A stretch of DNA of 64,000 nt, taken from positions 1 to 64,000 of IMG/VR virus record IMGVR_UViG_3300047282_000191; one strand, 5' to 3'. Positions within the stretch are counted from its first letter, which is position 1; each line of letters starts with the position of its first letter. Position numbers and translations under genes: made by a program. The DNA comes from a virus (taxonomy: Duplodnaviria > Caudoviricetes). Positions 1 through 64,000 of the stretch are shown here, in pieces. The notes beneath the pieces were generated by a model. The model ran no database searches and was not told the origin of the DNA. It worked only from the letters and a program-made list of their open reading frames with translations.

Positions 1-114
1 AGCCATCAACTTCTGAGCTTCCTTATGTTTACCATTTCTGGCGAGATCGGCTGCAGCTTTTGCATAGCCCAAACCTTTAAAGCAAATATAAAGCTTTCTA
101 AAAAAGTTTTTCAT
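1..114 (-). CDS. Small hypothetical protein, truncated at window edge (MKNFFRKLYICFKGLGYAKAAADLARNGKHKEAQKLMA...)
   Basis: Hand translation; ATG at 114 abuts the hsp20 stop; frame is open to the window edge; not in ORF track. Confidence 0.55.
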   Translation of the reverse strand, partial: MKNFFRKLYICFKGLGYAKAAADLARNGKHKEAQKLMA

Positions 115-115
115 T

Positions 116-619
116 TTATTCACTCTCATTCAAGAGTTCTTTTTTAGACTTTTTTTCACCTTTAACTTCAATCTTACGAATTGGTTGTACTTCAACCATC
201 TTGTCTAATGCAATCTTTAACATACCGTTGATGATCTCAGCTGATTGAACTTCGATCTTGTCAGCTAATGCAAATGTACGAGTGAATGCACGGTTTGCGA
301 TACCTTTAAACAAGAATTCTTGGTTATCAGCGTCATCTGTAGTCTTACCAGATACAACAAGTTTGTTGCCTTCTAGTGTAATATCTACGTCAGATTGAGA
401 AAATCCAGCAACTGCAATTTCAATAGTATACTTGTTATCAGATACTTTTTTGATATTGAATGGAGGATAGTTTGGTACGTTTTTTGCTAGCTCTTGACCA
501 AGCTTAGCCATTTCGTCAAATTGCTTGTCGAAACCCACAAAAAATTTGTCAAAATCTTTTGAGGAAACGTTTAAGACATCGAAAGGTTTTTCGAATAGTT
601 GTTTTACTAATGCGTTCAT
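116..619 (-). CDS. hsp20: Small heat-shock protein (Hsp20/IbpA-like)
   Basis: PNYPPFNI, IEIAVAGFS, FLFKGIANRAFTRTF and NGMLKI alpha-crystallin motifs; AGGAG SD; usual position after regA. Confidence 0.95.
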   Translation of the reverse strand: MNALVKQLFEKPFDVLNVSSKDFDKFFVGFDKQFDEMAKLGQELAKNVPNYPPFNIKKVSDNKYTIEIAVAGFSQSDVDITLEGNKLVVSGKTTDDADNQEFLFKGIANRAFTRTFALADKIEVQSAEIINGMLKIALDKMVEVQPIRKIEVKGEKKSKKELLNESE

Positions 620-730
620 AATAGCTCCTATTAAGCGAGTTAAGTTAATTAAAATCTCACCCCAAAATGGGCGTGAGGATGGTAGTTTTTTACATGGTTA
701 CTACCACCATGTTCCCATCCCGAGGGATCA
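620..730 (-). promoter_or_regulatory. Structured hsp20 leader: candidate H-type pseudoknot plus hairpin
   Basis: mRNA ACAUGG/CCAUGU stem; loop GGUAGU is complementary to ACUACC after an A-run; then CUCACGCCC..GGGGUGAG hairpin followed by AUUUU. Confidence 0.45.
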
Positions 731-1153
731 GAATTCTTTTCTTGTGTTACCTATATTATATTTAGGACACAACTCCCATTCATCGCGCTCTTTAAATGAC
801 AATACTTTGATCTGTCTTAAAGGAGCCCGATCTTTGGACTGTTCTACATTATTTATACTCACAAGACCCCAATCCGATAATAGCACCGCGATCGTGTTTC
901 GTCTTTGAATATCGTTTTCTGTAATGGTTGACGGCTTGCCATCCAATACAAATAATTCTTTAAAATGAACGATGAAATATCTACCTTGCTTATGTAGTAT
1001 ATGGCAAGATTGATATAGTTTCTTATCCTTACGTGACGCTACTCCGATTCTAGTTAGAGTTTCGCGTACTTTTAGGAAATCGTCCGGCTCGTTTAGTGTG
1101 ATTTCCAGCATAGAAGCTGGTGTCCACTCGACGCTCTTTTCGTTATTTTCCAC
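728..1153 (-). CDS. regA: T4-like translational repressor RegA
   Basis: DDFLKVRETLTRIGVAS, LYQSCHILHKQGRYFIVHFKELF and RRNTIA are RegA signatures. Confidence 0.97.
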   Translation of the reverse strand: MENNEKSVEWTPASMLEITLNEPDDFLKVRETLTRIGVASRKDKKLYQSCHILHKQGRYFIVHFKELFVLDGKPSTITENDIQRRNTIAVLLSDWGLVSINNVEQSKDRAPLRQIKVLSFKERDEWELCPKYNIGNTRKEF

Positions 1154-1517
1154 CTTTGAAAATCCTTTGTCTCAATTGTCCCATTTGATCATCGCTAAGC
1201 AGAGGCAGAACTTGACGAGCCTTCTCATTGCTGTAGCCATAATACTCTTTAACCACTTCCAAATCATCAGAAGAGATAGGTTTAATCCACTTGGCAAACC
1301 TTTTTTTCTTCCTGATTGTATTTATAAGAAACTCGTTTTGAAGCTTCTTATCTAGGAAATGGCGCTGGTTCATTTCATTGGCCAGCAGGACAGTGTCATA
1401 GTGATAGGACAAAGATCTATTCACCATGAAAGGATTATAATTTTTCTCACTTAGCTCATCTACGATAAGGTTTTGTTTAGTATCGCAGATAGCATTTACA
1501 TAATCAAATGGACTCAT
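1143..1517 (-). CDS. gp62: Clamp loader small subunit
   Basis: YNPFMVNRSLSYHYDT, RKKKRFAKW and VKEYYGYSNEKA motifs; upstream of regA. Confidence 0.93.
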   Translation of the reverse strand: MSPFDYVNAICDTKQNLIVDELSEKNYNPFMVNRSLSYHYDTVLLANEMNQRHFLDKKLQNEFLINTIRKKKRFAKWIKPISSDDLEVVKEYYGYSNEKARQVLPLLSDDQMGQLRQRIFKGGK

Positions 1518-1805
1518 TTAGTAATTAAACCCCAATAATTTAAATATCGCTTTGCGATACCAAGGCATAGGTTGACCAGTAATAGTTAATTTAGATGTAT
1601 TAATTGTCACAGCCGATAATTCTCCAGCTGAAGTAGTTGAAGCAACAACATACTGCATGCCTGTTGGATATGGACCGTGTAATCCTGCAATACCCTCAGC
1701 TCTAACATAATATTCGGGTGCAGTACACTTAGAATAATCTAGATCTAATTTAATTTGTTCAGTTAATGGAAAGAAGAATTCAATCTCTAGTTGTTTCATC
1801 ACCAA
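1518..1805 (-). CDS. Hypothetical protein (95 aa)
   Basis: ORF track; packed directly against the gp62 start. Confidence 0.65.
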   Translation of the reverse strand: MVMKQLEIEFFFPLTEQIKLDLDYSKCTAPEYYVRAEGIAGLHGPYPTGMQYVVASTTSAGELSAVTINTSKLTITGQPMPWYRKAIFKLLGFNY

Positions 1806-1948
1806 TGCCTTATAACGCCTGCAATAATAAAAATATTTGTTATGACATAGCTACAAAGGATGAGCGTTCTAATAACAGCGATTTTATCAGCTTCGGAATT
1901 ATTAGAACTTCCTTTGCTACCGATTGCTTTTGCCCATAATCGCCACAT
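1799..1948 (-). CDS. Small membrane protein (MWRLWAKAIGSKGSSNNSEADKIAVIRTLILCSYVITNIFIIAGVIRHW)
   Basis: Hand translation, 49 aa with one hydrophobic helix; resembles a small conserved protein I recall from T4-like aquatic phages; not in ORF track. Confidence 0.7.
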   Translation of the reverse strand: MWRLWAKAIGSKGSSNNSEADKIAVIRTLILCSYVITNIFIIAGVIRHW

Positions 1949-2096
1949 TTTCTACGACTCCTTTACACCACTCAATTGCTGATTGTCTTGCTTCTTGTAA
2001 ATCTATAAAAACACCAGTAGCTGGATCTTTATCTGTGCTGTCATCTATATATTCTACAAACCAAAACTCTTCGTTAGGATATATTTTAGCTAACAT
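1917..2096 (-). CDS. Small hypothetical protein (59 aa, MLAKIYPNEEFWFVEY...)
   Basis: Hand translation; ATG overlaps the gp44 stop (TAATG). Confidence 0.6.
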   Translation of the reverse strand: MLAKIYPNEEFWFVEYIDDSTDKDPATGVFIDLQEARQSAIEWCKGVVENVAIMGKSNR

Positions 2097-3034
2097 TATT
2101 TAAACTCCGCGGAAGCCATGACTTCTGTCATACAGGCAACTACGTTAAGTTCATGATCAGCCACAAATGCATTCTTATACTGATAATCAGCTAAGACGAG
2201 GATGACTTGTGGAATTGATTGAGGCTGTAAATGTTCACTAAGAACATCATAAACTTTACGGAAGATTGCGTGTGGTTCTGTGTCAATATTGTTGACAACC
2301 CATTCGCGCATGCTTTTAAAGTTTTTGGCTTTAAGCGCTTCCATCAGATCTTTGATAGACTTATCATTAAGTGTAACTAAGATACCTGCATCAATAGTAC
2401 CGCCGACTGAATAGCGTTGAGCTTCATTAAGAACGCGTCTCCAATCTGGAGCATGTTTCATTATCAATTCAGCAAGTGTAGCTTCATCGAATGATACGCT
2501 TTCTGTAGATAAGATCTCTTTAAGGCGTGTTAGAAACTGACCACATAGACCTGCTAGCTGCTTCTTATCGAACTTAAAATCAATGACACCACAACGAGAA
2601 TGGAGTGGTTCAATGATACGGTTCTTAAAGTTACACGTGAGGATGAAACGACAGTTATCAGCAAATTCTTCAATGAAACCACGAAGAGCTGGTTGAGTAG
2701 ACTGCGGATTTAGATAATCTGCTTCGTCAAGGATCACACATTTATAACCACCTTGTAGTGATACCGTTGAGGCAAATTGGCGGATCTTGGTACGAAGGGT
2801 GTCGATGTTACCTTCTTCAGATCCGTTGATGATGATATAGTCAATGCCAAGTTGTTCACATAAGGCACGTGCGACAGTGGTCTTGCCAAGACCTGCAGTT
2901 CCAGAGAACATTAGGTTTGGCAATTCACCGTTCTTGACTATGGTTTGAAATGTATCCTTAAGAGCTTTTGGAAGGATACACTGATCGATGGTTTTAGGAC
3001 GATACTTTTCTACCCACAAAAATTGGTCTTGCAT
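2096..3034 (-). CDS. gp44: Clamp loader large subunit (RFC-like AAA+)
   Basis: LWVEKYRP, Walker A GTAGLGKTT, ILDEAD, SRC and PDWRR motifs. Confidence 0.97.
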   Translation of the reverse strand: MQDQFLWVEKYRPKTIDQCILPKALKDTFQTIVKNGELPNLMFSGTAGLGKTTVARALCEQLGIDYIIINGSEEGNIDTLRTKIRQFASTVSLQGGYKCVILDEADYLNPQSTQPALRGFIEEFADNCRFILTCNFKNRIIEPLHSRCGVIDFKFDKKQLAGLCGQFLTRLKEILSTESVSFDEATLAELIMKHAPDWRRVLNEAQRYSVGGTIDAGILVTLNDKSIKDLMEALKAKNFKSMREWVVNNIDTEPHAIFRKVYDVLSEHLQPQSIPQVILVLADYQYKNAFVADHELNVVACMTEVMASAEFK

Positions 3035-3065
3035 TCAAAAACTCCATAATATAATAGTACAACAA

Positions 3066-3326
3066 TTAAGCGCTGATAGATTCGTATAGATCTTCTACTT
3101 CGGATTGCTCAGCTTTAAACTCATTAAAGTTTTGTTTGTGATAGATCTTAGCAAGTGTACGAGTATACTTTTGTGGTAACTCATATTTAGTTGCTACATC
3201 CTTTAAAGTTTCGCGAATCAAATCACGTTCAGCTTCCATGCGTGTCATAGAATTAGAGATTTCTACGATCGCATCATATACTGCTTTACGATCTGATGGA
3301 TTACTTAGTCTCTGTGTTAGGCTCAT
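3066..3326 (-). CDS. dsbA: T4 DsbA-like double-stranded DNA-binding protein
   Basis: Pattern LAKIYHKQNFNE..E..EVEDLYE resembles the T4 DsbA C-terminus (LLALYHK..EVVELY). Confidence 0.7.
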   Translation of the reverse strand: MSLTQRLSNPSDRKAVYDAIVEISNSMTRMEAERDLIRETLKDVATKYELPQKYTRTLAKIYHKQNFNEFKAEQSEVEDLYESISA

Positions 3327-3504
3327 TTGTTGCTGCTCCTTCTGCTTCTGGTTGTGCTGGTACTTGTTGAGCGTTTGCTTTTACAAACTCAATAATACGT
3401 TCACGCACTTCGCCGACTGTCTTAAGGTCAGCACCTTTGAATACACCCTTTTCAGATGCTAGATCGATGATTTGTACTACTAATTGTAAGTCAGTTAATT
3501 TCAT
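3301..3504 (-). CDS. Hypothetical protein (67 aa)
   Basis: ORF track; 2 nt after the gp45 stop; I.LASEKGVFKG.DL..VG pattern. Confidence 0.7.
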   Translation of the reverse strand: MKLTDLQLVVQIIDLASEKGVFKGADLKTVGEVRERIIEFVKANAQQVPAQPEAEGAATNEPNTETK

Positions 3505-3506
3505 TG

Positions 3507-4181
3507 TTATGCCTCATAAGTTGATGATTTTTCAAGTGCAATCCAATACTCAATAGGTAATGTCTTGTGTTTGAAATGGGAGATTAATTTACCCGAGATG
3601 GATACATCATAATCGCCGGGTAAGATCTTAAAGTTACTGATATCGAAATGGAATTTAAACTTGTGATTGCCATTGTTACCTTCTACTTCAGTACCATAGG
3701 AGTTAGATGTACTGTTCTTAGCATCCTTAACTCGAATTACAATACCTGATCCAGCGTCCTCAACTGCAACAGTGGATACAGATAAGAGAGATGTCGCGCG
3801 TTTCAATGAACTTAATGTAGCATCGGTTAGTTCGAATGATGCATCAGTTGCGGGCATCGAAACATCTTTTTGTGGGAACGTCAATGAAGCTTCATCTGAG
3901 AAGAAGTAAGTTAAAGATGATTTACCTTCTGTAATATATGCAGATTTGCCATCCTCTGAGAAGTCGAATGTTGGATCATTGAATAATGATAGTGATGATA
4001 AGAAGTCGTTTACATCATAGATGCCGAAATCTTGCGGGATTTGTTCAGTGATAGTTGCTTTAGCTACGATGTTCTTAGCTTCAGCGATGGTCTTAAGTTC
4101 ATTTCCCGCTTTGAACATAAGGTTGGGTTGAATGGTTGCAAAATTCTTTAAGATTGCAATCGTCTCTTTAGATAACTTCAT
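3507..4181 (-). CDS. gp45: Sliding clamp
   Basis: MKLSKETIAILKNFATIQPNL, FGIYDVNDFLS, NFKILPGDYDVSIS and YWIALE motifs. Confidence 0.97.
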   Translation of the reverse strand: MKLSKETIAILKNFATIQPNLMFKAGNELKTIAEAKNIVAKATITEQIPQDFGIYDVNDFLSSLSLFNDPTFDFSEDGKSAYITEGKSSLTYFFSDEASLTFPQKDVSMPATDASFELTDATLSSLKRATSLLSVSTVAVEDAGSGIVIRVKDAKNSTSNSYGTEVEGNNGNHKFKFHFDISNFKILPGDYDVSISGKLISHFKHKTLPIEYWIALEKSSTYEA

Positions 4182-4207
4182 ATTGATTCCTCACGATTAA
4201 TAATATA

Positions 4208-4237
4208 ATTATACCACATTTTTGTCATCTTGTACAC
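4208..4237 (-). promoter_or_regulatory. Sigma70-like phage promoter for gp45
   Basis: Minus strand TGTACA-N17-TATAAT with TGG before the -10 box. Confidence 0.7.
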
Positions 4238-4571
4238 TATATTTTACGTCGTGCTCATATAAAAACATAAGACAACATAAAGCGTGTGCTAAGTGATTTT
4301 TGCCCGTTTCCGGATCATTTTGTTCGCCTTCTTTCCATGCCCAAACATGTCGTTGTAGTGCATCGAAATACCTGCGTTTAGAATCTGGTACATATTTCCA
4401 ATTATCTGGTTCATATTTTTGTGCACCAAATGTCAGAATCTCTGCTGTAGCTTTTAATGCTAAAGGCGGCAACAAACCATACTGTAGTTTATCGCCATCA
4501 AACTTTCTTCCACCAGTCGTTGCTGTTTGACTGGCTTTTACAATGTCTTTTAGATCTTTTTTGCTAGCCAT
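4209..4571 (-). CDS. dATP/dGTP diphosphohydrolase domain protein (DUF5664-like)
   Basis: GRKFDGDKLQYGLLP, TFGAQKY..DNW, YFDALQRH and DPETGKNHLAHALCC motifs. Confidence 0.85.
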   Translation of the reverse strand: MASKKDLKDIVKASQTATTGGRKFDGDKLQYGLLPPLALKATAEILTFGAQKYEPDNWKYVPDSKRRYFDALQRHVWAWKEGEQNDPETGKNHLAHALCCLMFLYEHDVKYSVQDDKNVV

Positions 4572-4652
4572 AATTTAAACTTCTCACGTAGAGTTAATTT
4601 TGTAGGTGAATAACCAGCAATCTGGTCTACTATCTTTTTCCAAATATCCATA
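4551..4652 (-). CDS. Possible 33-aa peptide (MDIWKKIVDQIAGYSPTKLTLREKFKLWLAKKI)
   Basis: Hand translation with GAGG upstream; overlaps the DUF5664 start; coordinates approximate. Confidence 0.35.
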
Positions 4653-4675
4653 ATATAATCCTCAAATAAGAAATG

Positions 4676-4714
4676 AAGAAGAGAGGGTCGGTGTCCAATC
4701 TCCCCTCTCTCTTC
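4676..4714 (-). terminator. Putative hairpin terminator
   Basis: Imperfect inverted repeat GAAGAGAGGG...CCCTCTCTCTTC downstream of the HTH gene. Confidence 0.4.
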
Positions 4715-4744
4715 AAAATGCCTAAACAATATTAGGCAACAAGG

Positions 4745-4981
4745 TTAAATCGTTCCGCGGAGGGCACGAATACCAGCAGCAACAACTGCGCGTGTAGGAG
4801 TACCTAAACGATAAGTTGTCATGCCATTGGTTTTATTTGCATAGATGCAAAAACCTTGTGAACGCAAATTGCTAACAGTAGCAGTTACGTTCTTGATGCC
4901 AAATCGAGAACCGATTTGACCGGCCGTAAAATTTTGGCCTTTTTGGAATGCCGCTAAAAGACGGCTTTGTTTGCTCTTCAT
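4745..4981 (-). CDS. Small helix-turn-helix protein
   Basis: Likely start MKSKQSRLL (ATG 4981, GGAG upstream); FTAGQIGSRFGIKNVTATVSNLRSQG is HTH-like. Confidence 0.75.
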   Translation of the reverse strand: MKSKQSRLLAAFQKGQNFTAGQIGSRFGIKNVTATVSNLRSQGFCIYANKTNGMTTYRLGTPTRAVVAAGIRALRGTI

Positions 4982-5060
4982 TATTAAAGCTCCATAATAT
5001 ACACACTCAAATTCACCTATTGACCGGAAAGGGAGCGTGAAATCCTTTCCGAAGGTGTTC

Positions 5061-6215
5061 TTATAGCTGCTGAGGTTGAACGTTCTCAACAACTGTTTCT
5101 CCTACAGGTGGTGCTATGATTGCTTTAGAATCTACTTTAGTGTAGAGATCTAAGAAAGCAACCTTAGTATCTTCGTCAAAACGAGAGATACACAATTCAA
5201 TTGCTTTAGCACGATCTGCAAAAATGCCATAACTACGTGCAATATGCACTAAGCGACGTGTAGAGATGAGATCATCTACGCCGCCATCCTTATATGTCTG
5301 ACGAATAATATCAGCCCAAGTTGTAAGGTTATCTGCAAACTCACCATCAAGTTTACCGTAAGTCTCCATTGCATTTAAGATAATCTTCTTTTCTACTGCA
5401 ATAGAAGGATATGGTTGCTCTAATGTCGCAACAAACCTTTCGAGGAAAGCTTCATCGAGGATACGAGCACCTGTAAAACGACCGTCTTCAGAACCACGAC
5501 CTTTAGTATTGGCCGTTGCGATGACATTAAAACCGTTTGCAGGTTTAATTACTACGCCAGTTTTCTTAATGTATAGTGGCTTGCCTTCTAAGATGGCTTG
5601 CAAACACATAAGCTTATTAGATCCACGATCGATCTCGTCAATCAAACAGATCGCACCTTGTTTCATTGCTTGTGGTACAGGACCATCGCACCATACAGTC
5701 TCACCGTTGACTAAACGGAAACCACCGATTAGGTCATCTTCGTCAGTCTCTTCTGTAATGTTTACGCGTACATACTTACGCTTAGATTGTGCACATGCTT
5801 GTTCAACCATCATAGTCTTACCGTTACCAGAGAGACCTGAGATGAATAGAGGATAGAATGCATTTGATTCAATGATTTGTTTTACATCACGGAAGAATCC
5901 CCATGAAACATACATTGAGTCTTTTTCTGGTACTTCGATTTGCACTTGTTGAAATACTTTCTGTGTAATTTTTTCAGTTGGTTGATCTGCTGCTTGCACT
6001 TCAACCTCTGGTTTTTTAAGAGGCACTACTGTCGCCAACATTGCGACTTGATAACGTCCACGACCTACTCGATTTTCTGGTTTTGTGATAAAATTAGGAT
6101 ATCCCAATCCCATATCACGAGCGTGGTCTACTAATTCTTGTACATCAAAGACTGAACGACCTGGAAACTTGTCGCCTAAAGTTTTGACGAATGCTTGTTT
6201 GATTTCTGATTTCAT
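5061..6215 (-). CDS. cobS: CobS-like MoxR AAA+ ATPase
   Basis: GLSGNGKT Walker A, LIDEIDRG Walker B, ATANTKGRG, LDEAFLERF and STRRLV; likely ATG at 6215 (track uses GTG 6224). Confidence 0.9.
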   Translation of the reverse strand: MKSEIKQAFVKTLGDKFPGRSVFDVQELVDHARDMGLGYPNFITKPENRVGRGRYQVAMLATVVPLKKPEVEVQAADQPTEKITQKVFQQVQIEVPEKDSMYVSWGFFRDVKQIIESNAFYPLFISGLSGNGKTMMVEQACAQSKRKYVRVNITEETDEDDLIGGFRLVNGETVWCDGPVPQAMKQGAICLIDEIDRGSNKLMCLQAILEGKPLYIKKTGVVIKPANGFNVIATANTKGRGSEDGRFTGARILDEAFLERFVATLEQPYPSIAVEKKIILNAMETYGKLDGEFADNLTTWADIIRQTYKDGGVDDLISTRRLVHIARSYGIFADRAKAIELCISRFDEDTKVAFLDLYTKVDSKAIIAPPVGETVVENVQPQQL

Positions 6216-6261
6216 ACTGGACACCTTTCACTTTTAACATGATAAAACTTACATAATATAG

Positions 6262-6300
6262 GTATATTATACCACAAAAATATCCTGCAGTACATAGGCC
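6262..6300 (-). promoter_or_regulatory. Sigma70-like phage promoter for cobS
   Basis: GGCCTATGTACTGCAGGATATTTTTGTGGTATAAT; near-identical copy at 8572-8607. Confidence 0.8.
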
Positions 6301-8532
6301 CTATGCAATAGAGTCTACGAATGCATTCAATAATACGCGATTAACTCGCTTAGCCTTTGTCATCTTTGCAAACGCTGTCTTAATCTTGCCTTTGCTTGCG
6401 CCGTCTTCCACAAGCTCTCCAAACTCATCTTCAACGATGTCCATATATTTTGTACATAAGCCAAAATAACGATCATAGCCAAAGATCTTGTCTTCAATGA
6501 TAGCACGATTCTTAGTCATCTGCGTAGTATATTTTTCTTTATTCTTAATATAGTTTGCAGATCCAACTTCATGTAGCACTTTATTGATCGCTTGATTACG
6601 ATATTGCGAGATAAAGAAACCTAACACGTTGCTGTCAGTAGATTGTTTTAAGAACTTCAATAAGCCTTCAGTCATAGCACTACCTACAGCTGATTCCAAT
6701 TCTAAAGTCTTACCGTCTATTCTAACATAACACTTTCTCGAACGATAATAATATCCATTTGCTACCGTTCTGTGTTTCTCACCTTCCTCTGTCATACGAA
6801 CTTGGAAGTTATCAGATTCGCCATCTGATAAGAACATAGCTGTCATGTTTTCAATATTGTGTTGAAGCTTATACTTTTTGATCATGTCATTAGCAACGAT
6901 GATACATGTATTCAGTGGAGTACTATGAAGTTGATTCCAAGAATTAATATACCATTGTGAAATATTGCCGTCCCATGCTTGAGATAATGTCCACAACATC
7001 TCTTGTGCTTTATTATATTCTGCACGAGTCATACGTGAAGACATTAAATTCAACAAGTTAAATTTTTCAGGAATGATCTCGTTATCTGAGAACTCTTCCC
7101 ATTTTTGATTGCGATCATCTGCGTCGTCACGTACACGAGTTGTAAATGCATACACTTCATATGGTATTTGAACCATGCGACAGAATAGAGTTAAGTTCAG
7201 CAGCTGACGAACGGTTGGTCCTAAATTTTCTTGCATAGAGCCACTAAAGTCGATGAACATCATCATACCGTGATTCTTATAATTTGCAAGCTTTGTAGAT
7301 TTTAAGAAGATGTCTTCTGAATACTTGTATGCGTGCAACTTATTTGTATTGATGATACCGGTTTTTTCTAGTTTAGATCGAGAATACTGGAATGCAGCTT
7401 TACGAAGTTCGAATTCTTTAGCCATATATGCTGCAGCCATCTCAGTCTCGGTTTTAAATTTGCGATACTTATCTTTTAGCAGATCTTTCTGCTCAGCAAT
7501 GCGCGAGATCAAATGATCTTGATCTGGATTTTCAAAGCGAAGGTGCTTTTCCCATTCTGCATAATAATCTTTGTAGTCAATCACTATGTTTGGTTGGCGA
7601 ACCTTATTAATAGTGAAAACATTTTCTTGCATGTCTGAAACTACTAATTCTTTTTCGCGATCTCTAAAAGCTTTGTCAGTCAAAGATTCTGCAGAAGCTG
7701 GTTGTTCATCTTGAGTAGATTTTTCTGATGGTCCTTCAGTAACATCGTCTTTAGATAATTCTTCTTTTTCTCCGTCACGACCTTTACCAGTTTGACCTTT
7801 TGGATCTTCTTCGGTTTCTTCAGGTTGTCCATCAGCAGCACTTTGATCTGGTTTTTCATAGTCATTTTCATCAGTGCTACCATCATCCTCTTGAAGATCA
7901 TCAAGAGATTGTGTGACCATTGTTTGTTTTGATTCTCTTGGAGCAGTCTCTTCTAAAGCTTTTTGATATGCATAGATGTCTTTAGCAAGCTTGACGACTT
8001 CTTCGAATGTTTCAGTCTTAAAAGATGCATTATAAAATCCACGCTCGATAGCATCGAACTGAACTTCTATGTTTGGACCGAGTTTAGATTTAAGATTAAT
8101 TTTATCGATGACGCGAATATTGTCAACATCAATTCCTTGAGATTCTAAGCCAAAGAAATCCTCTGCAGATAATTGTTTGTATGCTTTTTGGAATTGTGCA
8201 CGAAGACCAGGATACTTGTCTTGAACTTTGCGTTCAATACGTACGTCTTCTAACACATTGAGATATGCTTTAGGTGCACCATCAACATCGTCAACAGCAT
8301 CGTGCCAACCAGCTGATGGTGTGTAAAGCGCGTGACCAACTTCGTGACCTGTAAGTAGATCATAAACAGCTTTACCTTTATTTTTCCAAACTGGTAAAGC
8401 TAAGACTCGATTTTTAGGATCGAACCATGCGGTTTTATAAGATCCGTGAATAACGTTGATGTTTTCTTTAGCTAAGAGTTTAGCTAGTGTAGACTGCTGA
8501 TTAAAATTTATTGCTATATTTTCGACTGGCAT
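6301..8532 (-). CDS. CobT-like protein: N-terminal zincin-like domain, acidic linker, VWA domain
   Basis: HEVGHALYT and LNVLEDVRIER; MIDAS DFSGSM, TPLN and LSDGES; adjacent to the MoxR ATPase. Confidence 0.85.
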   Translation of the reverse strand: MPVENIAINFNQQSTLAKLLAKENINVIHGSYKTAWFDPKNRVLALPVWKNKGKAVYDLLTGHEVGHALYTPSAGWHDAVDDVDGAPKAYLNVLEDVRIERKVQDKYPGLRAQFQKAYKQLSAEDFFGLESQGIDVDNIRVIDKINLKSKLGPNIEVQFDAIERGFYNASFKTETFEEVVKLAKDIYAYQKALEETAPRESKQTMVTQSLDDLQEDDGSTDENDYEKPDQSAADGQPEETEEDPKGQTGKGRDGEKEELSKDDVTEGPSEKSTQDEQPASAESLTDKAFRDREKELVVSDMQENVFTINKVRQPNIVIDYKDYYAEWEKHLRFENPDQDHLISRIAEQKDLLKDKYRKFKTETEMAAAYMAKEFELRKAAFQYSRSKLEKTGIINTNKLHAYKYSEDIFLKSTKLANYKNHGMMMFIDFSGSMQENLGPTVRQLLNLTLFCRMVQIPYEVYAFTTRVRDDADDRNQKWEEFSDNEIIPEKFNLLNLMSSRMTRAEYNKAQEMLWTLSQAWDGNISQWYINSWNQLHSTPLNTCIIVANDMIKKYKLQHNIENMTAMFLSDGESDNFQVRMTEEGEKHRTVANGYYYRSRKCYVRIDGKTLELESAVGSAMTEGLLKFLKQSTDSNVLGFFISQYRNQAINKVLHEVGSANYIKNKEKYTTQMTKNRAIIEDKIFGYDRYFGLCTKYMDIVEDEFGELVEDGASKGKIKTAFAKMTKAKRVNRVLLNAFVDSIA

Positions 8533-8571
8533 TGGACACCTTTTACAAGTTATTTATTACTGAATATGGAT

Positions 8572-8607
8572 ATATTATACCATAATAATATCCTGCAGTA
8601 CATAGGT
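8572..8607 (-). promoter_or_regulatory. Sigma70-like phage promoter for the CobT-like gene
   Basis: CCTATGTACTGCAGGATATTATTATGGTATAATAT. Confidence 0.8.
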
Positions 8608-8624
8608 CTTATAAGTCATTGATT

Positions 8625-9116
8625 TTAATAGCCTTTTTTTCGCTTAGCGTGTTTTAATGCCAAAGCCCGTTTAAGAGGAGAAGCTTTTTCTAAGAAGTTT
8701 GTACCTTCCATGTGATCGTATTCATGTTGAATAATGCGTGCTGTGATACCGCCAAAGTCTGCAGTAATACGTTCACCTTCTTGATTAGTATATTCAATCT
8801 TTACTGTCTTAGGTCGTTTTAAATTAATAAAAACTCCTGGTTGAGATAGACATCCCTCATCAAATAAAGTCTCTTCTTTAGAGTACTCAACAATCTTTGG
8901 ATCGAAAAAAGTTTCTGAGAAATCATTAAATGTAATACAGAAAATCCTGTTATCAATTCCAACTTGATTTGCTGAAAGACCTATGCCTTTAAAAAATTTA
9001 CATGCGTTAACTAGCATCTCAGCAAATTTCTGCTTATCTTCTACTTCACTATATTCTAATCGCTTAGTTAAAAGCGGGTCGTCGTACGGTATAAGTTTAT
9101 AATTTAATTCCATCAT
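8625..9116 (-). CDS. def: Peptide deformylase
   Basis: GIGLSANQVG, EGCLS and HEYDH motifs all present. Confidence 0.95.
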   Translation of the reverse strand: MMELNYKLIPYDDPLLTKRLEYSEVEDKQKFAEMLVNACKFFKGIGLSANQVGIDNRIFCITFNDFSETFFDPKIVEYSKEETLFDEGCLSQPGVFINLKRPKTVKIEYTNQEGERITADFGGITARIIQHEYDHMEGTNFLEKASPLKRALALKHAKRKKGY

Positions 9117-10828
9117 TTAATCCTTGAAAAATTTCTTTCTTTGACAAATTCAATCTTGTTTCTAAACTTAGAATCAAGCACATCTCCTTTATGCGAGATG
9201 ACAAACACATTAGTATCTTGTACAGACCCAAGAATCTTCATAAGATTGTCGATACCATCTGTATCCAATGATGAATCAAACGTTTCATCTAAGATCAATA
9301 GGTTTGTATTAGCAGAGTTCTTCATCTTTGCGATCTGACGCCAGGTAAACAGAAGGCTTAAGTCAATACGTTGTTTCTCACCTTCAGAGAAGCTTGCATA
9401 TGTAAACTCGTCGCGATATCTAGATTTGATTGTCTCGTTAAAGGATTCATCTAAGTTAAACAATACGAAAAAGTCCAAGATCTGTAGGTATTGATTGACA
9501 AGTTTATTGATGACTGGCAAATATTGCTTAACGATCTTAGTCTTGATACCTGTATCTTTAAGCATTTCACTTGCTATCATATTATAGTTTTGACCATCTA
9601 TATGAGATAGTTTTAATTCTGCTAAAGATTCTTTTTCAATTTGTAGAGCTTTTAGATCTGCCATTGCAGCTCCAACATCTCCTTCGGTTCCTTCTATCTT
9701 TAGGACTTCGGATTCTAACTTATCTATTTGATTTTGTAATGCTGTGATAGATGCATTGTTTGCTACTATATCCATCTGTGCATGTTGGAAAGACTCTACT
9801 TCTTCTAATAGAATCATCTCTTCGCTTTCAATAAGCAAGAGCTCTTCTTCTAACTCTTCAATATGCTTATTAACTTCCCCGATCTTGCTATCGCACTTAT
9901 GCACGTGCTCTTGCCGTGTGTCGGCAGATATTTCTTGAGAACAGGTTGGGCACGCAGTTGATTCCACAAAGAAAGCTCGGTTTTCTTGTAGACTCTTAAT
10001 GGTAGAATTAAACTTATCACCAAATGATAAGAGTTTATTTTTCTTGGTCTCAATCGATTTAAGGGATCTTTGCTTTGAAACCAATTCTGCCAGCCTCTCG
10101 GATAGTCCAGCATTTTTGGATTGTAAATCCTTGATCGCTGTTTGATTGTCCGTGATGGCTTTCTGCTTATCTCGAACCTGATCCTTTGCAAGTGATTCGA
10201 CATCAACAATGTATTTATTTTGAAGTCTGACTTTTTCTGATATGATCTCGAGTTGATTGTTAACATCATTTATTTGTTCCTTAGTTCGTGCTATTTTTTC
10301 TTTTAGAATTTGGTTCATCCTAGAAAAAACCTGAATATCAAGCAACTCTTCTATGATCGTTCTCCGTTGACCTGGAGGCAATTGCATGAATGGAGTAAAT
10401 GATGCAGATCCAATCACGACTACCTGATGGAACGACTTGTGATTTAATTTTAATACGTTTTGCTCTAAGAATGCCTGATAGTCTCTAGAGTTTGCTTCTT
10501 GATTGATAAGATTGCCATTCTGATAAATCTCAAAAGTATTTGGTTTAATGCCTCGTACGATCTTAAATTCTGCAACACCAACTGAGAACTCGACTTCTAC
10601 GACCGCATTCTTATTATTGATTGAATTTAATAGCTGAGGTTTAAGGATATTTCTAAATGGTTTACCGAACAAACCAAACGATAGAGCATCTAACAACGTA
10701 GATTTACCTGCACCATTTTGACCTATGATCAATGTGCTATCATTGCGATTTAATTCAATCTCTGTAAATTTGTCACCAGTACTTAAGAAGTTTTTCCAGC
10801 GTACTGTCTTAAAAATAATTGCTGCCAT
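9113..10828 (-). CDS. gp46: Recombination endonuclease ATPase subunit (SbcC/Rad50-like)
   Basis: WKNFLSTG, GQNGAGKST, CPTC zinc hook, FSEGEKQRIDL, LILDE and ISH motifs. Confidence 0.97.
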   Translation of the reverse strand: MAAIIFKTVRWKNFLSTGDKFTEIELNRNDSTLIIGQNGAGKSTLLDALSFGLFGKPFRNILKPQLLNSINNKNAVVEVEFSVGVAEFKIVRGIKPNTFEIYQNGNLINQEANSRDYQAFLEQNVLKLNHKSFHQVVVIGSASFTPFMQLPPGQRRTIIEELLDIQVFSRMNQILKEKIARTKEQINDVNNQLEIISEKVRLQNKYIVDVESLAKDQVRDKQKAITDNQTAIKDLQSKNAGLSERLAELVSKQRSLKSIETKKNKLLSFGDKFNSTIKSLQENRAFFVESTACPTCSQEISADTRQEHVHKCDSKIGEVNKHIEELEEELLLIESEEMILLEEVESFQHAQMDIVANNASITALQNQIDKLESEVLKIEGTEGDVGAAMADLKALQIEKESLAELKLSHIDGQNYNMIASEMLKDTGIKTKIVKQYLPVINKLVNQYLQILDFFVLFNLDESFNETIKSRYRDEFTYASFSEGEKQRIDLSLLFTWRQIAKMKNSANTNLLILDETFDSSLDTDGIDNLMKILGSVQDTNVFVISHKGDVLDSKFRNKIEFVKERNFSRIK

Positions 10829-11890
10829 TTATACCGTTTCTGTAGTTTGCGCTTCAACATACAAACCGCGCAATAGAGTTTTTAATTTATCTTTATTAGC
10901 TTCAGTCTCTACAGCATCAACGTATGAATCTAATAAGACTTGTGTGTCATCTAGCTTAATCTCTTCGTCTTCTACATTTGCACCTAAGTATTCTGTAAAA
11001 GATTCAGCGATCTTAAGTTCGTGTATTGGTCGTTGTGTAATACGATCGATGAGTCTGTCAAAGCCAAAAAAATCTTGTTTTCTTTCTACGACTACCTTAA
11101 CAAATTGATGATCCATATGGGACACATCTATAGTATTATAATCTGTTTTTTCGTCGTTGTACACCAGTTTTGTATGAAGAGTATGCGGATTACGAACTGG
11201 TGTTATTTCTCTCGTGTTAGTATCAAGCACATGAAAATATTTAGGATCATCACAATCACCCCAAGTAAACTCCATTTGGGAACCAAGATAATAAACATTA
11301 TCCCGACTAGACTTAGTATGAAAGTGGCCAGACAACACCATCTCAAAGCGACTAAACTCCTTTGTTTCCATTCCATGGGGATTCGGAATACCTTTATACA
11401 TTTCAAAACCAGAGAATTCAAAATGACCTCCTACAATATCTGCTGAACATGTCTTGATGAATTCCATAGTGTCAGCATAATTTTCTACGTTGATCCAAGG
11501 GACCAATGCTATTTTCAAACCATCATACTCAACTACTACATTATCCATATAGATCTTAACACAGTCCATATAATGTCCCATGAGTTCTTTAAGAGAACAC
11601 AGTTCATTGGTATTTTTATAGAATACGTCGTGATTACCTGGAATAATATCCATAGTAATATTATATTCTCGTAACTTATCTAAGAAGATGCGACGGTTGT
11701 GTTCGAGCGCTTTAAAGTTAACATATTTTCGGTGCTCGTAATAATCTCCAAGATGTATGATCTTGTCAATTTTGTTTTCTAGTACATATGGGAAAAATAC
11801 ATCTGAGTAGAACTTTTCTTGGTAGTCCATGAAAATATCAGATGAGTTACGTGCACCACAATGGGTGTCGTTTAATATAGCGATCTTCAA
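10829..11890 (-). CDS. gp47: Recombination endonuclease nuclease subunit (SbcD/Mre11-like)
   Basis: NDTHCG, HLGD, PGNHD, GGHFE and SGHFH phosphoesterase motifs. Confidence 0.97.
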   Translation of the reverse strand: MKIAILNDTHCGARNSSDIFMDYQEKFYSDVFFPYVLENKIDKIIHLGDYYEHRKYVNFKALEHNRRIFLDKLREYNITMDIIPGNHDVFYKNTNELCSLKELMGHYMDCVKIYMDNVVVEYDGLKIALVPWINVENYADTMEFIKTCSADIVGGHFEFSGFEMYKGIPNPHGMETKEFSRFEMVLSGHFHTKSSRDNVYYLGSQMEFTWGDCDDPKYFHVLDTNTREITPVRNPHTLHTKLVYNDEKTDYNTIDVSHMDHQFVKVVVERKQDFFGFDRLIDRITQRPIHELKIAESFTEYLGANVEDEEIKLDDTQVLLDSYVDAVETEANKDKLKTLLRGLYVEAQTTETV

Positions 11891-12514
11891 TTAAGCAGCC
11901 TCAGTGTTTTCAGCAATAAAAGATTCTAATTCATCGACCATAGAATCAGTCATGAATAGCTCTAAAGATTTGTTTTTCTTTTCTTTCTTTGCAAACTCTT
12001 TGATCTGTGAGTCTTTTTCTTTGATTCGACCGATACGTTCTCTTAAAGAATCAATGAACGCTTGTTCACCGTGTGTGTCATCTCCTTCGACACTAGCAAT
12101 AAACTCTTCAATACCAGATTGCTCGATAAACTTAAATTTGATGTCTTGCTGTTTCTTCTCTTTTTCGATACGTCTTAAGAATGCAAAAAAGCAAATTTGA
12201 GTAAAGTATGAGAATGCGTTTTGTGTACCAGTTCTTGTCTCAGCATTAGGATTGTAGTTAGTGATTGCACGTAAGCAATTCTCTACTGCATCCATGACCA
12301 TCTCTTCTCGATAAGTGTATCGAATAAAATTTACTTTATGCGATAAACCTTCTGCGATCTTAAGAAAGCATTCAGCTATGTAGTTTGGTACTATCGGGAT
12401 TGTTGTTCCATCGGCTTTTGCTTTATCGACTGCTGCTGCATAATCGACTAAGGCCTTGCCGAATTTTTTATTGTCCACATAATGCGGACGAGCCTTGATT
12501 TCAGACATCTTCAT
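11891..12514 (-). CDS. gp55: Late transcription sigma factor
   Basis: HYVDNK, IAEGLSHKVNF..YTYREEMVMDAVENC and NAFSYFTQICFFAFLRRIEKEKKQ. Confidence 0.96.
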   Translation of the reverse strand: MKMSEIKARPHYVDNKKFGKALVDYAAAVDKAKADGTTIPIVPNYIAECFLKIAEGLSHKVNFIRYTYREEMVMDAVENCLRAITNYNPNAETRTGTQNAFSYFTQICFFAFLRRIEKEKKQQDIKFKFIEQSGIEEFIASVEGDDTHGEQAFIDSLRERIGRIKEKDSQIKEFAKKEKKNKSLELFMTDSMVDELESFIAENTEAA

Positions 12515-12543
12515 TCACTCCAATTAATGGGACACATATTAGT

Positions 12544-12573
12544 ATTATACCATAAAAATAACAAAATGTACAA
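12544..12573 (-). promoter_or_regulatory. Sigma70-like phage promoter for gp55
   Basis: Minus strand TGTACA-N17-TATAAT with TGG extension. Confidence 0.75.
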
Positions 12574-12597
12574 CTATTTAAAAAATATTTTTCGGGG

Positions 12598-12632
12598 GGC
12601 CTATGTACAACAGAATATTTACAGTATATAAT
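12598..12632 (+). promoter_or_regulatory. Plus-strand promoter of the same family, facing antisense to the uvsW operon
   Basis: GGCCTATGTACAACAGAATATTTACAGTATATAAT aligns without gaps to the cobS promoter. Confidence 0.6.
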
Positions 12633-12664
12633 ATATCTACCCCCAGGGGCCAGCAGTATAAGGA

Positions 12665-13069
12665 TTAGTGATAGGTTGGTGGCGTATCATCATCCTCTTC
12701 TAAGATCTGGAAAGACGGTTGTTGTTGAACTACTTCAGGCACTCTAGCTTGAGATGCATCTGTTATAGGAGTAATCGAATCTTGTTCAACATTCACCATC
12801 ATCTTAGTATAATACATTGCTACCGCATCGTTAACCATCGCCATAGCAAGTATGTTAGACTTTGCAATGATATGTTCATCTTCATCGCAGAATCCCATCC
12901 AACGAGTAAACATGTTAGCTTCTCTAGCTATAGTTCCAAGTTCTACACGTTCTCTATAAACTTTTAATGGTCCTCTAATCAACACTTCTTCGCGATCTTC
13001 TCCAACCACTTCGGTTAAGATCTCTTCGCCATTTGTTAATTTTAGTTGTCTTATGTCTCTGCTGATCAT
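12665..13069 (-). CDS. Conserved hypothetical protein (Sm-like fold candidate)
   Basis: RQLKLTNGEEILTEV N-terminus is typical of the gene downstream of uvsW in T4-like phages; ATGA overlap with uvsW. Confidence 0.75.
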   Translation of the reverse strand: MISRDIRQLKLTNGEEILTEVVGEDREEVLIRGPLKVYRERVELGTIAREANMFTRWMGFCDEDEHIIAKSNILAMAMVNDAVAMYYTKMMVNVEQDSITPITDASQARVPEVVQQQPSFQILEEDDDTPPTYH

Positions 13070-14544
13070 GTTAGTTTGACCTCGTGGATCTTATAATTGA
13101 ACTGCTCTTTACTATATATTTGAATCCTGATTCCAGCATGGATGAGCGTAAAGTTTTTCTTTGTTTTCCAATGTAAGTCGTCTGATATATCATATAAAGT
13201 CGTGTCTCTACCATCATCGGCCTTTCTTAAACCACGACCGATAGACTGTAAGACCTTGATCTGAGATTTAGAAGGAGATGCGAAGATGATATTATGCAAA
13301 TTCTTAATGTTGATACCAGTTGAAAACGTTCCTAATGATGCTACGATGACAGCATTCTTTTCTTTTTCTGTAATAGCACGAACCGTTTCTCTATCTGCAA
13401 CATCAGTTTCTCCAGAAACATAGAATACCTTACGATCTTCTTTAGCATTTTCCCTTATTAATTTAAATAGCGGTTTGCCATGTTTATCAACCCTATTGAA
13501 CAACACAAGCGTATTACCTTGTTGATCTAATGTTAGATTCTTAATAAAATTATTTCGCTTTTGATGTGCGATAATAAAATCAATTTCCTCTGCATACGTT
13601 TTATCTTTAACCAATTTGCATTCTTCGTCAGAATACTTCATTACCAAACATTTAATATCTAACTTAGCAAGTTGATCTGCATCCATCAAGGCTTTAGTAG
13701 TAGTAACCTGATAAACTTGTCCGAATAAACCTTCTAATACCAATTTATGTGTTAACGTACCATCTAAGGTTCCAGTTAAACCAAAACGATACGGACAATC
13801 TATCAATTTCTCCATGATAGATGATAATGATTTTGCTTGGAACGTATGCGCTTCGTCACCAATAACCATCCTAAAAGGTGCAAACCATTCTTTAGTTAAC
13901 TTATAGACCGATTGCCATGTAGTGATAACGATTGGCGCGAGAGTATCTTTTTCTTTTCCGCTATAGATTGTATGGATCATCGACTCATCAAACGAGTCGT
14001 CATTCTGTGCATACGTTAAAAAGTCTGATCTCATCTGTTCAACTAAACTTGTTGTTGGAACGATCAACAGTAATCTTTGTTGCTTTAATACGTTTAAATA
14101 ATAACGTATGATAATATAAATTATGAGAGATTTACCAGAAGCGGTAGGTGATACTAGTAATGCTCGTTTATTTCTTAATCCATGTACTGCTGCTTGATAT
14201 TGGTAATCGCGCGGTTGAAATGGAAGTTTTAAAAATTTATTGACGAAGGTCTGTAAATCTTCTTCATTGACTTTTGTTATTTGATTTGGAACATTGACTT
14301 CTATTTCATAGCCACGTTCTTCTGCAAATTTAATGATATAATTTAATAGACCTACGTAGAGAGTCTTTGATCGTAGATCATACAGTCTTATCTTTCCATC
14401 CCATATTTTGTTCTTAAAAGCTGGCATGAATTTATAGCCAGGAACATAGAACGTAAAGTAGTCTGCTAATTCTTGTTTAACACCGCCATCGCACTCTACT
14501 CTTAAGTGCACATCATTAATTTTGCTAACTACTATCTTGTCCAT
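13066..14544 (-). CDS. uvsW: UvsW DNA helicase
   Basis: PRDYQ, SPTASGKS, GDEAH, GLTGT, TGINIKNL and QSIGRGLR; likely start MDKIVV at 14544. Confidence 0.97.
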   Translation of the reverse strand: MDKIVVSKINDVHLRVECDGGVKQELADYFTFYVPGYKFMPAFKNKIWDGKIRLYDLRSKTLYVGLLNYIIKFAEERGYEIEVNVPNQITKVNEEDLQTFVNKFLKLPFQPRDYQYQAAVHGLRNKRALLVSPTASGKSLIIYIIIRYYLNVLKQQRLLLIVPTTSLVEQMRSDFLTYAQNDDSFDESMIHTIYSGKEKDTLAPIVITTWQSVYKLTKEWFAPFRMVIGDEAHTFQAKSLSSIMEKLIDCPYRFGLTGTLDGTLTHKLVLEGLFGQVYQVTTTKALMDADQLAKLDIKCLVMKYSDEECKLVKDKTYAEEIDFIIAHQKRNNFIKNLTLDQQGNTLVLFNRVDKHGKPLFKLIRENAKEDRKVFYVSGETDVADRETVRAITEKEKNAVIVASLGTFSTGINIKNLHNIIFASPSKSQIKVLQSIGRGLRKADDGRDTTLYDISDDLHWKTKKNFTLIHAGIRIQIYSKEQFNYKIHEVKLT

Positions 14545-14993
14545 TATACACCGGATGTAAACTGTCTCCACTTAATCATGTTACCGATCGTCTGATGACG
14601 CCAAGTAATATTAGAAACTATATCTGATAGTGTATCCACTACAGTTTTCCAATATTCGATTTGTGATTGAATCGTTTGTATTTGGTCATCGCTTTCATAA
14701 AAATAATCCATATCACTTTTCATAGGTTTACTTAATCCATCGAATGGATCATAGTCCCAACCCTTCTCATCGATTGTTGCCTTATCCATTTTACCATTGT
14801 ACCACATGAATTTATCTTTCAATAGTTTCTTAAACTCCATCTCTTTACGATGTTTTTGAAGCTTAGCTAGCGAAAGAAGTTCTACATATTTTGCATGTAG
14901 TTTAGGCGTATCTTTGGAAGACTTATCCAATTCAACATCATCGATCTGGCAATCGACTTTCCAATTATCTAATATTTGTTCAAGTGTTAGCAT
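14544..14993 (-). CDS. uvsY: UvsY recombination mediator
   Basis: IDDVELD..S..TPKLHAKY, KFMWYNGK and ITWRHQTIGNMIKWRQF. Confidence 0.9.
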   Translation of the reverse strand: MLTLEQILDNWKVDCQIDDVELDKSSKDTPKLHAKYVELLSLAKLQKHRKEMEFKKLLKDKFMWYNGKMDKATIDEKGWDYDPFDGLSKPMKSDMDYFYESDDQIQTIQSQIEYWKTVVDTLSDIVSNITWRHQTIGNMIKWRQFTSGV

Positions 14994-15022
14994 GTTAAAA
15001 CCTTAGGGTTATTTTATACCCC

Positions 15023-15052
15023 ATTATACCATATTTTTAAGGGAAAGTAAAC
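15023..15052 (-). promoter_or_regulatory. Sigma70-like phage promoter for uvsY
   Basis: GTTTACT-N17-TATAAT with TGG extension. Confidence 0.75.
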
Positions 15053-15054
15053 AG

Positions 15055-15558
15055 TTAATTTTCGAACGTGAAATAGTCGTAGCGGAAAGTTACATCAACT
15101 GTACCATAGACAATGTCTGCTTCTTGAACAGAGAATGTAACGTTACCTATACTAGTAGGGAATACATTGCGGAAAAATATTTTCTTATTTGGATTATTTT
15201 TACTCGTTAACACATAGATCGTTAAGTCATCAAACTTATCCTCATACTTTGCCATGTTGATACTACGATTTAACCAATCATAGATTTCTTTGAAGTTTTC
15301 CATATTTTCAGAAACCAACATTGTGATCGTTATAGGATCATATTGAATGTGATCTCCTGGCACAAATGCAGTTTGTTTACCACGAGGGATTGCAACCTCT
15401 GGTACAGTAACAGAAGGGATGCTAATACTTTGTGCAAAGTATTGAACGTTGGGTGCTCGAGCAAATATAAATTTAAACCCATCAGCTGTGACTAATGGAT
15501 TTTTATTTGCTGTTACTGATCCTGGTTCAAGACCTATATCGTAATTTTTATTTGCCAT
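15055..15558 (-). CDS. gp3: Tail completion / sheath stabiliser (gp3-like)
   Basis: FKFIFARAPNVQYFAQSISIP, PGDHIQYDPITI and FRNVFPTS; position after gp23. Confidence 0.85.
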   Translation of the reverse strand: MANKNYDIGLEPGSVTANKNPLVTADGFKFIFARAPNVQYFAQSISIPSVTVPEVAIPRGKQTAFVPGDHIQYDPITITMLVSENMENFKEIYDWLNRSINMAKYEDKFDDLTIYVLTSKNNPNKKIFFRNVFPTSIGNVTFSVQEADIVYGTVDVTFRYDYFTFEN

Positions 15559-15584
15559 TTTTAATCTATCTCCGCAATATTATC

Positions 15585-15592
15585 TATTTATA
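15585..15592 (-). promoter_or_regulatory. T4-type late promoter
   Basis: TATAAATA upstream of gp3. Confidence 0.75.
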
Positions 15593-15604
15593 TCAGCACC
15601 AGAC

Positions 15605-15632
15605 AAAAAAAGAGGGAACCGAAGTTCCCTCT
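15605..15632 (-). terminator. Rho-independent terminator after gp23
   Basis: GAGGGAAC-TTCG-GTTCCCTC followed by a T-run. Confidence 0.92.
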
Positions 15633-15671
15633 TGAGTTCTATACTTATTGTAATTCTTAAGCTTGTATAGA

Positions 15672-17060
15672 TTAAGCGTTGTCTAAAAGGCCTGTTACCT
15701 TGAAGATACGGAAATAAACGTTAGTACGATTTAAACCAGTATCATTTACAGGTGCTGAACCTGGATTTGAGAATGGGTTTGCAATCATGCCATAACGTGT
15801 TTTGAAACCGATCTTAGGTTGGAAAGAACCTTGATCAACAGCACGAACCATTGTGAGTGGTACATATGGAGCGTAGAATAAACCAGCGTCATATGGGTTT
15901 GTACCACGGTAACCAACAGTTACGTAGTCTTGTGTAGCATATGGATCGATGTACACTTTGATCTTGCCGTTTAATACACCAGCAAATGTATTGCCAGTGT
16001 CATCAACTGCTAAATCTACAGACATAGCTGGATTGTATACCAACATGCCAGAAGCAGCTAAAGCTGTTGCAACGTCTGATGAACAAACGATGAAGTTGCC
16101 TTTACCTCTACGAGTATCTTTGGCAATCTTGTTAGCTTCGCGATCGATCTGAACTAAAAGACCTTTGAACTTTTCAACTGACCAACGACCATCAGCATCA
16201 GTTACTAAGTTAAATGTACCAGCGCTTGTGCAGTTAGCTGTTTGAGCACCTAACTTAGCTTTAACGTTGATTGTACGGATAACTTCGCGGTTGATTTCAG
16301 CAAGAATTTCAGCTGAAAGGATGTTCGCTAATTCTGTTTCAGCGTCAAGACCATGAACTGCTTTCAAGTCTTGTGCTAATTCCATTGTGTATTCAGCTTT
16401 CAAAGCACGTGTCTTTGCAGTCACTGTAGCTTTTTCAATGCTGAATGCCATTTGAGCAAAAGCGTTAGTTGAAGAATCACCTAAAGCTTCAGACTCAGCT
16501 GTAGTCATACCACCACCAACACCGAAGTCATCAGCAATTGTATCAGCTGCGGATGTACCAGAAGTACCAGAACCACCAGCGTTAACTGTTGTGTCTGTAC
16601 CAGGTAAACCATCAGATGTACCACCGTGTGTACCGTTCTTGTTAGTAGCTGTAGAGCCACTGAATGAAGATGATGAGAAGTCTGTATCAGCTTCGTTGTA
16701 AAGTGCTTCTGTACCGCTTTGTGATGTGTAACGTGACTTCATCGCGAAGATTAAGCCAGTTGGACCAGACATTGGTTGAACACCAGCGATGTCATAAGCG
16801 ATAAGGTTAGGCATTGAACGACGAACCAAGCTGATTAAGATTGGATCAAAGTTTGCAATGCTACCACCAGTTGCGTTTGTTGGAGCAGCTTCTTGTAATG
16901 AACCATAAGAAGATTGTGCACGCTCTTCAGCAAGTGCCTTCTCTTGGTTTTCTAAAATAACGGCAGTAACTGCGCGTTTGTAAGGGTCTTTAATCGCTGG
17001 AAGATCTGCGTGATCTAGGACTTCGGCCCATTTTTGTTGTGCTTGTTCAGCTAAAAACAT
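15672..17060 (-). CDS. gp23: Major capsid protein
   Basis: LISLVRRSMPNLIAYDIAGVQPMSGPTGLIFAM, SRALKAEY-like TRALKAEYTMELAQDLKAVHGLDAE and FQPKIGFKTRYG. Confidence 0.99.
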   Translation of the reverse strand: MFLAEQAQQKWAEVLDHADLPAIKDPYKRAVTAVILENQEKALAEERAQSSYGSLQEAAPTNATGGSIANFDPILISLVRRSMPNLIAYDIAGVQPMSGPTGLIFAMKSRYTSQSGTEALYNEADTDFSSSSFSGSTATNKNGTHGGTSDGLPGTDTTVNAGGSGTSGTSAADTIADDFGVGGGMTTAESEALGDSSTNAFAQMAFSIEKATVTAKTRALKAEYTMELAQDLKAVHGLDAETELANILSAEILAEINREVIRTINVKAKLGAQTANCTSAGTFNLVTDADGRWSVEKFKGLLVQIDREANKIAKDTRRGKGNFIVCSSDVATALAASGMLVYNPAMSVDLAVDDTGNTFAGVLNGKIKVYIDPYATQDYVTVGYRGTNPYDAGLFYAPYVPLTMVRAVDQGSFQPKIGFKTRYGMIANPFSNPGSAPVNDTGLNRTNVYFRIFKVTGLLDNA

Positions 17061-17074
17061 GTTATGTTTCCTCT

Positions 17075-18145
17075 TTATTTTTTAGTAGTACGGGATATAG
17101 CGCTTAGATAAGCTGCCATACGTGGAGAAGCAGTAGTTTGTTCTGCAGGTTGCTCGTCTGTTTCTTCACTGATTGTTGCAGGTACTGTACCCTTGAAGTG
17201 TGCTTCTTTAACGATGATAACTTTCTTAGTGAAAGATTCAGCGTCATCAAAGTCAATACCTTCAACGAGTGACTTAAGCTTCTCAGCATCAGTCGCGATC
17301 ATACCTTCAGTAGCTTCACGGACAATCTTTTCACGTGAAAGTTCTTCAACTTTCTGTGCAAGCGCAACAGCTTTTTCAGTGTGAGCTTGTAATTGACCTT
17401 CAAGTTCTTCAACTTGTTCTGCTAAACCGTCGACTAGATCGACTTTACCTTCTGGAACATCAATGTAGTGTTCAACGAATACAGTCTTCAGAGAATCAAT
17501 GAAGCTTTCGGCGATCTCAGCACGGAGGCCAGTCTCGATAGCAAGCTCATTTTCTTCCATCCACTGTTCAACAACGTAGTTCAAGTAACCGTCGATCTTC
17601 TCAACGAGTTCTGAACGGATGTCTTCTACAGCTTCGTCTAAGTTAGATTGATACTGCTCTTCAAGTTTATTTTTTTCTACAGCTACGCGAGATGTTAAAG
17701 CAGCTTGGAAAAGAACCGCAGATTTCTCTTTGAATTCTTCTGATAAGTTGGCATCAGCTTCAGTAAGAGCTTTTAGTTCTTCTGTAACATCGATTTCAAC
17801 CACAGCTTCTTTAACTTCTTCAGTAGACTCTTCAGAGAAAAGTTTACCGTAGATAACTTGAAGATCTTCTTTTTTCAAGCTAGACAATTTTTCAACTGTT
17901 GCAGCAATGATACCCGATTTAGTTTTAGGGGCTTCAGCTGTCTTAGTAGCGCCTAGATCAGCAAGGGTTTTAGCCTTGTCATCTTGGAAATCAGCACCTT
18001 GACCAAATTTAGCAGACTTAGCGTCGCCTTTTGGATCAATAGTTGCTGCTGCATCTTCAGCTAGTTCCTCAGAAACTTCAACGAGTTGTTCATCACTAAG
18101 CTTTACGTCGTCTAGTTGATCTTTGTTAAGATCTTGTTGTGACAT
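17075..18145 (-). CDS. gp22: Prohead core scaffold protein
   Basis: Acidic coiled coil; YLNYVVEQWMEEN and FVEHYIDVPE; between gp21 and gp23. Confidence 0.93.
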   Translation of the reverse strand: MSQQDLNKDQLDDVKLSDEQLVEVSEELAEDAAATIDPKGDAKSAKFGQGADFQDDKAKTLADLGATKTAEAPKTKSGIIAATVEKLSSLKKEDLQVIYGKLFSEESTEEVKEAVVEIDVTEELKALTEADANLSEEFKEKSAVLFQAALTSRVAVEKNKLEEQYQSNLDEAVEDIRSELVEKIDGYLNYVVEQWMEENELAIETGLRAEIAESFIDSLKTVFVEHYIDVPEGKVDLVDGLAEQVEELEGQLQAHTEKAVALAQKVEELSREKIVREATEGMIATDAEKLKSLVEGIDFDDAESFTKKVIIVKEAHFKGTVPATISEETDEQPAEQTTASPRMAAYLSAISRTTKK

Positions 18146-18163
18146 TCAAATCACTCCTTAGTG

Positions 18164-18811
18164 TTAAAGTTTAGAGAGGAAATGTTGGAAAACACGTACT
18201 TGAGCTTCAGCTAGCTGAGCCTTTGGCGTTCTCTTAATTTCAGTCTCAATCTTTTCAATTTCTTGAGGTTTAAAAACACCGTTCTCTACAATCCATTCTA
18301 CACCTTCCATGATTCCGTTAACGAAAGCAGCAGGCGCAGATGGATCTTGAACGATATCAACGGTAGCTAAGTGAAAATCATCTTTCACATAGTTTGAACC
18401 GTTTCTTTCCTCAAGACTACCCATACCACGAGATGATACTCCTAATTTTACACCGCCTTCGAGCAAACCTTTTACGATTTGACCCATAGGTGTGTTTAGG
18501 ATTTTTGCCTTACCTATTACATTATTACCTTCAAAGCGAAGGTCTGTAATTAGGTGAGAAACTTTGTCAAGGTTAATTGTTGGACCATCTGGATGGTTAA
18601 GTTCTCCAACAGCTCTACCTTGTTTAACTTGCTCTTGAATATATTTTTCAACAGCAGGTTTTAAAATCTTGGATTCATATACACGACCATTACGATTTTT
18701 TGAATCAGCCATCATAAAGATGCCTTCAATAAAGAAATCTTTAGATCCGTTTTGTTTAGCTTCAGTAATAACCTGAATGTCTGAATCAATTTGTTCTGTA
18801 ATTAGTTTCAT
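18164..18811 (-). CDS. gp21: Prohead protease
   Basis: NRNGRVY, GELNHP, VSH, GVSSRGMGS and DIVQDPSAP. Confidence 0.97.
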   Translation of the reverse strand: MKLITEQIDSDIQVITEAKQNGSKDFFIEGIFMMADSKNRNGRVYESKILKPAVEKYIQEQVKQGRAVGELNHPDGPTINLDKVSHLITDLRFEGNNVIGKAKILNTPMGQIVKGLLEGGVKLGVSSRGMGSLEERNGSNYVKDDFHLATVDIVQDPSAPAAFVNGIMEGVEWIVENGVFKPQEIEKIETEIKRTPKAQLAEAQVRVFQHFLSKL

Positions 18812-19014
18812 TCTTCTGTCCCTAAAGCTTGAGCTGCTTCATTAGCAACTTCTAAAGCCGTTTCTTTAGTCCTAAAGGTTTCCACCTTTTGGTCGTTAAT
18901 ATAAATGTAATACACGCCGAGAGTCTCTTTGACCTCGACCTTATCTGTGCCAGCTGGAAGACTTAGTAAAATCTTTCCGCTTTCACGAATATCCTTAAGC
19001 TTCTTTAGTTCCAT
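18808..19014 (-). CDS. Small prohead core protein candidate (gp68 position)
   Basis: ORF track; ATGA coupling to gp21; call rests on synteny only. Confidence 0.5.
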   Translation of the reverse strand: MELKKLKDIRESGKILLSLPAGTDKVEVKETLGVYYIYINDQKVETFRTKETALEVANEAAQALGTEE

Positions 19015-19249
19015 TTTCAGATGCTACCGTTTCAGGTTGTTCTTCTGTTTCAGCATCATCAATTGGAAGAGCTTCTTGTTCAGCTTGTGCTTGCACTTCG
19101 CTATAAATGCTTTGCGCAAGCTCTATCTTCCTAGCTTGAAGGGCATCATTAATTTTACTATTCATAACACCATCAAATCTAGCACGCATTTGTTCTTGGT
19201 TACCAGATGCGATAGCGTCTAACAAATCATTTGCTAATTCACTCATCAT
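18995..19249 (-). CDS. Small acidic prohead core protein candidate (gp67 position)
   Basis: Helical N-terminus with acidic tail; follows the portal gene and a late promoter. Confidence 0.6.
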   Translation of the reverse strand: MMSELANDLLDAIASGNQEQMRARFDGVMNSKINDALQARKIELAQSIYSEVQAQAEQEALPIDDAETEEQPETVASENGTKEA

Positions 19250-19264
19250 TGCCTTCTTTCAATA

Positions 19265-19272
19265 TATTTATA
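19265..19272 (-). promoter_or_regulatory. T4-type late promoter
   Basis: TATAAATA between the portal and gp67-like genes. Confidence 0.75.
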
Positions 19273-19285
19273 AAATATTGCGCTT

Positions 19286-20887
19286 TCACGCGTTCGAATT
19301 CTGATCACCAGCTAATAAAGGATTGGCCGGTTGCTCAGGGGTTGGTTCAGCAGGCGCTTCAGCCTGTTGTTGTTGCATCATCATTAGCTCTTGCTGAGAT
19401 GGTGGTTCTTGTTCCATCTGAGCATCCATCTCTTCAATATCTTGATCAGACTGTTGAAGGATGTGTTTACGAATCCACATCTGTGAGAAGTATTTGCCAG
19501 CAAAAGGATCAACCAATGCTAGAGTCTGCATACGCTCTCTTAATATCTCACTATTTTTAAGTTCTGCAAAATAGTTATCTTTCTTAAAGTCGATGATTAA
19601 GTCTTCTTTAATGCTTTCCCAATCTTCTCTTGAGATAACACCTTTTAAGATCAATTGTGATCTTAAGACTTGTAAGAATAAGTCAGCAAACTTTTTACGT
19701 AAACGACTTACAAACTTATTAAATTTTAGCTCATCTCTTGATATCTCATTAGAACGACCTAAAGAGAACCCAGTATTTTCTGTCTCCATGCGAGACATGG
19801 GTACGTTCAATGAACGATATAGTTTCTTTTGAAAGTAGATGATATCTTCGATCTGTCCAAGGTTTTCACCGCCTGGAAGCGTAGAGATTTCAGTACCTTT
19901 ACCGCCTTCGCGACGTGGTAACCAAAAATCTTCCAACATGGCCATATGTTTACGATCATCACGAATCTCACCAGTTGTAGCATCGTAAACAATCTTATTC
20001 TTGTATTTTGCCATGATATCACGAAGGTATGCTTCAGCTTTACCCTTAGGCAGATTACCAACATCAATATAGAATATGCGACGTTCTGGTGCACGAGCCA
20101 TACGATAGATGACGAGCGAATCTTCCATCATACGCAATTGATTTACTGGTTTTAATGCTTTGAATAGATACGAAAGCATCTTCTTAGAAGTACTATCGAT
20201 TAGACCAGATGGAACATGAACGATAGAGTCTTTAGAAATTTTAAGACCTTGTGTACGAGGACCACCAAATCCGCCTGGATTTGAATAGTTGCCCATCAAC
20301 GAATCATTATAGATGTAAAATTCATTAAAGCCTTTTACCATCTTAGCACCAGTTGCTTTATCTTTTTCTTCGATAACTGAACGAACTTTACGAATCTTGA
20401 TAGAATCTATTGGTCGTAATTCTAGAATACCTGCTTTTGGATTTTTTTCGTCGATGATCATGTGATAGTATATCCTACCATCAACATACCATTTACGGAA
20501 TATATCATGCGCTTGATAATTAAATTTTAATAATTTAACTACATTATCAAACTCTTGTTTAATTAATTTTTTGATTGTGTCTGGATATTTAATATCATCA
20601 GTAATAATATCAACGGGTTGAACATCATCATCAGCTACGATAGCTTCATTAACGATATCCGTGATGGCAGCATCACACTCAGGATAAAGAGAGATCTCGC
20701 GGTACTTTTTAATTAAGTCCGAGTCATCCTTAGCCTTAGTGCCCTCGATATCTACGTATTGACCATAGTACCCACCTTCAGAAACAACGGTCGCACCGTC
20801 GTCAATGTCAGGTGCAACAAACGACTGTTTCTTCGCTTGTTCTTCTTCTTGCTTTTTACGTGATATTTCGAAGCCGAATAATTCCAT
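19286..20887 (-). CDS. gp20: Portal protein
   Basis: WYVDGRIYYH, NQLRMMEDSLVIYRMARAPERRIFYIDVGNLPK and EDFWLPRREGGKGTEISTLPGG. Confidence 0.99.
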   Translation of the reverse strand: MELFGFEISRKKQEEEQAKKQSFVAPDIDDGATVVSEGGYYGQYVDIEGTKAKDDSDLIKKYREISLYPECDAAITDIVNEAIVADDDVQPVDIITDDIKYPDTIKKLIKQEFDNVVKLLKFNYQAHDIFRKWYVDGRIYYHMIIDEKNPKAGILELRPIDSIKIRKVRSVIEEKDKATGAKMVKGFNEFYIYNDSLMGNYSNPGGFGGPRTQGLKISKDSIVHVPSGLIDSTSKKMLSYLFKALKPVNQLRMMEDSLVIYRMARAPERRIFYIDVGNLPKGKAEAYLRDIMAKYKNKIVYDATTGEIRDDRKHMAMLEDFWLPRREGGKGTEISTLPGGENLGQIEDIIYFQKKLYRSLNVPMSRMETENTGFSLGRSNEISRDELKFNKFVSRLRKKFADLFLQVLRSQLILKGVISREDWESIKEDLIIDFKKDNYFAELKNSEILRERMQTLALVDPFAGKYFSQMWIRKHILQQSDQDIEEMDAQMEQEPPSQQELMMMQQQQAEAPAEPTPEQPANPLLAGDQNSNA

Positions 20888-20914
20888 TTTTATGCCTTTA
20901 TAATAACAAAGTGA

Positions 20915-20936
20915 GGGAGAGGGTTTCCCCTCTCCT
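20915..20936 (-). terminator. Hairpin terminator after gp19
   Basis: GGAGAGGG-GAAA-CCCTCTCC stem-loop. Confidence 0.75.
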
Positions 20937-20955
20937 TCTATTTACCAACGTTTAA

Positions 20956-21483
20956 TTAAGACGTTGTATCAGATTCCCAGTACTGAACTTGAAGTTCTAC
21001 TTGGAACTCTTCAATTACGTCTACTGAATCATATGATAACTCAATCGCAGATACAGCTGTTGGGAATGTTGAGCGGAAGTTATACACTTTCACTTCATTT
21101 CCTGCTTTATCTAATTGAGCAACTTGCATGTCAGCTTGATAATCAATAGGATTTGTTAAACCTGTATTGTTACGATGCTGATTGATGCCGTTCATCCAAC
21201 GCTCAAATGCATTACGCACTTTAAAGTCGGTATCATTGATTACTGTGATTGTCCATGGATCGAATGTACGATCTCCGGCAATCTTTAATTGACGACCACG
21301 GAAAGGAACCAATACTGTCCCAACAACAGATGCTGGTAATTGAGCAGCTTTAATCATAAAGCTTGTCAATTCAACTTCACCTCCAGCGTAAGCTGGAAAG
21401 TTAACTGTTGCTTTGAATAGATTGGGACGCGCACCGCCGCCAACTAGTTTTGATTTAAAATCATCTACGCCAAGAATAGCCAT
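20956..21483 (-). CDS. gp19: Tail tube protein
   Basis: GGARPNLF, VPFRGRQLKIAGDRTFDPWTITVIND and IEEFQVELQVQYW. Confidence 0.98.
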   Translation of the reverse strand: MAILGVDDFKSKLVGGGARPNLFKATVNFPAYAGGEVELTSFMIKAAQLPASVVGTVLVPFRGRQLKIAGDRTFDPWTITVINDTDFKVRNAFERWMNGINQHRNNTGLTNPIDYQADMQVAQLDKAGNEVKVYNFRSTFPTAVSAIELSYDSVDVIEEFQVELQVQYWESDTTS

Positions 21484-21485
21484 GA

Positions 21486-23177
21486 TTAACCTCCGATCTC
21501 TGCAAAGTCAACGCCTGTACGAGTAGCGATGAAGTTCAGAGTAATAAAGTTAATAGAACGTGCTGGCTTGATGTAGATATCTGCAACAAACTGGTTGCTG
21601 TCGATGATCTCACCTGTGTTGTTTGTCTCGTCACAAACTACTTTGAAGTCTGTAATACCACGACGACCTTGGATTTCCCTGAGGAAAGGTTCTGTCATGT
21701 TACGGAACATAGCACGAGTGAATTCGTCGTTAAGCTCGAACAACTGATACTTAGCAGCAGTTGAGATAGCTTTTTCTAAGATGATAAACAAACGACGTAC
21801 GTTAATACGATCGAATGCAGATGGTTTGCTTAGAAGAGTCTTATCGCCAAACAATACTGTACCTTCTCCTGGGAAAGAAACGATTGGATTGATACGTTTT
21901 TTGTATAGATCGTCACGTTCAGCTTTCTTAGGATTGAAAGCAATCTTTGTTACACCTAATAACTGACCACGAGTAAAGCCACCTGGTGAGAACCAAGCAT
22001 CAGCAACTTCGTCAGTATTAGCACAGAGACCAGCCATATGGCCAGCAGCTGGGATCCAGCGATATACGTCATTATACTTGTCATAAATCTTCAATGCTGA
22101 AGAATCTACAACTGCATAAGACGTTGATGTTAATGTGTCAACGAAGTCGATCACATCTTGTTTTTGAGATGTTGATGCTGCCGTTGCACTGATTGGAGGA
22201 GAGACAAATGCGATTAAATCTTTACGATTTTCTGCAATCGCAATTAAGTTAGCTGCTTGAGTTTCGCCTGCTGTAGAAGCAAGAGTTGGTGCACCAATCA
22301 ATAAGTTGACGTCAACTGTTTCTGCATCATTGAATACTTGGAATCCAGTGTCGATATCTCCCTCATCTACTGTAGAGCCATCGTTTCCACCAGCAAGATC
22401 TTTACTATATACAGTATCGACCGTTGCAAAGTTTTCTGAAGCCAATGATCCAGCATTTGTTAAAGCAGATAAGTGATCTAACCACCAAATATATTTAGAA
22501 GTCGCATTAATAACTTCTTTATAGTAGTTAGATGTACCATCGAACTTCTTAGCATCACGTGCTTGTGATACGAAAGCAAACTTTTCTAAAAGTGTGCCAG
22601 CAGTTCCACTGATGTAACCAGTTCTGTCGTATACTACGATATGCATTTCATCACTAGTACCACCTTTTGCTGTGGCATAATCGGATGTACCAGGAGCAGA
22701 ATCGAATTGATCTTTCCAATCTGTCCAAGCTGCATATGATGTAGCATTAGTTACGAATTCAACTGAGATTGAATTACCTAGATCACCTGCATCTCTGGCA
22801 GCGAAGCAGCCTTGAGTTGCAGAACCATTCTCATAGTTCGTTTCATAGTGATCTTTATTTTTGATTAAAAGTCCAGTGCCTGCTACGGATACTCCAGCTG
22901 TTGCATTTTTTGCACCAGAGCCTGCGACACGGACCACCTTAAGATTATTACCGTACTTTAGAAAAGCTGCAGCATTAAAAAAATACGGAGCTGTGTCATC
23001 TGTTGGCACACCGAACGTATCTGCTAGTTCTTTCTCTGAAGTAATGGTTATAATCTCCTCTATCGGACCTTTTAAGGCTGTAATTACAGTAGCTCCAATT
23101 GAAGTAGAGACTGCAGGTACAACGTTAGTAAGATCGATTTCGCGTATTGCTACGCCAGGAGAAACTTGAAAAGCCAT
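21486..23177 (-). CDS. gp18: Tail sheath protein
   Basis: SPGVAIREIDLT, WFSPGGFTRG, LFGDKT and FDRINVRRLF. Confidence 0.98.
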   Translation of the reverse strand: MAFQVSPGVAIREIDLTNVVPAVSTSIGATVITALKGPIEEIITITSEKELADTFGVPTDDTAPYFFNAAAFLKYGNNLKVVRVAGSGAKNATAGVSVAGTGLLIKNKDHYETNYENGSATQGCFAARDAGDLGNSISVEFVTNATSYAAWTDWKDQFDSAPGTSDYATAKGGTSDEMHIVVYDRTGYISGTAGTLLEKFAFVSQARDAKKFDGTSNYYKEVINATSKYIWWLDHLSALTNAGSLASENFATVDTVYSKDLAGGNDGSTVDEGDIDTGFQVFNDAETVDVNLLIGAPTLASTAGETQAANLIAIAENRKDLIAFVSPPISATAASTSQKQDVIDFVDTLTSTSYAVVDSSALKIYDKYNDVYRWIPAAGHMAGLCANTDEVADAWFSPGGFTRGQLLGVTKIAFNPKKAERDDLYKKRINPIVSFPGEGTVLFGDKTLLSKPSAFDRINVRRLFIILEKAISTAAKYQLFELNDEFTRAMFRNMTEPFLREIQGRRGITDFKVVCDETNNTGEIIDSNQFVADIYIKPARSINFITLNFIATRTGVDFAEIGG

Positions 23178-23259
23178 TTTTCTCTACCTCGATTTTAAGT
23201 TAATATGGATTGTTGAGAGCATAATATGTACCATAATAAGAATTTATCACTTCTGCATA

Positions 23260-23267
23260 TATTTATA
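23260..23267 (-). promoter_or_regulatory. T4-type late promoter
   Basis: TATAAATA upstream of gp18. Confidence 0.75.
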
Positions 23268-23279
23268 ACTTCTGGATTT

Positions 23280-24323
23280 CTAGCCATCGAAGCGATATAC
23301 TGTGCTCTTTTTAATCGTGATAACATCATCTAATCCAGGTGTAGCACCAACAGTACTTTTCTTAGGTTTACGAACTGGCTTTTTCTTAGGAACTGGTTTC
23401 GGTTTCTTTTTAGGCACCGTAGGCTTTGTCCTTTTTGGAAGACTTGGCTTTTTAGGTTTTTTAGGTTTTATAGGTAAAGTTCTCGATGTTCCAGAGGGTC
23501 GTTTTTCCACGATCTTTTCCTCCTTCTGTTCTGTTGTGGTACTTACACGAGGAGTACCTTTCCTCATTTCCATGTTTGCAGCTATCAACAGTAAAATAGC
23601 CAATGGATCAAATACACAGATGATCAGTATGATCACTAATCTAACTGCTTTATCAATAACCTCAACTGACGAATCACCGTAGATCAACTCTGCAACGTAT
23701 TTTATCGGGCCAACTTCTGCTTCGATCTTTCTCAGATCACCAGCAATAGGTGCCTTCTCTACATTAAGTTTTTCAATTGTCTTTTGTGACTCATCAATCG
23801 AGGCTAAAAGTGTGCGACGCTCCTTTTGTTGTGAACGTCTTAAAGACGCAGCTTTTTCTGCACCTTTTTCATCAGTAGATCTAGCCATCGTTTGGTCTAC
23901 TGACTCATCCAACTGTTTCAATGCTTTTCTTGCAGCACTTATATTTTCTTTTTCAGTCGATATCTTATCATCTATTAGTTGAACTTGTGATGATACTCCA
24001 CCAGAAATAACGCTGTGTTCTAAGTGTGATTTTGATAAGTAACCAAAAATACCCATTGAAGTTATCAATGAAAGTATTAATACTGCTGTGGTGAAATAGT
24101 ATTTAAGTAATCTAGCAGTAGTCTGCCAATTACGATATATCCATGAAGCAGCAACCAACTTAGCTATTTCTAAAGCTACACCCATTATAATAGCTGCGAT
24201 GGGTTCTCCAGAAAATATAGCAACTAATCCTGCTACAGAATAGTATGCAGCGACAGATGATATTGCAAACGCCGATGCGAATAGTATCAGTGTGAAATTC
24301 ATGGTTGTGGATCTTCTGGCCAA
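23280..24323 (-). CDS. Membrane protein with coiled coil and Lys/Pro-rich tail
   Basis: Three N-terminal hydrophobic segments, a heptad region, a fourth helix (IICVFDPLAILLLIA) and KPKKP repeats. Confidence 0.8.
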   Translation of the reverse strand: MARRSTTMNFTLILFASAFAISSVAAYYSVAGLVAIFSGEPIAAIIMGVALEIAKLVAASWIYRNWQTTARLLKYYFTTAVLILSLITSMGIFGYLSKSHLEHSVISGGVSSQVQLIDDKISTEKENISAARKALKQLDESVDQTMARSTDEKGAEKAASLRRSQQKERRTLLASIDESQKTIEKLNVEKAPIAGDLRKIEAEVGPIKYVAELIYGDSSVEVIDKAVRLVIILIICVFDPLAILLLIAANMEMRKGTPRVSTTTEQKEEKIVEKRPSGTSRTLPIKPKKPKKPSLPKRTKPTVPKKKPKPVPKKKPVRKPKKSTVGATPGLDDVITIKKSTVYRFDG

Positions 24324-25948
24324 TTAAATTCTCGCCAAACCTGCCCTTCGTTGTCTATATGAGTTGGTTCTAATTCTTCTCTACCATCATCGTTAAATCC
24401 AAAAGGTAACACTTCATCCTCAATTTGTTTCATCTGCTGTGCATAGATGTATTCTCTCATGCCGCCATCGATCGATTCTGCAAACATCGGTGTTGCTGCA
24501 AACCAACCAAACATTACTAAATTCATCATTAGGTCGTCATGCATTCCAGTCATAGCTTCATATGACTGACCTTTAGAAACAAAGGTAGACATCTCTATGA
24601 TAGTCTCAGCATCGACTATCTCTATCTTCTTCTGTTCTACCAAATCTTTAATATGTGAACAGCCGATCTTCTTAGTACGTTTATCCATGTATACGCCAAT
24701 GGCATCGGCTTTAACACCATTAGATGTATAAACATTTTCATACTCTAAGTCGTAGAATATGCCGTTACATACGACTTGGCCAGCGTCATTATTCTCAATT
24801 ACCACTAACGCTTTATTATACATGTTAGCATATTTATAAATGACATCTGGAAACAATAAAGGAGAGATATTGTTATCTCTGAATGTAGCAACCTGTCTAA
24901 AAGGATTGGTACTTACATCTATAATATTGAACGTTGAATAATCTTGTCCTCTGCCTTTTGCTACATCGACTAATATAATATAATTATGATCTTTAGATTC
25001 CGGATTTTCTTTATCTCTCTTCACCGGTACTTCATAAACATTTACGTTGTTCATTGAATATAGCGGTTCTTTAGATTTTAAAGATAATAATGTATTAGCA
25101 TTAATTAATGTATTACCCGTTCCATGGAAGTTATTACCAAATTCTTGGTCAAACTGAAGTTCTGATGTATTGGAAATGGTTTGACGTTTCCATTCTTCAT
25201 CACGACCTGGAACATCCCACCAGTCAACACGAAATGCTTTAAAATCATTTGTGCCTTGCACTGCGCCTTCCCACAACTTATGGAAAGTATTACCTAAACC
25301 ATTCGCAGTTGATGTGATGATAACGCGAGTAGTTTTACCTGAAGTAATTACAGGATATGTAGATGTATAGAATGTACCATCATTCTCAACGAAAGCAAAC
25401 TCATCGAGGAACAGTAAGTTAACTGACATACCGCGAATAGAGTTACCAGACGTTGCAGCTGCAACTATACGAGAGTTATTTGAGAACTCAATCGATTTCT
25501 TATTAAGTGTCTTACAACCCGGTTGTAAAAAGAATGGCAGATTTTCTAATGCAAGCGTAACACGCCCCAACATCTCTTGTGCAGTTGCACCTTTGTTAGC
25601 TAAGATAGCAATCGTCTGTTCTGGTTTAAAAATAGCAAACCAAAGAATGTATACGACAGATGAGATAGACTTACCAGATTGTCGACAAGCCAAAACAATA
25701 GAAAATCGATTATCATTAAAATGATCGAACATCTTTTGCTGATAAGGGTAAAGACTAAACGGAACTAAACCCTCATCAAGGTTAATGATCTTAATGTACT
25801 TATTTGCAAAGTACGCAGGATCATTCATACACTTAATGTATTCTGATAGTTCGTCTTGGGAGAAAGTCTGTTGAACACCGTCTCGTTTGACGAGCGGGTT
25901 CCCTAGATACCCGTACTCGTTATTCGTTAGGTGTGTTAGTGTTGACAT
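24299..25948 (-). CDS. gp17: Terminase large subunit
   Basis: LYPYQ, CRQSGKS, LFLDEFAF, ITSTANG, DVAKGRGQDYS and HDDLMM. Confidence 0.98.
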   Translation of the reverse strand: MSTLTHLTNNEYGYLGNPLVKRDGVQQTFSQDELSEYIKCMNDPAYFANKYIKIINLDEGLVPFSLYPYQQKMFDHFNDNRFSIVLACRQSGKSISSVVYILWFAIFKPEQTIAILANKGATAQEMLGRVTLALENLPFFLQPGCKTLNKKSIEFSNNSRIVAAATSGNSIRGMSVNLLFLDEFAFVENDGTFYTSTYPVITSGKTTRVIITSTANGLGNTFHKLWEGAVQGTNDFKAFRVDWWDVPGRDEEWKRQTISNTSELQFDQEFGNNFHGTGNTLINANTLLSLKSKEPLYSMNNVNVYEVPVKRDKENPESKDHNYIILVDVAKGRGQDYSTFNIIDVSTNPFRQVATFRDNNISPLLFPDVIYKYANMYNKALVVIENNDAGQVVCNGIFYDLEYENVYTSNGVKADAIGVYMDKRTKKIGCSHIKDLVEQKKIEIVDAETIIEMSTFVSKGQSYEAMTGMHDDLMMNLVMFGWFAATPMFAESIDGGMREYIYAQQMKQIEDEVLPFGFNDDGREELEPTHIDNEGQVWREFNWPEDPQP

Positions 25949-26387
25949 CGATCACGGCATTCTTATTCTTTTGTTGATCAAGAATAAAACGTTGTAGGTC
26001 TGTTGTAGATCCTACAAATACATTATTATTGGTTATTTGTTCGGGAGTAGATTTAGCCTTCGGCCCATTGCGAAGGTTTTGGAGCTTTTTCTGGAGATCA
26101 GCAAGCTTATCAGTATTATCGGCTTGTGTTTTTAATAAACCAGCTAATACTTCGAAAGCACGAGGATGTTGCGAATCCTTTGCAAGTTCCATCATAAGAT
26201 CGATAGCTACATTCCCCTTATCAATAAGCTCTTTATATGTCTCTCTCGACACATCATAGTCAACCTGCAGGTCGTCGACCGGTGGCGAAGATTCCAATGG
26301 TGCCGATATCGGCATATTCTTACTAAGGGCTTTTGCTATCTTCTCTTTTTTGCTTTCAATAGTATCTATATTTTTCATATCGTTCAC
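25920..26387 (-). CDS. gp16: Terminase small subunit
   Basis: DYDVSRETY, QHPRAFEVLAGL and NNNVFVGSTTDLQ. Confidence 0.92.
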   Translation of the reverse strand: MNDMKNIDTIESKKEKIAKALSKNMPISAPLESSPPVDDLQVDYDVSRETYKELIDKGNVAIDLMMELAKDSQHPRAFEVLAGLLKTQADNTDKLADLQKKLQNLRNGPKAKSTPEQITNNNVFVGSTTDLQRFILDQQKNKNAVIDVNTNTPNE

Positions 26388-27154
26388 TCAACAAAACCAA
26401 AGTCTTGGTCATAATTAATAATAGTTTCTATGATATCGTGCGGATCACTAGGACCAACGTTTAATGGAGAGACTTGATCATTTATTGTAGATATCTTTTT
26501 CTGTGTAGTTTGATTTCTAATATTAACAGTAGAATCTTTGATAACGCCGATATCTTTTTGTATTGGTCCAAAGAATTGAATTTTCATGTTGAAATCAAGC
26601 GTATAAATTAATGCTCTACGCTGTTCGAATTCACCTTCATAATCATCACTCATCGTCACAGACTGTAGAGTAATAGGCACATCTCTAATTAAATTAATCT
26701 CGGGTATTTCTTTTACTGTTACTATATATTCTGGATTAAAATATGGTAATATCTGTTCAGTTATCTGTAAAACTTCATCTTGTGTTTTGCCAATAATATT
26801 TAATTGCATGGATAAATTATAAGGAGCAGCAGTATAAATTGTATTAACACCGTGAATAGATGGTGTTTGTAATTTTATGTTTCTGTTAACCTTGGATTGT
26901 GTATCATATGAAACTGAAGTAATTTCAAATGACATGCGCGGCAAGCGAAGAGCAACCTCAGGAGCCAAAAGATCTGGTTCTTCCTTTAGACGTGCTAAGA
27001 ATTTTTGTTTTGGACCATATGCTAACGGTACCTTAACAGTACTTAACACATTACCCATTTGATCACGCTTAACAGTCGTGATGTTGTTGAAAAGCGTACC
27101 AAACAATGCTACGCTCTTGCGAAGGTGCTGATTATAAAAATATTGTCCGAACAT
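26384..27154 (-). CDS. gp15: Tail terminator / proximal sheath stabiliser
   Basis: MFGQYFYNQ, VPLAYGPKQKFL, LPRMSFE and EQILPYFNPEY. Confidence 0.95.
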   Translation of the reverse strand: MFGQYFYNQHLRKSVALFGTLFNNITTVKRDQMGNVLSTVKVPLAYGPKQKFLARLKEEPDLLAPEVALRLPRMSFEITSVSYDTQSKVNRNIKLQTPSIHGVNTIYTAAPYNLSMQLNIIGKTQDEVLQITEQILPYFNPEYIVTVKEIPEINLIRDVPITLQSVTMSDDYEGEFEQRRALIYTLDFNMKIQFFGPIQKDIGVIKDSTVNIRNQTTQKKISTINDQVSPLNVGPSDPHDIIETIINYDQDFGFVE

Positions 27155-27159
27155 TTATT

Positions 27160-29580
27160 TTACCAAGTGTCGTTAGACCAAGCTACACGCTTCCAAATAT
27201 TACCACCAGAAACATAATCTGTACTTGTGAATGTTAAAGGAAATACTGCTTGATACGCCATACTACCGGTACCCACATAGGTGTAATTATCATCACTAGA
27301 TACGCTATCGACTATGCTAGTTGCACCACCATCAGAATCTGATATGATATCACCCACAGCAATTTGCAGTGTGTCAGCAGATTTAGTTAATTGGAAACTA
27401 TTAGTATTTAAAGCTGTGGCTCCATTATATGCAGTAGCTACAGATACTTGATGTCCAACTTGTCCATAATCTGCTGTACAATAATAGATGTATCCATTGC
27501 TAAATGCTAAGTCACCTTCTAAATCACCGCTAGCTCCAGTGCTATGTGTAGGCACTGTGACAACACGACCTCCTGCCCAAGCTGTTTCTTGTACAGTAGA
27601 ATCTGGGAATGTTACACTGCCGTTTGCTCCAAATAACCATTCTTGATTAGTTATATTATTATGTGTACGTAGCTTAATATCACCACCATCATGAGCCCAT
27701 ATTGTAATATCACCACCTAAACCATATGTAGATTGTCCACTTTCAATATTGATGTAACCACCATTTCCAGTAGAGCTATCACCAGCTTGGAAGTTTAAAT
27801 AGCCACCCGCTCCTGAACCATCACCGCGACCAGCTCGTACTTTAATATCGCCACCATTTCCATCTGCATCGCCGCCTGGTCCTGCCCATACATAAACATC
27901 TCCGCCTTCACCAGAGGTTCCTTCATATCCAGGTGCACCTTGTATTATTATACGTTCAGCACTAATGTTACTTGATGTTGATTCTGGACCATAAATGATT
28001 GCCTGCTGTGATGCGTCACCAAACTTTAATGTTTGTCCAGTACCGCTTGGGTTAGCATTGTCATTAATAGGTACTGTTAGTGTTGGAAAATAAGTACTAC
28101 CAATTGGAGAAAAATACCAACTGTTGTAAGCAGGACTTTCAGGATCAGTTAGATCAATAGCGTCAAGACTAATGCCTTCGCCGCTGGCAATATGGAATCC
28201 CATACCTACGCGTATTGTCGTATCAGCTCTGTCGAATACTATTCCTCCATTTATTGGTAACTCTAAATCAGCATTACCTTTAAACTGCCATAAGTTTATT
28301 GCACTACCATCATTTGATTGAGTATTAATAAGAACTTCGTGTTTTTCTGTAAAGCTATTATCTTGATCTCTAACTGTAACGTTAGCTTTTTCTCCGCCTA
28401 AGATAAGTTGAGCTGCAGCTTCGTCTTGTGGACCACCTGCGCGAATATGAATATGATTTGGAGCAGTAGGGTCAATAACTAAGTATTGACCTCCAATACC
28501 AAAATCTCCTGTCGGAGTTATATTATATAAGTCATTATCTGGCACCAATTCGATAGTACTAAAACCAGCACCATCACCTGAAGCTGTACCATCACCAATA
28601 ATTTTTACACCATTGAATGTAATATCACCAGTACTTCCTCCCATACCTGGGAACGGGTCACCATATACTGGTGCAAATGGAATAGATTTCCAAATTTCTG
28701 GTTGATCTAATTTAATTATGATACCAGCATAATCTGCAATTTTACTTCCTGATTGATAAGATATAGTTATTTCATTATCGATAGAATCATGAACAACGTG
28801 GTTTATTACACGACCATATCCATCATATGTTACATATAATTTAGATCCCTGTCCTAACACGTGTGCGTCAACAAGGTCTTGATATTCTGGTTTCCATTGT
28901 GCAGAAAATACGTATGTACCAGAGGGCATCGGATATCCCATCTCATAATAAACGTTTTCAACACTAGTAAATGCTCCGTCTAATGTGCACAAGTAATATG
29001 GGTCACCATCGATGTCTACTTCTTCAGAAACCATTGTAATAGTTCTAGTAAGAGTTCCATTACTTACTGTCCAATCAACTGCTGGAGTATAATCTGTACC
29101 AGCGGTTACATTTCCTGGCTTTAATGCAATAACGTTTGTTGTATTATTAAATCTAGCTTGCAATGAAAAGTTAACTTCAGTGTCTTCGTGCATAAACACA
29201 AAGTTGGTAAACTGATCTTGTTGAACATAGTCTTCTCGACAAACATATAAGTTGTTTGCACCGAAAGCAAGGTTACCGGAAACGTGTCCATCAACACCTA
29301 AAGCATTCGGAGGTTCACCAACGAAGATGCCGATATCAGGTCTATCAGTTAAGTCATAGAAATCACCAGTAGTAGCAACAGTAGCAAATACTGGTTTGTT
29401 ACTTAAGTCTTGATAATTACCAGTCTTTAATACGTTACCACCGGAAATATTAACACCATCACTCGCTAAAGCTGCATAGATATCGTCGAAGTTTGCTTTT
29501 ATTTTTAATCCACCGGCTCGCAGTGTATCACCAGTCTTGTCATTATTTGCTGAGCCTACATTAAGTGTTAGTTTTGCCAT
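27160..29580 (-). CDS. Fibre/adhesin-like structural protein with gp9/gp10-type N-terminal motif
   Basis: N-terminal LNVGSANNDKTGDTLRAGGLKIKANF; GGxIxIxAG repeats; Trp-ending C-terminus. Confidence 0.7.
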   Translation of the reverse strand: MAKLTLNVGSANNDKTGDTLRAGGLKIKANFDDIYAALASDGVNISGGNVLKTGNYQDLSNKPVFATVATTGDFYDLTDRPDIGIFVGEPPNALGVDGHVSGNLAFGANNLYVCREDYVQQDQFTNFVFMHEDTEVNFSLQARFNNTTNVIALKPGNVTAGTDYTPAVDWTVSNGTLTRTITMVSEEVDIDGDPYYLCTLDGAFTSVENVYYEMGYPMPSGTYVFSAQWKPEYQDLVDAHVLGQGSKLYVTYDGYGRVINHVVHDSIDNEITISYQSGSKIADYAGIIIKLDQPEIWKSIPFAPVYGDPFPGMGGSTGDITFNGVKIIGDGTASGDGAGFSTIELVPDNDLYNITPTGDFGIGGQYLVIDPTAPNHIHIRAGGPQDEAAAQLILGGEKANVTVRDQDNSFTEKHEVLINTQSNDGSAINLWQFKGNADLELPINGGIVFDRADTTIRVGMGFHIASGEGISLDAIDLTDPESPAYNSWYFSPIGSTYFPTLTVPINDNANPSGTGQTLKFGDASQQAIIYGPESTSSNISAERIIIQGAPGYEGTSGEGGDVYVWAGPGGDADGNGGDIKVRAGRGDGSGAGGYLNFQAGDSSTGNGGYINIESGQSTYGLGGDITIWAHDGGDIKLRTHNNITNQEWLFGANGSVTFPDSTVQETAWAGGRVVTVPTHSTGASGDLEGDLAFSNGYIYYCTADYGQVGHQVSVATAYNGATALNTNSFQLTKSADTLQIAVGDIISDSDGGATSIVDSVSSDDNYTYVGTGSMAYQAVFPLTFTSTDYVSGGNIWKRVAWSNDTW

Positions 29581-29601
29581 GATTTTTCCTATTAAATCGT
29601 T

Positions 29602-30639
29602 TTATCTTGCATCCCACGTTGCTGTATTTTCGTCGAAACGTAAGATGTTGTTATCTAGTGAAATTGGTTTTGGTTCATATTGAGATAGCGTAAGTTGTTC
29701 ATATGCTCCACCTGGTTCTCCAAATGGATTAGTTTCTGAGAAGTCGAGTATCGTATCTCCAAAACTTTCAAAGTTTTGATTCTGTGCATTTGGATCATTC
29801 GGCAACTCTAAAGCACTACCAGCAGTAGTAATTAAGAACGAAGCTCCAGATGTCATACCTATCAATCTACGTTCAACTGCTGCATCACCAATGCCCGATT
29901 CTTGGAAATATCTTGGCTTTTTATCAGTAGATCTTATTTGGTTGACAGTAATAGCTGCAGCAATACCACCAGCAAAGTCAACAGAAGCTAAGTTGCCGTA
30001 TACAAATATTGGTTTATTATCAGTATCATAACCTAAGAACTGTTGTACTTCTTCATTTTGAACAAACGGTAGACCGTTTCCAGCCCCTAAGTTCAGTGTT
30101 TGAGATGCAGCGAATGTATTTTCGATGCCGTCAATAATATCGTAACCAGTATTAAACTTCTCACCGGAGTATTCGAATGTTTCACAATGCAATTCATACA
30201 CGAAGATGTTAGCCAATTGATAGAAAGCTGCTTCGTGTTCAACGAACTTGATTTCCATGAATGTGCCAGAAAGCGGGATGTATAATAAATCGCCTTCGTT
30301 TGGACGACCACCAATCATGGTAGTATTTTCTCGTCCAATAAAGTTTTCCCATCTTCTACGTGATACAACAAATGTCGCCTGGTCTCGTATCTCTAAACCA
30401 AACTTAGACATGATTGTGCCTTCACCGGTATATCCGCCTTCATCGATATACATTTCAATGAAGTAAGCTTGATTGAATTCAGATGCTATAGCATCATTCA
30501 TCACGCTATCTAAGTTCTTAAGGTTTCGTGGGATATAGTAAATATCTTGTCCATAAATCCTTAAGGACTCTTCGATCATGTCTTCATAGAGCCTTTGCTC
30601 TGACAGGACCCCCGGGTTAAAATACACATTGGTTGGCAT
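29602..30639 (-). CDS. gp14: Neck protein gp14
   Basis: ESLRIYGQDIYYIPR, KFGLEIRD, RPNEGDLLY, FVEHE and DFSETNPFG. Confidence 0.95.
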   Translation of the reverse strand: MPTNVYFNPGVLSEQRLYEDMIEESLRIYGQDIYYIPRNLKNLDSVMNDAIASEFNQAYFIEMYIDEGGYTGEGTIMSKFGLEIRDQATFVVSRRRWENFIGRENTTMIGGRPNEGDLLYIPLSGTFMEIKFVEHEAAFYQLANIFVYELHCETFEYSGEKFNTGYDIIDGIENTFAASQTLNLGAGNGLPFVQNEEVQQFLGYDTDNKPIFVYGNLASVDFAGGIAAAITVNQIRSTDKKPRYFQESGIGDAAVERRLIGMTSGASFLITTAGSALELPNDPNAQNQNFESFGDTILDFSETNPFGEPGGAYEQLTLSQYEPKPISLDNNILRFDENTATWDAR

Positions 30640-30643
30640 TTAA

Positions 30644-31381
30644 TTATCCACAGAAAAAGTCGACTGGTAATTCGTGCGTATTGCGTAGTTCTTCCTCTAA
30701 TAATCTAATATCGTTCTCAGCATCATCAATATATTGACGTGCGTTGATTGTAACACCACCGGGTAATTGCATACCATCGAACTTAGCTAAGTTTGCACCC
30801 CATTGAAATTGTATCAACGCGGTAGCATATCTCTTCAACCAAAAGTCATTCCAAATCTCATCGCTTGCTACTCTTCCGTAACCTTCAACCATGATATATT
30901 GTCCAGGTTGAATCTTTTCGCTCCATTTGGTTTCAATATACAATCGATTTCCGTGTCTCTGATATTGAACAGTCTGTACACCATTTAGTAATGAATCTAA
31001 AGTAGAAAGATATTGTTGCATCTCAACAAAGTATTGCATAGAGTCTGCTCTATATAAAGCATAGAAATCGTTTAAATACATTTGATATTTCATGTTAAAC
31101 ATATTCATGCCCGACCATGCAGAAGTCAGCGGCAGTATACGAGTAACTGATATCACATCATCGCTCAACTCTAAATAACCATTAGCTATGTTGTCTTCAG
31201 TAACTAAATGTGGAATATACACCCTTCGTTGGGCATCATAGTGATAGTCATAATATTTTTGTAGTGCTTCATCAATGCGATCGTCTAGTTGATCTTCGTC
31301 GATATTGACTTCAAGCACTGGCTGACCCAATGCTCTAAGACAATATTCTTTTAATTCTGCTCTATTGGTTGGGGTTGCCAT
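30644..31381 (-). CDS. gp13: Neck protein gp13
   Basis: YCLRALGQPVLEVNIDEDQ, WLKRYATAL and QWGANLAKF..LPGGVTINA. Confidence 0.96.
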   Translation of the reverse strand: MATPTNRAELKEYCLRALGQPVLEVNIDEDQLDDRIDEALQKYYDYHYDAQRRVYIPHLVTEDNIANGYLELSDDVISVTRILPLTSAWSGMNMFNMKYQMYLNDFYALYRADSMQYFVEMQQYLSTLDSLLNGVQTVQYQRHGNRLYIETKWSEKIQPGQYIMVEGYGRVASDEIWNDFWLKRYATALIQFQWGANLAKFDGMQLPGGVTINARQYIDDAENDIRLLEEELRNTHELPVDFFCG

Positions 31382-31391
31382 TTAATTTCTC

Positions 31392-31829
31392 TTATTTTTT
31401 TAGGATAGAACGAACCATCCATGCGGTTTTTTTATGTGCAGCTAAACGATCTGCTGCATAGTTTGAGATTTGGTGTTCACGTGCACCTTCAGCAACATCA
31501 TATAATCCTTGATATAAAGTAATCATGGTTTGTGTATCTGCTTGAAGCTTTTCAAACATTGTCATAGCATCTGGAAAACCTTCTTCGTCTTTGATTAGAC
31601 TTTGTGCTGCATATACTGATAATGATCCAGGAGCTTTTTCTCCTAATTGACGAATGAACTCTGCTAATACGTCAGACTGCGCAAATAAGTCTGCATAAAC
31701 ACCAGCAAAGAAGTCATGGTATTCTGAGAAGTTTTCTCCCTCGACGTTCCAATGGAACATATGAGTTTTTAGATATAGGGCAAAATTAGAAGTTAAGATT
31801 TTGCGCAGTTGTTCTACAAGTTGATTCAT
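31392..31829 (-). CDS. dps: Dps / DNA-binding ferritin-like protein
   Basis: HWNVEGENFSEYHDFF, D..AE.IRQLG and HKKTAWMVRS ferroxidase-centre motifs. Confidence 0.93.
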   Translation of the reverse strand: MNQLVEQLRKILTSNFALYLKTHMFHWNVEGENFSEYHDFFAGVYADLFAQSDVLAEFIRQLGEKAPGSLSVYAAQSLIKDEEGFPDAMTMFEKLQADTQTMITLYQGLYDVAEGAREHQISNYAADRLAAHKKTAWMVRSILKK

Positions 31830-31854
31830 GGTAATTTTCCTTATTAGACTAATC

Positions 31855-31862
31855 TATTTATA
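31855..31862 (-). promoter_or_regulatory. T4-type late promoter
   Basis: TATAAATA upstream of dps-gp13. Confidence 0.75.
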
Positions 31863-31890
31863 AAAAAATGGGGATCATTAAGATCCCCAT
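31863..31890 (-). terminator. Rho-independent terminator ending the accessory operon
   Basis: ATGGGGATC-TTAAT-GATCCCCAT followed by a T-run. Confidence 0.85.
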
Positions 31891-31917
31891 AAGATATAAC
31901 AATTAAACAATTAACTA

Positions 31918-32784
31918 TTATTTAAAATCATACGCGAAAATAAAAAAGCTTCTACTATCATACTTGCCGTCATCTGTCACCCTAGGCATATATTCTGCAC
32001 TAAGTCTGGCATTATTGTTGATTTTATAGTTAACTGCTGGTCCAAGATAAGCTTCTGTCATATGTGAATCATAATCATACTTTCTAACCTGAGACGATAA
32101 ACCAACCATCAAATTATCGTTGATAACTTTACCAATACTAGCAGTTATAGCATACTCTCTTTCAACATCAGATGGAGTTCCTCCACCTAAGTTTGCTTCG
32201 TATATAAAGTTTGTCGCCCATATCCAATCAGTGTTACCTATCCTATCGCTTAATAGCAACTTTGGTTCAATACCTTGTCTTCCATTAATTAACTTATGTT
32301 CAAGATAAAGCGTTGGATTACCAAAGATTTTACCCCAGTCAGCTAAGGCATATCTAACTTCCCAACTAAAACCTCTGGTTGAAAAAGTTTGATTGTCTGA
32401 TGGACCATCGTAAACAGTATGATGATATAAATCTAATTCTAGTCTATTACCTAAACCAAAAGCTAGTTCATCCCTCATCCTTATCTGTGTTGGTCCATCT
32501 CTCCTATCCCTAAAATCAAACCATTTTTCATACTTTACATTTCCTGGTGGAGTCATTACATATGCTCTAGTACTAGCGAACATCCTAGTAGTTGTCCATA
32601 CGGGTTGATCATAGTCTCCTATGACTTCAAATTGACTCTTAGGTTTTTCTGCAGTAACTTTAACTACAGGTAAAGTTGTTGCCTTTTCATCTTGTACTTT
32701 CTCAGTTGGTGCTTCTAATTTGCTCTGTGCGAATCCTAAACTACTGAATAACGCAAGAGTTATCAATGAAAATAATTTTTTCAT
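31918..32784 (-). CDS. Putative outer-membrane beta-barrel protein
   Basis: Signal peptide MKKLFSLITLALFSSLGFA; alternating beta-strands; C-terminal FIFAYDFK resembles a beta-signal. Confidence 0.7.
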   Translation of the reverse strand: MKKLFSLITLALFSSLGFAQSKLEAPTEKVQDEKATTLPVVKVTAEKPKSQFEVIGDYDQPVWTTTRMFASTRAYVMTPPGNVKYEKWFDFRDRRDGPTQIRMRDELAFGLGNRLELDLYHHTVYDGPSDNQTFSTRGFSWEVRYALADWGKIFGNPTLYLEHKLINGRQGIEPKLLLSDRIGNTDWIWATNFIYEANLGGGTPSDVEREYAITASIGKVINDNLMVGLSSQVRKYDYDSHMTEAYLGPAVNYKINNNARLSAEYMPRVTDDGKYDSRSFFIFAYDFK

Positions 32785-32843
32785 GTTTTCTCCGTTGTTT
32801 GTTATGCGAAGGGCTGTCTTCCAACCCTCCGGTATTGTTTACT

Positions 32844-33884
32844 TTATAAGATAAATGTTACTATACCTGCTGTAGTTAAGAGTAATAGTGCCCAAGTCCC
32901 TAAAGCTTTATAGTATGTTCCAAGCGGAGTATTAAAATACTTGTGACCCACCATCACACACTTATGAGTAGGACTTAATAGGTAACCACAAAAATCTACT
33001 GCAAAGAACCATAAGAAATACTCAATGCCAAATACTTGAGCCATCAATACAGCTATCGCTATAAATTTTCCACTACTACCCATCAAGAAACTAATTACAA
33101 AGCCAATTATAGAAATAAGTAACATTCCAGTAAATGCTTCAGGATTCAGCACACTGGTTTTAATTACTTCTTGAAATTGACCATCGTATGTCTTCAGCCA
33201 GTTACCTAGCATGATGACAATACCAACTACTATCAGCACATCCCATCGAATGTAATTTAATAACTTCTTAAAATTCCATTCTTGGGTTATTAACATATAA
33301 TATAAAGTCAAGAAACCAAAGCAACCTATCATCCACGATGGGTTATAGATGTACATGCCAATAGCTATGAACATCGGTATAACATTTCGTAAGACAGCAG
33401 ATAGCTTAAAATTTCCTGGAGCAATTGCAATTTGTTCTTCATGCACCTGATACCAAATATACCATGTGATAAAGGCCAAACTAACAAGCAACAGCGGCGC
33501 AACCATTCCCAACCAAGCGGTATAAGTTAGACCAAATGCCGCGATCGGTAAGATAACTGTTTTTTCTAGCGGACTCCAAAAATAATAATGGTGTGTCGCT
33601 AGGTAATCAACAATACCCAACTTTTCTCGGCCATGTCCTTCCTTAGGTGCTACAGTATCTAATAAACCAGCAGACACAGTAACTCTACCTTCAATTGGTA
33701 ATACACCGCCAATCGCGCTTAGGAGTACAACAACAAACTTGTTACTTCTGAATGTGTTTCTTACATATGCGAAAGCTGGGACGAAAAGACTATGCTCTTT
33801 CGCTAGTCCAGCAGTGATCATGATGAAGAATATCATCCAGAGGTATGATATGTTCTTTAATAGAACATTTAGGACGAAGTCCAT
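32844..33884 (-). CDS. Multi-pass membrane protein, DUF401/IT-superfamily permease-like
   Basis: About ten hydrophobic segments; GGVLPIEGR, HHYYFWSPLE and YLLSPTHKC. Confidence 0.65.
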   Translation of the reverse strand: MDFVLNVLLKNISYLWMIFFIMITAGLAKEHSLFVPAFAYVRNTFRSNKFVVVLLSAIGGVLPIEGRVTVSAGLLDTVAPKEGHGREKLGIVDYLATHHYYFWSPLEKTVILPIAAFGLTYTAWLGMVAPLLLVSLAFITWYIWYQVHEEQIAIAPGNFKLSAVLRNVIPMFIAIGMYIYNPSWMIGCFGFLTLYYMLITQEWNFKKLLNYIRWDVLIVVGIVIMLGNWLKTYDGQFQEVIKTSVLNPEAFTGMLLISIIGFVISFLMGSSGKFIAIAVLMAQVFGIEYFLWFFAVDFCGYLLSPTHKCVMVGHKYFNTPLGTYYKALGTWALLLLTTAGIVTFIL

Positions 33885-33894
33885 ATTTCACCTC

Positions 33895-34245
33895 TTAAAC
33901 TATGTTTTTGATAATGACCATCACGCTAATCCAAGTCCAAAGACTATTGAATGCAACTAAGGTTGGTAATAGTTTCTTATTGCTTGCCCAAATCAATGTA
34001 AGACTTGTCATAAGCGTTAAGAAATATAACCACCAAATTTGAATCCCAAAGATTAAACCTGGGACGATGATGATCGCCTTTGTGGCCCAACTAAGAGCCT
34101 CTACTATGTTATAGTTAGTCCAATACTTTCGTGTGAACCACATCGCATAGCAGTCTTTTATAGCCCTAAAGCCTGTGTGCCTATAGACTATAAAAAGTAA
34201 AGCGCACGTTATAAAACATGCGACTAATGTTTGGAATATCGTCAT
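33895..34245 (-). CDS. Small membrane protein (116 aa)
   Basis: Several hydrophobic segments; tightly packed in the operon. Confidence 0.75.
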   Translation of the reverse strand: MTIFQTLVACFITCALLFIVYRHTGFRAIKDCYAMWFTRKYWTNYNIVEALSWATKAIIIVPGLIFGIQIWWLYFLTLMTSLTLIWASNKKLLPTLVAFNSLWTWISVMVIIKNIV

Positions 34246-34248
34246 TAT

Positions 34249-35013
34249 TTATTTAAACCACCTATGAAAGGGGCATTTACTCTCATTATGTTTTTCATAA
34301 CTCTTTTTTAAGAAGTTGCGCTTCAAGGTAAAAGTAAAGTTATTTAAAAATTTACGCTTTTTTAACCACATCTCATCTTTTTTATTCTTATCTCTACAAA
34401 TTAAAGTATATTTTTCTTCAGTGATTGGTATCATATGAATCAGTGGAGTACCAGCTTTTATAGTGTGCACACCATTTAATTTATGCCAATACAGTTGGAA
34501 ATTAATCTCTGAAGAAATACTTGGATCTAATATTCCTGTAGCGTTAGTAAATGTGAAGTCGTCTGAATATGGAATTGGATTAATTAAAAACTTAATACCC
34601 TTTGGTGCCATTACATGCCAAGGTGAATTAATTTTTATTATAGTCTTAAGTGTATTTGGAGGTACTGGAATATGCTTAGCAACACCATCAAATGAGTGTG
34701 TATTTATGATGGGTTTATCAGACATTAGATCCATCAAATCCGCATTAGGTAAAATCCACTTAAATCCTTGTGGATCTCCATTAGTCTCAATACGTATATC
34801 ACACCATGCTGTTAAAAAGAATCCATGATTATAAAGATCAAAAATACCTGGACAACGATACGCATGCGAAAACGTTAATCCTTTATTTTCATTCAATGTA
34901 TTAATATAGTCAATACGACTGGCTTCGAACCAATCCATCTTATAATCTTTTGCCCATATTATAGGCACTGATTCTGCTAATCCATCAACTTCAGAAAAAA
35001 ACTCAATCTTCAT
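34249..35013 (-). CDS. Hypothetical protein (DUF6065/dUTPase-like beta fold candidate)
   Basis: RCPGIFD..GF.L.AWCD, KINSPW and IKAGTPLIHMIP pattern of phage oxygenase-associated proteins. Confidence 0.6.
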   Translation of the reverse strand: MKIEFFSEVDGLAESVPIIWAKDYKMDWFEASRIDYINTLNENKGLTFSHAYRCPGIFDLYNHGFFLTAWCDIRIETNGDPQGFKWILPNADLMDLMSDKPIINTHSFDGVAKHIPVPPNTLKTIIKINSPWHVMAPKGIKFLINPIPYSDDFTFTNATGILDPSISSEINFQLYWHKLNGVHTIKAGTPLIHMIPITEEKYTLICRDKNKKDEMWLKKRKFLNNFTFTLKRNFLKKSYEKHNESKCPFHRWFK

Positions 35014-35516
35014 TTTTTATAATCAATCACAAATATACTTCGTTTTTCTTTACACGGCTGACTAGCGTGCATCAACCAACCTGGGATATATATCCAATCT
35101 CCTGGAGACAAAGTTCTAGGATATTCATTCCAATATGGATCATATAATAACACATCAGCTTTACCGACAATATTAACTATTAAAGTCCATTTACTATTTC
35201 TGTGGATATGAGGAGTTTGATATCCTCCGACCTCATAGTCTACCACCCAACTACTTTTTATCTCTTCAGTATAATTAAATTGATTAACTATATTTGAGTG
35301 CCAAAGAGGTTGAACATCACCCGGTTTAAACGCATATTGCCAACCATTCATAGTTGTGCTTTCAGCACTTACATCAACTTCAAGTAGTTTTTGTATCTCT
35401 AACCACTTTTTAAAGTCTTGTATAGTTTTATCAGAAAGGTCTAGTGTGCCATAAGATATTTCTGCTGGAAATAATACTTCAGTCTGGCTTGTAAACATAT
35501 GGGACATCAATATCAA
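35010..35516 (-). CDS. Putative 2OG-Fe(II) oxygenase
   Basis: PHIH..., PGDWIYIPGWLMHASQP and C-terminal KRSIFV pattern. Confidence 0.75.
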   Translation of the reverse strand: MILMSHMFTSQTEVLFPAEISYGTLDLSDKTIQDFKKWLEIQKLLEVDVSAESTTMNGWQYAFKPGDVQPLWHSNIVNQFNYTEEIKSSWVVDYEVGGYQTPHIHRNSKWTLIVNIVGKADVLLYDPYWNEYPRTLSPGDWIYIPGWLMHASQPCKEKRSIFVIDYKK

Positions 35517-36087
35517 ATACTAAATTAATTCTTTGTCTATCAGACATATTTGGTTCTACTTCGTGTGGTATCCAAGAAGGCCACAAAATAAGATCTCCAT
35601 CTTTCGGAAGAAAAAAGAAATCGCGGGTATATGGTGAAAAATCATTGCAATCATTTAATATATTTGCTGGATTGGTTAAAACTAATCTACCAGTATCAGT
35701 AGCTTGTAAGTAATACACACAAGAAAATATACTACCTTTGTGTGCATGATACACATTTCTAGAATATTTCTCATTAATATTACACCAACTACCTATAGAT
35801 ATTGGATCTTCTTCAGATGGCATACGAATTCTGCTAGTAGGTTGATTTCCATAATACATAAAAGCATCATTAAGTATAGCAGTTAATGCATTATTAAGCC
35901 ACTCACAATCTTTTACCGGATATGAATATCTCCAACAACCTTCATTATTCGTTAATGAGTTGATATCCTTTGCACCAGAAGCTTTCAATGCTAATAAACG
36001 ATCTATTAATTCTTGTCTTTGTTCAGGTGTTCCTACATTAGCATAACTAAATAAATCAGCTCTGAACAGTGTTACCGGTTCTCTCAT
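35479..36087 (-). CDS. Putative 2OG-Fe(II) oxygenase (TIGR02466-like)
   Basis: YHAH..FSCVYYL, GDLILWPSWIPHEVEPN and RINLVFD. Confidence 0.88.
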   Translation of the reverse strand: MREPVTLFRADLFSYANVGTPEQRQELIDRLLALKASGAKDINSLTNNEGCWRYSYPVKDCEWLNNALTAILNDAFMYYGNQPTSRIRMPSEEDPISIGSWCNINEKYSRNVYHAHKGSIFSCVYYLQATDTGRLVLTNPANILNDCNDFSPYTRDFFFLPKDGDLILWPSWIPHEVEPNMSDRQRINLVFDIDVPYVYKPD

Positions 36088-37591
36088 ACCAATCCTTTAA
36101 AAATTCATAATGATTTGGAAATGTATCTATAGCATTATCTATTTCAGATCTTTTACATTTAATAAAATATTCAGCGTACTTTAATTCTTCTTTAGAAAGT
36201 TGGTATTTTTCTGTATCAGCATATGCATCATTGGCATGTAACATACTAAACCAATGTCCGCTATGAAATCCTGAAGTTTTATCATCTAAATAAAAATTTC
36301 TGTGTAATATAGGATAGAATTGACTAAACATCTCTTGCACGTAAATCGGTGCATTTTCAAGTTTTTGGCTTCTAATCTCTTTCCAAAAAGGAGTATCATC
36401 TCTATCGCTATAATGATAATGAGCCCAAACAAATGCAATAATCTCAACGACCATATTAATATATGAAGCATTAAATGCATTCATAAGATTATCATTCCAT
36501 ATACCGCTGTGATGGTTTAAACCGTTTGTTAATGCTTCAACTATCTTAGTAGTAAACGTGATGCCAGTAGCTTCTAATGGTTCTACAAATCCAGCCGATA
36601 GACCAACTGCTATTACATTTTTATATGCTACTTTCTCTGATGCACCGCATCTCATCTTTAAATGACGAGCTTTAGCATCATACTCACCAATACTATCTCT
36701 AAGTTCTTTTTCAGCATCCTCTGCAGAGATATGTTTAGATGAATAGACATATCCATTCCCAATTTGTTTGAAAGTAGGGATAGTCCATCTCCAACCACTG
36801 GTCATAGTAGTAGCTTTTGTATATGGATGACATTCATTATGTGGATCTTTATACTGCGTAGGCATAGCTACAGCACTATCGCACGGCAATATACTAGAAA
36901 TATCCATGAATGGGACTTTAAGTTCTTTATTAATTAACTTAGCTTCAAACCCAGTACAGTCTATAAAAAGATCTGCAGTGTGTTTTCTACCTTGTTCATC
37001 TAACAAGTATTCAATGCCTTCATCAGAAGTTTTTATTTCAGTGATCTTAGTATCAAAGTATGTGATCCTATCTTTAATTAGATCAGCAATAGTATCTAAT
37101 ATATCAAATGCAGAGAAGTGTACAGCTCCCCAATCTTTATATGTTCTTTGCGATAAGTAATGATCAAATCCTTCCAATTTAGGACTTTTATTCGCCATAG
37201 CAAGTCTATAAGCTGGTAACCAATCTCTCCATTCGTTTTTATCTTTATGAATGAAATAATCATGTGCATAAAAATTTGGACCCATAATATGATTTTCTAT
37301 AAAATCATTATCAACGAAGTATGGATCTTTGTTCCAACCAGTTAACAACACACCATATTTGAAAGCCGCATGACATGGTTTCATCCACTGTTTAGGCTCT
37401 AATCCTGCATCATGCAAAAATCTAGATGTAAAAGGTTGTGTTCCCTCTCCAACTCCAATAGGTCCTAGTGCTTTACTTTCTATAAGTGTGATATTACAAG
37501 GAAAATTTAATCGATTCGTTATATAAGCAGCAGTTAACCATCCACTGGTGCCACCACCAAATATCGTTATATTCTTTATCTTCTTAATCAT
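36056..37591 (-). CDS. prnA: Flavin-dependent tryptophan halogenase-like protein
   Basis: GGGTSGW, IGVGEG, FIDCTG, WRWTIP (WxWxIP) and GFVEPLEATG. Confidence 0.9.
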   Translation of the reverse strand: MIKKIKNITIFGGGTSGWLTAAYITNRLNFPCNITLIESKALGPIGVGEGTQPFTSRFLHDAGLEPKQWMKPCHAAFKYGVLLTGWNKDPYFVDNDFIENHIMGPNFYAHDYFIHKDKNEWRDWLPAYRLAMANKSPKLEGFDHYLSQRTYKDWGAVHFSAFDILDTIADLIKDRITYFDTKITEIKTSDEGIEYLLDEQGRKHTADLFIDCTGFEAKLINKELKVPFMDISSILPCDSAVAMPTQYKDPHNECHPYTKATTMTSGWRWTIPTFKQIGNGYVYSSKHISAEDAEKELRDSIGEYDAKARHLKMRCGASEKVAYKNVIAVGLSAGFVEPLEATGITFTTKIVEALTNGLNHHSGIWNDNLMNAFNASYINMVVEIIAFVWAHYHYSDRDDTPFWKEIRSQKLENAPIYVQEMFSQFYPILHRNFYLDDKTSGFHSGHWFSMLHANDAYADTEKYQLSKEELKYAEYFIKCKRSEIDNAIDTFPNHYEFLKDWYERTGNTVQS

Positions 37592-39261
37592 TTCTTAATC
37601 ACCAAGATGTAAAGTCCATTCCACCACTCTCGTGGGTTTTCTTCAGAGTTTAATATTAACTTTTCATATACGACTCTTGCTTCAACTTCATCTAAACCTT
37701 CTTTAACACCTTGAGCTACAGTCTCCCAATTTGCATCGTCAAAAACTAAGATTGCCTCATCAGCTAATATTGGCCAATAATATTTTATTGCATCAGCAGT
37801 AGACTTTGCATCATGAGGACCATCATACATAAACATATCTATTTTAGAATCAATTTCATTCAAATTAACATTTAACATATCTTCTTTGAAAACTTTTACA
37901 TCTGAAGTTTTTACATAAGGAGATATATTATTGATGAATGTATCATAACTATTGGCTTCAGTTTGGAAATCATCTCTAGCCGGTTGAATCTGTTCTTCCC
38001 ATTTGTCGATCAAGTATGCTTTGATTGGATTATTATATAGTACTGCTGCAGCTGTTGCTCCAAGATATGTGCCTACTTCTAAGTAAGATCCGCATTTTGA
38101 TGCCAACGAGTTTAACAGTGTTTGTACTCTGGAACTCGTTAAACCACTAATGTTGATATTAACTCTTGGAATACCGCTCTTAGCTATACAATCAACTACA
38201 TGTTTTGTAATATCAGTATAATCATACACGTCTTTTTTCTCTTCTATCTTATCACAATACTGACATTCCCAACAATCAAACTTGCAATTCTTAATTTTAT
38301 CTCGCCAAATATTAATAGGTTTGCCAGATATTTGAGCTTTATTAATAAAGTCATCAAAGTTATCATCTAATATTTCTTCTCCAGCAACATATCTTTCAAC
38401 TTTTCGCATGGTTTCTCCCAAGCGATTTATGCTTTCTCTACCATGCATCTTAAAAACATCGATACCCAAATCAAGATATTCATCCCAATCTTTTTTCCAA
38501 GGAGAAAAGTTTGCAGTCTTCAAATAAACTGCTGGATCTTCAACATCCCATTTAGGGCAACTCACTCTACTTATAGAAGAGTTAAAGTATGAAGGATCTT
38601 TATCACTACGAGTATTGTTATATTCGAAGTGTTCATCCATCATAGGACATTCGCCTAAGCAACCTTCGTTGGCCAGTAAACTATATTGGATATCTTTACC
38701 TAAATTTATCTTTATCCATTCTTTAGCTTCTTTTAAACGAAGTAGAGCGTCTCTATCTCTCATCAGATCTCTATCTAAGTTTATATAATCAAACCCCGCT
38801 TGTGCTAATGCTACGACTTCTACTGGTCTTCTGACATTTCGCAATATAGTATTCTTAACAAATAAATCTGGAAATGCTGCTTTAATTTGACCAGTTGCCA
38901 TCCAATGAGTGTGGGGTATGGTCGCTACTTTAATCCCTGCATCATATAACGGCTTAAAGTTAAAGATAAAGGTATCTAAGTTTGTTTGTGTTGGCGGTAC
39001 TTGAATATTATTAAATGTAGCCGATGCCTTTATGCCCAAATATTTTTGAATATTTAAAGCAGTTTCAATAAGGTTGACTTTGTCTTGATTAAATATGATC
39101 ACATCACCCATAGCATCTTGTTTAAATGGGTCTATTCTAGATGTGAAGTATACATCAGCAATCCAGTCTTTATACTGATCTAGCCAATGATAAAATGCCG
39201 TAAACTCTTCTTGTGAAAGTTTAGGATTGATGGGTATGCTAAAGATTTTTTGTGGATTCAC
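37588..39261 (-). CDS. U32-family domain fused to a class I SAM methyltransferase
   Basis: LLANEGCLGECP, DVFKMHGRE and CKFDCWECQYC; C-terminal YLEVGTYLGAT and FMYDGPH. Confidence 0.75.
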   Translation of the reverse strand: MNPQKIFSIPINPKLSQEEFTAFYHWLDQYKDWIADVYFTSRIDPFKQDAMGDVIIFNQDKVNLIETALNIQKYLGIKASATFNNIQVPPTQTNLDTFIFNFKPLYDAGIKVATIPHTHWMATGQIKAAFPDLFVKNTILRNVRRPVEVVALAQAGFDYINLDRDLMRDRDALLRLKEAKEWIKINLGKDIQYSLLANEGCLGECPMMDEHFEYNNTRSDKDPSYFNSSISRVSCPKWDVEDPAVYLKTANFSPWKKDWDEYLDLGIDVFKMHGRESINRLGETMRKVERYVAGEEILDDNFDDFINKAQISGKPINIWRDKIKNCKFDCWECQYCDKIEEKKDVYDYTDITKHVVDCIAKSGIPRVNINISGLTSSRVQTLLNSLASKCGSYLEVGTYLGATAAAVLYNNPIKAYLIDKWEEQIQPARDDFQTEANSYDTFINNISPYVKTSDVKVFKEDMLNVNLNEIDSKIDMFMYDGPHDAKSTADAIKYYWPILADEAILVFDDANWETVAQGVKEGLDEVEARVVYEKLILNSEENPREWWNGLYILVIKK

Positions 39262-39286
39262 TCAATTCATCCTATAAAATTATATG

Positions 39287-40054
39287 TTAAAGCTTTACTT
39301 CGACTGGATCGCCAATCTCCCACGTTAACTTAAAAACTTTTGGGTCAATATTATCTATAGTAGGTCCAGTATCAAGCATTTCTTCAGTTATCGGATCGAT
39401 AACGACTCTTGTCGTCGAGGGTTTAATGATATCCCATTTAGCTCCTGACTCAGTAGTACCGTGTTTTGTTTCTGGATCAACTTTTATAAATGCATAATTA
39501 AAGTGATTGTGCATGATCATATGACAATCATAGTTTGTAATACACGCCTCTATTGAACTTTTAATACCATTTACTTTTTTATTGTATCTAGTTTTGTTAC
39601 CCTCGGAAAGAGCATCAAACTGTCTTTGTGTGTAGTGTAAAAGAATAGTTTTAATAAATTCTACAGAATTTTTTTCGTCTTCTTCTGTTATCGTATATGT
39701 AAACTTATCTCTTGGCAACAAAACCCTAGACTTTGGAATATTTAGTGATTCTTTTACCCACTCAAAAGCCTGTTGTTCGACTTTGATGTTCATGGTTTTT
39801 CGTTGATTTAAATCAATGTGAGAAAACCATGAAGCTCTAGCCACATTTTCTGGCAATTCGATTAATACGTTCTGCAGTTCTTCGGGAAGGTTTGGTATTT
39901 CATCATTTATTTGAAATACATCATACAACCAAAAACTACATAGGGTTTTATGATCAACCTTTTCTAGAAGTTTTAAAAAGTATTCATTCTTTTCAAGTGT
40001 TATATATTTCATGGAATTCTTTTGGTAAAGTAACTTCTGGAGCCTTCGGTGCAT
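39287..40054 (-). CDS. Hypothetical protein
   Basis: ORF track; probable start at MKYITLEKN. Confidence 0.75.
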   Translation of the reverse strand: MHRRLQKLLYQKNSMKYITLEKNEYFLKLLEKVDHKTLCSFWLYDVFQINDEIPNLPEELQNVLIELPENVARASWFSHIDLNQRKTMNIKVEQQAFEWVKESLNIPKSRVLLPRDKFTYTITEEDEKNSVEFIKTILLHYTQRQFDALSEGNKTRYNKKVNGIKSSIEACITNYDCHMIMHNHFNYAFIKVDPETKHGTTESGAKWDIIKPSTTRVVIDPITEEMLDTGPTIDNIDPKVFKLTWEIGDPVEVKL

Positions 40055-40904
40055 CAGGACTATGTTCTAATTTTGCTCTTGCTGCATTGATTAGTTCAAT
40101 ATCTGCATTTATAGCATTATTGATAAGTTGGGGATCCAATGAACCAATATAGTTTAATTTACCATCATTGGTTAATTGTAATGATTTAGCTGCTTCTTGA
40201 CGCAGAGTTACTTGTTGTTGTTCTACTGCTAAGTTGACTGTATGAGCCAGCGCTAAAGTTTCTTCACGTTGATTAGCATCTAACTGCATGATAGCATCCA
40301 AATTGCCTGATCCTATTCTACCATATGCACATAGATCCATAGCCGCTTGTCTTGCTAAGCGAACAGTCCAATATTCTCTCTCGTATTTTTCTTCTTCTTC
40401 GGTTCCAAGCACTTCTGTTAGTGGTCTACCATCTGGCGTTTTACCATGAGGACCATTTAAAAATTCTTCTACGAGTTCTAAGAAAAATTGGCGTTCTATA
40501 TAAAGATCTTTCACACGAGTTCTTGTAGATGCAACCCCATTAGTTTTCCTTTTTACTTCTAACTCAAGCATCTCTTTCAATAAAGGATCCGTCTCATTGT
40601 CACGGTCTCTCTCAGCCATCTTAAGCTCAATCTCAACTTTCTTTAGTTCATATTCTTGAGCTTCAAGTGAATCTTCTCGAGCTCGAAGCTCGAGTAAGTA
40701 TTGTCGAACTATATGAAATGGAGTATATTCTGCTTGACCCACAAACCATTTCAACTTAAACTTTGGAGTACTCCAATAGTTGTTGTATGAAAATTCTATG
40801 AGTTCTTGAGATTTTTGAGGGAGTAAAGAAACCTCTGTTGAAATTTTCTTTTTAGGGAAGAAGTTCTCGTACTTATATTTGCCGTATTCTACTATGTCAG
40901 TCAT
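39993..40904 (-). CDS. Hypothetical coiled-coil protein
   Basis: ORF track; long helical region; YWTVRLARQAAMD..GRIG.GN. Confidence 0.8.
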   Translation of the reverse strand: MTDIVEYGKYKYENFFPKKKISTEVSLLPQKSQELIEFSYNNYWSTPKFKLKWFVGQAEYTPFHIVRQYLLELRAREDSLEAQEYELKKVEIELKMAERDRDNETDPLLKEMLELEVKRKTNGVASTRTRVKDLYIERQFFLELVEEFLNGPHGKTPDGRPLTEVLGTEEEEKYEREYWTVRLARQAAMDLCAYGRIGSGNLDAIMQLDANQREETLALAHTVNLAVEQQQVTLRQEAAKSLQLTNDGKLNYIGSLDPQLINNAINADIELINAARAKLEHSPDAPKAPEVTLPKEFHEIYNT

Positions 40905-40951
40905 TTTTTACCTTTTTACAAAAATATGATTTAGCTATCATTAACTATATA

Positions 40952-42199
40952 TCAGTCTCTCCAGAAACAGTGTCCTGATGAAGCACCGGCGTGTCCTTGT
41001 ACTTCTGTACTAAGCGTTGCACCAGCGTCAGTGGCATATATGATCCTACCGCAACGGTTATTTTGTCCAATAGAATCGTCATATTGTCCGATCATATAAC
41101 CACGATCTTGTGACATACCATGATTTTCTTCTCCGCAATTGCCCCAAGGTTTGCCGATGGTGCCATAAGACTCGTTCGCGATGTTAATCTTTCTGTAGTT
41201 GTAGCCACCAGCATAACTACCTTCGTTACCGCCATAACCAAAACCAGTCTTAGCGGGTAAGCCTTTTTGTTGACCGTGAGCGCCGCCTTGCATTCCAATC
41301 GTTGCTTGAGTTTCAGTTGAAAATTCTATACGTCTATTTTGATTACTGCCGCCATGACCCCAATAAATCCCCTTATTTTCACCAGAAACACCAGTAGCAT
41401 GTCCATCATTACCTCCACCTAAGTTAGCGAATGAGTTTGTACTCGCAGTAAACCTAAACATAGTGTTTACACCTTCACCGGTCGTAAATGATCTATTTCT
41501 ATCTGGAGAAAAGGTTGTACCTGTATTAGTACAACTATAACCAGGTGCACCAACTCCGTTCACCTTCGTTTCAGTTCTCATATTGAATGTTGTCGTTGAG
41601 TTACCGTTCCATATATGACCTCTATTACTATCACACATACCAGACTTATAATGGTAGTTATCAATATTTCCGTCACCTAAGTTAGTACATGTCTCTGTAG
41701 AACGAGGGAACCTATTGACGTTTGACCATAAAGTTGAATCTTTGTAACCACCGGCCATGTATAAAGTGGTGATGATTTGACGATATAACCATGGTACTGA
41801 TAACGTTACACTGTATGCACGATCAGACACAGTCTGTGCTCCTGCAGAATTGTCTGCAGCACGTACAGTGAAGTTATAAACCAATCCATCAGTGTTGATA
41901 CCTGAGGCCGTATACTGACCCGTTATTTGTCCAGTAGATGCATTCAATGTAAAACCTGGAGGTAATGAACCCGAGACTATAGTGTATGTGATACCGTTGT
42001 GCCAAGGGTCAAATACTTGTCGTTGACCAGAAACAGATGTGGAACCAGTATTGGCGATCGTATCACCAGCACCGTTTACTGTTGAAGTGCCTAATGAACC
42101 TGCTGGAGCTGACGATGCGGTATCTTGTATAGCGCCGGGGTGAAATCCACCACGACCGCTAATCCGAATATTTCCACCTTTAGTACCGTATGCTGGCAT
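40952..42199 (-). CDS. Putative Ig domain plus Kelch-like beta-propeller protein
   Basis: YTIVSGSLPPGFTLNASTGQITG (He_PIG-like) followed by Gly-rich blade repeats. Confidence 0.75.
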   Translation of the reverse strand: MPAYGTKGGNIRISGRGGFHPGAIQDTASSAPAGSLGTSTVNGAGDTIANTGSTSVSGQRQVFDPWHNGITYTIVSGSLPPGFTLNASTGQITGQYTASGINTDGLVYNFTVRAADNSAGAQTVSDRAYSVTLSVPWLYRQIITTLYMAGGYKDSTLWSNVNRFPRSTETCTNLGDGNIDNYHYKSGMCDSNRGHIWNGNSTTTFNMRTETKVNGVGAPGYSCTNTGTTFSPDRNRSFTTGEGVNTMFRFTASTNSFANLGGGNDGHATGVSGENKGIYWGHGGSNQNRRIEFSTETQATIGMQGGAHGQQKGLPAKTGFGYGGNEGSYAGGYNYRKINIANESYGTIGKPWGNCGEENHGMSQDRGYMIGQYDDSIGQNNRCGRIIYATDAGATLSTEVQGHAGASSGHCFWRD

Positions 42200-42202
42200 T
42201 TA

Positions 42203-43840
42203 TTAATCTCTCCAAAAACAATGACCTGATGAAGCTCCACCATGACCTTGAATACTTGTAAATCCAGATGCGATGGCATCTGTAGCATAAATTACTCGAC
42301 CGCAGTTATTATTTTGCGCACCGTTATACTCACCTAAGATATAACCTCTGTCTTGAGACATAGCATAGTTTTCTTCACCGCAGTTTGCAAGAGCCTTAGT
42401 AATTGTGCCATATGACTCGTTAACAATGTTAGTTTTACGCCAGTTATAACCGCCGTTCCAAGATCCTTCATTACCAGCATAACCTAAGTTAACTTTAGAA
42501 GATAAACCCTTTTGTTGATGGTGTGCACTAGCTGCAAGACCGATCGTAGCTTGAGCTTCTGTGGAAAAGTTGATGGAACGGTTTGCATCTCCCCAGAAAA
42601 TACCTTTATTTTCACCAGAAATAGCTGATGCAGCTCCACCTTGTCCACCACCAATCGTTGTATATGATTCGCTTGATGCAACAAACCTAAAGCAGTTGCT
42701 AACACCGGCTCCTACTGTGTATGACGTATTTCTATCAGGTGCAAACGCTGTACCAGTGTCTGAGCAAGAATATCCAGGAGCGCCAGGGTTTGCAACTTTG
42801 GTCTCTGTACGAATATTTGTTTTAGAAGTTTGGTTTAATGATACACCATGACCCCCACCTGCGCCAAATATATAACCAAAGTTATTACTGCACATACCAG
42901 ACTTATAGTTATAGTTATCAATTTGACCATCACCTAGATTGGTGCATGATTCAGTAGCACGCGGGAAACGATTCGAGTTTGACCATGCTGAAGAATCTTT
43001 GTAACCACCAACCATATACATCGTAGTAATAATCTGACGATATAACCATGGCACAGATAGAGTAACTGTATATGAGCGATCTGAAAATGATGGTGCACCA
43101 ATAGATGCATCGGTCGCTCTAACAGTGAATGAGTATACTTGCCCATCGGTATTAATACCTGATGCAGAGTATGTACCAGTGATCTGGCCAGTGGTAGAGT
43201 TTAGTGTGAAGCCTGGAGGTAATGAACCAGATGATATTGAATATGTTACTGCACCATTATGAAACGGATCAATCGTACCGCGCTGACCTGAGATGCGTGT
43301 TGAACTCGTATTAGCTGTTGTATCACCTGTACCATTTACGACTGTAGTACCAAGAGTACCACTTACTTCTGAGACTGGGTTATCAAACGCCCAGATATAC
43401 ATCGCAGAGTTGTTATCATAAGGATATGTACCTGGAGTGACATCACGATAGTAAACACTAGTGTTAGATCCATCTAATCCTAATGATTGGTTGCTAGCAT
43501 ATAATGTGTATGCTGAAACATCTACTGCATTCCATGCAGGAGATCTTAGTAACCATACTCTACATGGTTGTGTTACTGTGAATGTGCCGCTATCAGTCTC
43601 ATTAATGACTGTAGATGTGACCTTACCAACACCCGTTAAGTATGCTGGTAAGTTTTGATATGTAGTCCAAATGGTTTGTGCAGCATCGATCCTAAGTTGT
43701 AGACCATTAACAGGAGACATGAGCTCAGTACCAGTGCTGACAGAAACTGGATAGTTATTGTCTACTGGTCCAACTCCAGGGTGGAAACCACCCCTTCCCG
43801 TATTTCTGCTACTTCCACCGGTTGATCCGAATAGTGGCAT
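42203..43840 (-). CDS. Paralogous Ig plus beta-propeller protein with an extra N-terminal domain
   Basis: Same GRGGFHPG start, He_PIG-like motif and SSGHCFWRD end as the 40952-42199 protein. Confidence 0.75.
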   Translation of the reverse strand: MPLFGSTGGSSRNTGRGGFHPGVGPVDNNYPVSVSTGTELMSPVNGLQLRIDAAQTIWTTYQNLPAYLTGVGKVTSTVINETDSGTFTVTQPCRVWLLRSPAWNAVDVSAYTLYASNQSLGLDGSNTSVYYRDVTPGTYPYDNNSAMYIWAFDNPVSEVSGTLGTTVVNGTGDTTANTSSTRISGQRGTIDPFHNGAVTYSISSGSLPPGFTLNSTTGQITGTYSASGINTDGQVYSFTVRATDASIGAPSFSDRSYTVTLSVPWLYRQIITTMYMVGGYKDSSAWSNSNRFPRATESCTNLGDGQIDNYNYKSGMCSNNFGYIFGAGGGHGVSLNQTSKTNIRTETKVANPGAPGYSCSDTGTAFAPDRNTSYTVGAGVSNCFRFVASSESYTTIGGGQGGAASAISGENKGIFWGDANRSINFSTEAQATIGLAASAHHQQKGLSSKVNLGYAGNEGSWNGGYNWRKTNIVNESYGTITKALANCGEENYAMSQDRGYILGEYNGAQNNNCGRVIYATDAIASGFTSIQGHGGASSGHCFWRD

Positions 43841-43859
43841 TTATACTACCCTTTCAGAA

Positions 43860-46800
43860 TTAACCGTATGAAGACATTTGACCTAAAACTACCCAAGCTC
43901 CTGCACTAGTTCTAATTAGTGTGAATACAACGACGTCAGTTTTATTAGCTTGAGGAGTAGGTTGTGTGTTACCCGCCCATCTGATAGTTTGTGATGCTGA
44001 ATTAATCTGTACAGCTGTAGGTAAGTATCCTGTACTACCTTGTGCTAATACTAATGTAACAGACATGATCCTACCAGATGTTGTCGGCACGTTGGTAAAG
44101 TTAGCAGTAAAGTTTGCACTAATGCTGGAATGATAGAACACGTCAGTAACAGCGAAATCATGTGTTACTGTACCAGTCGCAGAAGTCTTAGAATCCATCA
44201 ATTCAACGATCGACTCGACGTTAGTGATACCACCAACTTGTAAGTTATTGTTGATCGTTGTAGTACCAGTCGCAGCACCGATATTAACTGTAGTAGCAGC
44301 ACCAAACGCATTTACTGTGGTTGCATTTGTATTGAATAGTGTTACAGTTCCTGTAGATGTTGTAGTGATGTCTCCACCATTTACAGCGATGTCTCCAGTT
44401 AAAGTTAATCCTCCAACTCTTAGATCACCATATGTTAATCCAGTGCCAGAGAAGTTAACTGTGCTTAAAGGTGCTAGTTCATCTAAACCAGTAAATAGTT
44501 TAAACACTCCATCTGAAGCATCTCTCACTAAACCGCTAAACTTAGGTTGGAAGACGACCTTTCCATTTGCGTGTGTAGCTGCCGTTGTGCTATTAGCTCC
44601 ACGAGTACATCCAGTGAATGTTGTAGCAGTTTTACCGGTATATGTGATCTCTTCACTTTCGATGTATAGATGTCCAGTAGAACCAAATGCTGCTGTACTT
44701 GTCACCGTGATCGTAGTAGCTGAAGCTGATATACCACCAACGATATTGATCGTAGTAGCTTGTGAACTGTGGATACCATAGAAACCTAAGTCAACGGTGT
44801 CTGTTGAGTTTCCTGTACCCATCTTGATCATAGGATCTGAAACTGCAAGTGTTGAAGTTTCTAGTGATGAACCAGCACCACCGATAGAGATCGCACCTGT
44901 AATATTAACGTTACCGCCAACATACAAGTTACCTTGTAATCCAACACCACCATCAATACGTAAAGCACCTGTCGTTACGCTTGTAGCTTCAGTATTAGCA
45001 TAGATCTCTACGCCTTCAGCATGACCCGCTCTTGCTGCACCGATGATTCGTAGTTTTTCATTACCAGCATCAAATCCATTTGTAAAGAATACGATATCGT
45101 TTTGTGTTCCAGTATTATCTGTACCAATCAACATGTTGCCAGTAGATGATGTACCTGCTGGTGCTGACATGAAGATGTATCCAGTAGAAGGACCTGTAAC
45201 TGTGAACGTTGGATCGTTGTAGTTCTCAGATGTGATACCCATATCCATCCAACCAGAGTCATTGTCTCCGTTAGATGAATATACGATCATGTCTGTAGAA
45301 GCACCTGTACCACTATTAAAGTTCTTCAATGCTACTTGTACGAATGAATCTGCGTGACCAGTAAATACTGCAGATGCATCGGTTAGACCAACATAACCAG
45401 CGTATACTGTGTCATCTTGTGTAAGCTGTTTAGCTGTGACTTCTCCATCACGACCTTGATAGATAGCACCACCATAAGCTTGGATCTCACCGTCTAGGTT
45501 CAAGTTACCTTGTAATCCAACACCGCCTTGTACTCTTAATGCACCAGTGAATGGGTTATATGAAGCTGTATTGATATAAACCTCAATACCAGCTGGATCT
45601 TTTTGTTGTGTGATAGTCCTAGATGTAAGAGTTTGACGTTGATCTACAGTATATGTTCCAACTCCACCAGCAGTTCCTGTGAGTTGAGATGATATAGTAG
45701 TTCCGTTGACGACACCTGTACCAGTAATTGTCTTTGTACCATCAAATATGATAGGTCCACCGCTAGCAATAGCTGTAACTGTTAATACGTTATCTGCGAT
45801 TGAGCCAGTGAATACTGCTCCGCTTCTGCTTTCACCAATGATACGCATCTTTTCTGCGTCTGTATTTGTTGTCGGATCGAAACCACCTGTAACGAACACG
45901 ATGTCTTTTTCAACTCCGTTTTCACCAGTAGCGATGACTAAGTTACCAGGACCAGTTGAACCAACTGGAGCGTTCATGAACAAGTATCCGTCATGAACGT
46001 CAGTGATACCATATCCAGAGGTGATATCGAATCCAGAGGATGTGATACCCATGTCGATCCAACCTGAATCGTTGTCACCGTCATCTGTGTAGCAGATCAA
46101 GTCTGTAGATGCTGCAGGACCATCATTGATATTCTTAAGAGCGATTTGACCAAACGCATCAACGTCAGAAACGGCTAAGAACTTAACATCTGTTAAGCCA
46201 ACATAACCAGCATATTGATGATCGTCTTGTAGATAAAGCTGTGCGTCTTCACCGATGAAGATAGAAGCTGATGCACTTGTTCCAGCGGTCTCACCGATGA
46301 TCACATGATCTTGAAGATGGATCGTTTCAGCTGCAAGGTGTGCAGTTAATGACCATTCCGGTTCTGTGCCAGCAGGATTTACTACTAAAATAGGTTGGCT
46401 TTGATGTGTAGATCCATCATGATCTGTATGTGATGATCCTAAAGCTGCGATAGGTAGACGAGTTGCACCGCTAGAATCACGATAGATGATATCGCCTCGA
46501 GTAGTAACTACAGCTGAGGCAGAACCGTCAGCGAGTACTTGCCAATAAGTGTTAGTTGTATCTGCTGCAGGAGAGTTACCTGATGATGCAGTGTGTGCTT
46601 GGATACAAATATGAGTACTTGTACCTTGTTTAACAAGTTGATTTAACTTGTATGCTGTACCACTTGTCCAGTTACCTGACCATTCTAAGCCTTCGCTGAA
46701 TAGTTCCCAATGGCCTGTATCATATGGAGTTTCTGTAGTAGCGTCAGCTGTACATAAGTATTGATTGCCGCCGTAACGAACTAGATCACCTGTCTTATAT

Positions 46801-47327
46801 GGTAATACACCAGAACCTGATGCAATCCAATCTCCGCGATTGTTTAGACCTTCAACGAAAGGTCTCCATATAGTAACATCAGATGTTGGTGTAACGTTAT
46901 CATTTGCTTCTAGTGCATAATAAGTATAACCGCCGTATGAAACTACGTCGCCAATTTGATATTCTACTGCTGGATCCCAAGATTCTTCTACTTCAACACC
47001 TTTTGCGAAGATGTCCCAGTAACTTGGGTTTAGTGTTGCGGTTGCGGTGTGTGCTGTTGTACAGATGTATGATGATCCACCATATGCAACGATGTCGTTT
47101 ACTTTATAGTATGTTGCATTTGTGTATACGTTTTTCCATTCAAAGCCATCGTTCATTAATTGCCATTTGGCAGAATCTGCGTATAATGTTGCCGCAGCCA
47201 CGTGTCCTTGTACGCACACATATGATTTTCCGCCGTGTCGTACGATGTCATCTTTCACATACGTAGCAGCAGTCGTCCATGCGCCTTTCCATACGAATTT
47301 AAGTCTACCTAATTTAAACTCTGCCAT
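43860..47327 (-). CDS. Long tail-fibre-like protein with N-terminal W/Y-GG carbohydrate-binding-type repeats
   Basis: MAEFKLGRLKFVWKGAW; repeated Y..GD.V.YGG..Y.C; internal duplication; C-terminal PTPQANKTDVVVFTL. Confidence 0.8.
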   Translation of the reverse strand: MAEFKLGRLKFVWKGAWTTAATYVKDDIVRHGGKSYVCVQGHVAAATLYADSAKWQLMNDGFEWKNVYTNATYYKVNDIVAYGGSSYICTTAHTATATLNPSYWDIFAKGVEVEESWDPAVEYQIGDVVSYGGYTYYALEANDNVTPTSDVTIWRPFVEGLNNRGDWIASGSGVLPYKTGDLVRYGGNQYLCTADATTETPYDTGHWELFSEGLEWSGNWTSGTAYKLNQLVKQGTSTHICIQAHTASSGNSPAADTTNTYWQVLADGSASAVVTTRGDIIYRDSSGATRLPIAALGSSHTDHDGSTHQSQPILVVNPAGTEPEWSLTAHLAAETIHLQDHVIIGETAGTSASASIFIGEDAQLYLQDDHQYAGYVGLTDVKFLAVSDVDAFGQIALKNINDGPAASTDLICYTDDGDNDSGWIDMGITSSGFDITSGYGITDVHDGYLFMNAPVGSTGPGNLVIATGENGVEKDIVFVTGGFDPTTNTDAEKMRIIGESRSGAVFTGSIADNVLTVTAIASGGPIIFDGTKTITGTGVVNGTTISSQLTGTAGGVGTYTVDQRQTLTSRTITQQKDPAGIEVYINTASYNPFTGALRVQGGVGLQGNLNLDGEIQAYGGAIYQGRDGEVTAKQLTQDDTVYAGYVGLTDASAVFTGHADSFVQVALKNFNSGTGASTDMIVYSSNGDNDSGWMDMGITSENYNDPTFTVTGPSTGYIFMSAPAGTSSTGNMLIGTDNTGTQNDIVFFTNGFDAGNEKLRIIGAARAGHAEGVEIYANTEATSVTTGALRIDGGVGLQGNLYVGGNVNITGAISIGGAGSSLETSTLAVSDPMIKMGTGNSTDTVDLGFYGIHSSQATTINIVGGISASATTITVTSTAAFGSTGHLYIESEEITYTGKTATTFTGCTRGANSTTAATHANGKVVFQPKFSGLVRDASDGVFKLFTGLDELAPLSTVNFSGTGLTYGDLRVGGLTLTGDIAVNGGDITTTSTGTVTLFNTNATTVNAFGAATTVNIGAATGTTTINNNLQVGGITNVESIVELMDSKTSATGTVTHDFAVTDVFYHSSISANFTANFTNVPTTSGRIMSVTLVLAQGSTGYLPTAVQINSASQTIRWAGNTQPTPQANKTDVVVFTLIRTSAGAWVVLGQMSSYG

Positions 47328-47363
47328 TTGTTATTTCCTTTGAATTGCAGTTAAATGCTATTA

Positions 47364-48152
47364 TTAATCGTCGTAACCTATCCAAGTACCGGTATTAGAG
47401 AATGTTGTTATATTCGTGTATCCTCTAAATACATTTGCGTATTGGCTATTGAATACGCCAGCCTTCATAAGTCCAGTGTTTGTAAATGATTCAACCGTAG
47501 TTTCTATAAGTATTGCATATCCGTTATACCTATTAACCACAGGATCATTTTGTAAATTACCATTGCAACCTATAATATTACCATTATTTATGATGCTTAC
47601 ACCATTCTTAAATTGTTTATCAATAGTCAATGCTGGTTTAGTTGGATGTGTAGATCCAATGTTTCCATTAATCGTAACTATCGCTTCAGATAAACCATTC
47701 CATCCCATAGAAATCAACTTATCATATAAATTAATGTTATAATTTTCACCAACAATAGTGAATGTTTGTTGGTGACCCGTCGGGATTTGAATATCTTCTA
47801 CTTCTGATAATTGTAGTTTACTTGTATCTAAAGTAAAATTGCCATCTGAATCGATGTAGTATGTTTGTTCGGCATTCACCCATTTCCACTGCTCATACTT
47901 AACATCCGCAGAACTAAATGATAGTTCGTGATCTTCGCCTCTACCATTAAAAAAATCATCACCGAGTTGATAATCATCAAAAGCAGCTGGGACTTCTTCT
48001 CCAAATAATTGAAAATCTGCATTCGGATCAGCATCACTTACTTTAAGTAAGTATAAATCGCCATCCTCTGTACGTCTAAGCGCATACAAGTAAGTGGCAG
48101 AAGGGTTATTGTATTCTTCTACAGATTTGCCTAAGATATATGGAGTAGTCAT
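47364..48152 (-). CDS. Hypothetical virion-associated protein
   Basis: YLYALRRTEDGDLY and YEQWKW..YYIDSDG; ORF track. Confidence 0.7.
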   Translation of the reverse strand: MTTPYILGKSVEEYNNPSATYLYALRRTEDGDLYLLKVSDADPNADFQLFGEEVPAAFDDYQLGDDFFNGRGEDHELSFSSADVKYEQWKWVNAEQTYYIDSDGNFTLDTSKLQLSEVEDIQIPTGHQQTFTIVGENYNINLYDKLISMGWNGLSEAIVTINGNIGSTHPTKPALTIDKQFKNGVSIINNGNIIGCNGNLQNDPVVNRYNGYAILIETTVESFTNTGLMKAGVFNSQYANVFRGYTNITTFSNTGTWIGYDD

Positions 48153-48159
48153 ATTAACC

Positions 48160-48501
48160 TTATGAGTATGTTATAACAACTAAACTGAATATTACATCTA
48201 ATCCATCAGTCGTATCACATACTATGCTTACAGTATTAGATGGAGCTAAAAGTAATTTTTCTCCACCATTGATAATCCTAGCACTACTTTGTGGTGCTAT
48301 CTCTAAATCTTTAATATAGTGTCCTTTTACAGATGTAGCATCTGTAAGATACACTGAAGCTTTTACAATGTTATTAGTAACATTTGCTAAGCTTAAACCA
48401 ACACATGCTCCTTTTTGTGAAGGACTTGTGGAAATAAGAGTTTGTTCAGTCTTACCTAAATTTTTTATTACTTTGTTTGTAATATTACTTACTGATGCCA
48501 T
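48160..48501 (-). CDS. Small beta-rich structural protein candidate
   Basis: VGLSLANVT and INGGEKLLLAP. Confidence 0.7.
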   Translation of the reverse strand: MASVSNITNKVIKNLGKTEQTLISTSPSQKGACVGLSLANVTNNIVKASVYLTDATSVKGHYIKDLEIAPQSSARIINGGEKLLLAPSNTVSIVCDTTDGLDVIFSLVVITYS

Positions 48502-48504
48502 GTC

Positions 48505-48768
48505 TTATCCAAAAATAATAGATTGAACCAATGCAATTTCTTCTGCACCAGCTTGTGTAACTGATTCGCCGACTTGAGCTACGTTTTGCCATTCTGTGCC
48601 ATTATAGATTTCACATACTTCTGAATCATCACTGTAGCGCATAGTTCCTTTTATAGGAGCAGCAGGTCTTTCAAAACCAGTCCCATAAGGAATGACGAAT
48701 GATCGCCCTGGTGCGTTATCAACGATAAAATCGTCTTTGATTGTGAATGCTTTATTAGTCGTTGTCAT
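48505..48768 (-). CDS. Small fibre-associated protein
   Basis: IPYGTGFERP..GTMRY..EIYNGTEW motif, also present in the 49480-50865 protein. Confidence 0.7.
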   Translation of the reverse strand: MTTTNKAFTIKDDFIVDNAPGRSFVIPYGTGFERPAAPIKGTMRYSDDSEVCEIYNGTEWQNVAQVGESVTQAGAEEIALVQSIIFG

Positions 48769-48775
48769 ATTATTC

Positions 48776-48783
48776 TATTTATA
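48776..48783 (-). promoter_or_regulatory. T4-type late promoter
   Basis: TATAAATA just upstream of the 48768 start. Confidence 0.65.
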
Positions 48784-49285
48784 ATTGCTGCATGACGCGG
48801 ACAAATTTAGCTTGATAATTAGTATTGGAAGCCAGAGGAGTGCTTGTAATTTTTAGCCTCAATTGTCCACTCATAATATCAACAGTAACAGTTGCTATTT
48901 CACCATTGGTGTCTATTACACCGTATCTTGTAACAAAGGCATCAACTCCATTTGTAATAGCAATGACTTCCATCGCTTGATAATAGGGTTGTGCTGTTGC
49001 TCCACTACTTTGTATTTCAACGAAATATTTTGCTGTCTTATATAATGTGACATCAAATGAATCTAATACAATTGTAGTTTCAGTCGCATGATTCCACCCC
49101 TTAGCATTTGATTCCAATATGCCAAATGGGATACCTTCAACGACTTCTTCACCATCAGCTACACGAGTATAAAGTTTACGATTATATGTGTTAATAGCAA
49201 CTTCGCCTTCATACAAGACTGTACCATCAGGCACAGCATCCTGAGTATTATTTCTACGAAGTTGAACTATTGTACCGTTTGTCAT
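48779..49285 (-). CDS. Virion structural protein candidate
   Basis: IVQLRR..LYEGEVAINT..KLY N-terminus; YKTAKYFVEI..YGVIDT C-terminal module. Confidence 0.7.
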   Translation of the reverse strand: MTNGTIVQLRRNNTQDAVPDGTVLYEGEVAINTYNRKLYTRVADGEEVVEGIPFGILESNAKGWNHATETTIVLDSFDVTLYKTAKYFVEIQSSGATAQPYYQAMEVIAITNGVDAFVTRYGVIDTNGEIATVTVDIMSGQLRLKITSTPLASNTNYQAKFVRVMQQL

Positions 49286-49458
49286 TATTCTTTAACTTCT
49301 TCTTTTTCTTTTTCACTGGCTTCTAAGACAGCTATTCTATCTTGAGCAACAGCTAATTGTGTCTCTAATAAGATGACTTTATTCATCAGATCAGCGATCG
49401 CTCGTTGCTGACGCTCTACAAACTTATTCACAAATTCTTGACTTGCTTCAATTGCCAT
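49285..49458 (-). CDS. Small coiled-coil protein (57 aa, MAIEASQEFVNKFVERQQ...)
   Basis: Hand translation; AAGGA upstream; TAATG overlap with the next gene; not in ORF track. Confidence 0.7.
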   Translation of the reverse strand: MAIEASQEFVNKFVERQQRAIADLMNKVILLETQLAVAQDRIAVLEASEKEKEEVKE

Positions 49459-49479
49459 AATATATCCTTAATAATTTAA

Positions 49480-50865
49480 TTAATATGTGCCACAATCAAT
49501 ATGCGAGAATACTGGAAGACCAGATGCATTCATCTGTAATACTTGGCCAGTTGTATCACCGCCGTTATATAAGCTAGTACCATCACCAGTAATAAAGCCA
49601 GTATCACCATTTACATCAACCCAAGGCACTGCATTAGCAGTAAATGTTGAGAATGATAGTTCTGTTAATAATGCGTTGCCAAAGCGAACATCTGATGCGG
49701 TACCAGAGAAGGTATCGTTCGTATTTGTTGCATCTTCAATGAATGTAAAGCGATTTGCTGATGTGTCATAACCAAAGAAACCAGACTTAGCAGATGTACC
49801 ATTATGCCATCTAAATTCCAAACCTTTATCTAAACCGTCTGGAGCAGTGAGTGCAGTCTCTTCACCAGATGAATTAGATTGCATACCTAAAATGAGGGTA
49901 GGATTATTCGATTGGACTGATGCTGAAGATACTGTTGTTGTAGTACCTTTGATTGTTAAGTTACCTTCAATAACAACAGAACCAGTATTTGAAGCACCTG
50001 TACTTGGATCTAAATAAAGAATGTCAGTACCAAATGTAGAGATCTTGTTGTTTAAGATCTGTGTACCGACTGGTGTTGCTGCTGTCAAGTCAGCTGAGAA
50101 TTTTGATGAACCGTTGCTGTCAACACGCAATCTTTCAAGACCATCGGTGAACATACGTAATTGGTTATTGTTGGAACCAGGAGAATTTTCTGGAGAAACA
50201 TATGTGTTACCATCAATATCTTGTAAACGAGAACCGATAGCGTTCCATGCAATACCGTCATAACCTTCGAACACGTTTGTTGTTGTGTTGAAGCGGAACA
50301 TACCTGCAAGAGGTGATGCATCACGAGTTGCTGTATTACCAACAGGAACTCTGATAGAGTTCGTACTAGATATCTGTAAGTAACCAGTACCAGATGGTTC
50401 AATAAAGATTTTTCCATCTGTTCTTGAAGAGCTGATGGTATCAACGTTGATGTTAGTTAAGTCAACGTCAGAATTAAAACTAATTGTACCTGTACCGTTA
50501 GCTTGAAGGTTTAAATCACCGTTAGTTTCTGTAACAGATAATGTATTACCATCTAAACGAAGGTTATCAATGTTAAGTTGATTGACTTTACTATTAGAAT
50601 CGGTAATAATTGCAGAATTTGGACTTAGGACGCCGTTCTCATGATCCAACATGTCCATAAAATATTTACCGCCGATATGAACGATATCAGTGGCTTCACC
50701 GGCAACTTCAGTACCTGTACCAATGTATAGGCGATCTCCGCCGTTAGTGCTTACAACACCTTGAATTGGTAATTGTTGTAAGTAAGAATATGCTAACTCA
50801 CCAGTAGCAAGTGTACTTGGAACTCCACTTGTACCCGAGTTTTTAATTTTAATAATGGTTGCCAT
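49480..50865 (-). CDS. Tail-fibre-like protein
   Basis: MATIIKIKNS..LATGELAYSY; RVPVGNTATR..GMFRFNT..FEGYDGIAW; ends IDCGTY. Confidence 0.8.
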   Translation of the reverse strand: MATIIKIKNSGTSGVPSTLATGELAYSYLQQLPIQGVVSTNGGDRLYIGTGTEVAGEATDIVHIGGKYFMDMLDHENGVLSPNSAIITDSNSKVNQLNIDNLRLDGNTLSVTETNGDLNLQANGTGTISFNSDVDLTNINVDTISSSRTDGKIFIEPSGTGYLQISSTNSIRVPVGNTATRDASPLAGMFRFNTTTNVFEGYDGIAWNAIGSRLQDIDGNTYVSPENSPGSNNNQLRMFTDGLERLRVDSNGSSKFSADLTAATPVGTQILNNKISTFGTDILYLDPSTGASNTGSVVIEGNLTIKGTTTTVSSASVQSNNPTLILGMQSNSSGEETALTAPDGLDKGLEFRWHNGTSAKSGFFGYDTSANRFTFIEDATNTNDTFSGTASDVRFGNALLTELSFSTFTANAVPWVDVNGDTGFITGDGTSLYNGGDTTGQVLQMNASGLPVFSHIDCGTY

Positions 50866-50868
50866 GGT

Positions 50869-51096
50869 TTAGTACTTTCCTCCGATGATTTTAACCTTTG
50901 ATCTTGGGTGATCAACCGTAGCTGTTAGTTTAAATTTTGCAGTATCAGCATCATATATCATCATTGCTCCATCTTCCAATTCTGTAGCATCAATATCATT
51001 TAAGTCTAATAAGTTAAGTGACGTAATACCTAAAGCAAATGTACGTACTGTAACTGGTGTATCAAGTTTAATCTTTGATCTTAATGCGGTAGACAT
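50869..51096 (-). CDS. Small structural protein candidate
   Basis: LLDLNDID..LEDGAMMIYDA; ends IIGGKY. Confidence 0.7.
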   Translation of the reverse strand: MSTALRSKIKLDTPVTVRTFALGITSLNLLDLNDIDATELEDGAMMIYDADTAKFKLTATVDHPRSKVKIIGGKY

Positions 51097-51107
51097 CTAC
51101 AAATCCC

Positions 51108-51443
51108 TTAAGGTCGAGTTGCTCTTGGTGTTACTGTTACTTGCCCTTCAACGACTCGGATAACTGTACCCAAGGTCGAATGGACTATTTCTATATCATA
51201 AACATAACGACCGTCTCGCATAGCACTTGTTTGTGCTGCAGTTAATGTCAACTTTACTTCGCCCTGGTTGGTTGTCTTTGCACAACCAATATTCACTGCG
51301 GTAGAAGATGTATATGTTTTTCTAATTTGACCACGAACTGTATACGGACCAAGATCAATGGGCGTACCAATAGAATCTTCGATATCCAATGTGGCCACAA
51401 AGTCTGAGCCTTGGTCTATAACTAGGTTAACTAACTGAGACAT
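51108..51443 (-). CDS. BppU-like Ig-fold structural protein
   Basis: NLVIDQGSDF, GQIRK and GRYVYDIEI..RVVEGQVTVTP. Confidence 0.75.
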   Translation of the reverse strand: MSQLVNLVIDQGSDFVATLDIEDSIGTPIDLGPYTVRGQIRKTYTSSTAVNIGCAKTTNQGEVKLTLTAAQTSAMRDGRYVYDIEIVHSTLGTVIRVVEGQVTVTPRATRP

Positions 51444-51478
51444 TTATAGCAAAATCCAAAAAAGAGTTATTCTGGCTT

Positions 51479-51486
51479 TATTTATA
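51479..51486 (-). promoter_or_regulatory. T4-type late promoter
   Basis: TATAAATA overlapping the DUF3050 stop, upstream of the structural gene run. Confidence 0.7.
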
Positions 51487-52237
51487 TGAGTTGCGATTCT
51501 ATGTCATCAAATAATTTAATTCTGGCTTTAATGGCTTTAATTGCGGCTTGTTCAGCCTCGTGAATTAAGAATGGATCATCTTTACAAAAATAATTAACCA
51601 AATGCTCTGACATGGGTCCATGGCTATCTCCATCGACCTGTATATGTCTTTCTAAGTAATAATGAAACTTAGGAGCATCAGTTTCTGATATATCGATCTG
51701 TTTAAGTAACCTTTTAAACATTGCTGGAATTACTGACTCTCTACCATAACAAAATGAAGCTGCGGCACAATGAGGTCCCATGTTTATAGCATCAAAAGTA
51801 GTTTTTACAAAATCCATAGAGGCTTTTGGAACATACTCACATTCTATATGTGAATTGAACTTACTAACGGCATCCAGGTAATTTCTAACGGGCATTGTAT
51901 CAGCACCTACTTCCATCATTGCCTGTAAATATAAGTCAAAATGGCTTATAGATGATTTACCATCTGGAGATATATCAGACTCTTCACAAAGAACTATCTC
52001 ATTGATCATCCTAGCAATATCAGATCTTGTGCCAGGAGTTGGTAGCCATATATTACTAGTTGGCACTACATTGTGTTGTATAGTTTTTAATAGACTCATG
52101 AAATCCCATACCGCAAAGACGTGGTATTTCATGAAGATTCTAAGATCTTCAATAGATTGTATAGTATTAGTTACAAGAAGAGAATGATTCTCAAGCTGAG
52201 ATCGGTGCTCTTGTATCTTCTTTAGGTCTAATTTCAT
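51482..52237 (-). CDS. DUF3050 heme-oxygenase-like (diiron oxidase-type) protein
   Basis: FMKYHVFAVWDFMSLLK, EESD, HFDLYL.AM, FCYGRE..IP.MF and YYLERHIQVDGDSHGP. Confidence 0.85.
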   Translation of the reverse strand: MKLDLKKIQEHRSQLENHSLLVTNTIQSIEDLRIFMKYHVFAVWDFMSLLKTIQHNVVPTSNIWLPTPGTRSDIARMINEIVLCEESDISPDGKSSISHFDLYLQAMMEVGADTMPVRNYLDAVSKFNSHIECEYVPKASMDFVKTTFDAINMGPHCAAASFCYGRESVIPAMFKRLLKQIDISETDAPKFHYYLERHIQVDGDSHGPMSEHLVNYFCKDDPFLIHEAEQAAIKAIKARIKLFDDIESQLI

Positions 52238-53522
52238 TTAATCCAGTTTCTAATAATTCTATAGGTTCATTAAACAATAATGAGAATGCGTTTTGTTGGA
52301 TAGCAGAATACCAAATCTTTTCTACTCTACAATTATGCAAAAATACTTCATCAGGAAACTTAATAGGACAACTAGACTTACAAAGTCTTCTAACTGGACA
52401 TGTATAACAATGCTCGTGTTTTCTATCTAAATCTAATTGTATGATCTTAACACTCTTGATATCTTTGATATGACCTCCTTTAAATTTCTCAGAGGTGTGT
52501 GGGCATAACCTAACTTGTCCCATGATATCCATAGAAAGAATGTCAGCAGCATCAGCTCCACAATTTGAAGTCATTGTGATGGGTATTTGATGTCGAGTTA
52601 AAGCAGCATACTTAAGAACACCAGCATCTCCATCAATGACATTAGAGTTTAAGATACGATCTCCACCCTCTCTCAATTGTTTGATAGCAGCTTTAATATA
52701 GTCATTAACTATCTTTTTAAACTTGGGTAAATCATCGCCTTTGATGACATGCTCAGCTGAGTTTTTAGAGTCTGTATCATCATAAACTCGTGCAGGAATA
52801 TAACTAATCCTTGCATGTTTTAATCCCAATTTATCTTTTATAGCTTTAAAATAATCATTAATTTCAAAGAGATCGAAGTTTGTAGCAGAAACTACAGGAT
52901 TAAAACTATATTGCACTTTAGGACTCATGTCATCAAATTGTTTGATGACATCTACAACACTCTTTCTACCAAAGATATCTTCACCACGAAGTCTTTCATG
53001 TCCTGGACCATCATGTGAAATACCCATCATGACGCTTGCTGTTAAAGTCTTAAAGAAGTCAACATGCTTTTGCCTCAACGGAGATGCGTTTGTAGAAATG
53101 TAGAAGTGACGTCCTGGCCCATCAAGTAACTTCATGATTGGCACCATGTCATTCCAGTATAGAAACGGTTCACCGCCCCAAAGTTCGATACGTTCTAAGT
53201 TTTCTAAGTCAAGATACTTGTTTATGGATTCTACAAATGATTCAAGCCAGAAGTTTTGTGGTCTCTCATCTGGATTACCAATATCTTTTTGCATACAATA
53301 TGTGCATGAATAGTTACATGCATGTCCTAAAAGGATTCGTAATGCAGTTGGCTTATTTGTCTTGTGTTGTACACCAAAGTTATGTTGTACATTTTCAAAG
53401 AATTCATAACCTTCTTTGGGAGGCAAAGATAGGATCTCGCCTTTATCATTATGAAGACTGTTATCCAAGTTTCTATAATAGAATACTTTACCAGATTGTG
53501 TTTGAAATTTACTAAAGCTCAT
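52191..53522 (-). CDS. Radical SAM/SPASM protein
   Basis: CNYSCTYC, WGGEPF and ISHDG; SPASM CG...GQVRLCPH..CYTCPVRRLCKSSCP; likely start MSFSKF by ATGA overlap. Confidence 0.92.
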   Translation of the reverse strand: MSFSKFQTQSGKVFYYRNLDNSLHNDKGEILSLPPKEGYEFFENVQHNFGVQHKTNKPTALRILLGHACNYSCTYCMQKDIGNPDERPQNFWLESFVESINKYLDLENLERIELWGGEPFLYWNDMVPIMKLLDGPGRHFYISTNASPLRQKHVDFFKTLTASVMMGISHDGPGHERLRGEDIFGRKSVVDVIKQFDDMSPKVQYSFNPVVSATNFDLFEINDYFKAIKDKLGLKHARISYIPARVYDDTDSKNSAEHVIKGDDLPKFKKIVNDYIKAAIKQLREGGDRILNSNVIDGDAGVLKYAALTRHQIPITMTSNCGADAADILSMDIMGQVRLCPHTSEKFKGGHIKDIKSVKIIQLDLDRKHEHCYTCPVRRLCKSSCPIKFPDEVFLHNCRVEKIWYSAIQQNAFSLLFNEPIELLETGLNEIRPKEDTRAPISA

Positions 53523-54580
53523 TTTATGCCTATAATTGGTACGATATTGCCGCAATTAGGCTTGACTAAACCAAATTTAGTCTTCGCCCATCCATTTTCT
53601 AATAATTTATAACAGTATTTACTATATGGCGGGATCATCAATCCTGGGATAAAATTAAAATTGCGATTGATATTATAATCAGCAACAAGATTGAAATATT
53701 TTTTAAATTTAGGATTCTTCGTCCTATTCGCCCATTTGCTATATGCTTTTTGTTTACCAAGTAAAAGATCTGTTAAGAATGCTTCTCTATCAAAGCTATC
53801 TTGTACTTGATGAAATGCTTCTTCGTTTAAATCACTTGCGTCATCACTAGAATAATACCAACGATCAAAATAAAGATGCACAGATTCCCTATAAATCTGC
53901 ATTAAACCCTGTTCATCGCTATCGACCCAAGTTGTTTGTTCTTGCGCCCATTCATGTTCTAATACTTCTCTTTGACCTAAGAAATTATGGTGAACAATGT
54001 TATCCATATTATGTTTATTTGCAAGTTCAATATATGGTGTAAATAACTCAGGATATCCATCATCTATAAACTTAAGTTTTAAGATAGGAGACTTATCATT
54101 CAACCGTTCTAATGCATCAATTAATTTCTTTGGATTTACTGATTTTAAAAACGTTGAACTAATGCTAATATTAGCTAAAGATTTAAATTTAATGGTGTCT
54201 AATATTTTTGCTGTTCTAAAAATAGCATTATCTGTAAAACAATATTCTAAGTTATGGGCATTCTCTTGATACCATCTATATGCATCCGGATAGTTTAATT
54301 TCAGAAAAAGCATATCATCGTTAGTACGAACTACTAAGAAATGAGAGAATACCTCTTGCCACATATCTTCATGTTTTTGTGTTATCTTTGGGAAGTATGT
54401 GTTTAAGTTTGGCTTAATACCTTTAAAATTTTTATCGATATAACATATCTTGCAACCAGCAGCGCAATAATATCTTGTACCCAAACTAAAATAGACATCA
54501 TAGTTAACTGGATGTAATGCATCTTGTGTTAACCAGTACTCGTGTAGATTCTCGGCTTTTTCAAAATCTTCAGTTATCAT
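53519..54580 (-). CDS. Divergent radical SAM-like protein
   Basis: CAAGCKIC (CxxxCxxC) near the N-terminus; no recognisable GGEP or SPASM cysteines. Confidence 0.65.
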   Translation of the reverse strand: MITEDFEKAENLHEYWLTQDALHPVNYDVYFSLGTRYYCAAGCKICYIDKNFKGIKPNLNTYFPKITQKHEDMWQEVFSHFLVVRTNDDMLFLKLNYPDAYRWYQENAHNLEYCFTDNAIFRTAKILDTIKFKSLANISISSTFLKSVNPKKLIDALERLNDKSPILKLKFIDDGYPELFTPYIELANKHNMDNIVHHNFLGQREVLEHEWAQEQTTWVDSDEQGLMQIYRESVHLYFDRWYYSSDDASDLNEEAFHQVQDSFDREAFLTDLLLGKQKAYSKWANRTKNPKFKKYFNLVADYNINRNFNFIPGLMIPPYSKYCYKLLENGWAKTKFGLVKPNCGNIVPIIGIK

Positions 54581-55695
54581 ATATTCACCTTGAATTGATT
54601 ATCTATACCAATCCTATGGAACAATGTTTTTTCTTTCTTAAGCTCTGCATTGTGCATTATAGCAGTATCAACGAACTTATAGAAATCTTTACAACTTCCT
54701 TCAGGTTGTTTATCAAATAACTTATAAAGGTATTTTAAACCACAACTTGCTTTTTGTTGACATTTGAGACATGATTCATTAACTCTACCTTCATCGCCTC
54801 GAGGTTGCCAAACTTCGACTCCATCTTGCCATTTGCCTATGCGTGTATTCTCAACTTTATATTCTAAGAAATCAAATTCTGGATACAAATAACCGTCAGG
54901 AGATAATATTAGTTTATTATGTTCTGCAAAATATGCTTTATCAATCTTGTCATAATTACCATCAATGAAAATATTTAATTTCTTAATGTATAATATTTGA
55001 ATAAACTCAAGAAATGCACCAAAGAATTGCGGCAAGTTTATTCGATCTATGATAACATCAAATTTCTCTTCGCCGCGGTGATGTCTAAGGGGGATAATGT
55101 TTACAGTCTTACATCCAGTGTTGTAACACGTATCTACTATAGATTGTATATTTTCAAACGAGAATGCTCGTCTATCTTCAACAGGCAAGACATACTGCCA
55201 TTTCCAATCAAAACAATGCTGATTTAATACTTCAGCCATTTCTATAACATTTAGTTTATCGCGATTCTCTTCTTGGAACATAAAATCATAACTAATAGTT
55301 GCACCAAGTTTACCAGAATACTTTTCAAATATATGCTTGTTCTCTTTAACTAAAGAACCATTGGTTGTCATTCCTACCTTCCAACCATTGCGCTCGGCGA
55401 TAGGCATCAACCATTCTAGGCATTGTTCCATGCGTTTTGCAAATAATAGCGGTTCACCACCATGGAAAGATACCCATTCAACTTTATTTTCTTGTCTTTC
55501 TGCCCACAAGAAAAACTCTTGCAACTCTTGAGTTGTATTGCCGTTTAAGGATTGACCACCAAGAGATTCTATATAACCTCGATCACAATATACGCAATCA
55601 AAGTTGCACTTGTTTCCAAGATAGATGATAAGCATCTTAACATTATTAAGAGGCTTTTCTCTCTTATTGTAAAAGTTTATAGCTGATTGCATCAT
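54577..55695 (-). CDS. Radical SAM protein with partial SPASM domain
   Basis: CNFDCVYC, FHGGEPLL and TTNG; C-terminal CLKCQQKASC..C. Confidence 0.92.
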   Translation of the reverse strand: MMQSAINFYNKREKPLNNVKMLIIYLGNKCNFDCVYCDRGYIESLGGQSLNGNTTQELQEFFLWAERQENKVEWVSFHGGEPLLFAKRMEQCLEWLMPIAERNGWKVGMTTNGSLVKENKHIFEKYSGKLGATISYDFMFQEENRDKLNVIEMAEVLNQHCFDWKWQYVLPVEDRRAFSFENIQSIVDTCYNTGCKTVNIIPLRHHRGEEKFDVIIDRINLPQFFGAFLEFIQILYIKKLNIFIDGNYDKIDKAYFAEHNKLILSPDGYLYPEFDFLEYKVENTRIGKWQDGVEVWQPRGDEGRVNESCLKCQQKASCGLKYLYKLFDKQPEGSCKDFYKFVDTAIMHNAELKKEKTLFHRIGIDNQFKVNI

Positions 55696-57385
55696 CTAAG
55701 GCTCGGTCATCAGAGGCTAATATCAATACGTGAAGTAATGCTAAGAAAAATACTTCTTGCATCTGGTTTTGTACTTTAACTATTCTGCCAGTTGGCATAT
55801 TTCTCTTAGCTAGAATTTGATAATAAAAATCGTCGATACTTACTTGCTTATCTCCGATTAAATGTTCTATAGCATCAAGGAACTCTTCTGGTTTAACTTT
55901 ATCCAGTTCTTTATGCTTACCTTCCATAATCTCTAACCAAAAACCCAACAATCGTTGAGGATCTTTAAACTTATTAACGAGATCATTGTGTACTTTATCG
56001 AGCGATGGATGATACTGATAGACATAGTAGAATAGCATATAGCTGATAGCTTTGAGGAATGTTTGTTCGTACCCTTCAGTGTGCAATGCACGGACTAATG
56101 TATCATATTTAATCTTAAATTGTTTCTTGGCGATATCTTCTTGTAAATCTACATAAAGCTTAACAATCTTTTGACACATGTCATCTGGTCTGAACATACG
56201 CGTACCAGTATCTAAGTTGCCCGCTGGACACTGATAGCATGCATTCTTATAATCACAAGTCTTGCACTGCTCTTCCTCTTCGAACATCTTAGCATATTCT
56301 TTTTGGAAGTGTTTATAACGATCTATATAGATCGTATCATTAAATATATTACCCAATATAGTATCTGATGTTGGCCCACCCTTTTGATTTGTGAAGAAGT
56401 AGCAACCAGAAAAATCTCCACTGGCATCAATCGCTATCATATCAGAACCGATCATACAGTTCTCTTCGCCCTTCTTTCCAACACCCTCACTAAAATGGAT
56501 TTGCAAGTCTTCATACTTATCAAGCGATTTTAATATGTCATTGTGGAGAGTATTCCATTCTTGTTCACTCCATTGAATGAATCCTCTTGCAGAATCTAAT
56601 ATCAATGGATGAACTACTAAACGTCTAATTCCTCGCTTATACAAATTATCAACAAACTCTGCAAAGTAAGGTGCATTCTCTCTGGCAAGAGTACAGCGTA
56701 CAGTGACTCGTTTCTGAAATTTTGGCTCTTCTGGGATTGTTTGGATCTGATCCATGAGCTTGTTTATCTTCTCTTGACCGATCTCTCTATGATCGACCTC
56801 AGCCTTATCAGTATCTAGCGAGATAAGCATATATGTAAAGTCGTGCGAGAAATATTCTTCAACAAGAGGTTGACTTAATAATAACCCATTGGTGACGATA
56901 CCGATAACAGTATTACTCTCTCCACGTGAGTTAAGTTCTAGCTCTTCTTTATTCTTGCGTAGGAAATCTAAGATGATATCTTTGTGGATTAAAGGTTCTC
57001 CGCCAAAGAATTGAAATACTTTCTTTTGATTAGTGTTTGCATCTTTTAAGAATCGATATGCAGTTAAGAGAGACTCATTGGTAAACCTACCAAAGTCTTT
57101 CTTATGCTGCTCATAACAATAAGAACATGATAAATTACATGCATTAGTTAATATAAGATTCATCTGCTTCAATTCACTGAACAGATATTTTGTATTGCTT
57201 ATATTAAGAATAGTCTCTGTTTCTTTAGGAACTACAGAGATTAATTTATTAATCTTATCCAATCCCTTTGGTGTAATAATCTTTTCACTAAGGAATTGAA
57301 ATTGTCCATCAGTCTCAACAACTGAGGCTTTATGATCTTCTTGTCTTTGTCTTTGAGCTTCGGTTTTTAACCAAATAGTCTTCAT
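55664..57385 (-). CDS. Radical SAM/SPASM protein with C-terminal extension
   Basis: CNLSCSYC, FFGGEPL and TNGLLL; SPASM CMIG..GDFSGC..CKTCDYKNACYQCP..C; ATG overlaps the peptide stop (ATGA). Confidence 0.93.
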   Translation of the reverse strand: MKTIWLKTEAQRQRQEDHKASVVETDGQFQFLSEKIITPKGLDKINKLISVVPKETETILNISNTKYLFSELKQMNLILTNACNLSCSYCYEQHKKDFGRFTNESLLTAYRFLKDANTNQKKVFQFFGGEPLIHKDIILDFLRKNKEELELNSRGESNTVIGIVTNGLLLSQPLVEEYFSHDFTYMLISLDTDKAEVDHREIGQEKINKLMDQIQTIPEEPKFQKRVTVRCTLARENAPYFAEFVDNLYKRGIRRLVVHPLILDSARGFIQWSEQEWNTLHNDILKSLDKYEDLQIHFSEGVGKKGEENCMIGSDMIAIDASGDFSGCYFFTNQKGGPTSDTILGNIFNDTIYIDRYKHFQKEYAKMFEEEEQCKTCDYKNACYQCPAGNLDTGTRMFRPDDMCQKIVKLYVDLQEDIAKKQFKIKYDTLVRALHTEGYEQTFLKAISYMLFYYVYQYHPSLDKVHNDLVNKFKDPQRLLGFWLEIMEGKHKELDKVKPEEFLDAIEHLIGDKQVSIDDFYYQILAKRNMPTGRIVKVQNQMQEVFFLALLHVLILASDDRALDDAISYKLLQ

Positions 57386-57588
57386 ACAGTCCCACGGCCA
57401 CAAGCGCAAGCACACTGACATTCGCAGACAGTGTTATAATCATCATAAAATATGTGGCTGTGAGATGCTAGAGATTCTAGCACATCTAGCATTTGCCTAA
57501 AAGTATCAGCTGAAATAGTATCTTCAACTGCCTTTGTACCTGGGACCGTTGATCCAGTATTAAAATCGCTCGTATTTTCTACACCCAT
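57382..57588 (-). CDS. Cys-rich putative precursor/substrate peptide (68 aa, C-terminal CECQCACAC)
   Basis: Hand-verified translation; coupled to the first radical SAM gene. Confidence 0.8.
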   Translation of the reverse strand: MGVENTSDFNTGSTVPGTKAVEDTISADTFRQMLDVLESLASHSHIFYDDYNTVCECQCACACGRGTV

Positions 57589-57589
57589 T

Positions 57590-58549
57590 TTAAACCTCTT
57601 CGTAATGTTTAGATATAGTTATATTATATACTAAACGGTTTCCACTATTAATAAACGTCCAATCCATGGTATTACCAGTATTTAATCGAAGACTGATATA
57701 ACCACTTTGTTGACCTTTTTTAAATCGTGCTTTATATTTATTAGACCCCAGGTTGATGATATCAAAATCGCTTGCAACCTTTATCAATGATGGATCTAAA
57801 TTTTCATCAAGTGCTTGACGAAGGATACCTAATGCACCAACATCAAACTCGAATTCTTCTCCGCGTACTACATACCATCTATCTTCTAATGGATATGCAT
57901 TCTTACTCATCTTTGGCTTTAAGAACTGAGTAGCGAAATCTCCCATATGTGCATCTAGATTTCTAAACCTTGCTTTGTCTGTTTCGAATTCTACTTCATC
58001 ACCCAAAACAATAGTTGACGGGTTAAAAACCACAAGATAGATCGGAGCATTCTTCATCTTGTACGCATAAAACCACGTTATTGTACTGATGTGTTTATTT
58101 TCATCAGTAGTTATGAATTCTTCTTTTTGTATATCATATATGTGACCACCCATCCAAGGATTGCGAGTATAGAATACGCTGTTTTGTATGATATCGTTAT
58201 GAGAACCACCACTCATAAATGTACCAAAGCCAAGTGACTTTTCTTGATTTTTATCAAGCCACTCAATTACAAAGTTTACATCGATGCCTTTAGTGACTGC
58301 TCTATTCATCTCCATCGAAGGTTGCACAAATTGCTTTGTTAATACAAAGTCGTAACCATCTACATGACCTCTATTCTTATTAAATACAATCTTATTGTCC
58401 TTCTTATCGAAATGATATAGATAAGATTGTGGTTCCTTAGGGTTTACCCAAAAACCTTTTATATCAGAATCAGAATTCCATGTTTGGATAGCATCTAACC
58501 ATGGGGTACTTTTTGTTTGACCACATTGAAAAAATACTATAGGTTTCAT
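57590..58549 (-). CDS. Hypothetical protein (319 aa)
   Basis: ORF track; GGAG SD; stop lies 1 nt before the peptide start. Confidence 0.8.
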   Translation of the reverse strand: MKPIVFFQCGQTKSTPWLDAIQTWNSDSDIKGFWVNPKEPQSYLYHFDKKDNKIVFNKNRGHVDGYDFVLTKQFVQPSMEMNRAVTKGIDVNFVIEWLDKNQEKSLGFGTFMSGGSHNDIIQNSVFYTRNPWMGGHIYDIQKEEFITTDENKHISTITWFYAYKMKNAPIYLVVFNPSTIVLGDEVEFETDKARFRNLDAHMGDFATQFLKPKMSKNAYPLEDRWYVVRGEEFEFDVGALGILRQALDENLDPSLIKVASDFDIINLGSNKYKARFKKGQQSGYISLRLNTGNTMDWTFINSGNRLVYNITISKHYEEV

Positions 58550-58558
58550 GACATCTCC

Positions 58559-59785
58559 ATGTTTAATTATAATTACGTACTACCTTACACCAATCACTCA
58601 GATCTTGAACCGTTAATCATCAGTTCCGCTGAGGACTTCCATTTGATTACGAAGTCTGGTCAGCGGATCCTAGATGCCCAATGCGGCAATATTAACTGCA
58701 ACTTGGGTTACTCTCAACATTCAATATCCAATGCTATTTATATGGCATCCAAGTCATTACCGTTCAGTAGACATAATAATGCTATGTTAGCCGAGATTGG
58801 CGCAGAGTATTCTAAGCGTCTATCCTACTATTTCCCGAAGCATGAAAAGTTTTTCTTTGGAAGTTCTGGATCAGATGCCATTGAGACGGCTTTACGTTTG
58901 TCATATATGACACGATTAAAACAAAAGAGCGATAAGAAAAAGATAGTTACGTTTAAGGGATCATACCATGGATCTACATGGTTGACAGGATCCATCAGTG
59001 ATTTGGGAGGTTTAGGACAACACTTACCCCATTGGCCAGATAATTTAAAGTTGTCATCTCCATTTGGTAATGATGGGCAACAAACATTGTACGAGCTTGA
59101 AATGTTAGACTTGTCGGGAGTTAGTTCCATAGTAATAGAACCATTCACATATTTGTCTGGAGTGTTTGAATGTAGTTATACATTTTGGGAAGAACTTGAA
59201 AAGATATGTAAACAAAATGATATCCATCTAATATTAGACGAATCTGCATCGAGTTTCTTTAAGACTGGCAATTCATTCTACTACACATCAATTCCAATAG
59301 AACCAACATTCATAGTACTATCAAAAAGTATTACTGCAGGTTACATGCCCCTCTCAGCCGTAGCTATCCACAATGATATTTGGCATATATTACAAGATGA
59401 ATGGATCGTACATGGTTGGACAAATAGTGGATCAGTACCTGGATTAGCAGCAGCAAATGAAGCATTATTAATTTATGAAGAAAATGATTTTAATAATTGT
59501 GATTTGGTAGAAGATTTTCTATCATGGCTGGTGAGCGAGCATGACATTACCTCAACTAGACAAGTTGGTAACTTCTTTGCTTTTGATATGAAATCTAGGA
59601 AGTGGCGCCGAGATGTTGGCGTGAGGTTTGCTTCAGTAGCACTTAAACACGATCTTCAATTGACTACATTTAAGTATGATGCTATCGCTCGCGGATTGAT
59701 ACCACTAAATGCTACTGATAAATATTTTGATGAATTAAAAGAAAAAGTAAGCCGAGTCGTAGAAGATCGTGACTTACTGCGTTAA
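58559..59785 (+). CDS. Class III PLP-dependent aminotransferase
   Basis: FFGSSGSDAIE, SYHGST, IEP, LILDE..FFKTG, LSKSITAGYMPLSA (PLP Lys) and HGWTNSG; ATG 58559 is likely (track starts at TTG 58517). Confidence 0.9.
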   Translation: MFNYNYVLPYTNHSDLEPLIISSAEDFHLITKSGQRILDAQCGNINCNLGYSQHSISNAIYMASKSLPFSRHNNAMLAEIGAEYSKRLSYYFPKHEKFFFGSSGSDAIETALRLSYMTRLKQKSDKKKIVTFKGSYHGSTWLTGSISDLGGLGQHLPHWPDNLKLSSPFGNDGQQTLYELEMLDLSGVSSIVIEPFTYLSGVFECSYTFWEELEKICKQNDIHLILDESASSFFKTGNSFYYTSIPIEPTFIVLSKSITAGYMPLSAVAIHNDIWHILQDEWIVHGWTNSGSVPGLAAANEALLIYEENDFNNCDLVEDFLSWLVSEHDITSTRQVGNFFAFDMKSRKWRRDVGVRFASVALKHDLQLTTFKYDAIARGLIPLNATDKYFDELKEKVSRVVEDRDLLR

Positions 59786-60147
59786 CCAGTACGATCATCA
59801 ATCGTATGATTATGATTTCCAAGTGTATTAATTTTATTTCTCATGTCATTATGTTTATCTGCAAAGATCTTATCACCTTGAGATATACCAGGTATTGATC
59901 CACCAATACTAGCAGTATTCTTATCTTCATAATAATTTCCCCGATCACCATTATTACCAAATGTTGCTAATTGATATGCATCATCATAGGTATGGTAATG
60001 ACCTAACCAACTATTGATTAAGTTAATTAATGAAGTAATATCAGAAGCATTAATATTATTTCCTGATTGAATATTATTTCTTAGTCCGGCAATTGGACTA
60101 TTATCAGCAAATATATTGGCCTTAGGAGATCTTGAGTCTTGTGCCAT
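59782..60147 (-). CDS. 121-aa protein with two I-x-A...H-x-H-T-x-DD repeats
   Basis: INASDITSLINLINSWLGHYHTYDD and IFADKHNDMRNKINTLGNHNHTIDD. Confidence 0.75.
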   Translation of the reverse strand: MAQDSRSPKANIFADNSPIAGLRNNIQSGNNINASDITSLINLINSWLGHYHTYDDAYQLATFGNNGDRGNYYEDKNTASIGGSIPGISQGDKIFADKHNDMRNKINTLGNHNHTIDDRTG

Positions 60148-60148
60148 C

Positions 60149-60523
60149 TTATACCCCTATGACTTCGTCATAAAAAGATTTATCTGCAAATTCAGGTATA
60201 CGAACATATACTTTCTCAGCTGATATTCCTCTTGCAATCATTTTTTTAATTAAACTATCAATATAAGTTTGTGTTTGATTTAAGTCGAATGCTTCTACCA
60301 ATGGTTTAATATACGCAATAGATTCTAGATTATGATCTAAATTAATAAAGCTTTCATAAATAGCATCCCAATTTGGATCAATAAGCACTGCATTCGTAGT
60401 TTCTGGGATATCAATATCTCCAACTACACCAATTAATTTTTGTACACTCGGTTTTTCACCGAAATAATTTTTTAAAATATCATGTTGTACAATAAACTCA
60501 AAGAAAACGTCTTCATGATTCAT
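60149..60523 (-). CDS. Hypothetical acidic protein
   Basis: Likely start MNHEDVFF by TAATG overlap with the fibre gene. Confidence 0.7.
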   Translation of the reverse strand: MNHEDVFFEFIVQHDILKNYFGEKPSVQKLIGVVGDIDIPETTNAVLIDPNWDAIYESFINLDHNLESIAYIKPLVEAFDLNQTQTYIDSLIKKMIARGISAEKVYVRIPEFADKSFYDEVIGV

Positions 60524-61620
60524 TATAGTATCACACACTCAACTAATTTTTCGCTAAATTCTTGATTTGTTTCAAGAGCTACACCAACAGGATTTAATAC
60601 GCCATAGATTGCTCTACCATCGACGTTGGCGATTACTGTTTGTCCTTTTGCAATTGGACCAATAACTCTAACTGGAACTCGTCCGCGAAGAGCAATCGCT
60701 TGACCATCAGCATCTTTATTCATTAAGAATGCTGGCTTCTCAGAAATTACACCAACTGCGATTTGACCTGGAGCATAAGAAGCTGTACACTCTGATTCAG
60801 TACTCAATGAAACCACCATGACAGTTCCAACTGGATATTCTTTATCGGTTGTATATTTTTCTGCTAAGTCGGCGTATCTAGCTGATGTTGCAACACCATT
60901 AAACACGTTTGCTGTTAAATTGCCTGAACTATCACGTGCTGCGATAGTAGAATTAGTTGCAGCTGTAGCACTATTCATACCATCTAATAAGTCAGCATCA
61001 AGACCAGAGCTTGCTCCATCATTGCCAGAATGCCATGGAGTATAACCTAACGCAGCGACTACGTTAGCATTAGTTAAACTAAATTCACCTGAAGTAGAAT
61101 TATATGTTATGTTTCCATTAGTAGAAGCAATGCTTATTGCTGATCTTGCGCGAGCGTTTGTAAAATAAAGGTTAGTACTACCTTCTGCTGTAGCATCTGT
61201 AGTAAATGTAATGTTTGCAGAACCATTAAAAGAAGCACCGTTGATTGTGCGAGCAGTTTGTAATGTTGTAGCAGTCGATGCATTACCAGTAACATTACCT
61301 GTCAAGTTACCAGTAACGTTTCCAGTAAGAGGACCGTTAAATTTAGTAGACGTCATTTCTCCAGTAACAGTTAAGTTACCAGCAGCAGTTAATACAAGTT
61401 CGAATGTGTCTGCAGAATCTACGTTTACTTTGAATTCATTACCATCAGTAGAGATAACACCATCAAGAGGTCCTGCAGATCTTACTTCATTAATCGCTGC
61501 AACTACATTCGTTGCATCAGTTAATAATCCAGCCGTGTCTCCTACGAAGTCACCAATCTGATTAGTTTTTAGTCTCCACCCATTAAAGGTGTCGGTTAGA
61601 TTTACGTTGATAGCTGCCAT
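60523..61620 (-). CDS. Tail-fibre-like protein with peptidase G2/chaperone-like C-terminus
   Basis: INVNLTDTFNGWRLKTN, GLDADLLDG, ARYADLAEKY and IALRGRVPVRV. Confidence 0.8.
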   Translation of the reverse strand: MAAINVNLTDTFNGWRLKTNQIGDFVGDTAGLLTDATNVVAAINEVRSAGPLDGVISTDGNEFKVNVDSADTFELVLTAAGNLTVTGEMTSTKFNGPLTGNVTGNLTGNVTGNASTATTLQTARTINGASFNGSANITFTTDATAEGSTNLYFTNARARSAISIASTNGNITYNSTSGEFSLTNANVVAALGYTPWHSGNDGASSGLDADLLDGMNSATAATNSTIAARDSSGNLTANVFNGVATSARYADLAEKYTTDKEYPVGTVMVVSLSTESECTASYAPGQIAVGVISEKPAFLMNKDADGQAIALRGRVPVRVIGPIAKGQTVIANVDGRAIYGVLNPVGVALETNQEFSEKLVECVIL

Positions 61621-61630
61621 TTATATCTCT

Positions 61631-61879
61631 CTATTTTTGAATGTTAGCAAGAATAGTAACTAACATGCTTTTAATTTCACTTACTTCTTTTTTGATATCG
61701 TTGATATCAGTAGTATTCTTTTCAACTTGTTGTTGTGCATTAATTAGTCTTTGTCTATTTTGCAAATACTTATTATATGAAATGTCATCTTTATTTATTA
61801 CAACTTTTGAAACAGGGTCTCGATATAACCCTGTTTCATTTTCTACTTTCATCAAAACCTTTTCACTAAGCACAGGCAA
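61631..61879 (-). CDS. Small coiled-coil protein
   Basis: GLYRDPVSKVVIN followed by heptads; usual neighbour of the large structural gene. Confidence 0.75.
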   Translation of the reverse strand: MPVLSEKVLMKVENETGLYRDPVSKVVINKDDISYNKYLQNRQRLINAQQQVEKNTTDINDIKKEVSEIKSMLVTILANIQK

Positions 61880-64000
61880 TCACCCTTAGATCTTTAACTC
61901 TAGGTACTTGAGCAGAATTACCAGTCTTGAATACTATCTTAACTACGACTGCATCGAATGCAGGTAAGTTTTCTAATTCATAAGCAACATCAGTAAATGT
62001 ATTACGATTAGACGTCTTAATTAAGTTAGCTGTAGGAGTAGCTTTTACAAAGTTAAACTTGGTAATATCATTAGTTGAACCAGCAGGTAATAGCTTGTAA
62101 TAAACTTCTATGTCTGAACCAGTCACTGCTGGAATGTTAGCTCCAAACATGATCTTCAAGAATGTAGAAGAATTTGCTAAGTTAACAACTCGTGTAACAT
62201 ATTTAGATTCAGAAGACCCACCTGTTGGAGCTATCTCACTAACATAGTTATCCAATAAGGTAATAGTAGTAGTGGTTGCAGCTTGAGTTGTGAATGTGTG
62301 GTCACAAGTAATAGTAGAACCATCAGAAGCCACAGCTGTAACTAATATTGGATCAGTAGTATTATTTGTTGAAGATCCAGTTCCAGTTATTTCAATGTAC
62401 TTGCCAACAGCAATACCTGTCGCATCACTTCTTAAACTACCAGTGTTCGCAATGCTGATAGTACTTCCTGAGTATGACACGTTATTTCCAGCAGTCGTCA
62501 ATACTACTTTATAATCTAAATCATCATTATTTTTAGTTGAATATGTGTACGTATCAATCTTATTAGAAATTGTTGTCAATGACATGCGTGAAGTATCAAT
62601 AACTGGAGACAAGTTTTCATTCTCAGATGTTAATCTTGCAGTTACGACTAATGATTTGTTACCAGATAGAGCTGATAAGTTTTCATTAGTCTGTGAAGCT
62701 ACGATATTCTTATTATCAAAATATGTAGTTACGTTAGGTATCAATGAAGTTTCTGCAGAAGCTGCGCTATATGATTCATTGATTGGTGTCATACCAAATG
62801 CTAATGTTGTCTCTGAGAATACTTGAGACTGAGCGATAAAGTTGACAGCATCGTATCCAACGTTAACTGTGGCAACTACATTTTCTCCACCAACAAAACC
62901 ACTGTTAGTAGCATTAGTTCCAACATCGATTACGAATGAGTCGATCTCGCTGTCTACGACTGTGAACGTTCCATTTAAACCTGTAGATGCTGTAGTAACT
63001 ATACCGTTATATGTTCCTGCAGCCACGTTAGAGATGATGACTGATGAGTTGTTTGGCATAGCATGATTTTTAGCAAACACGCGTACTTTGTCTGTCCCGC
63101 TCTTAGTTTGGAAAGGATCAGTCTCTAATATGATTGGAGGAAGCGGTTCATTATTAAACTCAATGACTGGTTGCTGTGTTATATCGAAAACAGCTGAACG
63201 AATCGTGAACTTTAGATCCTGTTCTTGATTAGCTGTCCAAGTAGAAGCATTTTGCGATTTAAATAAAACACCAGCATAAGGCTGTTCAGATATGAAACGA
63301 TCTGTACCAATAGCTTTTTCTCCGAGTTGTGCAATCCAAACTCTATATTGATTTGAATCAGATAATAACACAATACAGTATTCTGTCAAATCTTGCAAGA
63401 ATACTGGAGACTCGAACCTGAATGTAGTAGGAGTGGTTCCAGTATTTGGATTAATATTAACCTTATCTGGAGTTAATGTAACTCTTGAGAATGGCAACAC
63501 GCGTTGACCTGGATATCCATTTACAACTTCACGAATTTGAAGAGTTACTGGAATGCCAATATCCTTTGTTGCAAAGAATACGTCTACACTGGTAATAAAT
63601 GCACCACCGGTGGATTGTACTAAGAATGTTTGAGCCAATGGATCATACCATCCGCTATCACGAGTTAAACGTTCATCTGAATAAACTTCAGTAGTTTGAG
63701 ATTCAGAAACTTGTTGAGTTGCAATTTCTGCATTTCTAACAGCGTTGATAGTTTTTTGTCTAGTCTCAAGTATACCTTGTGCACGATATTGACCACGACC
63801 TTGTGTAGTGAAGTCTAAGGATCCTGTGTTGCTATCAGTTAATTTGAATTCTCTGACACCAGTTCTAAAACGAATTGAATCAGTATTTGGGATCTTAAAT
63901 ACACCAGCAACTGAACCGTTGAAGTTTGTTACAACATCATCAGCTTCTGTAGCTACTACTACGCTTCCATTAACTTCATATTCTGTTCCAGAAATAGAAC
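61866..64000 (-). CDS. Large baseplate/tail structural protein (DUF4815-like), 5' truncated
   Basis: Frame is open from the window edge through WYDPLAQTF; GYP..LPFS, WTANQEQDLKF and PRVKDLRVIA. Confidence 0.85.
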   Translation of the reverse strand, partial: SISGTEYEVNGSVVVATEADDVVTNFNGSVAGVFKIPNTDSIRFRTGVREFKLTDSNTGSLDFTTQGRGQYRAQGILETRQKTINAVRNAEIATQQVSESQTTEVYSDERLTRDSGWYDPLAQTFLVQSTGGAFITSVDVFFATKDIGIPVTLQIREVVNGYPGQRVLPFSRVTLTPDKVNINPNTGTTPTTFRFESPVFLQDLTEYCIVLLSDSNQYRVWIAQLGEKAIGTDRFISEQPYAGVLFKSQNASTWTANQEQDLKFTIRSAVFDITQQPVIEFNNEPLPPIILETDPFQTKSGTDKVRVFAKNHAMPNNSSVIISNVAAGTYNGIVTTASTGLNGTFTVVDSEIDSFVIDVGTNATNSGFVGGENVVATVNVGYDAVNFIAQSQVFSETTLAFGMTPINESYSAASAETSLIPNVTTYFDNKNIVASQTNENLSALSGNKSLVVTARLTSENENLSPVIDTSRMSLTTISNKIDTYTYSTKNNDDLDYKVVLTTAGNNVSYSGSTISIANTGSLRSDATGIAVGKYIEITGTGSSTNNTTDPILVTAVASDGSTITCDHTFTTQAATTTTITLLDNYVSEIAPTGGSSESKYVTRVVNLANSSTFLKIMFGANIPAVTGSDIEVYYKLLPAGSTNDITKFNFVKATPTANLIKTSNRNTFTDVAYELENLPAFDAVVVKIVFKTGNSAQVPRVKDLRVIACA

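Follow-up and report, generated by a model that had tools for sequence, protein, structure and literature searches.

Four radical SAM enzymes are encoded beside a 68-residue protein with a cysteine ladder (hereafter the peptide) among the tail-fibre genes of a T4-like phage. We lean, slightly, towards explaining this cassette as a machinery for the radical-SAM maturation, probably by thioether cross-linking, of a Cys-ladder element in the host-recognition apparatus; we infer both this chemistry and the incorporation of the product into the virion. The cassette probably modifies part of the host-attachment apparatus, because the same set recurs in many uncultured phages, and does so within tail-fibre genes.

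In the window (the whole 64,000-nucleotide stretch of DNA analysed), the cassette occupies positions 51482-57588 of the minus strand, in the order peptide, rSAM1-rSAM2-rSAM3-rSAM4 and DUF3050 (Table 1). The open reading frames and their motifs bear out the initial annotation, which had described a Cys-rich 68-aa ORF, four CxxxCxxC proteins and DUF3050. Its junctions were also read correctly: the DNA has ATGA overlaps at peptide/rSAM1, rSAM2/rSAM3 and rSAM3/rSAM4 and a 32-nt overlap at rSAM1/rSAM2, to which we add a 47-nt overlap at rSAM4/DUF3050. The ATGA and longer overlaps couple the cassette genes translationally, and the peptide ORF is preceded by its own GAGG. All ten late-promoter-like matches in the window lie on the coding strand, several of them just upstream of structural genes. 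As cassette promoters, the T4-type sites are only suggestive, because the total count (10, with 8.4 expected) does not exceed chance.

Table 1 Features of the cassette and its surroundings in the window.
Feature	Positions	Strand	Description
Cys-ladder protein ('peptide', 68 aa)	57382..57588	-	C-terminal end CECQCACACGRGTV / VCECQCACACGRGTV
rSAM1	55664..57385	-	radical SAM, full 7-Cys SPASM domain, ~150-aa C-terminal extension
rSAM2	54577..55695	-	radical SAM, four conserved auxiliary Cys
rSAM3	53519..54580	-	highly divergent radical SAM-fold protein; CxxxCxxC is the sole cluster motif
rSAM4	52191..53522	-	radical SAM, full SPASM domain
DUF3050 (MgoB type)	51482..52237	-	heme-oxygenase-like putative di-iron oxidase; accessory member
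p319	57590..58549	-	conserved partner, C-terminal Ig-like beta-sandwich, no enzyme fold
Class III aminotransferase	58517..59785	+	inverted; Aminotran_3 (Pfam)
p121	59782..60147	-	121 aa, two helix-HxH-x3-D segments (His-box type)
T4-type late-promoter-like site TATAAATA	58735..58742	-	186 nt upstream of p319
Second late-promoter-like site	51479-51486		after cassette

The peptide and the radical SAM genes co-occur strictly. The peptide, p121 and p319 were counted across 50 distinct rSAM1 loci with upstream DNA, and rSAM2-4 and DUF3050 across 35 complete loci. The initial annotation had proposed surveying radical SAM neighbourhoods for the Cys-rich ORF; the peptide is present in all 50 loci, and the coupling of peptide and enzymes suggested there holds for one conserved unit. 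rSAM4 occurs in 35/35 complete loci and rSAM2 and rSAM3 in 34/35; p121, which contains no Cys, is found in 49/50 loci, and the p319 family in 47/50, on either side of the peptide. Among 185,579 prokaryote genomes scanned, a single locus turned up, on a phage-like contig that carries the whole cassette together with fibre genes. The cassette thus appears to be phage-restricted and to recur in many uncultured phages. The Ralstonia jumbo phage RP12 has an identical gene order, with its 65-aa peptide ORF left unannotated.

The peptide consists of a weakly constrained N-terminus (26 residues), a conserved helix-HxH-FYDDY block, a (Cys-X)3-5 ladder in which X is mostly E, Q, N, D or A, and an RG(T/S/I)x tail. 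Residues M33, H43, H45, D49, D50, C59, C61, R65 and G66 are invariant. At 90% identity the family falls into 467 clusters, whose source contigs reach 346 kb. In comparisons with close relatives, non-synonymous changes in residues 27-68 are confined to that with L002 (pN 0.04), while synonymous divergence among these relatives reaches about 0.47. The 467 clusters and the non-synonymous constraint show that the Cys-ladder ORF is not a chance reading frame.

In several respects, the peptide resembles a small fibre-type protein more than it does a precursor made of leader and core. Its residues 3-51 are homologous to residues 75-120 of p121 (hhalign, profile against profile: 95.9%, E 6e-9), in which H50, H52, D56, H112, H114 and D118 are invariant. 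One natural variant fuses p121 to the peptide (P0129), another has an internal ladder followed by a Pro-rich linker and a 170-aa domain (P0131), a third has gained a 160-aa N-terminal domain (P0127), and two carry a mini-intein within the cysteine ladder (P0128, P0130). Neither the peptide nor p121 matches any fibre in sequence or solved structure, and a search of NCBIfam with the peptide gives nothing at E up to 0.01.

All four enzymes contain CxxxCxxC. Further cysteines in the SPASM pattern number seven in rSAM1, seven in rSAM4, four in rSAM2 (Cx2Cx5C...C) and none in rSAM3, in agreement with the two full sets and one partial set originally annotated; rSAM2 would hold one auxiliary cluster, of a partial SPASM or twitch-like kind. 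Across 34-39 orthologues per enzyme, these cysteines are invariant (39/39 for rSAM1), except that rSAM3 keeps its CxxxCxxC in 33/34 and that, while six of the seven SPASM cysteines of rSAM4 are invariant in 34/34, the seventh, C398, is kept in 28/34. Radical_SAM PF04055 matches rSAM1 (60 bits), rSAM2 (41) and rSAM4 (44.5) above the cut-off of 29.5. For the SPASM domain, PF13186 matches rSAM1 at 23.4 bits (cut-off 21.5), and rSAM4 scores slightly below the cut-off of TIGR04085 (26.4 against 27). rSAM2 is paralogous to rSAM4 and rSAM1 (hhalign, 99.1% and 97.4%, respectively). rSAM3 matches phrog_36229 and no Pfam or NCBIfam model. Its AlphaFold2 model (pLDDT 94.6) has radical SAM proteins as top structural matches (MoaA, Z 11.0; SuiB, 10.2; SkfB, 10.0); by motif and predicted fold, rSAM3 qualifies as a member of the radical SAM superfamily.

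The initial annotation had asked whether the enzymes group with cofactor- or nucleotide-modifying clades; instead, they appear nearest to peptide-modifying SPASM families. In NCBIfam and the PDB, their closest neighbours are maturases that form thioethers in peptides or proteins (PapB, CXXX-repeat, SCIFF/CteB, QhpD and TigE), with every match to a specific maturase family far under its cut-off. For rSAM1, the best NCBIfam match is the PapB model NF047865 (115 bits; rSAM2 51, rSAM4 49; cut-off 340), followed by the CXXX-repeat maturase TIGR04115 (77.7 bits, cut-off 350); the SCIFF maturase TIGR03974 gives 76.6 bits (cut-off 425) and the CrpC-type TIGR04463 53.6 bits (cut-off 525). The QhpD model TIGR03906 finds rSAM1 at E 1e-18 and rSAM4 at E 1e-13, with scores far under the cut-off of 453, and the nearest PDB sequence to rSAM1 is CteB (E 7e-12). 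With matches this far under the cut-offs, a thioether-forming reaction type is a candidate assignment.

The remaining genes differ in how closely they belong to the cassette. The AlphaFold2 model of p319 (pLDDT 84.7) has Ig-like domains as best fold matches (Z about 7) and shows neither an enzyme fold nor an RRE/PqqD-type fold. The aminotransferase (146 bits to Aminotran_3) is restricted to the closest relatives (L002-L006, L011, L014, L015 and L023) and is a lineage-specific insertion outside the cassette core. The DUF3050 protein matches PF11251 over residues 16-246 (262 bits, cut-off 22.2) and PDB 9vwb (E 2e-48); di-iron binding is predicted for DUF3050 (PMC4520260). It follows the four enzymes in this phage, as first annotated, but the gene is accessory, being present in 22/35 complete loci (63%) and at other positions in L024 and L045.

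Genes flanking the cassette match tail-fibre PHROGs, in keeping with the placement among tail-fibre genes noted initially, and the cassette lies within tail-fibre modules in this T4-like phage, in RP12 and in other phage contigs with annotated flanks. Relatives of rSAM4 extend this association to loci that lack the peptide. In 16/16 such loci, the rSAM4 relative lies ≤2.1 kb from a Gly-rich protein with an N-terminal Cys motif. Annotation of two representatives (L086 and L088) revealed a Pfam GP38 adhesin match, tail-fibre-assembly PHROGs and a gp37-like distal fibre nearby; the GP38 match belongs to a neighbour only, and the Gly-rich proteins themselves match no family. In the loci examined, rSAM4 alone among the enzymes is accompanied by a Cys-motif protein in every case, including loci that lack the other three, and the Cys motif is the sole feature common to all partners of the rSAM4 clade (the peptide with four enzymes, the peptide with rSAM4 alone, and the Gly-rich proteins). 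This pattern suggests that rSAM4 tracks the cysteine ladder. On the opposing side, virion mass spectrometry of phiRP31, which covered 32 proteins from excised gel bands and used a database that did not include the peptide ORF, does not list ORF68-76 (PMC5468394, Table S3), the homologues of the fibre-like, p121-like, p319-like and rSAM genes.

The explanation that we favour is a conserved, phage-specific module for protein maturation that forms part of the host-recognition (tail-fibre) gene cluster. In this view, the 68-aa product would be a small protein of fibre type in three parts, namely a short helix, an HxH 'His-box' like that of p121 and a C-terminal Cys ladder, and the radical SAM enzymes would act on it. 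rSAM4, with its full SPASM domain, most likely targets the ladder itself, whereas rSAM1, rSAM2 and the divergent rSAM3 may make other modifications, associated with the conserved Arg-Gly tail, and DUF3050 may provide an optional oxidative step. This proposed division of labour draws on four reduced loci: L054 and L055 have rSAM1 and rSAM2 as their only radical SAM genes, fused to each other in L054, and L057 and L080 have rSAM4 alone and retain the peptide. The most likely chemistry would be hydrogen abstraction by a SAM-derived radical, yielding sactionine- or ranthionine-type thioethers from the ladder cysteines; the heavy cross-linking of the initial annotation is likewise a proposal. The product would stay inside the infected cell and be built into the fibre tip or help its assembly; of the fates first considered, the evidence favours this one, a product that is intracellular or joins the virion. 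A more general proposal, to which we give a little under even weight, is that phages apply RiPP-type radical-SAM chemistry to their own virions: a dedicated rSAM4 clade would covalently cross-link a Cys ladder in the tip of the tail fibre, with modifications added by a di-iron oxidase and as many as three other radical SAM enzymes, and T4-like and jumbo phages would share the step.

The same genes could instead encode a classical RiPP, with the ~50 N-terminal residues as leader and the ladder as core of a cross-linked peptide that a host or unlinked protease cleaves and that acts as a free effector at lysis or inside the host. Several features would fit: the ORF is short and joined through ATGA to that of a SPASM maturase, its product ends in a repeat-type Cys core, RiPP maturases are the nearest enzyme families, and constraint is weak at the N-terminus, as often at leader ends. 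We consider this unlikely. As the initial annotation had remarked for the window, no recognisable protease or exporter/transporter is found among the annotated genes of the cassette or its flanks in any locus examined; likewise, no cassette protein matches PqqD PF05402 (Pfam) at E up to 0.01, although divergent RREs often escape HMMs. The cassette is essentially absent from cellular genomes and, in the phages with annotated flanks, always sits in fibre modules. The supposed leader is a paralogue of the separate 121-aa protein, and variants exist in which a folded domain follows an internal ladder or the module is fused to p121; these observations do not support the earlier idea of a RiPP in the leader-plus-core, free-peptide sense.

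In a beta-strand, every second residue points to the same side, an arrangement found in the HxH metal sites of T4 gp12 and gp37. By analogy, an unmodified ladder could, like the HxH box, bind metal or Fe-S in a trimeric fibre, the enzymes acting instead on p121, on a different fibre protein or on a decoration made of sugar or lipid; or the peptide could be a scaffold or cluster carrier. The number of cysteines (3-5) does not follow the number of enzymes, and p121, which lacks Cys, matches the peptide in its conservation within the cassette. However, the SPASM enzymes of the nearest families use Cys-containing peptides, and a Cys motif is what all rSAM4-clade partners share, which makes an unmodified site improbable. 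It is still harder to credit a peptide-derived cofactor or small molecule analogous to PQQ or mycofactocin. On that reading, the radical SAM enzymes, together with the heme-oxygenase-like oxidase and the aminotransferase, would cut out the conserved residues at the C-terminus and tailor them. PqqE and MftC belong to the SPASM group, the fold of PqqC is heme-oxygenase-like, and DUF3050 and an aminotransferase do lie in or beside the cassette. Yet neither of the latter is constant across loci, the ladder varies in length and occurs in fused and domain-extended forms, and the genes around the module are those of fibres, not of metabolism; we regard this reading as very improbable.

To our knowledge, radical-SAM chemistry has until now been described for antibiotic-like peptides and for a small number of cellular proteins, and we found no publication describing this cassette or a radical-SAM step of this kind. 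If the maturation that we favour is correct, radical-SAM enzymes complete the tail-fibre tips in many environmental phages, which would be a new, previously undescribed enzymatic step in the assembly of the virion and its host-recognition apparatus. It would account for the 'radical SAM cassettes' noted without comment in pelagimyophage host-recognition clusters (PMC7029224) and in RP12/RP31 (PMC5468394), and would give enzymologists a small substrate, with 3-5 Cys in nine residues, together with the four enzymes that co-evolved with it. A direct test is possible because the cultured Ralstonia phage RP12/RP31 has the whole cassette.

Among known systems, PapB/PapA (freyrasin, NF047865) and CteB/CteA (SCIFF, TIGR03974; PDB 5WGG) likewise place a 7-Cys SPASM radical SAM enzyme beside a small Cys-rich ORF. 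PapA has Cys-X3-Asp and CteA six Cys in 45 residues, and the PapB family is defined by Cys-X3-Asp/Glu precursor motifs and S-C(beta/gamma) thioethers, whereas the phage substrate is a Cys-X ladder with the X residues given above. Those systems use one enzyme and the phage cassette four; the latter is also phage-only, located in fibre modules and without an RRE, protease or exporter found among its annotated genes. Regularly spaced cysteines are likewise the target of the SPASM maturase in the CXXX-repeat system (TIGR04115), at every fourth residue rather than every second. QhpD links Cys to Asp/Glu in QhpC, an ~80-aa subunit kept in a larger assembly (quinohemoprotein amine dehydrogenase); the leader of QhpC is cleaved, and the system includes a dedicated protease as well as an exporter, none of which was found for the phage cassette. 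On the fibre side, the HxH after a short helix in the peptide and p121 resembles the His-box metal sites of T4 gp37/gp12, a likeness of motif alone, and a protein of the Gp38 adhesin family (PF05268) adjoins the rSAM4 relatives in peptide-less loci. CrpC (TIGR04463) of Methanococcus voltae installs ranthionine links in the Cys-rich protein CrpA (Dieter et al. 2026, PMC13692751). The Crp system is archaeal and cellular, with one enzyme rather than four, and CrpA has 17-residue repeats with C-x-x-Q/D in place of a Cys-X ladder. As proposed for the phage cassette, its SPASM enzyme has a protein and not a short peptide as substrate, and CrpB is a CrpA paralogue that shares the N-terminal part, much as p121 relates to the peptide (PMC13692751). 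CrpC/CrpA is a precedent for SPASM maturation of protein substrates (PMC13692751).

The IMG/VR virus record to which the window belongs is 89.7 kb long. Its source is a T4-like myovirus, with matches to major head, portal and sheath PHROGs and a capsid protein that shares 61-64% identity with its counterparts in pelagimyophages and in the Methylophilales phage Melnitz. The cassette comprises a Cys-ladder peptide gene, four radical SAM genes (rSAM1-rSAM4) and a DUF3050 gene, and is accompanied by the genes of a 121-aa HxH protein (p121) and a conserved partner protein (p319). The gene junctions are as described in the initial annotation, and a further overlap of 47 nt joins rSAM4 to DUF3050. 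The aminotransferase gene is the sole convincing plus-strand gene in the cassette region and, being found only in the closest relatives, is a recent insertion, not a core member. DUF3050 is of the MgoB type, by prediction a CADD-like di-iron protein (PMC4520260). A late-promoter-like sequence, TATAAATA, precedes p319 by 186 nt, and a second copy directly follows DUF3050. All ten sites in the window (850-58742) are on the coding (minus) strand, several of them just upstream of structural genes (15585, major head; 23260, sheath), and their count across the window is not above chance. The placement is consistent with T4-type late promoters, a reading that is only suggestive. Unlinked to the cassette, the window also holds a tryptophan-halogenase-like gene (36056-37591, minus; phrog_2928, E 2e-97) and the gene of a 743-aa protein (6301-8532, minus; PHROG 459, 'peptidase', no Pfam match).

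Genes of the cassette region in transcription order, and loci with an rSAM4 relative and no peptide (window positions unless a locus is named)
Feature	Position	Strand	Remark
p121	59782-60147	minus	first in transcription order
class III aminotransferase	58517-59785	plus	inverted, between p121 and p319
p319	57590-58549	minus	
Cys-ladder ORF, 68 aa	57382-57588	minus	
rSAM1	55664-57385	minus	
rSAM2	54577-55695	minus	
rSAM3	53519-54580	minus	
rSAM4	52191-53522	minus	
DUF3050	51482-52237	minus	last in transcription order
Peptide-less rSAM4 locus L086	L086:8380-10855 (rSAM4 relative 8992-10404; Gly-rich protein 10451-10852)		
Peptide-less rSAM4 loci L083, L084, L088, L093, L094, L097, L098, L100, L102, L104, L105, L110, L117, L124, L127			

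Megablast of the cassette DNA against GenBank phages gave no match. The same gene set, in the same order, is present in the Ralstonia jumbo phages RP12 and RP31. The RP12 peptide is a 65-aa ORF (L001:8889-9086; NC_041911.1 82888-83085) ending CNCNCNCACTRGSL, and in both phages the peptide ORF is absent from the GenBank/RefSeq annotation. Two IMG/VR profile scans, together with an HMM survey covering every locus fetched, yielded 51 distinct rSAM1 sequences. In the HMM survey, the peptide was found in every one of the 50 distinct rSAM1 loci whose upstream DNA exceeds 2.5 kb, p121 in 49 and p319 in 47 of them. Among the loci complete on both sides (n = 35), rSAM2 and rSAM3 are present in 34, rSAM4 in 35 and DUF3050 in 22. 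Homologous clusters thus retain the Cys-rich ORF, and its proposed association with the radical SAM genes stands. The peptide profile retrieved 467 clusters from a 5.8-billion-protein collection; none has a name, and their contigs reach 346 kb. Against 185,579 prokaryote genomes the profile had a single matching locus, a 14.8-kb contig in an Alteromonadales MAG bin with the whole cassette between fibre genes. Our literature search found no paper devoted to the cassette, only passing mentions.

The peptide alignment begins with a variable N-terminal stretch of ~25 residues, followed by a conserved block, (A/D)xTFxQMLxxLxxLxxHxHxFYDDYxT. The ladder consists of three to five Cys that alternate with E, Q, N, D or A; the tail RG(T/S/I)x follows. 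When close relatives are compared, pN/pS is ~0.4-0.9 in the N-terminal 26 codons, and pN is 0-0.04 in residues 27-68. No NCBIfam precursor model matches the peptide. The idea that an invariant Asp-Asp tracks rSAM3/4 was dropped: locus L080, which has rSAM4 only, reads TDTY. The cassette is also mosaic. When the window is paired with loci L003/L004, rSAM1, rSAM2 and rSAM4 are 94-98% identical and rSAM3 is 49% identical (to L003/L004:10806-11861); the peptide's first 26 codons and p319 are likewise far more diverged than the remainder of the cassette.

All four enzymes contain CxxxCxxC. Seven further cysteines, in a SPASM arrangement, are present in each of rSAM1 and rSAM4, four in rSAM2 and none in rSAM3; across the 34-39 orthologues compared, the cluster cysteines are invariant, with two exceptions: the CxxxCxxC of rSAM3, conserved in 33 of 34, and C398 of rSAM4, conserved in 28 of 34. 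rSAM3 has no matching Pfam or NCBIfam model, and hhalign shows scarcely any relationship to the neighbouring radical SAM proteins. The best alignments of its AlphaFold2 model (pLDDT 94.6) are to radical SAM enzymes (MoaA, Z 11.0; SuiB, 10.2; SkfB, 10.0; ChlB, 9.9), so the earlier count of four radical SAM genes is correct. The best NCBIfam matches of rSAM1 are PapB (115 bits), CXXX-repeat maturase, SCIFF maturase and QhpD, and those of rSAM4 include N_Twi_rSAM (a twitch-domain radical SAM family) and viperin as the two highest, then QhpD, PapB and anSME, all far below curated cut-offs. Among sequences of solved structure, CteB is nearest to rSAM1 and TigE to rSAM4. The enzymes group with peptide-modifying SPASM enzymes, yet belong to no described family. 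A Pfam search found no PqqD/RRE match among the cassette proteins. Assignment to a His-Xaa-Ser system was rejected, the motif being HxH rather than HxS repeats and the scores low.

In 16 IMG/VR loci (table), a relative of rSAM4 (42-47% identical) is present while the peptide, p121 and the other enzymes are all absent. Each of the 16 encodes, at most 2.1 kb from this relative, a 120-153-aa protein of 31-47% Gly, in which an N-terminal Cys motif (LIACGACAC, CACACxC or CQCQCQCQC) precedes poly-Gly; no peptide-bearing locus has such a protein. Neighbours were annotated in L086 and L088, and include a match to Pfam GP38, a tail-fibre adhesin (27.1 bits; cut-off 25), as well as tail-fibre-assembly PHROGs, a gp37-like distal fibre protein and a 2OG oxygenase. 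A 150-aa protein with the motif EHGHAHIFDH is also found in peptide-less rSAM4 neighbourhoods. In the rSAM4 tree, enzymes of the Gly type branch basally; those of the peptide type make up a single clade, within which the rSAM4-only loci are nested. No feature other than the Cys motif is shared by all partners of the rSAM4 clade, and this is the best argument for the ladder as the target and for a target that is part of a fibre tip. Radical SAM relatives at a greater distance (24-29% identical; L192-L208), on unrelated phage contigs, adjoin proteins with (Cys-X)n tails, one of which has a run of ~25 alternating Cys (CKCKCQCK...; L202:90-704). These proteins have no PHROG function and are therefore not claimed as fibres.

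Several further lines of evidence lead us to favour a fibre-type substrate. Homology links residues 3-51 of the peptide with the second half of p121 (hhalign 95.9%, E 6e-9). p121 contains two helix-HxH-x3-D segments, in which the His and Asp are invariant; a p121 profile search of PDB sequences returned only a His-tag artefact. Fused and domain-extended forms exist among the longer natural homologues: in P0129, which ends CACNCNCNCTRGIL, p121 and the peptide are fused; in P0131, CNCNCNC is followed by a Pro-rich linker and a 170-aa domain; and P0127 bears a domain of 160 aa at its N-terminus. A ~135-aa insert interrupts the ladder of P0128 and P0130; it starts CF(A/E)(G/E)(D/E)T, and (K/M)N is its end, ahead of the next Cys. 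The insert is mini-intein-like, and in P0130 (L054:9001-9624) has CFAGDTLIHT at its start and IITKN at its end. The only PDB and Pfam similarity of the P0128/P0130 insert is a weak one to DnaE inteins, and removing it in sequence restores the ladder and TRG tail. The longer variants still adjoin radical SAM genes, but in reduced sets: L055 has rSAM1 and rSAM2 only, and L054 has a 758-aa rSAM2-rSAM1 fusion (12104-14380, minus) on the strand opposite to the intein-bearing peptide. In L057 and L080, rSAM4 is the only enzyme and the peptides are without the Arg-Gly tail. The L054 contig also encodes a PAS-GGDEF-EAL protein (6029-8488). Long p121 homologues occur as well, one of 452 aa with a Hint-type domain (L034:5476-6834; Pfam Hom_end_hint 29.5 bits, just below cut-off) and one of 294 aa (L045/L047). 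By its AlphaFold2 model, p319 is beta-rich with a C-terminal Ig-like sandwich, and neither a protease nor an RRE protein; fold searches with Foldseek and VIA-align returned generic Ig-like sandwiches only (Z ~7 or less) and no function, and a protein-atlas search gave no usable match. The cassette lies amid fibre genes in the window and in every distant locus annotated (L025, L034, L039, L041, L045, L013 and RP12), and no protease or exporter was recognised in the loci examined.

The initial annotation's observation of a Cys-ladder ORF with four radical SAM genes and DUF3050 is confirmed. Its RiPP-like interpretation is partly supported: it holds for the conserved Cys-ORF/rSAM unit and the peptide-modifying SPASM affinity, and gives way where the substrate reads as a fibre-type protein. 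A classical free RiPP would share that unit and that affinity; set beside the fibre-gene surroundings and the p121 homology, we regard it as unlikely. The ladder might also bind metal, non-modified, while the enzymes act elsewhere, which is unlikely with a Cys motif recurring in every partner of the rSAM4 clade. A peptide-derived cofactor would again suit the SPASM affinity, and is very improbable next to the fused and domain-extended variants. Gel-band proteomics of phiRP31 virions, the one proteomic data set and a shallow survey, lists none of ORF68-76, and the peptide ORF was not in its database (PMC5468394); being unannotated, the RP12/RP31 peptide was not searchable there. The survey is too shallow to be informative, either way, on virion incorporation.

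We conclude that the cassette is a predicted radical-SAM/SPASM system that matures a peptide or protein and is linked to the apparatus with which the phage recognises its host. In the proposed mechanism, rSAM4 would abstract hydrogen from an acceptor carbon and link the ladder cysteines as thioethers, and rSAM1-3 and DUF3050 may perform further steps tied to the Arg-Gly tail. Our views on the type of bond, on the order in which the enzymes act, on linking within or between chains and on incorporation into the virion are inferences. The thioether proposal draws on analogy with the nearest families, including CrpC/CrpA: the SPASM enzyme CrpC installs ranthionine links in the protein CrpA, which has a paralogue, CrpB, with an N-terminus common to both (PMC13692751).

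Follow-up and report, generated by a model that had tools for sequence, protein, structure and literature searches.

Results

The window analysed here is a 64,000-nucleotide stretch (positions 1 to 64,000 of IMG/VR record IMGVR_UViG_3300047282_000191) from an uncultured T4-like phage. Behind a tail-fibre-like gene it carries a cassette that encodes a 121-aa protein with two copies of a helix-HxH-Asp unit (the double-unit protein), a 68-aa Cys-rich protein with one copy (hereafter the peptide), an Ig-like protein, four radical-SAM-type proteins and a DUF3050 protein. The same cassette is found in the Ralstonia jumbo phage RP12. The features of the locus are:

60523..61620, minus strand: tail-fibre-like protein of 365 aa at the head of the gene string (matches to PHROG tail-fibre families, e.g. 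phrog_19602, E 9.6e-11)
60149..60538, minus strand: 129-aa protein between the fibre gene and the 121-aa gene, without a family match, kept in T4-like loci
59782..60147, minus strand: 121-aa double-unit protein (ORF; matches phrog_31780, function not assigned)
59980..60054, minus strand: unit 1 of the 121-aa protein, I32-D56 (H50, H52 and D56 invariant in 28 diverse members)
59794..59868, minus strand: unit 2 of the 121-aa protein, I94-D118 (H112, H114 and D118 invariant in the same 28)
58517..59785, plus strand: class-III aminotransferase (PF00202, E 1.3e-42), in this subclade only
57590..58549, minus strand: p319, a 319-aa beta-rich protein with a C-terminal Ig/filamin-like domain (AF2 pLDDT 82, pTM 0.82)
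57382..57588, minus strand: 68-aa single-unit protein, the "precursor peptide" of the original prediction (ORF; 90 homologues)
57439..57516, minus strand: helix-HxH-D unit of the peptide, I25-D50 (aligned by hhalign to unit 2 of the 121-aa family)
57400..57426, minus strand: Cys ladder of the peptide, C55-C63, five alternating Cys, the presumed radical-SAM substrate
55664..57385, minus strand: rSAM585, a radical SAM/SPASM enzyme, likely start Met13 (PF04055 and PF13186)
54577..55695, minus strand: rSAM372, a radical SAM enzyme (PF04055, E 2.5e-10), syntenic
53519..54580, minus strand: r353, a divergent CX3CX2C protein (CAAGCKIC; phrog_36229, E 5.7e-42), syntenic
52191..53555, minus strand: rSAM454, a radical SAM enzyme (PF04055)
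51482..52237, minus strand: DUF3050/HamA-type heme-oxygenase-like protein at the cassette end (PF11251, E 6.3e-78)

The peptide gene directly adjoins rSAM585, which is syntenic in all full cassettes, and this arrangement is kept in every one of them; in the window the stop codon of the peptide overlaps the proposed Met13 start of the enzyme (ATG 57385-57383) as ATGA. The best NCBIfam match of rSAM585 is the ranthipeptide maturase PapB, at 114.9 bits against a cut-off of 340, and its other scores are likewise below cut-off (CXXX-repeat, 77.7 against 350; SCIFF, 77.1 against 425; HxsB, 51.3 against 370). For rSAM454 we found 485 related stretches in IMG/VR, and the DUF3050 gene is present in RP12 and in most full cassettes. 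The aminotransferase is absent from RP12 and from most related loci, and its match to the daptide-type RiPP aminotransferase model is sub-threshold (130 bits, cut-off 450). p319 occurs in most, not all, cassettes, with three paralogues in locus L026. Its residues 200-319 gave generic Ig-like fold matches only (Z 6-7), and the fold search returned no match for its N-terminal 200 residues; P212 and Y171 alone are conserved among 18 relatives, no catalytic residues are conserved, and the protein is not enzyme-like. Matches to the late promoter, TATAAATA, showed no overall enrichment (10 found, 8.4 expected).

The peptide and the two copies in the 121-aa protein had been proposed to share an exactly spaced HxH-DD motif. 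The three segments indeed lie at the positions given, and from the Ile up to the first His, which is residue 19 counted from the Ile, their alignment is ungapped. Beyond this point the original prediction holds for the position of the HxH and fails for the DD pair, which the peptide has one residue further on, as HSH-IFY-DD; the two copies have HYH-TY-DD and HNH-TI-DD. The sole Asp common to all three lies at +6 from the first His, so that D49 of the peptide corresponds to D56 and D118 of the 121-aa protein.

Pairwise comparison within the window gave a marginal match (BLASTP E 0.003, 24% identity over 29 aa), which on its own would leave room for a resemblance due to chance or composition. 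Profile methods argue strongly against such a resemblance. Alignment of the peptide family to the 121-aa family with hhalign gave a probability of 93.9% and an E value of 1.6e-7 over 33 columns, with unit 2 as the best partner. The peptide HMM recovered the 121-aa protein from roughly 5,000 local six-frame ORFs (E 4.9e-7), and the double-unit HMM recovered the peptide (E 3e-5). Reciprocal matches of this kind were obtained in the window, in RP12 and in loci L036, L042, L043 and L046; the motif profile thus finds both protein types in other genomes, and the proposed module is genuinely conserved in both proteins. A helix-plus-HxH regular expression run over 4,211 six-frame ORFs matched these two ORF types only. 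Together with the spacing of the HxH in homologues and a fusion protein (both below), these results rule out a chance or compositional origin, to which we assign a next to negligible probability. On this sequence evidence the similarity of the three units is homology.

Each of the segments is a single copy of a repeat of about 45-50 residues, made of a short polar stretch, an amphipathic helix, an extended HxH and an Asp four residues on. The 121-aa protein is two such units, and the 68-aa protein is a third unit encoded as a separate gene with a C-terminal Cys-x-Cys ladder added. Residues 1 to about 50 of the peptide correspond to the C-terminal half of the 121-aa protein, and positions of about 3-50 of the peptide HMM often align to the C-terminal half of double-unit proteins in general.

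The double-unit family is large and strict in its pattern. A word search brought up 170 homologues, and hmmsearch gave 280 clusters at 50% identity; Pfam has no family for either this protein or the peptide. All 120 of the 120 homologues listed have exactly two HxH at the same spacing, and the only residues invariant in 28 diverse members are H50, H52, D56, G64, H112, H114 and D118. RP12 encodes a homologue as ORF074. The AF2 model of the window protein is compact (pLDDT 81, pTM 0.73): unit 1 is a helix (34-48) followed by an extended segment (51-57), and unit 2 is a helix (96-110) followed by a lower-confidence coil. The suggestion that the "leader" of the peptide is an amphipathic helix with an HxH site agrees with this model, where the amphipathic helix leads into the extended HxH segment. 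Most members have no Cys or a single one, mostly none, and there is no Cys ladder. In the member P0268 the two units are separated by the insertion of a whole beta-propeller, so they should pack against each other; Hint-type domains, or C-terminal stretches that are PA14-like by eye, are added in other members. P0346, a single cluster on a 1.3-kb contig, is a three-unit fusion. Its residues 1-118 match the double-unit HMM (51 bits). The peptide HMM scores 24.9 bits on residues 125-175, compared with -0.7 on unit 1 and 2.3 on unit 2, and a folded-looking domain takes the position of the Cys ladder.

The peptide consists of a variable N-terminal region of about 25 aa, the helix, HxH-x3-D, FYDDY, a CxCxCxCxC ladder and a terminal RG. 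Its 90 homologues are near-invariant between the ADT of the helix and the RGT at the C-terminus. H43, H45, D49 and D50 are invariant in the peptide alignment; FYDDY is invariant in the window clade and varies slightly in distant relatives. In the stretch from HxH to CxC, codon pairs from 17 loci differ synonymously in 813 cases and non-synonymously in 417, and this synonymous excess indicates that the peptide is a real gene under purifying selection. Relatives have ladders of 4-6 Cys with N, D, E, Q or A as spacers, and the relative in L043 has a single Cys. The number of Cys does not follow the number of radical-SAM genes: L043, with one Cys and one such gene, would suit a correlation of this sort, which does not hold in L111, where six Cys are found, yet only rSAM454 and a different CX3CX2C protein of about 700 aa. 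No longer fused form of the peptide turned up in a search for such proteins, which is weak evidence.

The cassette has so far been seen only in viruses. Look-alike clusters found by features in the ESM Atlas are labelled 100% viral, and narrow patterns from the peptide alignment, scanned against 185,579 bacterial and archaeal genomes, returned only a spurious repeat element in a MAG. A full-text literature search found no paper on the cassette or on the shared unit. The double-unit gene accompanies the peptide in 29 of the 29 loci with enough flanking sequence (one copy is frameshifted), and further loci behave likewise. L044/L045 have two double-unit genes, with neither the peptide nor any of the four window-type radical-SAM genes within 10 kb. 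L044 thus has four units in two proteins, a poor fit to a simple rule of three. In the reduced cassettes of L043, L072 and L111, rSAM454 is the only type retained of the four.

In a RiPP the place of the unit, just before the Cys ladder, would be that of the leader. The unit could therefore be a recognition sequence bound by a radical-SAM enzyme (by rSAM454, say, or by the first ~70 residues of rSAM585), with both proteins as substrates, or with the 121-aa protein as a stand-alone presenter or decoy that stands in for an RRE domain. No PqqD/RRE domain was found in the enzymes at E values up to 0.1, which would make a separate partner for recognition useful. Two aspects of gene content would also fit enzyme recognition: the double-unit gene lies directly upstream of rSAM454 in L065, L071, L073, L074, L077, L094 and L106, and L072 and L111 keep the double-unit protein, the peptide and rSAM454 along with another CX3CX2C protein. 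However, the double-unit proteins lack a ladder and mostly lack Cys altogether, L044 and L045 keep double-unit genes away from the peptide and the window-type enzymes, and large extra domains, or a propeller between the units, would be odd for a leader. Moreover, the supposed leader is never paired with a protease, and the whole of the peptide as far as its DD has its homologue in one half of a folded domain. A recognition sequence common to two substrates is thus less favoured, and we regard recognition by an enzyme as somewhat unlikely. We read the double-unit protein as structural rather than as a substrate, given its few Cys, its compact AF2 fold, the propeller insertion, the added domains and the gene content of L044 and L045.

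The original prediction pointed to a virion fibre; in support of such a setting, the genes that flank the cassette are of fibre and baseplate types. Most of the loci examined have a fibre-like gene ahead of the double-unit gene, and the C-terminus W-x-Q-[VI]-[YF]-P-A-[VI]-Y is conserved among the upstream fibre proteins of distant loci. Other relatives of rSAM454 adjoin Gly-rich fibre-like ORFs with CGACAC segments, beside which there is also an ORF that resembles a tail-fibre-assembly protein. In the virion proteome of the Ralstonia phage RP31, the only one for a carrier phage, 32 proteins were identified from gel bands and ORF68-76 are not listed (PMC5468394 Table S3); this is a weak negative of low sensitivity, because the upstream fibre-like ORFs were missed as well (PMC5468394).

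The missing cassette proteins in the RP31 list (PMC5468394) would suit a product unrelated to the virion. Such a product might be a phage RiPP-type natural product or a peptide-derived cofactor, for instance a metal-binding or redox-active one, loosely PQQ-like in being made from a peptide by radical SAM/SPASM enzymes and an enzyme of the heme-oxygenase fold, with the 121-aa protein as carrier or immunity partner. The gene content agrees with this, in that a peptide stands beside several radical SAM/SPASM enzymes, DUF3050 and, in the subclade, the aminotransferase with its sub-threshold daptide-type match; so does the invariance of FYDDY in the window clade. Several observations, however, speak against it: there are no protease or exporter genes, a T4-like myovirus and a phiKZ-like jumbo phage, which differ widely, both have the cassette among fibre genes, adhesin-like domains are found fused to double-unit proteins, and relatives of rSAM454 stand beside fibre-like proteins elsewhere. 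We therefore consider a cofactor or natural product improbable.

Discussion

The unit had been compared with the HxH sites of phage fibres. T4 gp12 has an HxH metal site with Zn. In the T4 gp37 needle, HxH sites hold seven Fe ions in a trimeric fibre (PMC11705849). The system described here resembles these fibres in having an HxH pair on an extended segment, in being encoded in the tail-fibre gene region, and in making three HxH-bearing units available, two plus one. It differs from them in that an alpha-helix comes before the HxH and an invariant Asp at +6 goes with it, in that the units reside in two different small proteins rather than in three identical chains, and in that metal binding is putative. 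As to the proposed fibre-like identity of the unit, sequence and fold searches picked up no relationship to T4 gp12 or gp37. A profile search of all PDB sequences found no fibre protein (best E 0.4, to unrelated haemagglutinins). With the monomer model of the 121-aa protein, in which a trimeric fibre fold cannot show, Foldseek against the PDB returned nothing at E <= 0.001, and VIA-align ranked TssK, a baseplate protein of the T6SS, and its homologue IglD highest, at scores inside the noise (Z 4.4-4.8).

On the side of chemistry, the closest parallels are the ranthipeptide and SCIFF systems (PapB-freyrasin, CteB-SCIFF; NF047865, TIGR03974), in which a small Cys-rich substrate gene also stands beside radical SAM/SPASM enzymes. 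In contrast to these, the phage system has four radical-SAM-type genes plus DUF3050 and lacks a leader protease and an exporter; its core is almost invariant, its "leader" is homologous to a neighbouring folded protein, it has been seen only in phage sequences so far, and its scores are far below the family cut-offs. In Methanococcus voltae, CrpC introduces ranthionine cross-links on the Cys-rich protein CrpA (PMC13692751). The likeness lies in RiPP-type radical SAM/SPASM chemistry on a retained, untrimmed protein, which is what we propose here; CrpC/CrpA differs in being archaeal and cellular, in using one enzyme and in having no HxH unit, partner protein or viral fibre context (PMC13692751). 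The HXS antiphage system (HxsA/B/C/D), in which paired radical-SAM enzymes and a small helper mature a His-repeat effector, is a precedent for proteins matured by such enzymes in phage-host conflict (PMC13128918). It differs in that its repeat is His-x-Ser, not helix-HxH-x3-D, and in that it is a bacterial defence with a periplasmic effector (PMC13128918).

We propose that the unit is a structural and probably metal-binding docking element and that the Cys ladder is the radical-SAM substrate, a combination to which we give about an even chance. The invariant His, His and Asp would most likely form a metal site, and the small protein would dock onto the double-unit protein through the unit. Because the pair recurs in many phages beside tail-fibre and radical-SAM genes, the peptide and the double-unit protein probably dock together while the Cys tail is modified. 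Co-assembly of the two proteins is indirectly supported by the strict presence of the double-unit gene beside the peptide and by the P0346 fusion. The radical SAM/SPASM-type enzymes would modify the ladder, most plausibly with thioether-type cross-links. Neither in the window nor in RP12 did the cassette and its immediate flanks show a peptidase or transporter family; with no gene for a protease or an exporter, the product would remain whole, as part of, or accessory to, the fibre apparatus encoded by the adjoining genes.

By analogy, two units plus one might give a three-unit bundle that echoes the three HxH pairs on one metal ion in trimeric phage fibres. In its most specific form the model would be a 2+1 pseudo-trimer with one metal ion and six His, anchoring a radical-SAM-cross-linked Cys ladder to the distal fibre, with the "leader" retained as an assembly domain; this form is possible and, in our estimate, doubtful.

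If the docking model is true, an apparent RiPP leader would be a retained assembly domain homologous to its partner, a logic different from that of leader-guided peptide biosynthesis. Radical-SAM cross-linking would then take place inside a tail-fibre module of T4-like myoviruses and phiKZ-like jumbo phages, and this points to a maturation step, not described before, of a structure with a host-recognition or accessory role. For mutational work the invariant His, His and Asp give a clear handle, and the Ralstonia phages RP12 and RP31 are cultured carriers. A virus would, on the pseudo-trimer form of the model, build part of its host-recognition apparatus by RiPP chemistry.

Organization of the cassette

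The source is an IMG/VR virus record of 89.7 kb with a completeness estimate of 54%; its genes in the window include T4-type ones for the portal, sheath, large terminase and baseplate. The minus-strand genes are tightly packed, from a fibre-like 365-aa protein to a DUF3050 protein.

Genes of the cassette and its surroundings (coordinates, strand, product)
60523-61620, minus: fibre-like protein, 365 aa
60149-60538, minus: 129-aa protein without a family match, flanked by the fibre gene and the 121-aa gene; kept only in the T4-like subclade
59782-60147, minus: 121-aa double-unit protein
between the 121-aa and 319-aa genes, plus (opposite strand): class-III aminotransferase
57590-58549, minus: 319-aa protein (p319)
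57382-57588, minus: 68-aa peptide
in the minus-strand string: four CX3CX2C proteins of 585, 372, 353 and 454 aa (the last, rSAM454, at 52191-53555)
51482-52237, minus: DUF3050 protein

Three of the four CX3CX2C proteins pass the Pfam Radical_SAM threshold; the 585-aa protein also has a SPASM match, which is sub-threshold (20.7 bits against a cut-off of 21.5). The cassette enzymes reach the curated cut-off of no named family. The aminotransferase is limited to the subclade of the window among the related loci compared. Family searches of the cassette and its flanks found no encoded peptidase or exporter, and p319 has the look of an Ig-domain protein rather than an enzyme; hence, the product is probably kept whole.

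The T4-type late-promoter consensus TATAAATA has 10 matches in the window, a total not above chance (8.4 expected). All 10 lie on the minus (coding) strand, and one (58735-58742, minus) falls within the antisense aminotransferase gene, 186 nt upstream of where p319 starts.

A unit shared by the peptide and the double-unit protein

The original prediction was that three segments, one in the peptide and two in the 121-aa protein, share an exactly spaced HxH-DD motif. The segments are present, and counting from the Ile puts the first His at residue 19 in every one, without gaps. The spacing, however, was off by one, as three residues separate HxH from DD in the peptide and two in both copies of the 121-aa protein; the only Asp common to all three segments lies six residues after the first His.

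Inside the window alone, similarity between the two proteins is marginal (BLASTP E 0.003). Comparison of the two family alignments with hhalign gave a probability of 93.9% (E 1.6e-7), and each family HMM finds the other family in the window, in the Ralstonia jumbo phage RP12 and in several metagenomic loci. Both protein types are, thus, recovered by profile in other genomes, as the original prediction required. Positions of about 3-50 of the peptide HMM commonly align with double-unit proteins over their C-terminal half. Judged from these profiles, the peptide and the double-unit protein are homologous, and over more than the segments first described; the peptide amounts to a further repeat unit that bears a Cys ladder.

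Exactly two HxH motifs with the same spacing occur in 120 of the 120 listed homologues of the 121-aa protein. When 28 diverse double-unit proteins are aligned, the sole invariant residues are H50, H52, D56, G64, H112, H114 and D118. In the peptide family, H43, H45, D49 and D50 are invariant, as are IFY, one Cys and an RG near the end. Codon comparison across 17 loci revealed purifying selection on the peptide.

The two proteins also occur fused, in gene order, in a three-unit protein (double-unit cluster P0346). Its first 118 residues match the double-unit HMM, residues 125-175 score 24.9 bits against the peptide HMM (units 1 and 2 score -0.7 and 2.3 bits), and a further domain of ~155 residues stands in place of the Cys ladder. 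The gene comes after a fibre gene ending in a conserved W-x-Q-[VI]-[YF]-P-A-[VI]-Y, a fibre-protein C terminus also seen in other distant loci.

Predicted fold and variants of the double-unit protein

AlphaFold2 predicts a compact fold for the 121-aa protein (pLDDT 81, pTM 0.73). Unit 1 comprises helix 34-48 and strand 51-57, and unit 2 begins with helix 96-110, followed by a less confident C-terminal HxH segment; the description of an amphipathic helix followed by HxH holds in this model. The original interpretation of a virion fibre substrate is supported in part. The shared helix-HxH module stands. Sequence and fold searches tied no solved fibre protein to the 121-aa model, and the best fold-search rows (TssK and IglD, Z 4.4-4.8) are within the noise range.

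Some double-unit proteins carry added domains, among them Hint-type modules and C-terminal stretches that by eye are PA14-like. Those of 450-490 aa (L035:8614-9972, a related locus; clusters P0273, P0278 and P0343) end in a Hint/intein-like module starting CFPAG, which hints at autoprocessing of the C-terminal part. In P0268 a beta-propeller sits between the two units, which argues that the units pack together in space.

Distribution and reduced cassettes

The cassette is kept in all 29 IMG/VR loci found with the peptide alignment, each of which has a double-unit gene, frameshifted in locus L034. (L034:5185-5495 and L036:4195-4536 belong to near-identical contigs; the L034 frameshift, which leaves the gene as two pieces of 66 aa and 37 aa, may reflect either a misassembly or a damaged copy.) The gene order of the window recurs in RP12 and in a second Ralstonia jumbo phage, RP31: fibre-like ORF072/073, the double-unit ORF074, an unannotated peptide of 65 aa (L001:9986-10183) and ORF075-080. 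An exhaustive profile search gave 280 clusters of double-unit proteins at 50% identity, and in the ESM Atlas the look-alike clusters picked by features are 100% viral by label. Narrow patterns run over one genome per prokaryotic species picked up no true peptide. A spurious match came from a repeated intergenic element on a bacterial MAG contig (CALKWO010000128; L039:5959-7583), which translates three times to a stretch with SHNHI(F/Y), followed in two by YDDS; each copy precedes a small ORF starting MTT(R/Q)KNTIG or similar.

Loci L044 and L045 have two double-unit genes; the peptide and all four rSAM genes of the window type are missing within 10 kb. The converse was not seen: in loci with sufficient flanks, the peptide always came with a double-unit gene.

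Reduced cassettes retain an rSAM454-type enzyme along with the peptide and the double-unit protein. Two of them, L072 and L111, also encode a CX3CX2C protein of ~700 aa (L072:2247-4334; L111:1855-3963, minus) with no match to the four rSAM-type proteins of the window. Relatives of rSAM454 occur on 485 IMG/VR stretches. In five loci without HxH proteins (L088, L089, L095, L097 and L101) they come after Gly-rich fibre-like ORFs, ORFs starting with a CGACAC segment and then poly-Gly, and a 165-aa ORF resembling a tail-fibre-assembly protein. Such loci appear to hold a second class of Cys-ladder fibre proteins, larger than the first, on which the rSAM454 enzyme family acts. Fatty-acid desaturase-like genes (diiron His-box) flank the cassette or directly precede an rSAM454 relative (L026:7918-8715; L042:712-2936; L089:5147-6007; L101:5156-6013), and L042 also has an Asp/Arg hydroxylase gene.

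Role of the unit

The double-unit gene often lies directly against rSAM454, and reduced cassettes keep the two together. In the main rival reading, the unit would be a docking site for one enzyme, and the 121-aa protein would be a presenter or another substrate; because of this gene association, we leave this rival about a quarter of the probability. However, the double-unit protein mostly lacks Cys, is compact in the model, accepts large inserts and fusion partners of the sort common in modular adhesins or receptor-binding proteins of phages, and can exist without enzymes nearby. We, therefore, favour a structural or assembly role over a tag shared by two enzyme substrates.

In such a structural role, the invariant His-x-His and Asp suggest a putative metal site. 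With two units from one protein and one from the other, three HxH pairs would be available, as many as coordinate a single ion in trimeric fibres, for example T4 gp37 (PMC11705849). The Cys ladder, lying beside PapB-like rSAM/SPASM enzymes, would be the likely site of chemistry. We infer the metal site, the contact between peptide and double-unit protein, the modification and the presence in virions. The RP31 virion proteome, the sole one of a carrier phage (PMC5468394, Table S3), does not list the cassette proteins and missed the neighbouring fibre-like ORFs too.

Full-text literature searches found no paper describing the cassette or the shared unit. Like the ranthipeptide/SCIFF type, the cassette pairs a Cys-rich substrate with rSAM/SPASM enzymes; unlike that type, it lacks leader removal. 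CrpC/CrpA (PMC13692751) and HXS (PMC13128918) likewise apply enzymes of this sort to a retained protein. The likeness to HxH fibre metal sites lies only in motif and genomic setting. The present analysis adds the proof of homology, the corrected motif definition, the three-unit fusion and the asymmetric co-occurrence of peptide and double-unit genes. The finding joins two known kinds, rSAM-matured Cys-rich proteins and HxH units in phage fibre modules, in an assembly hypothesis that is testable.
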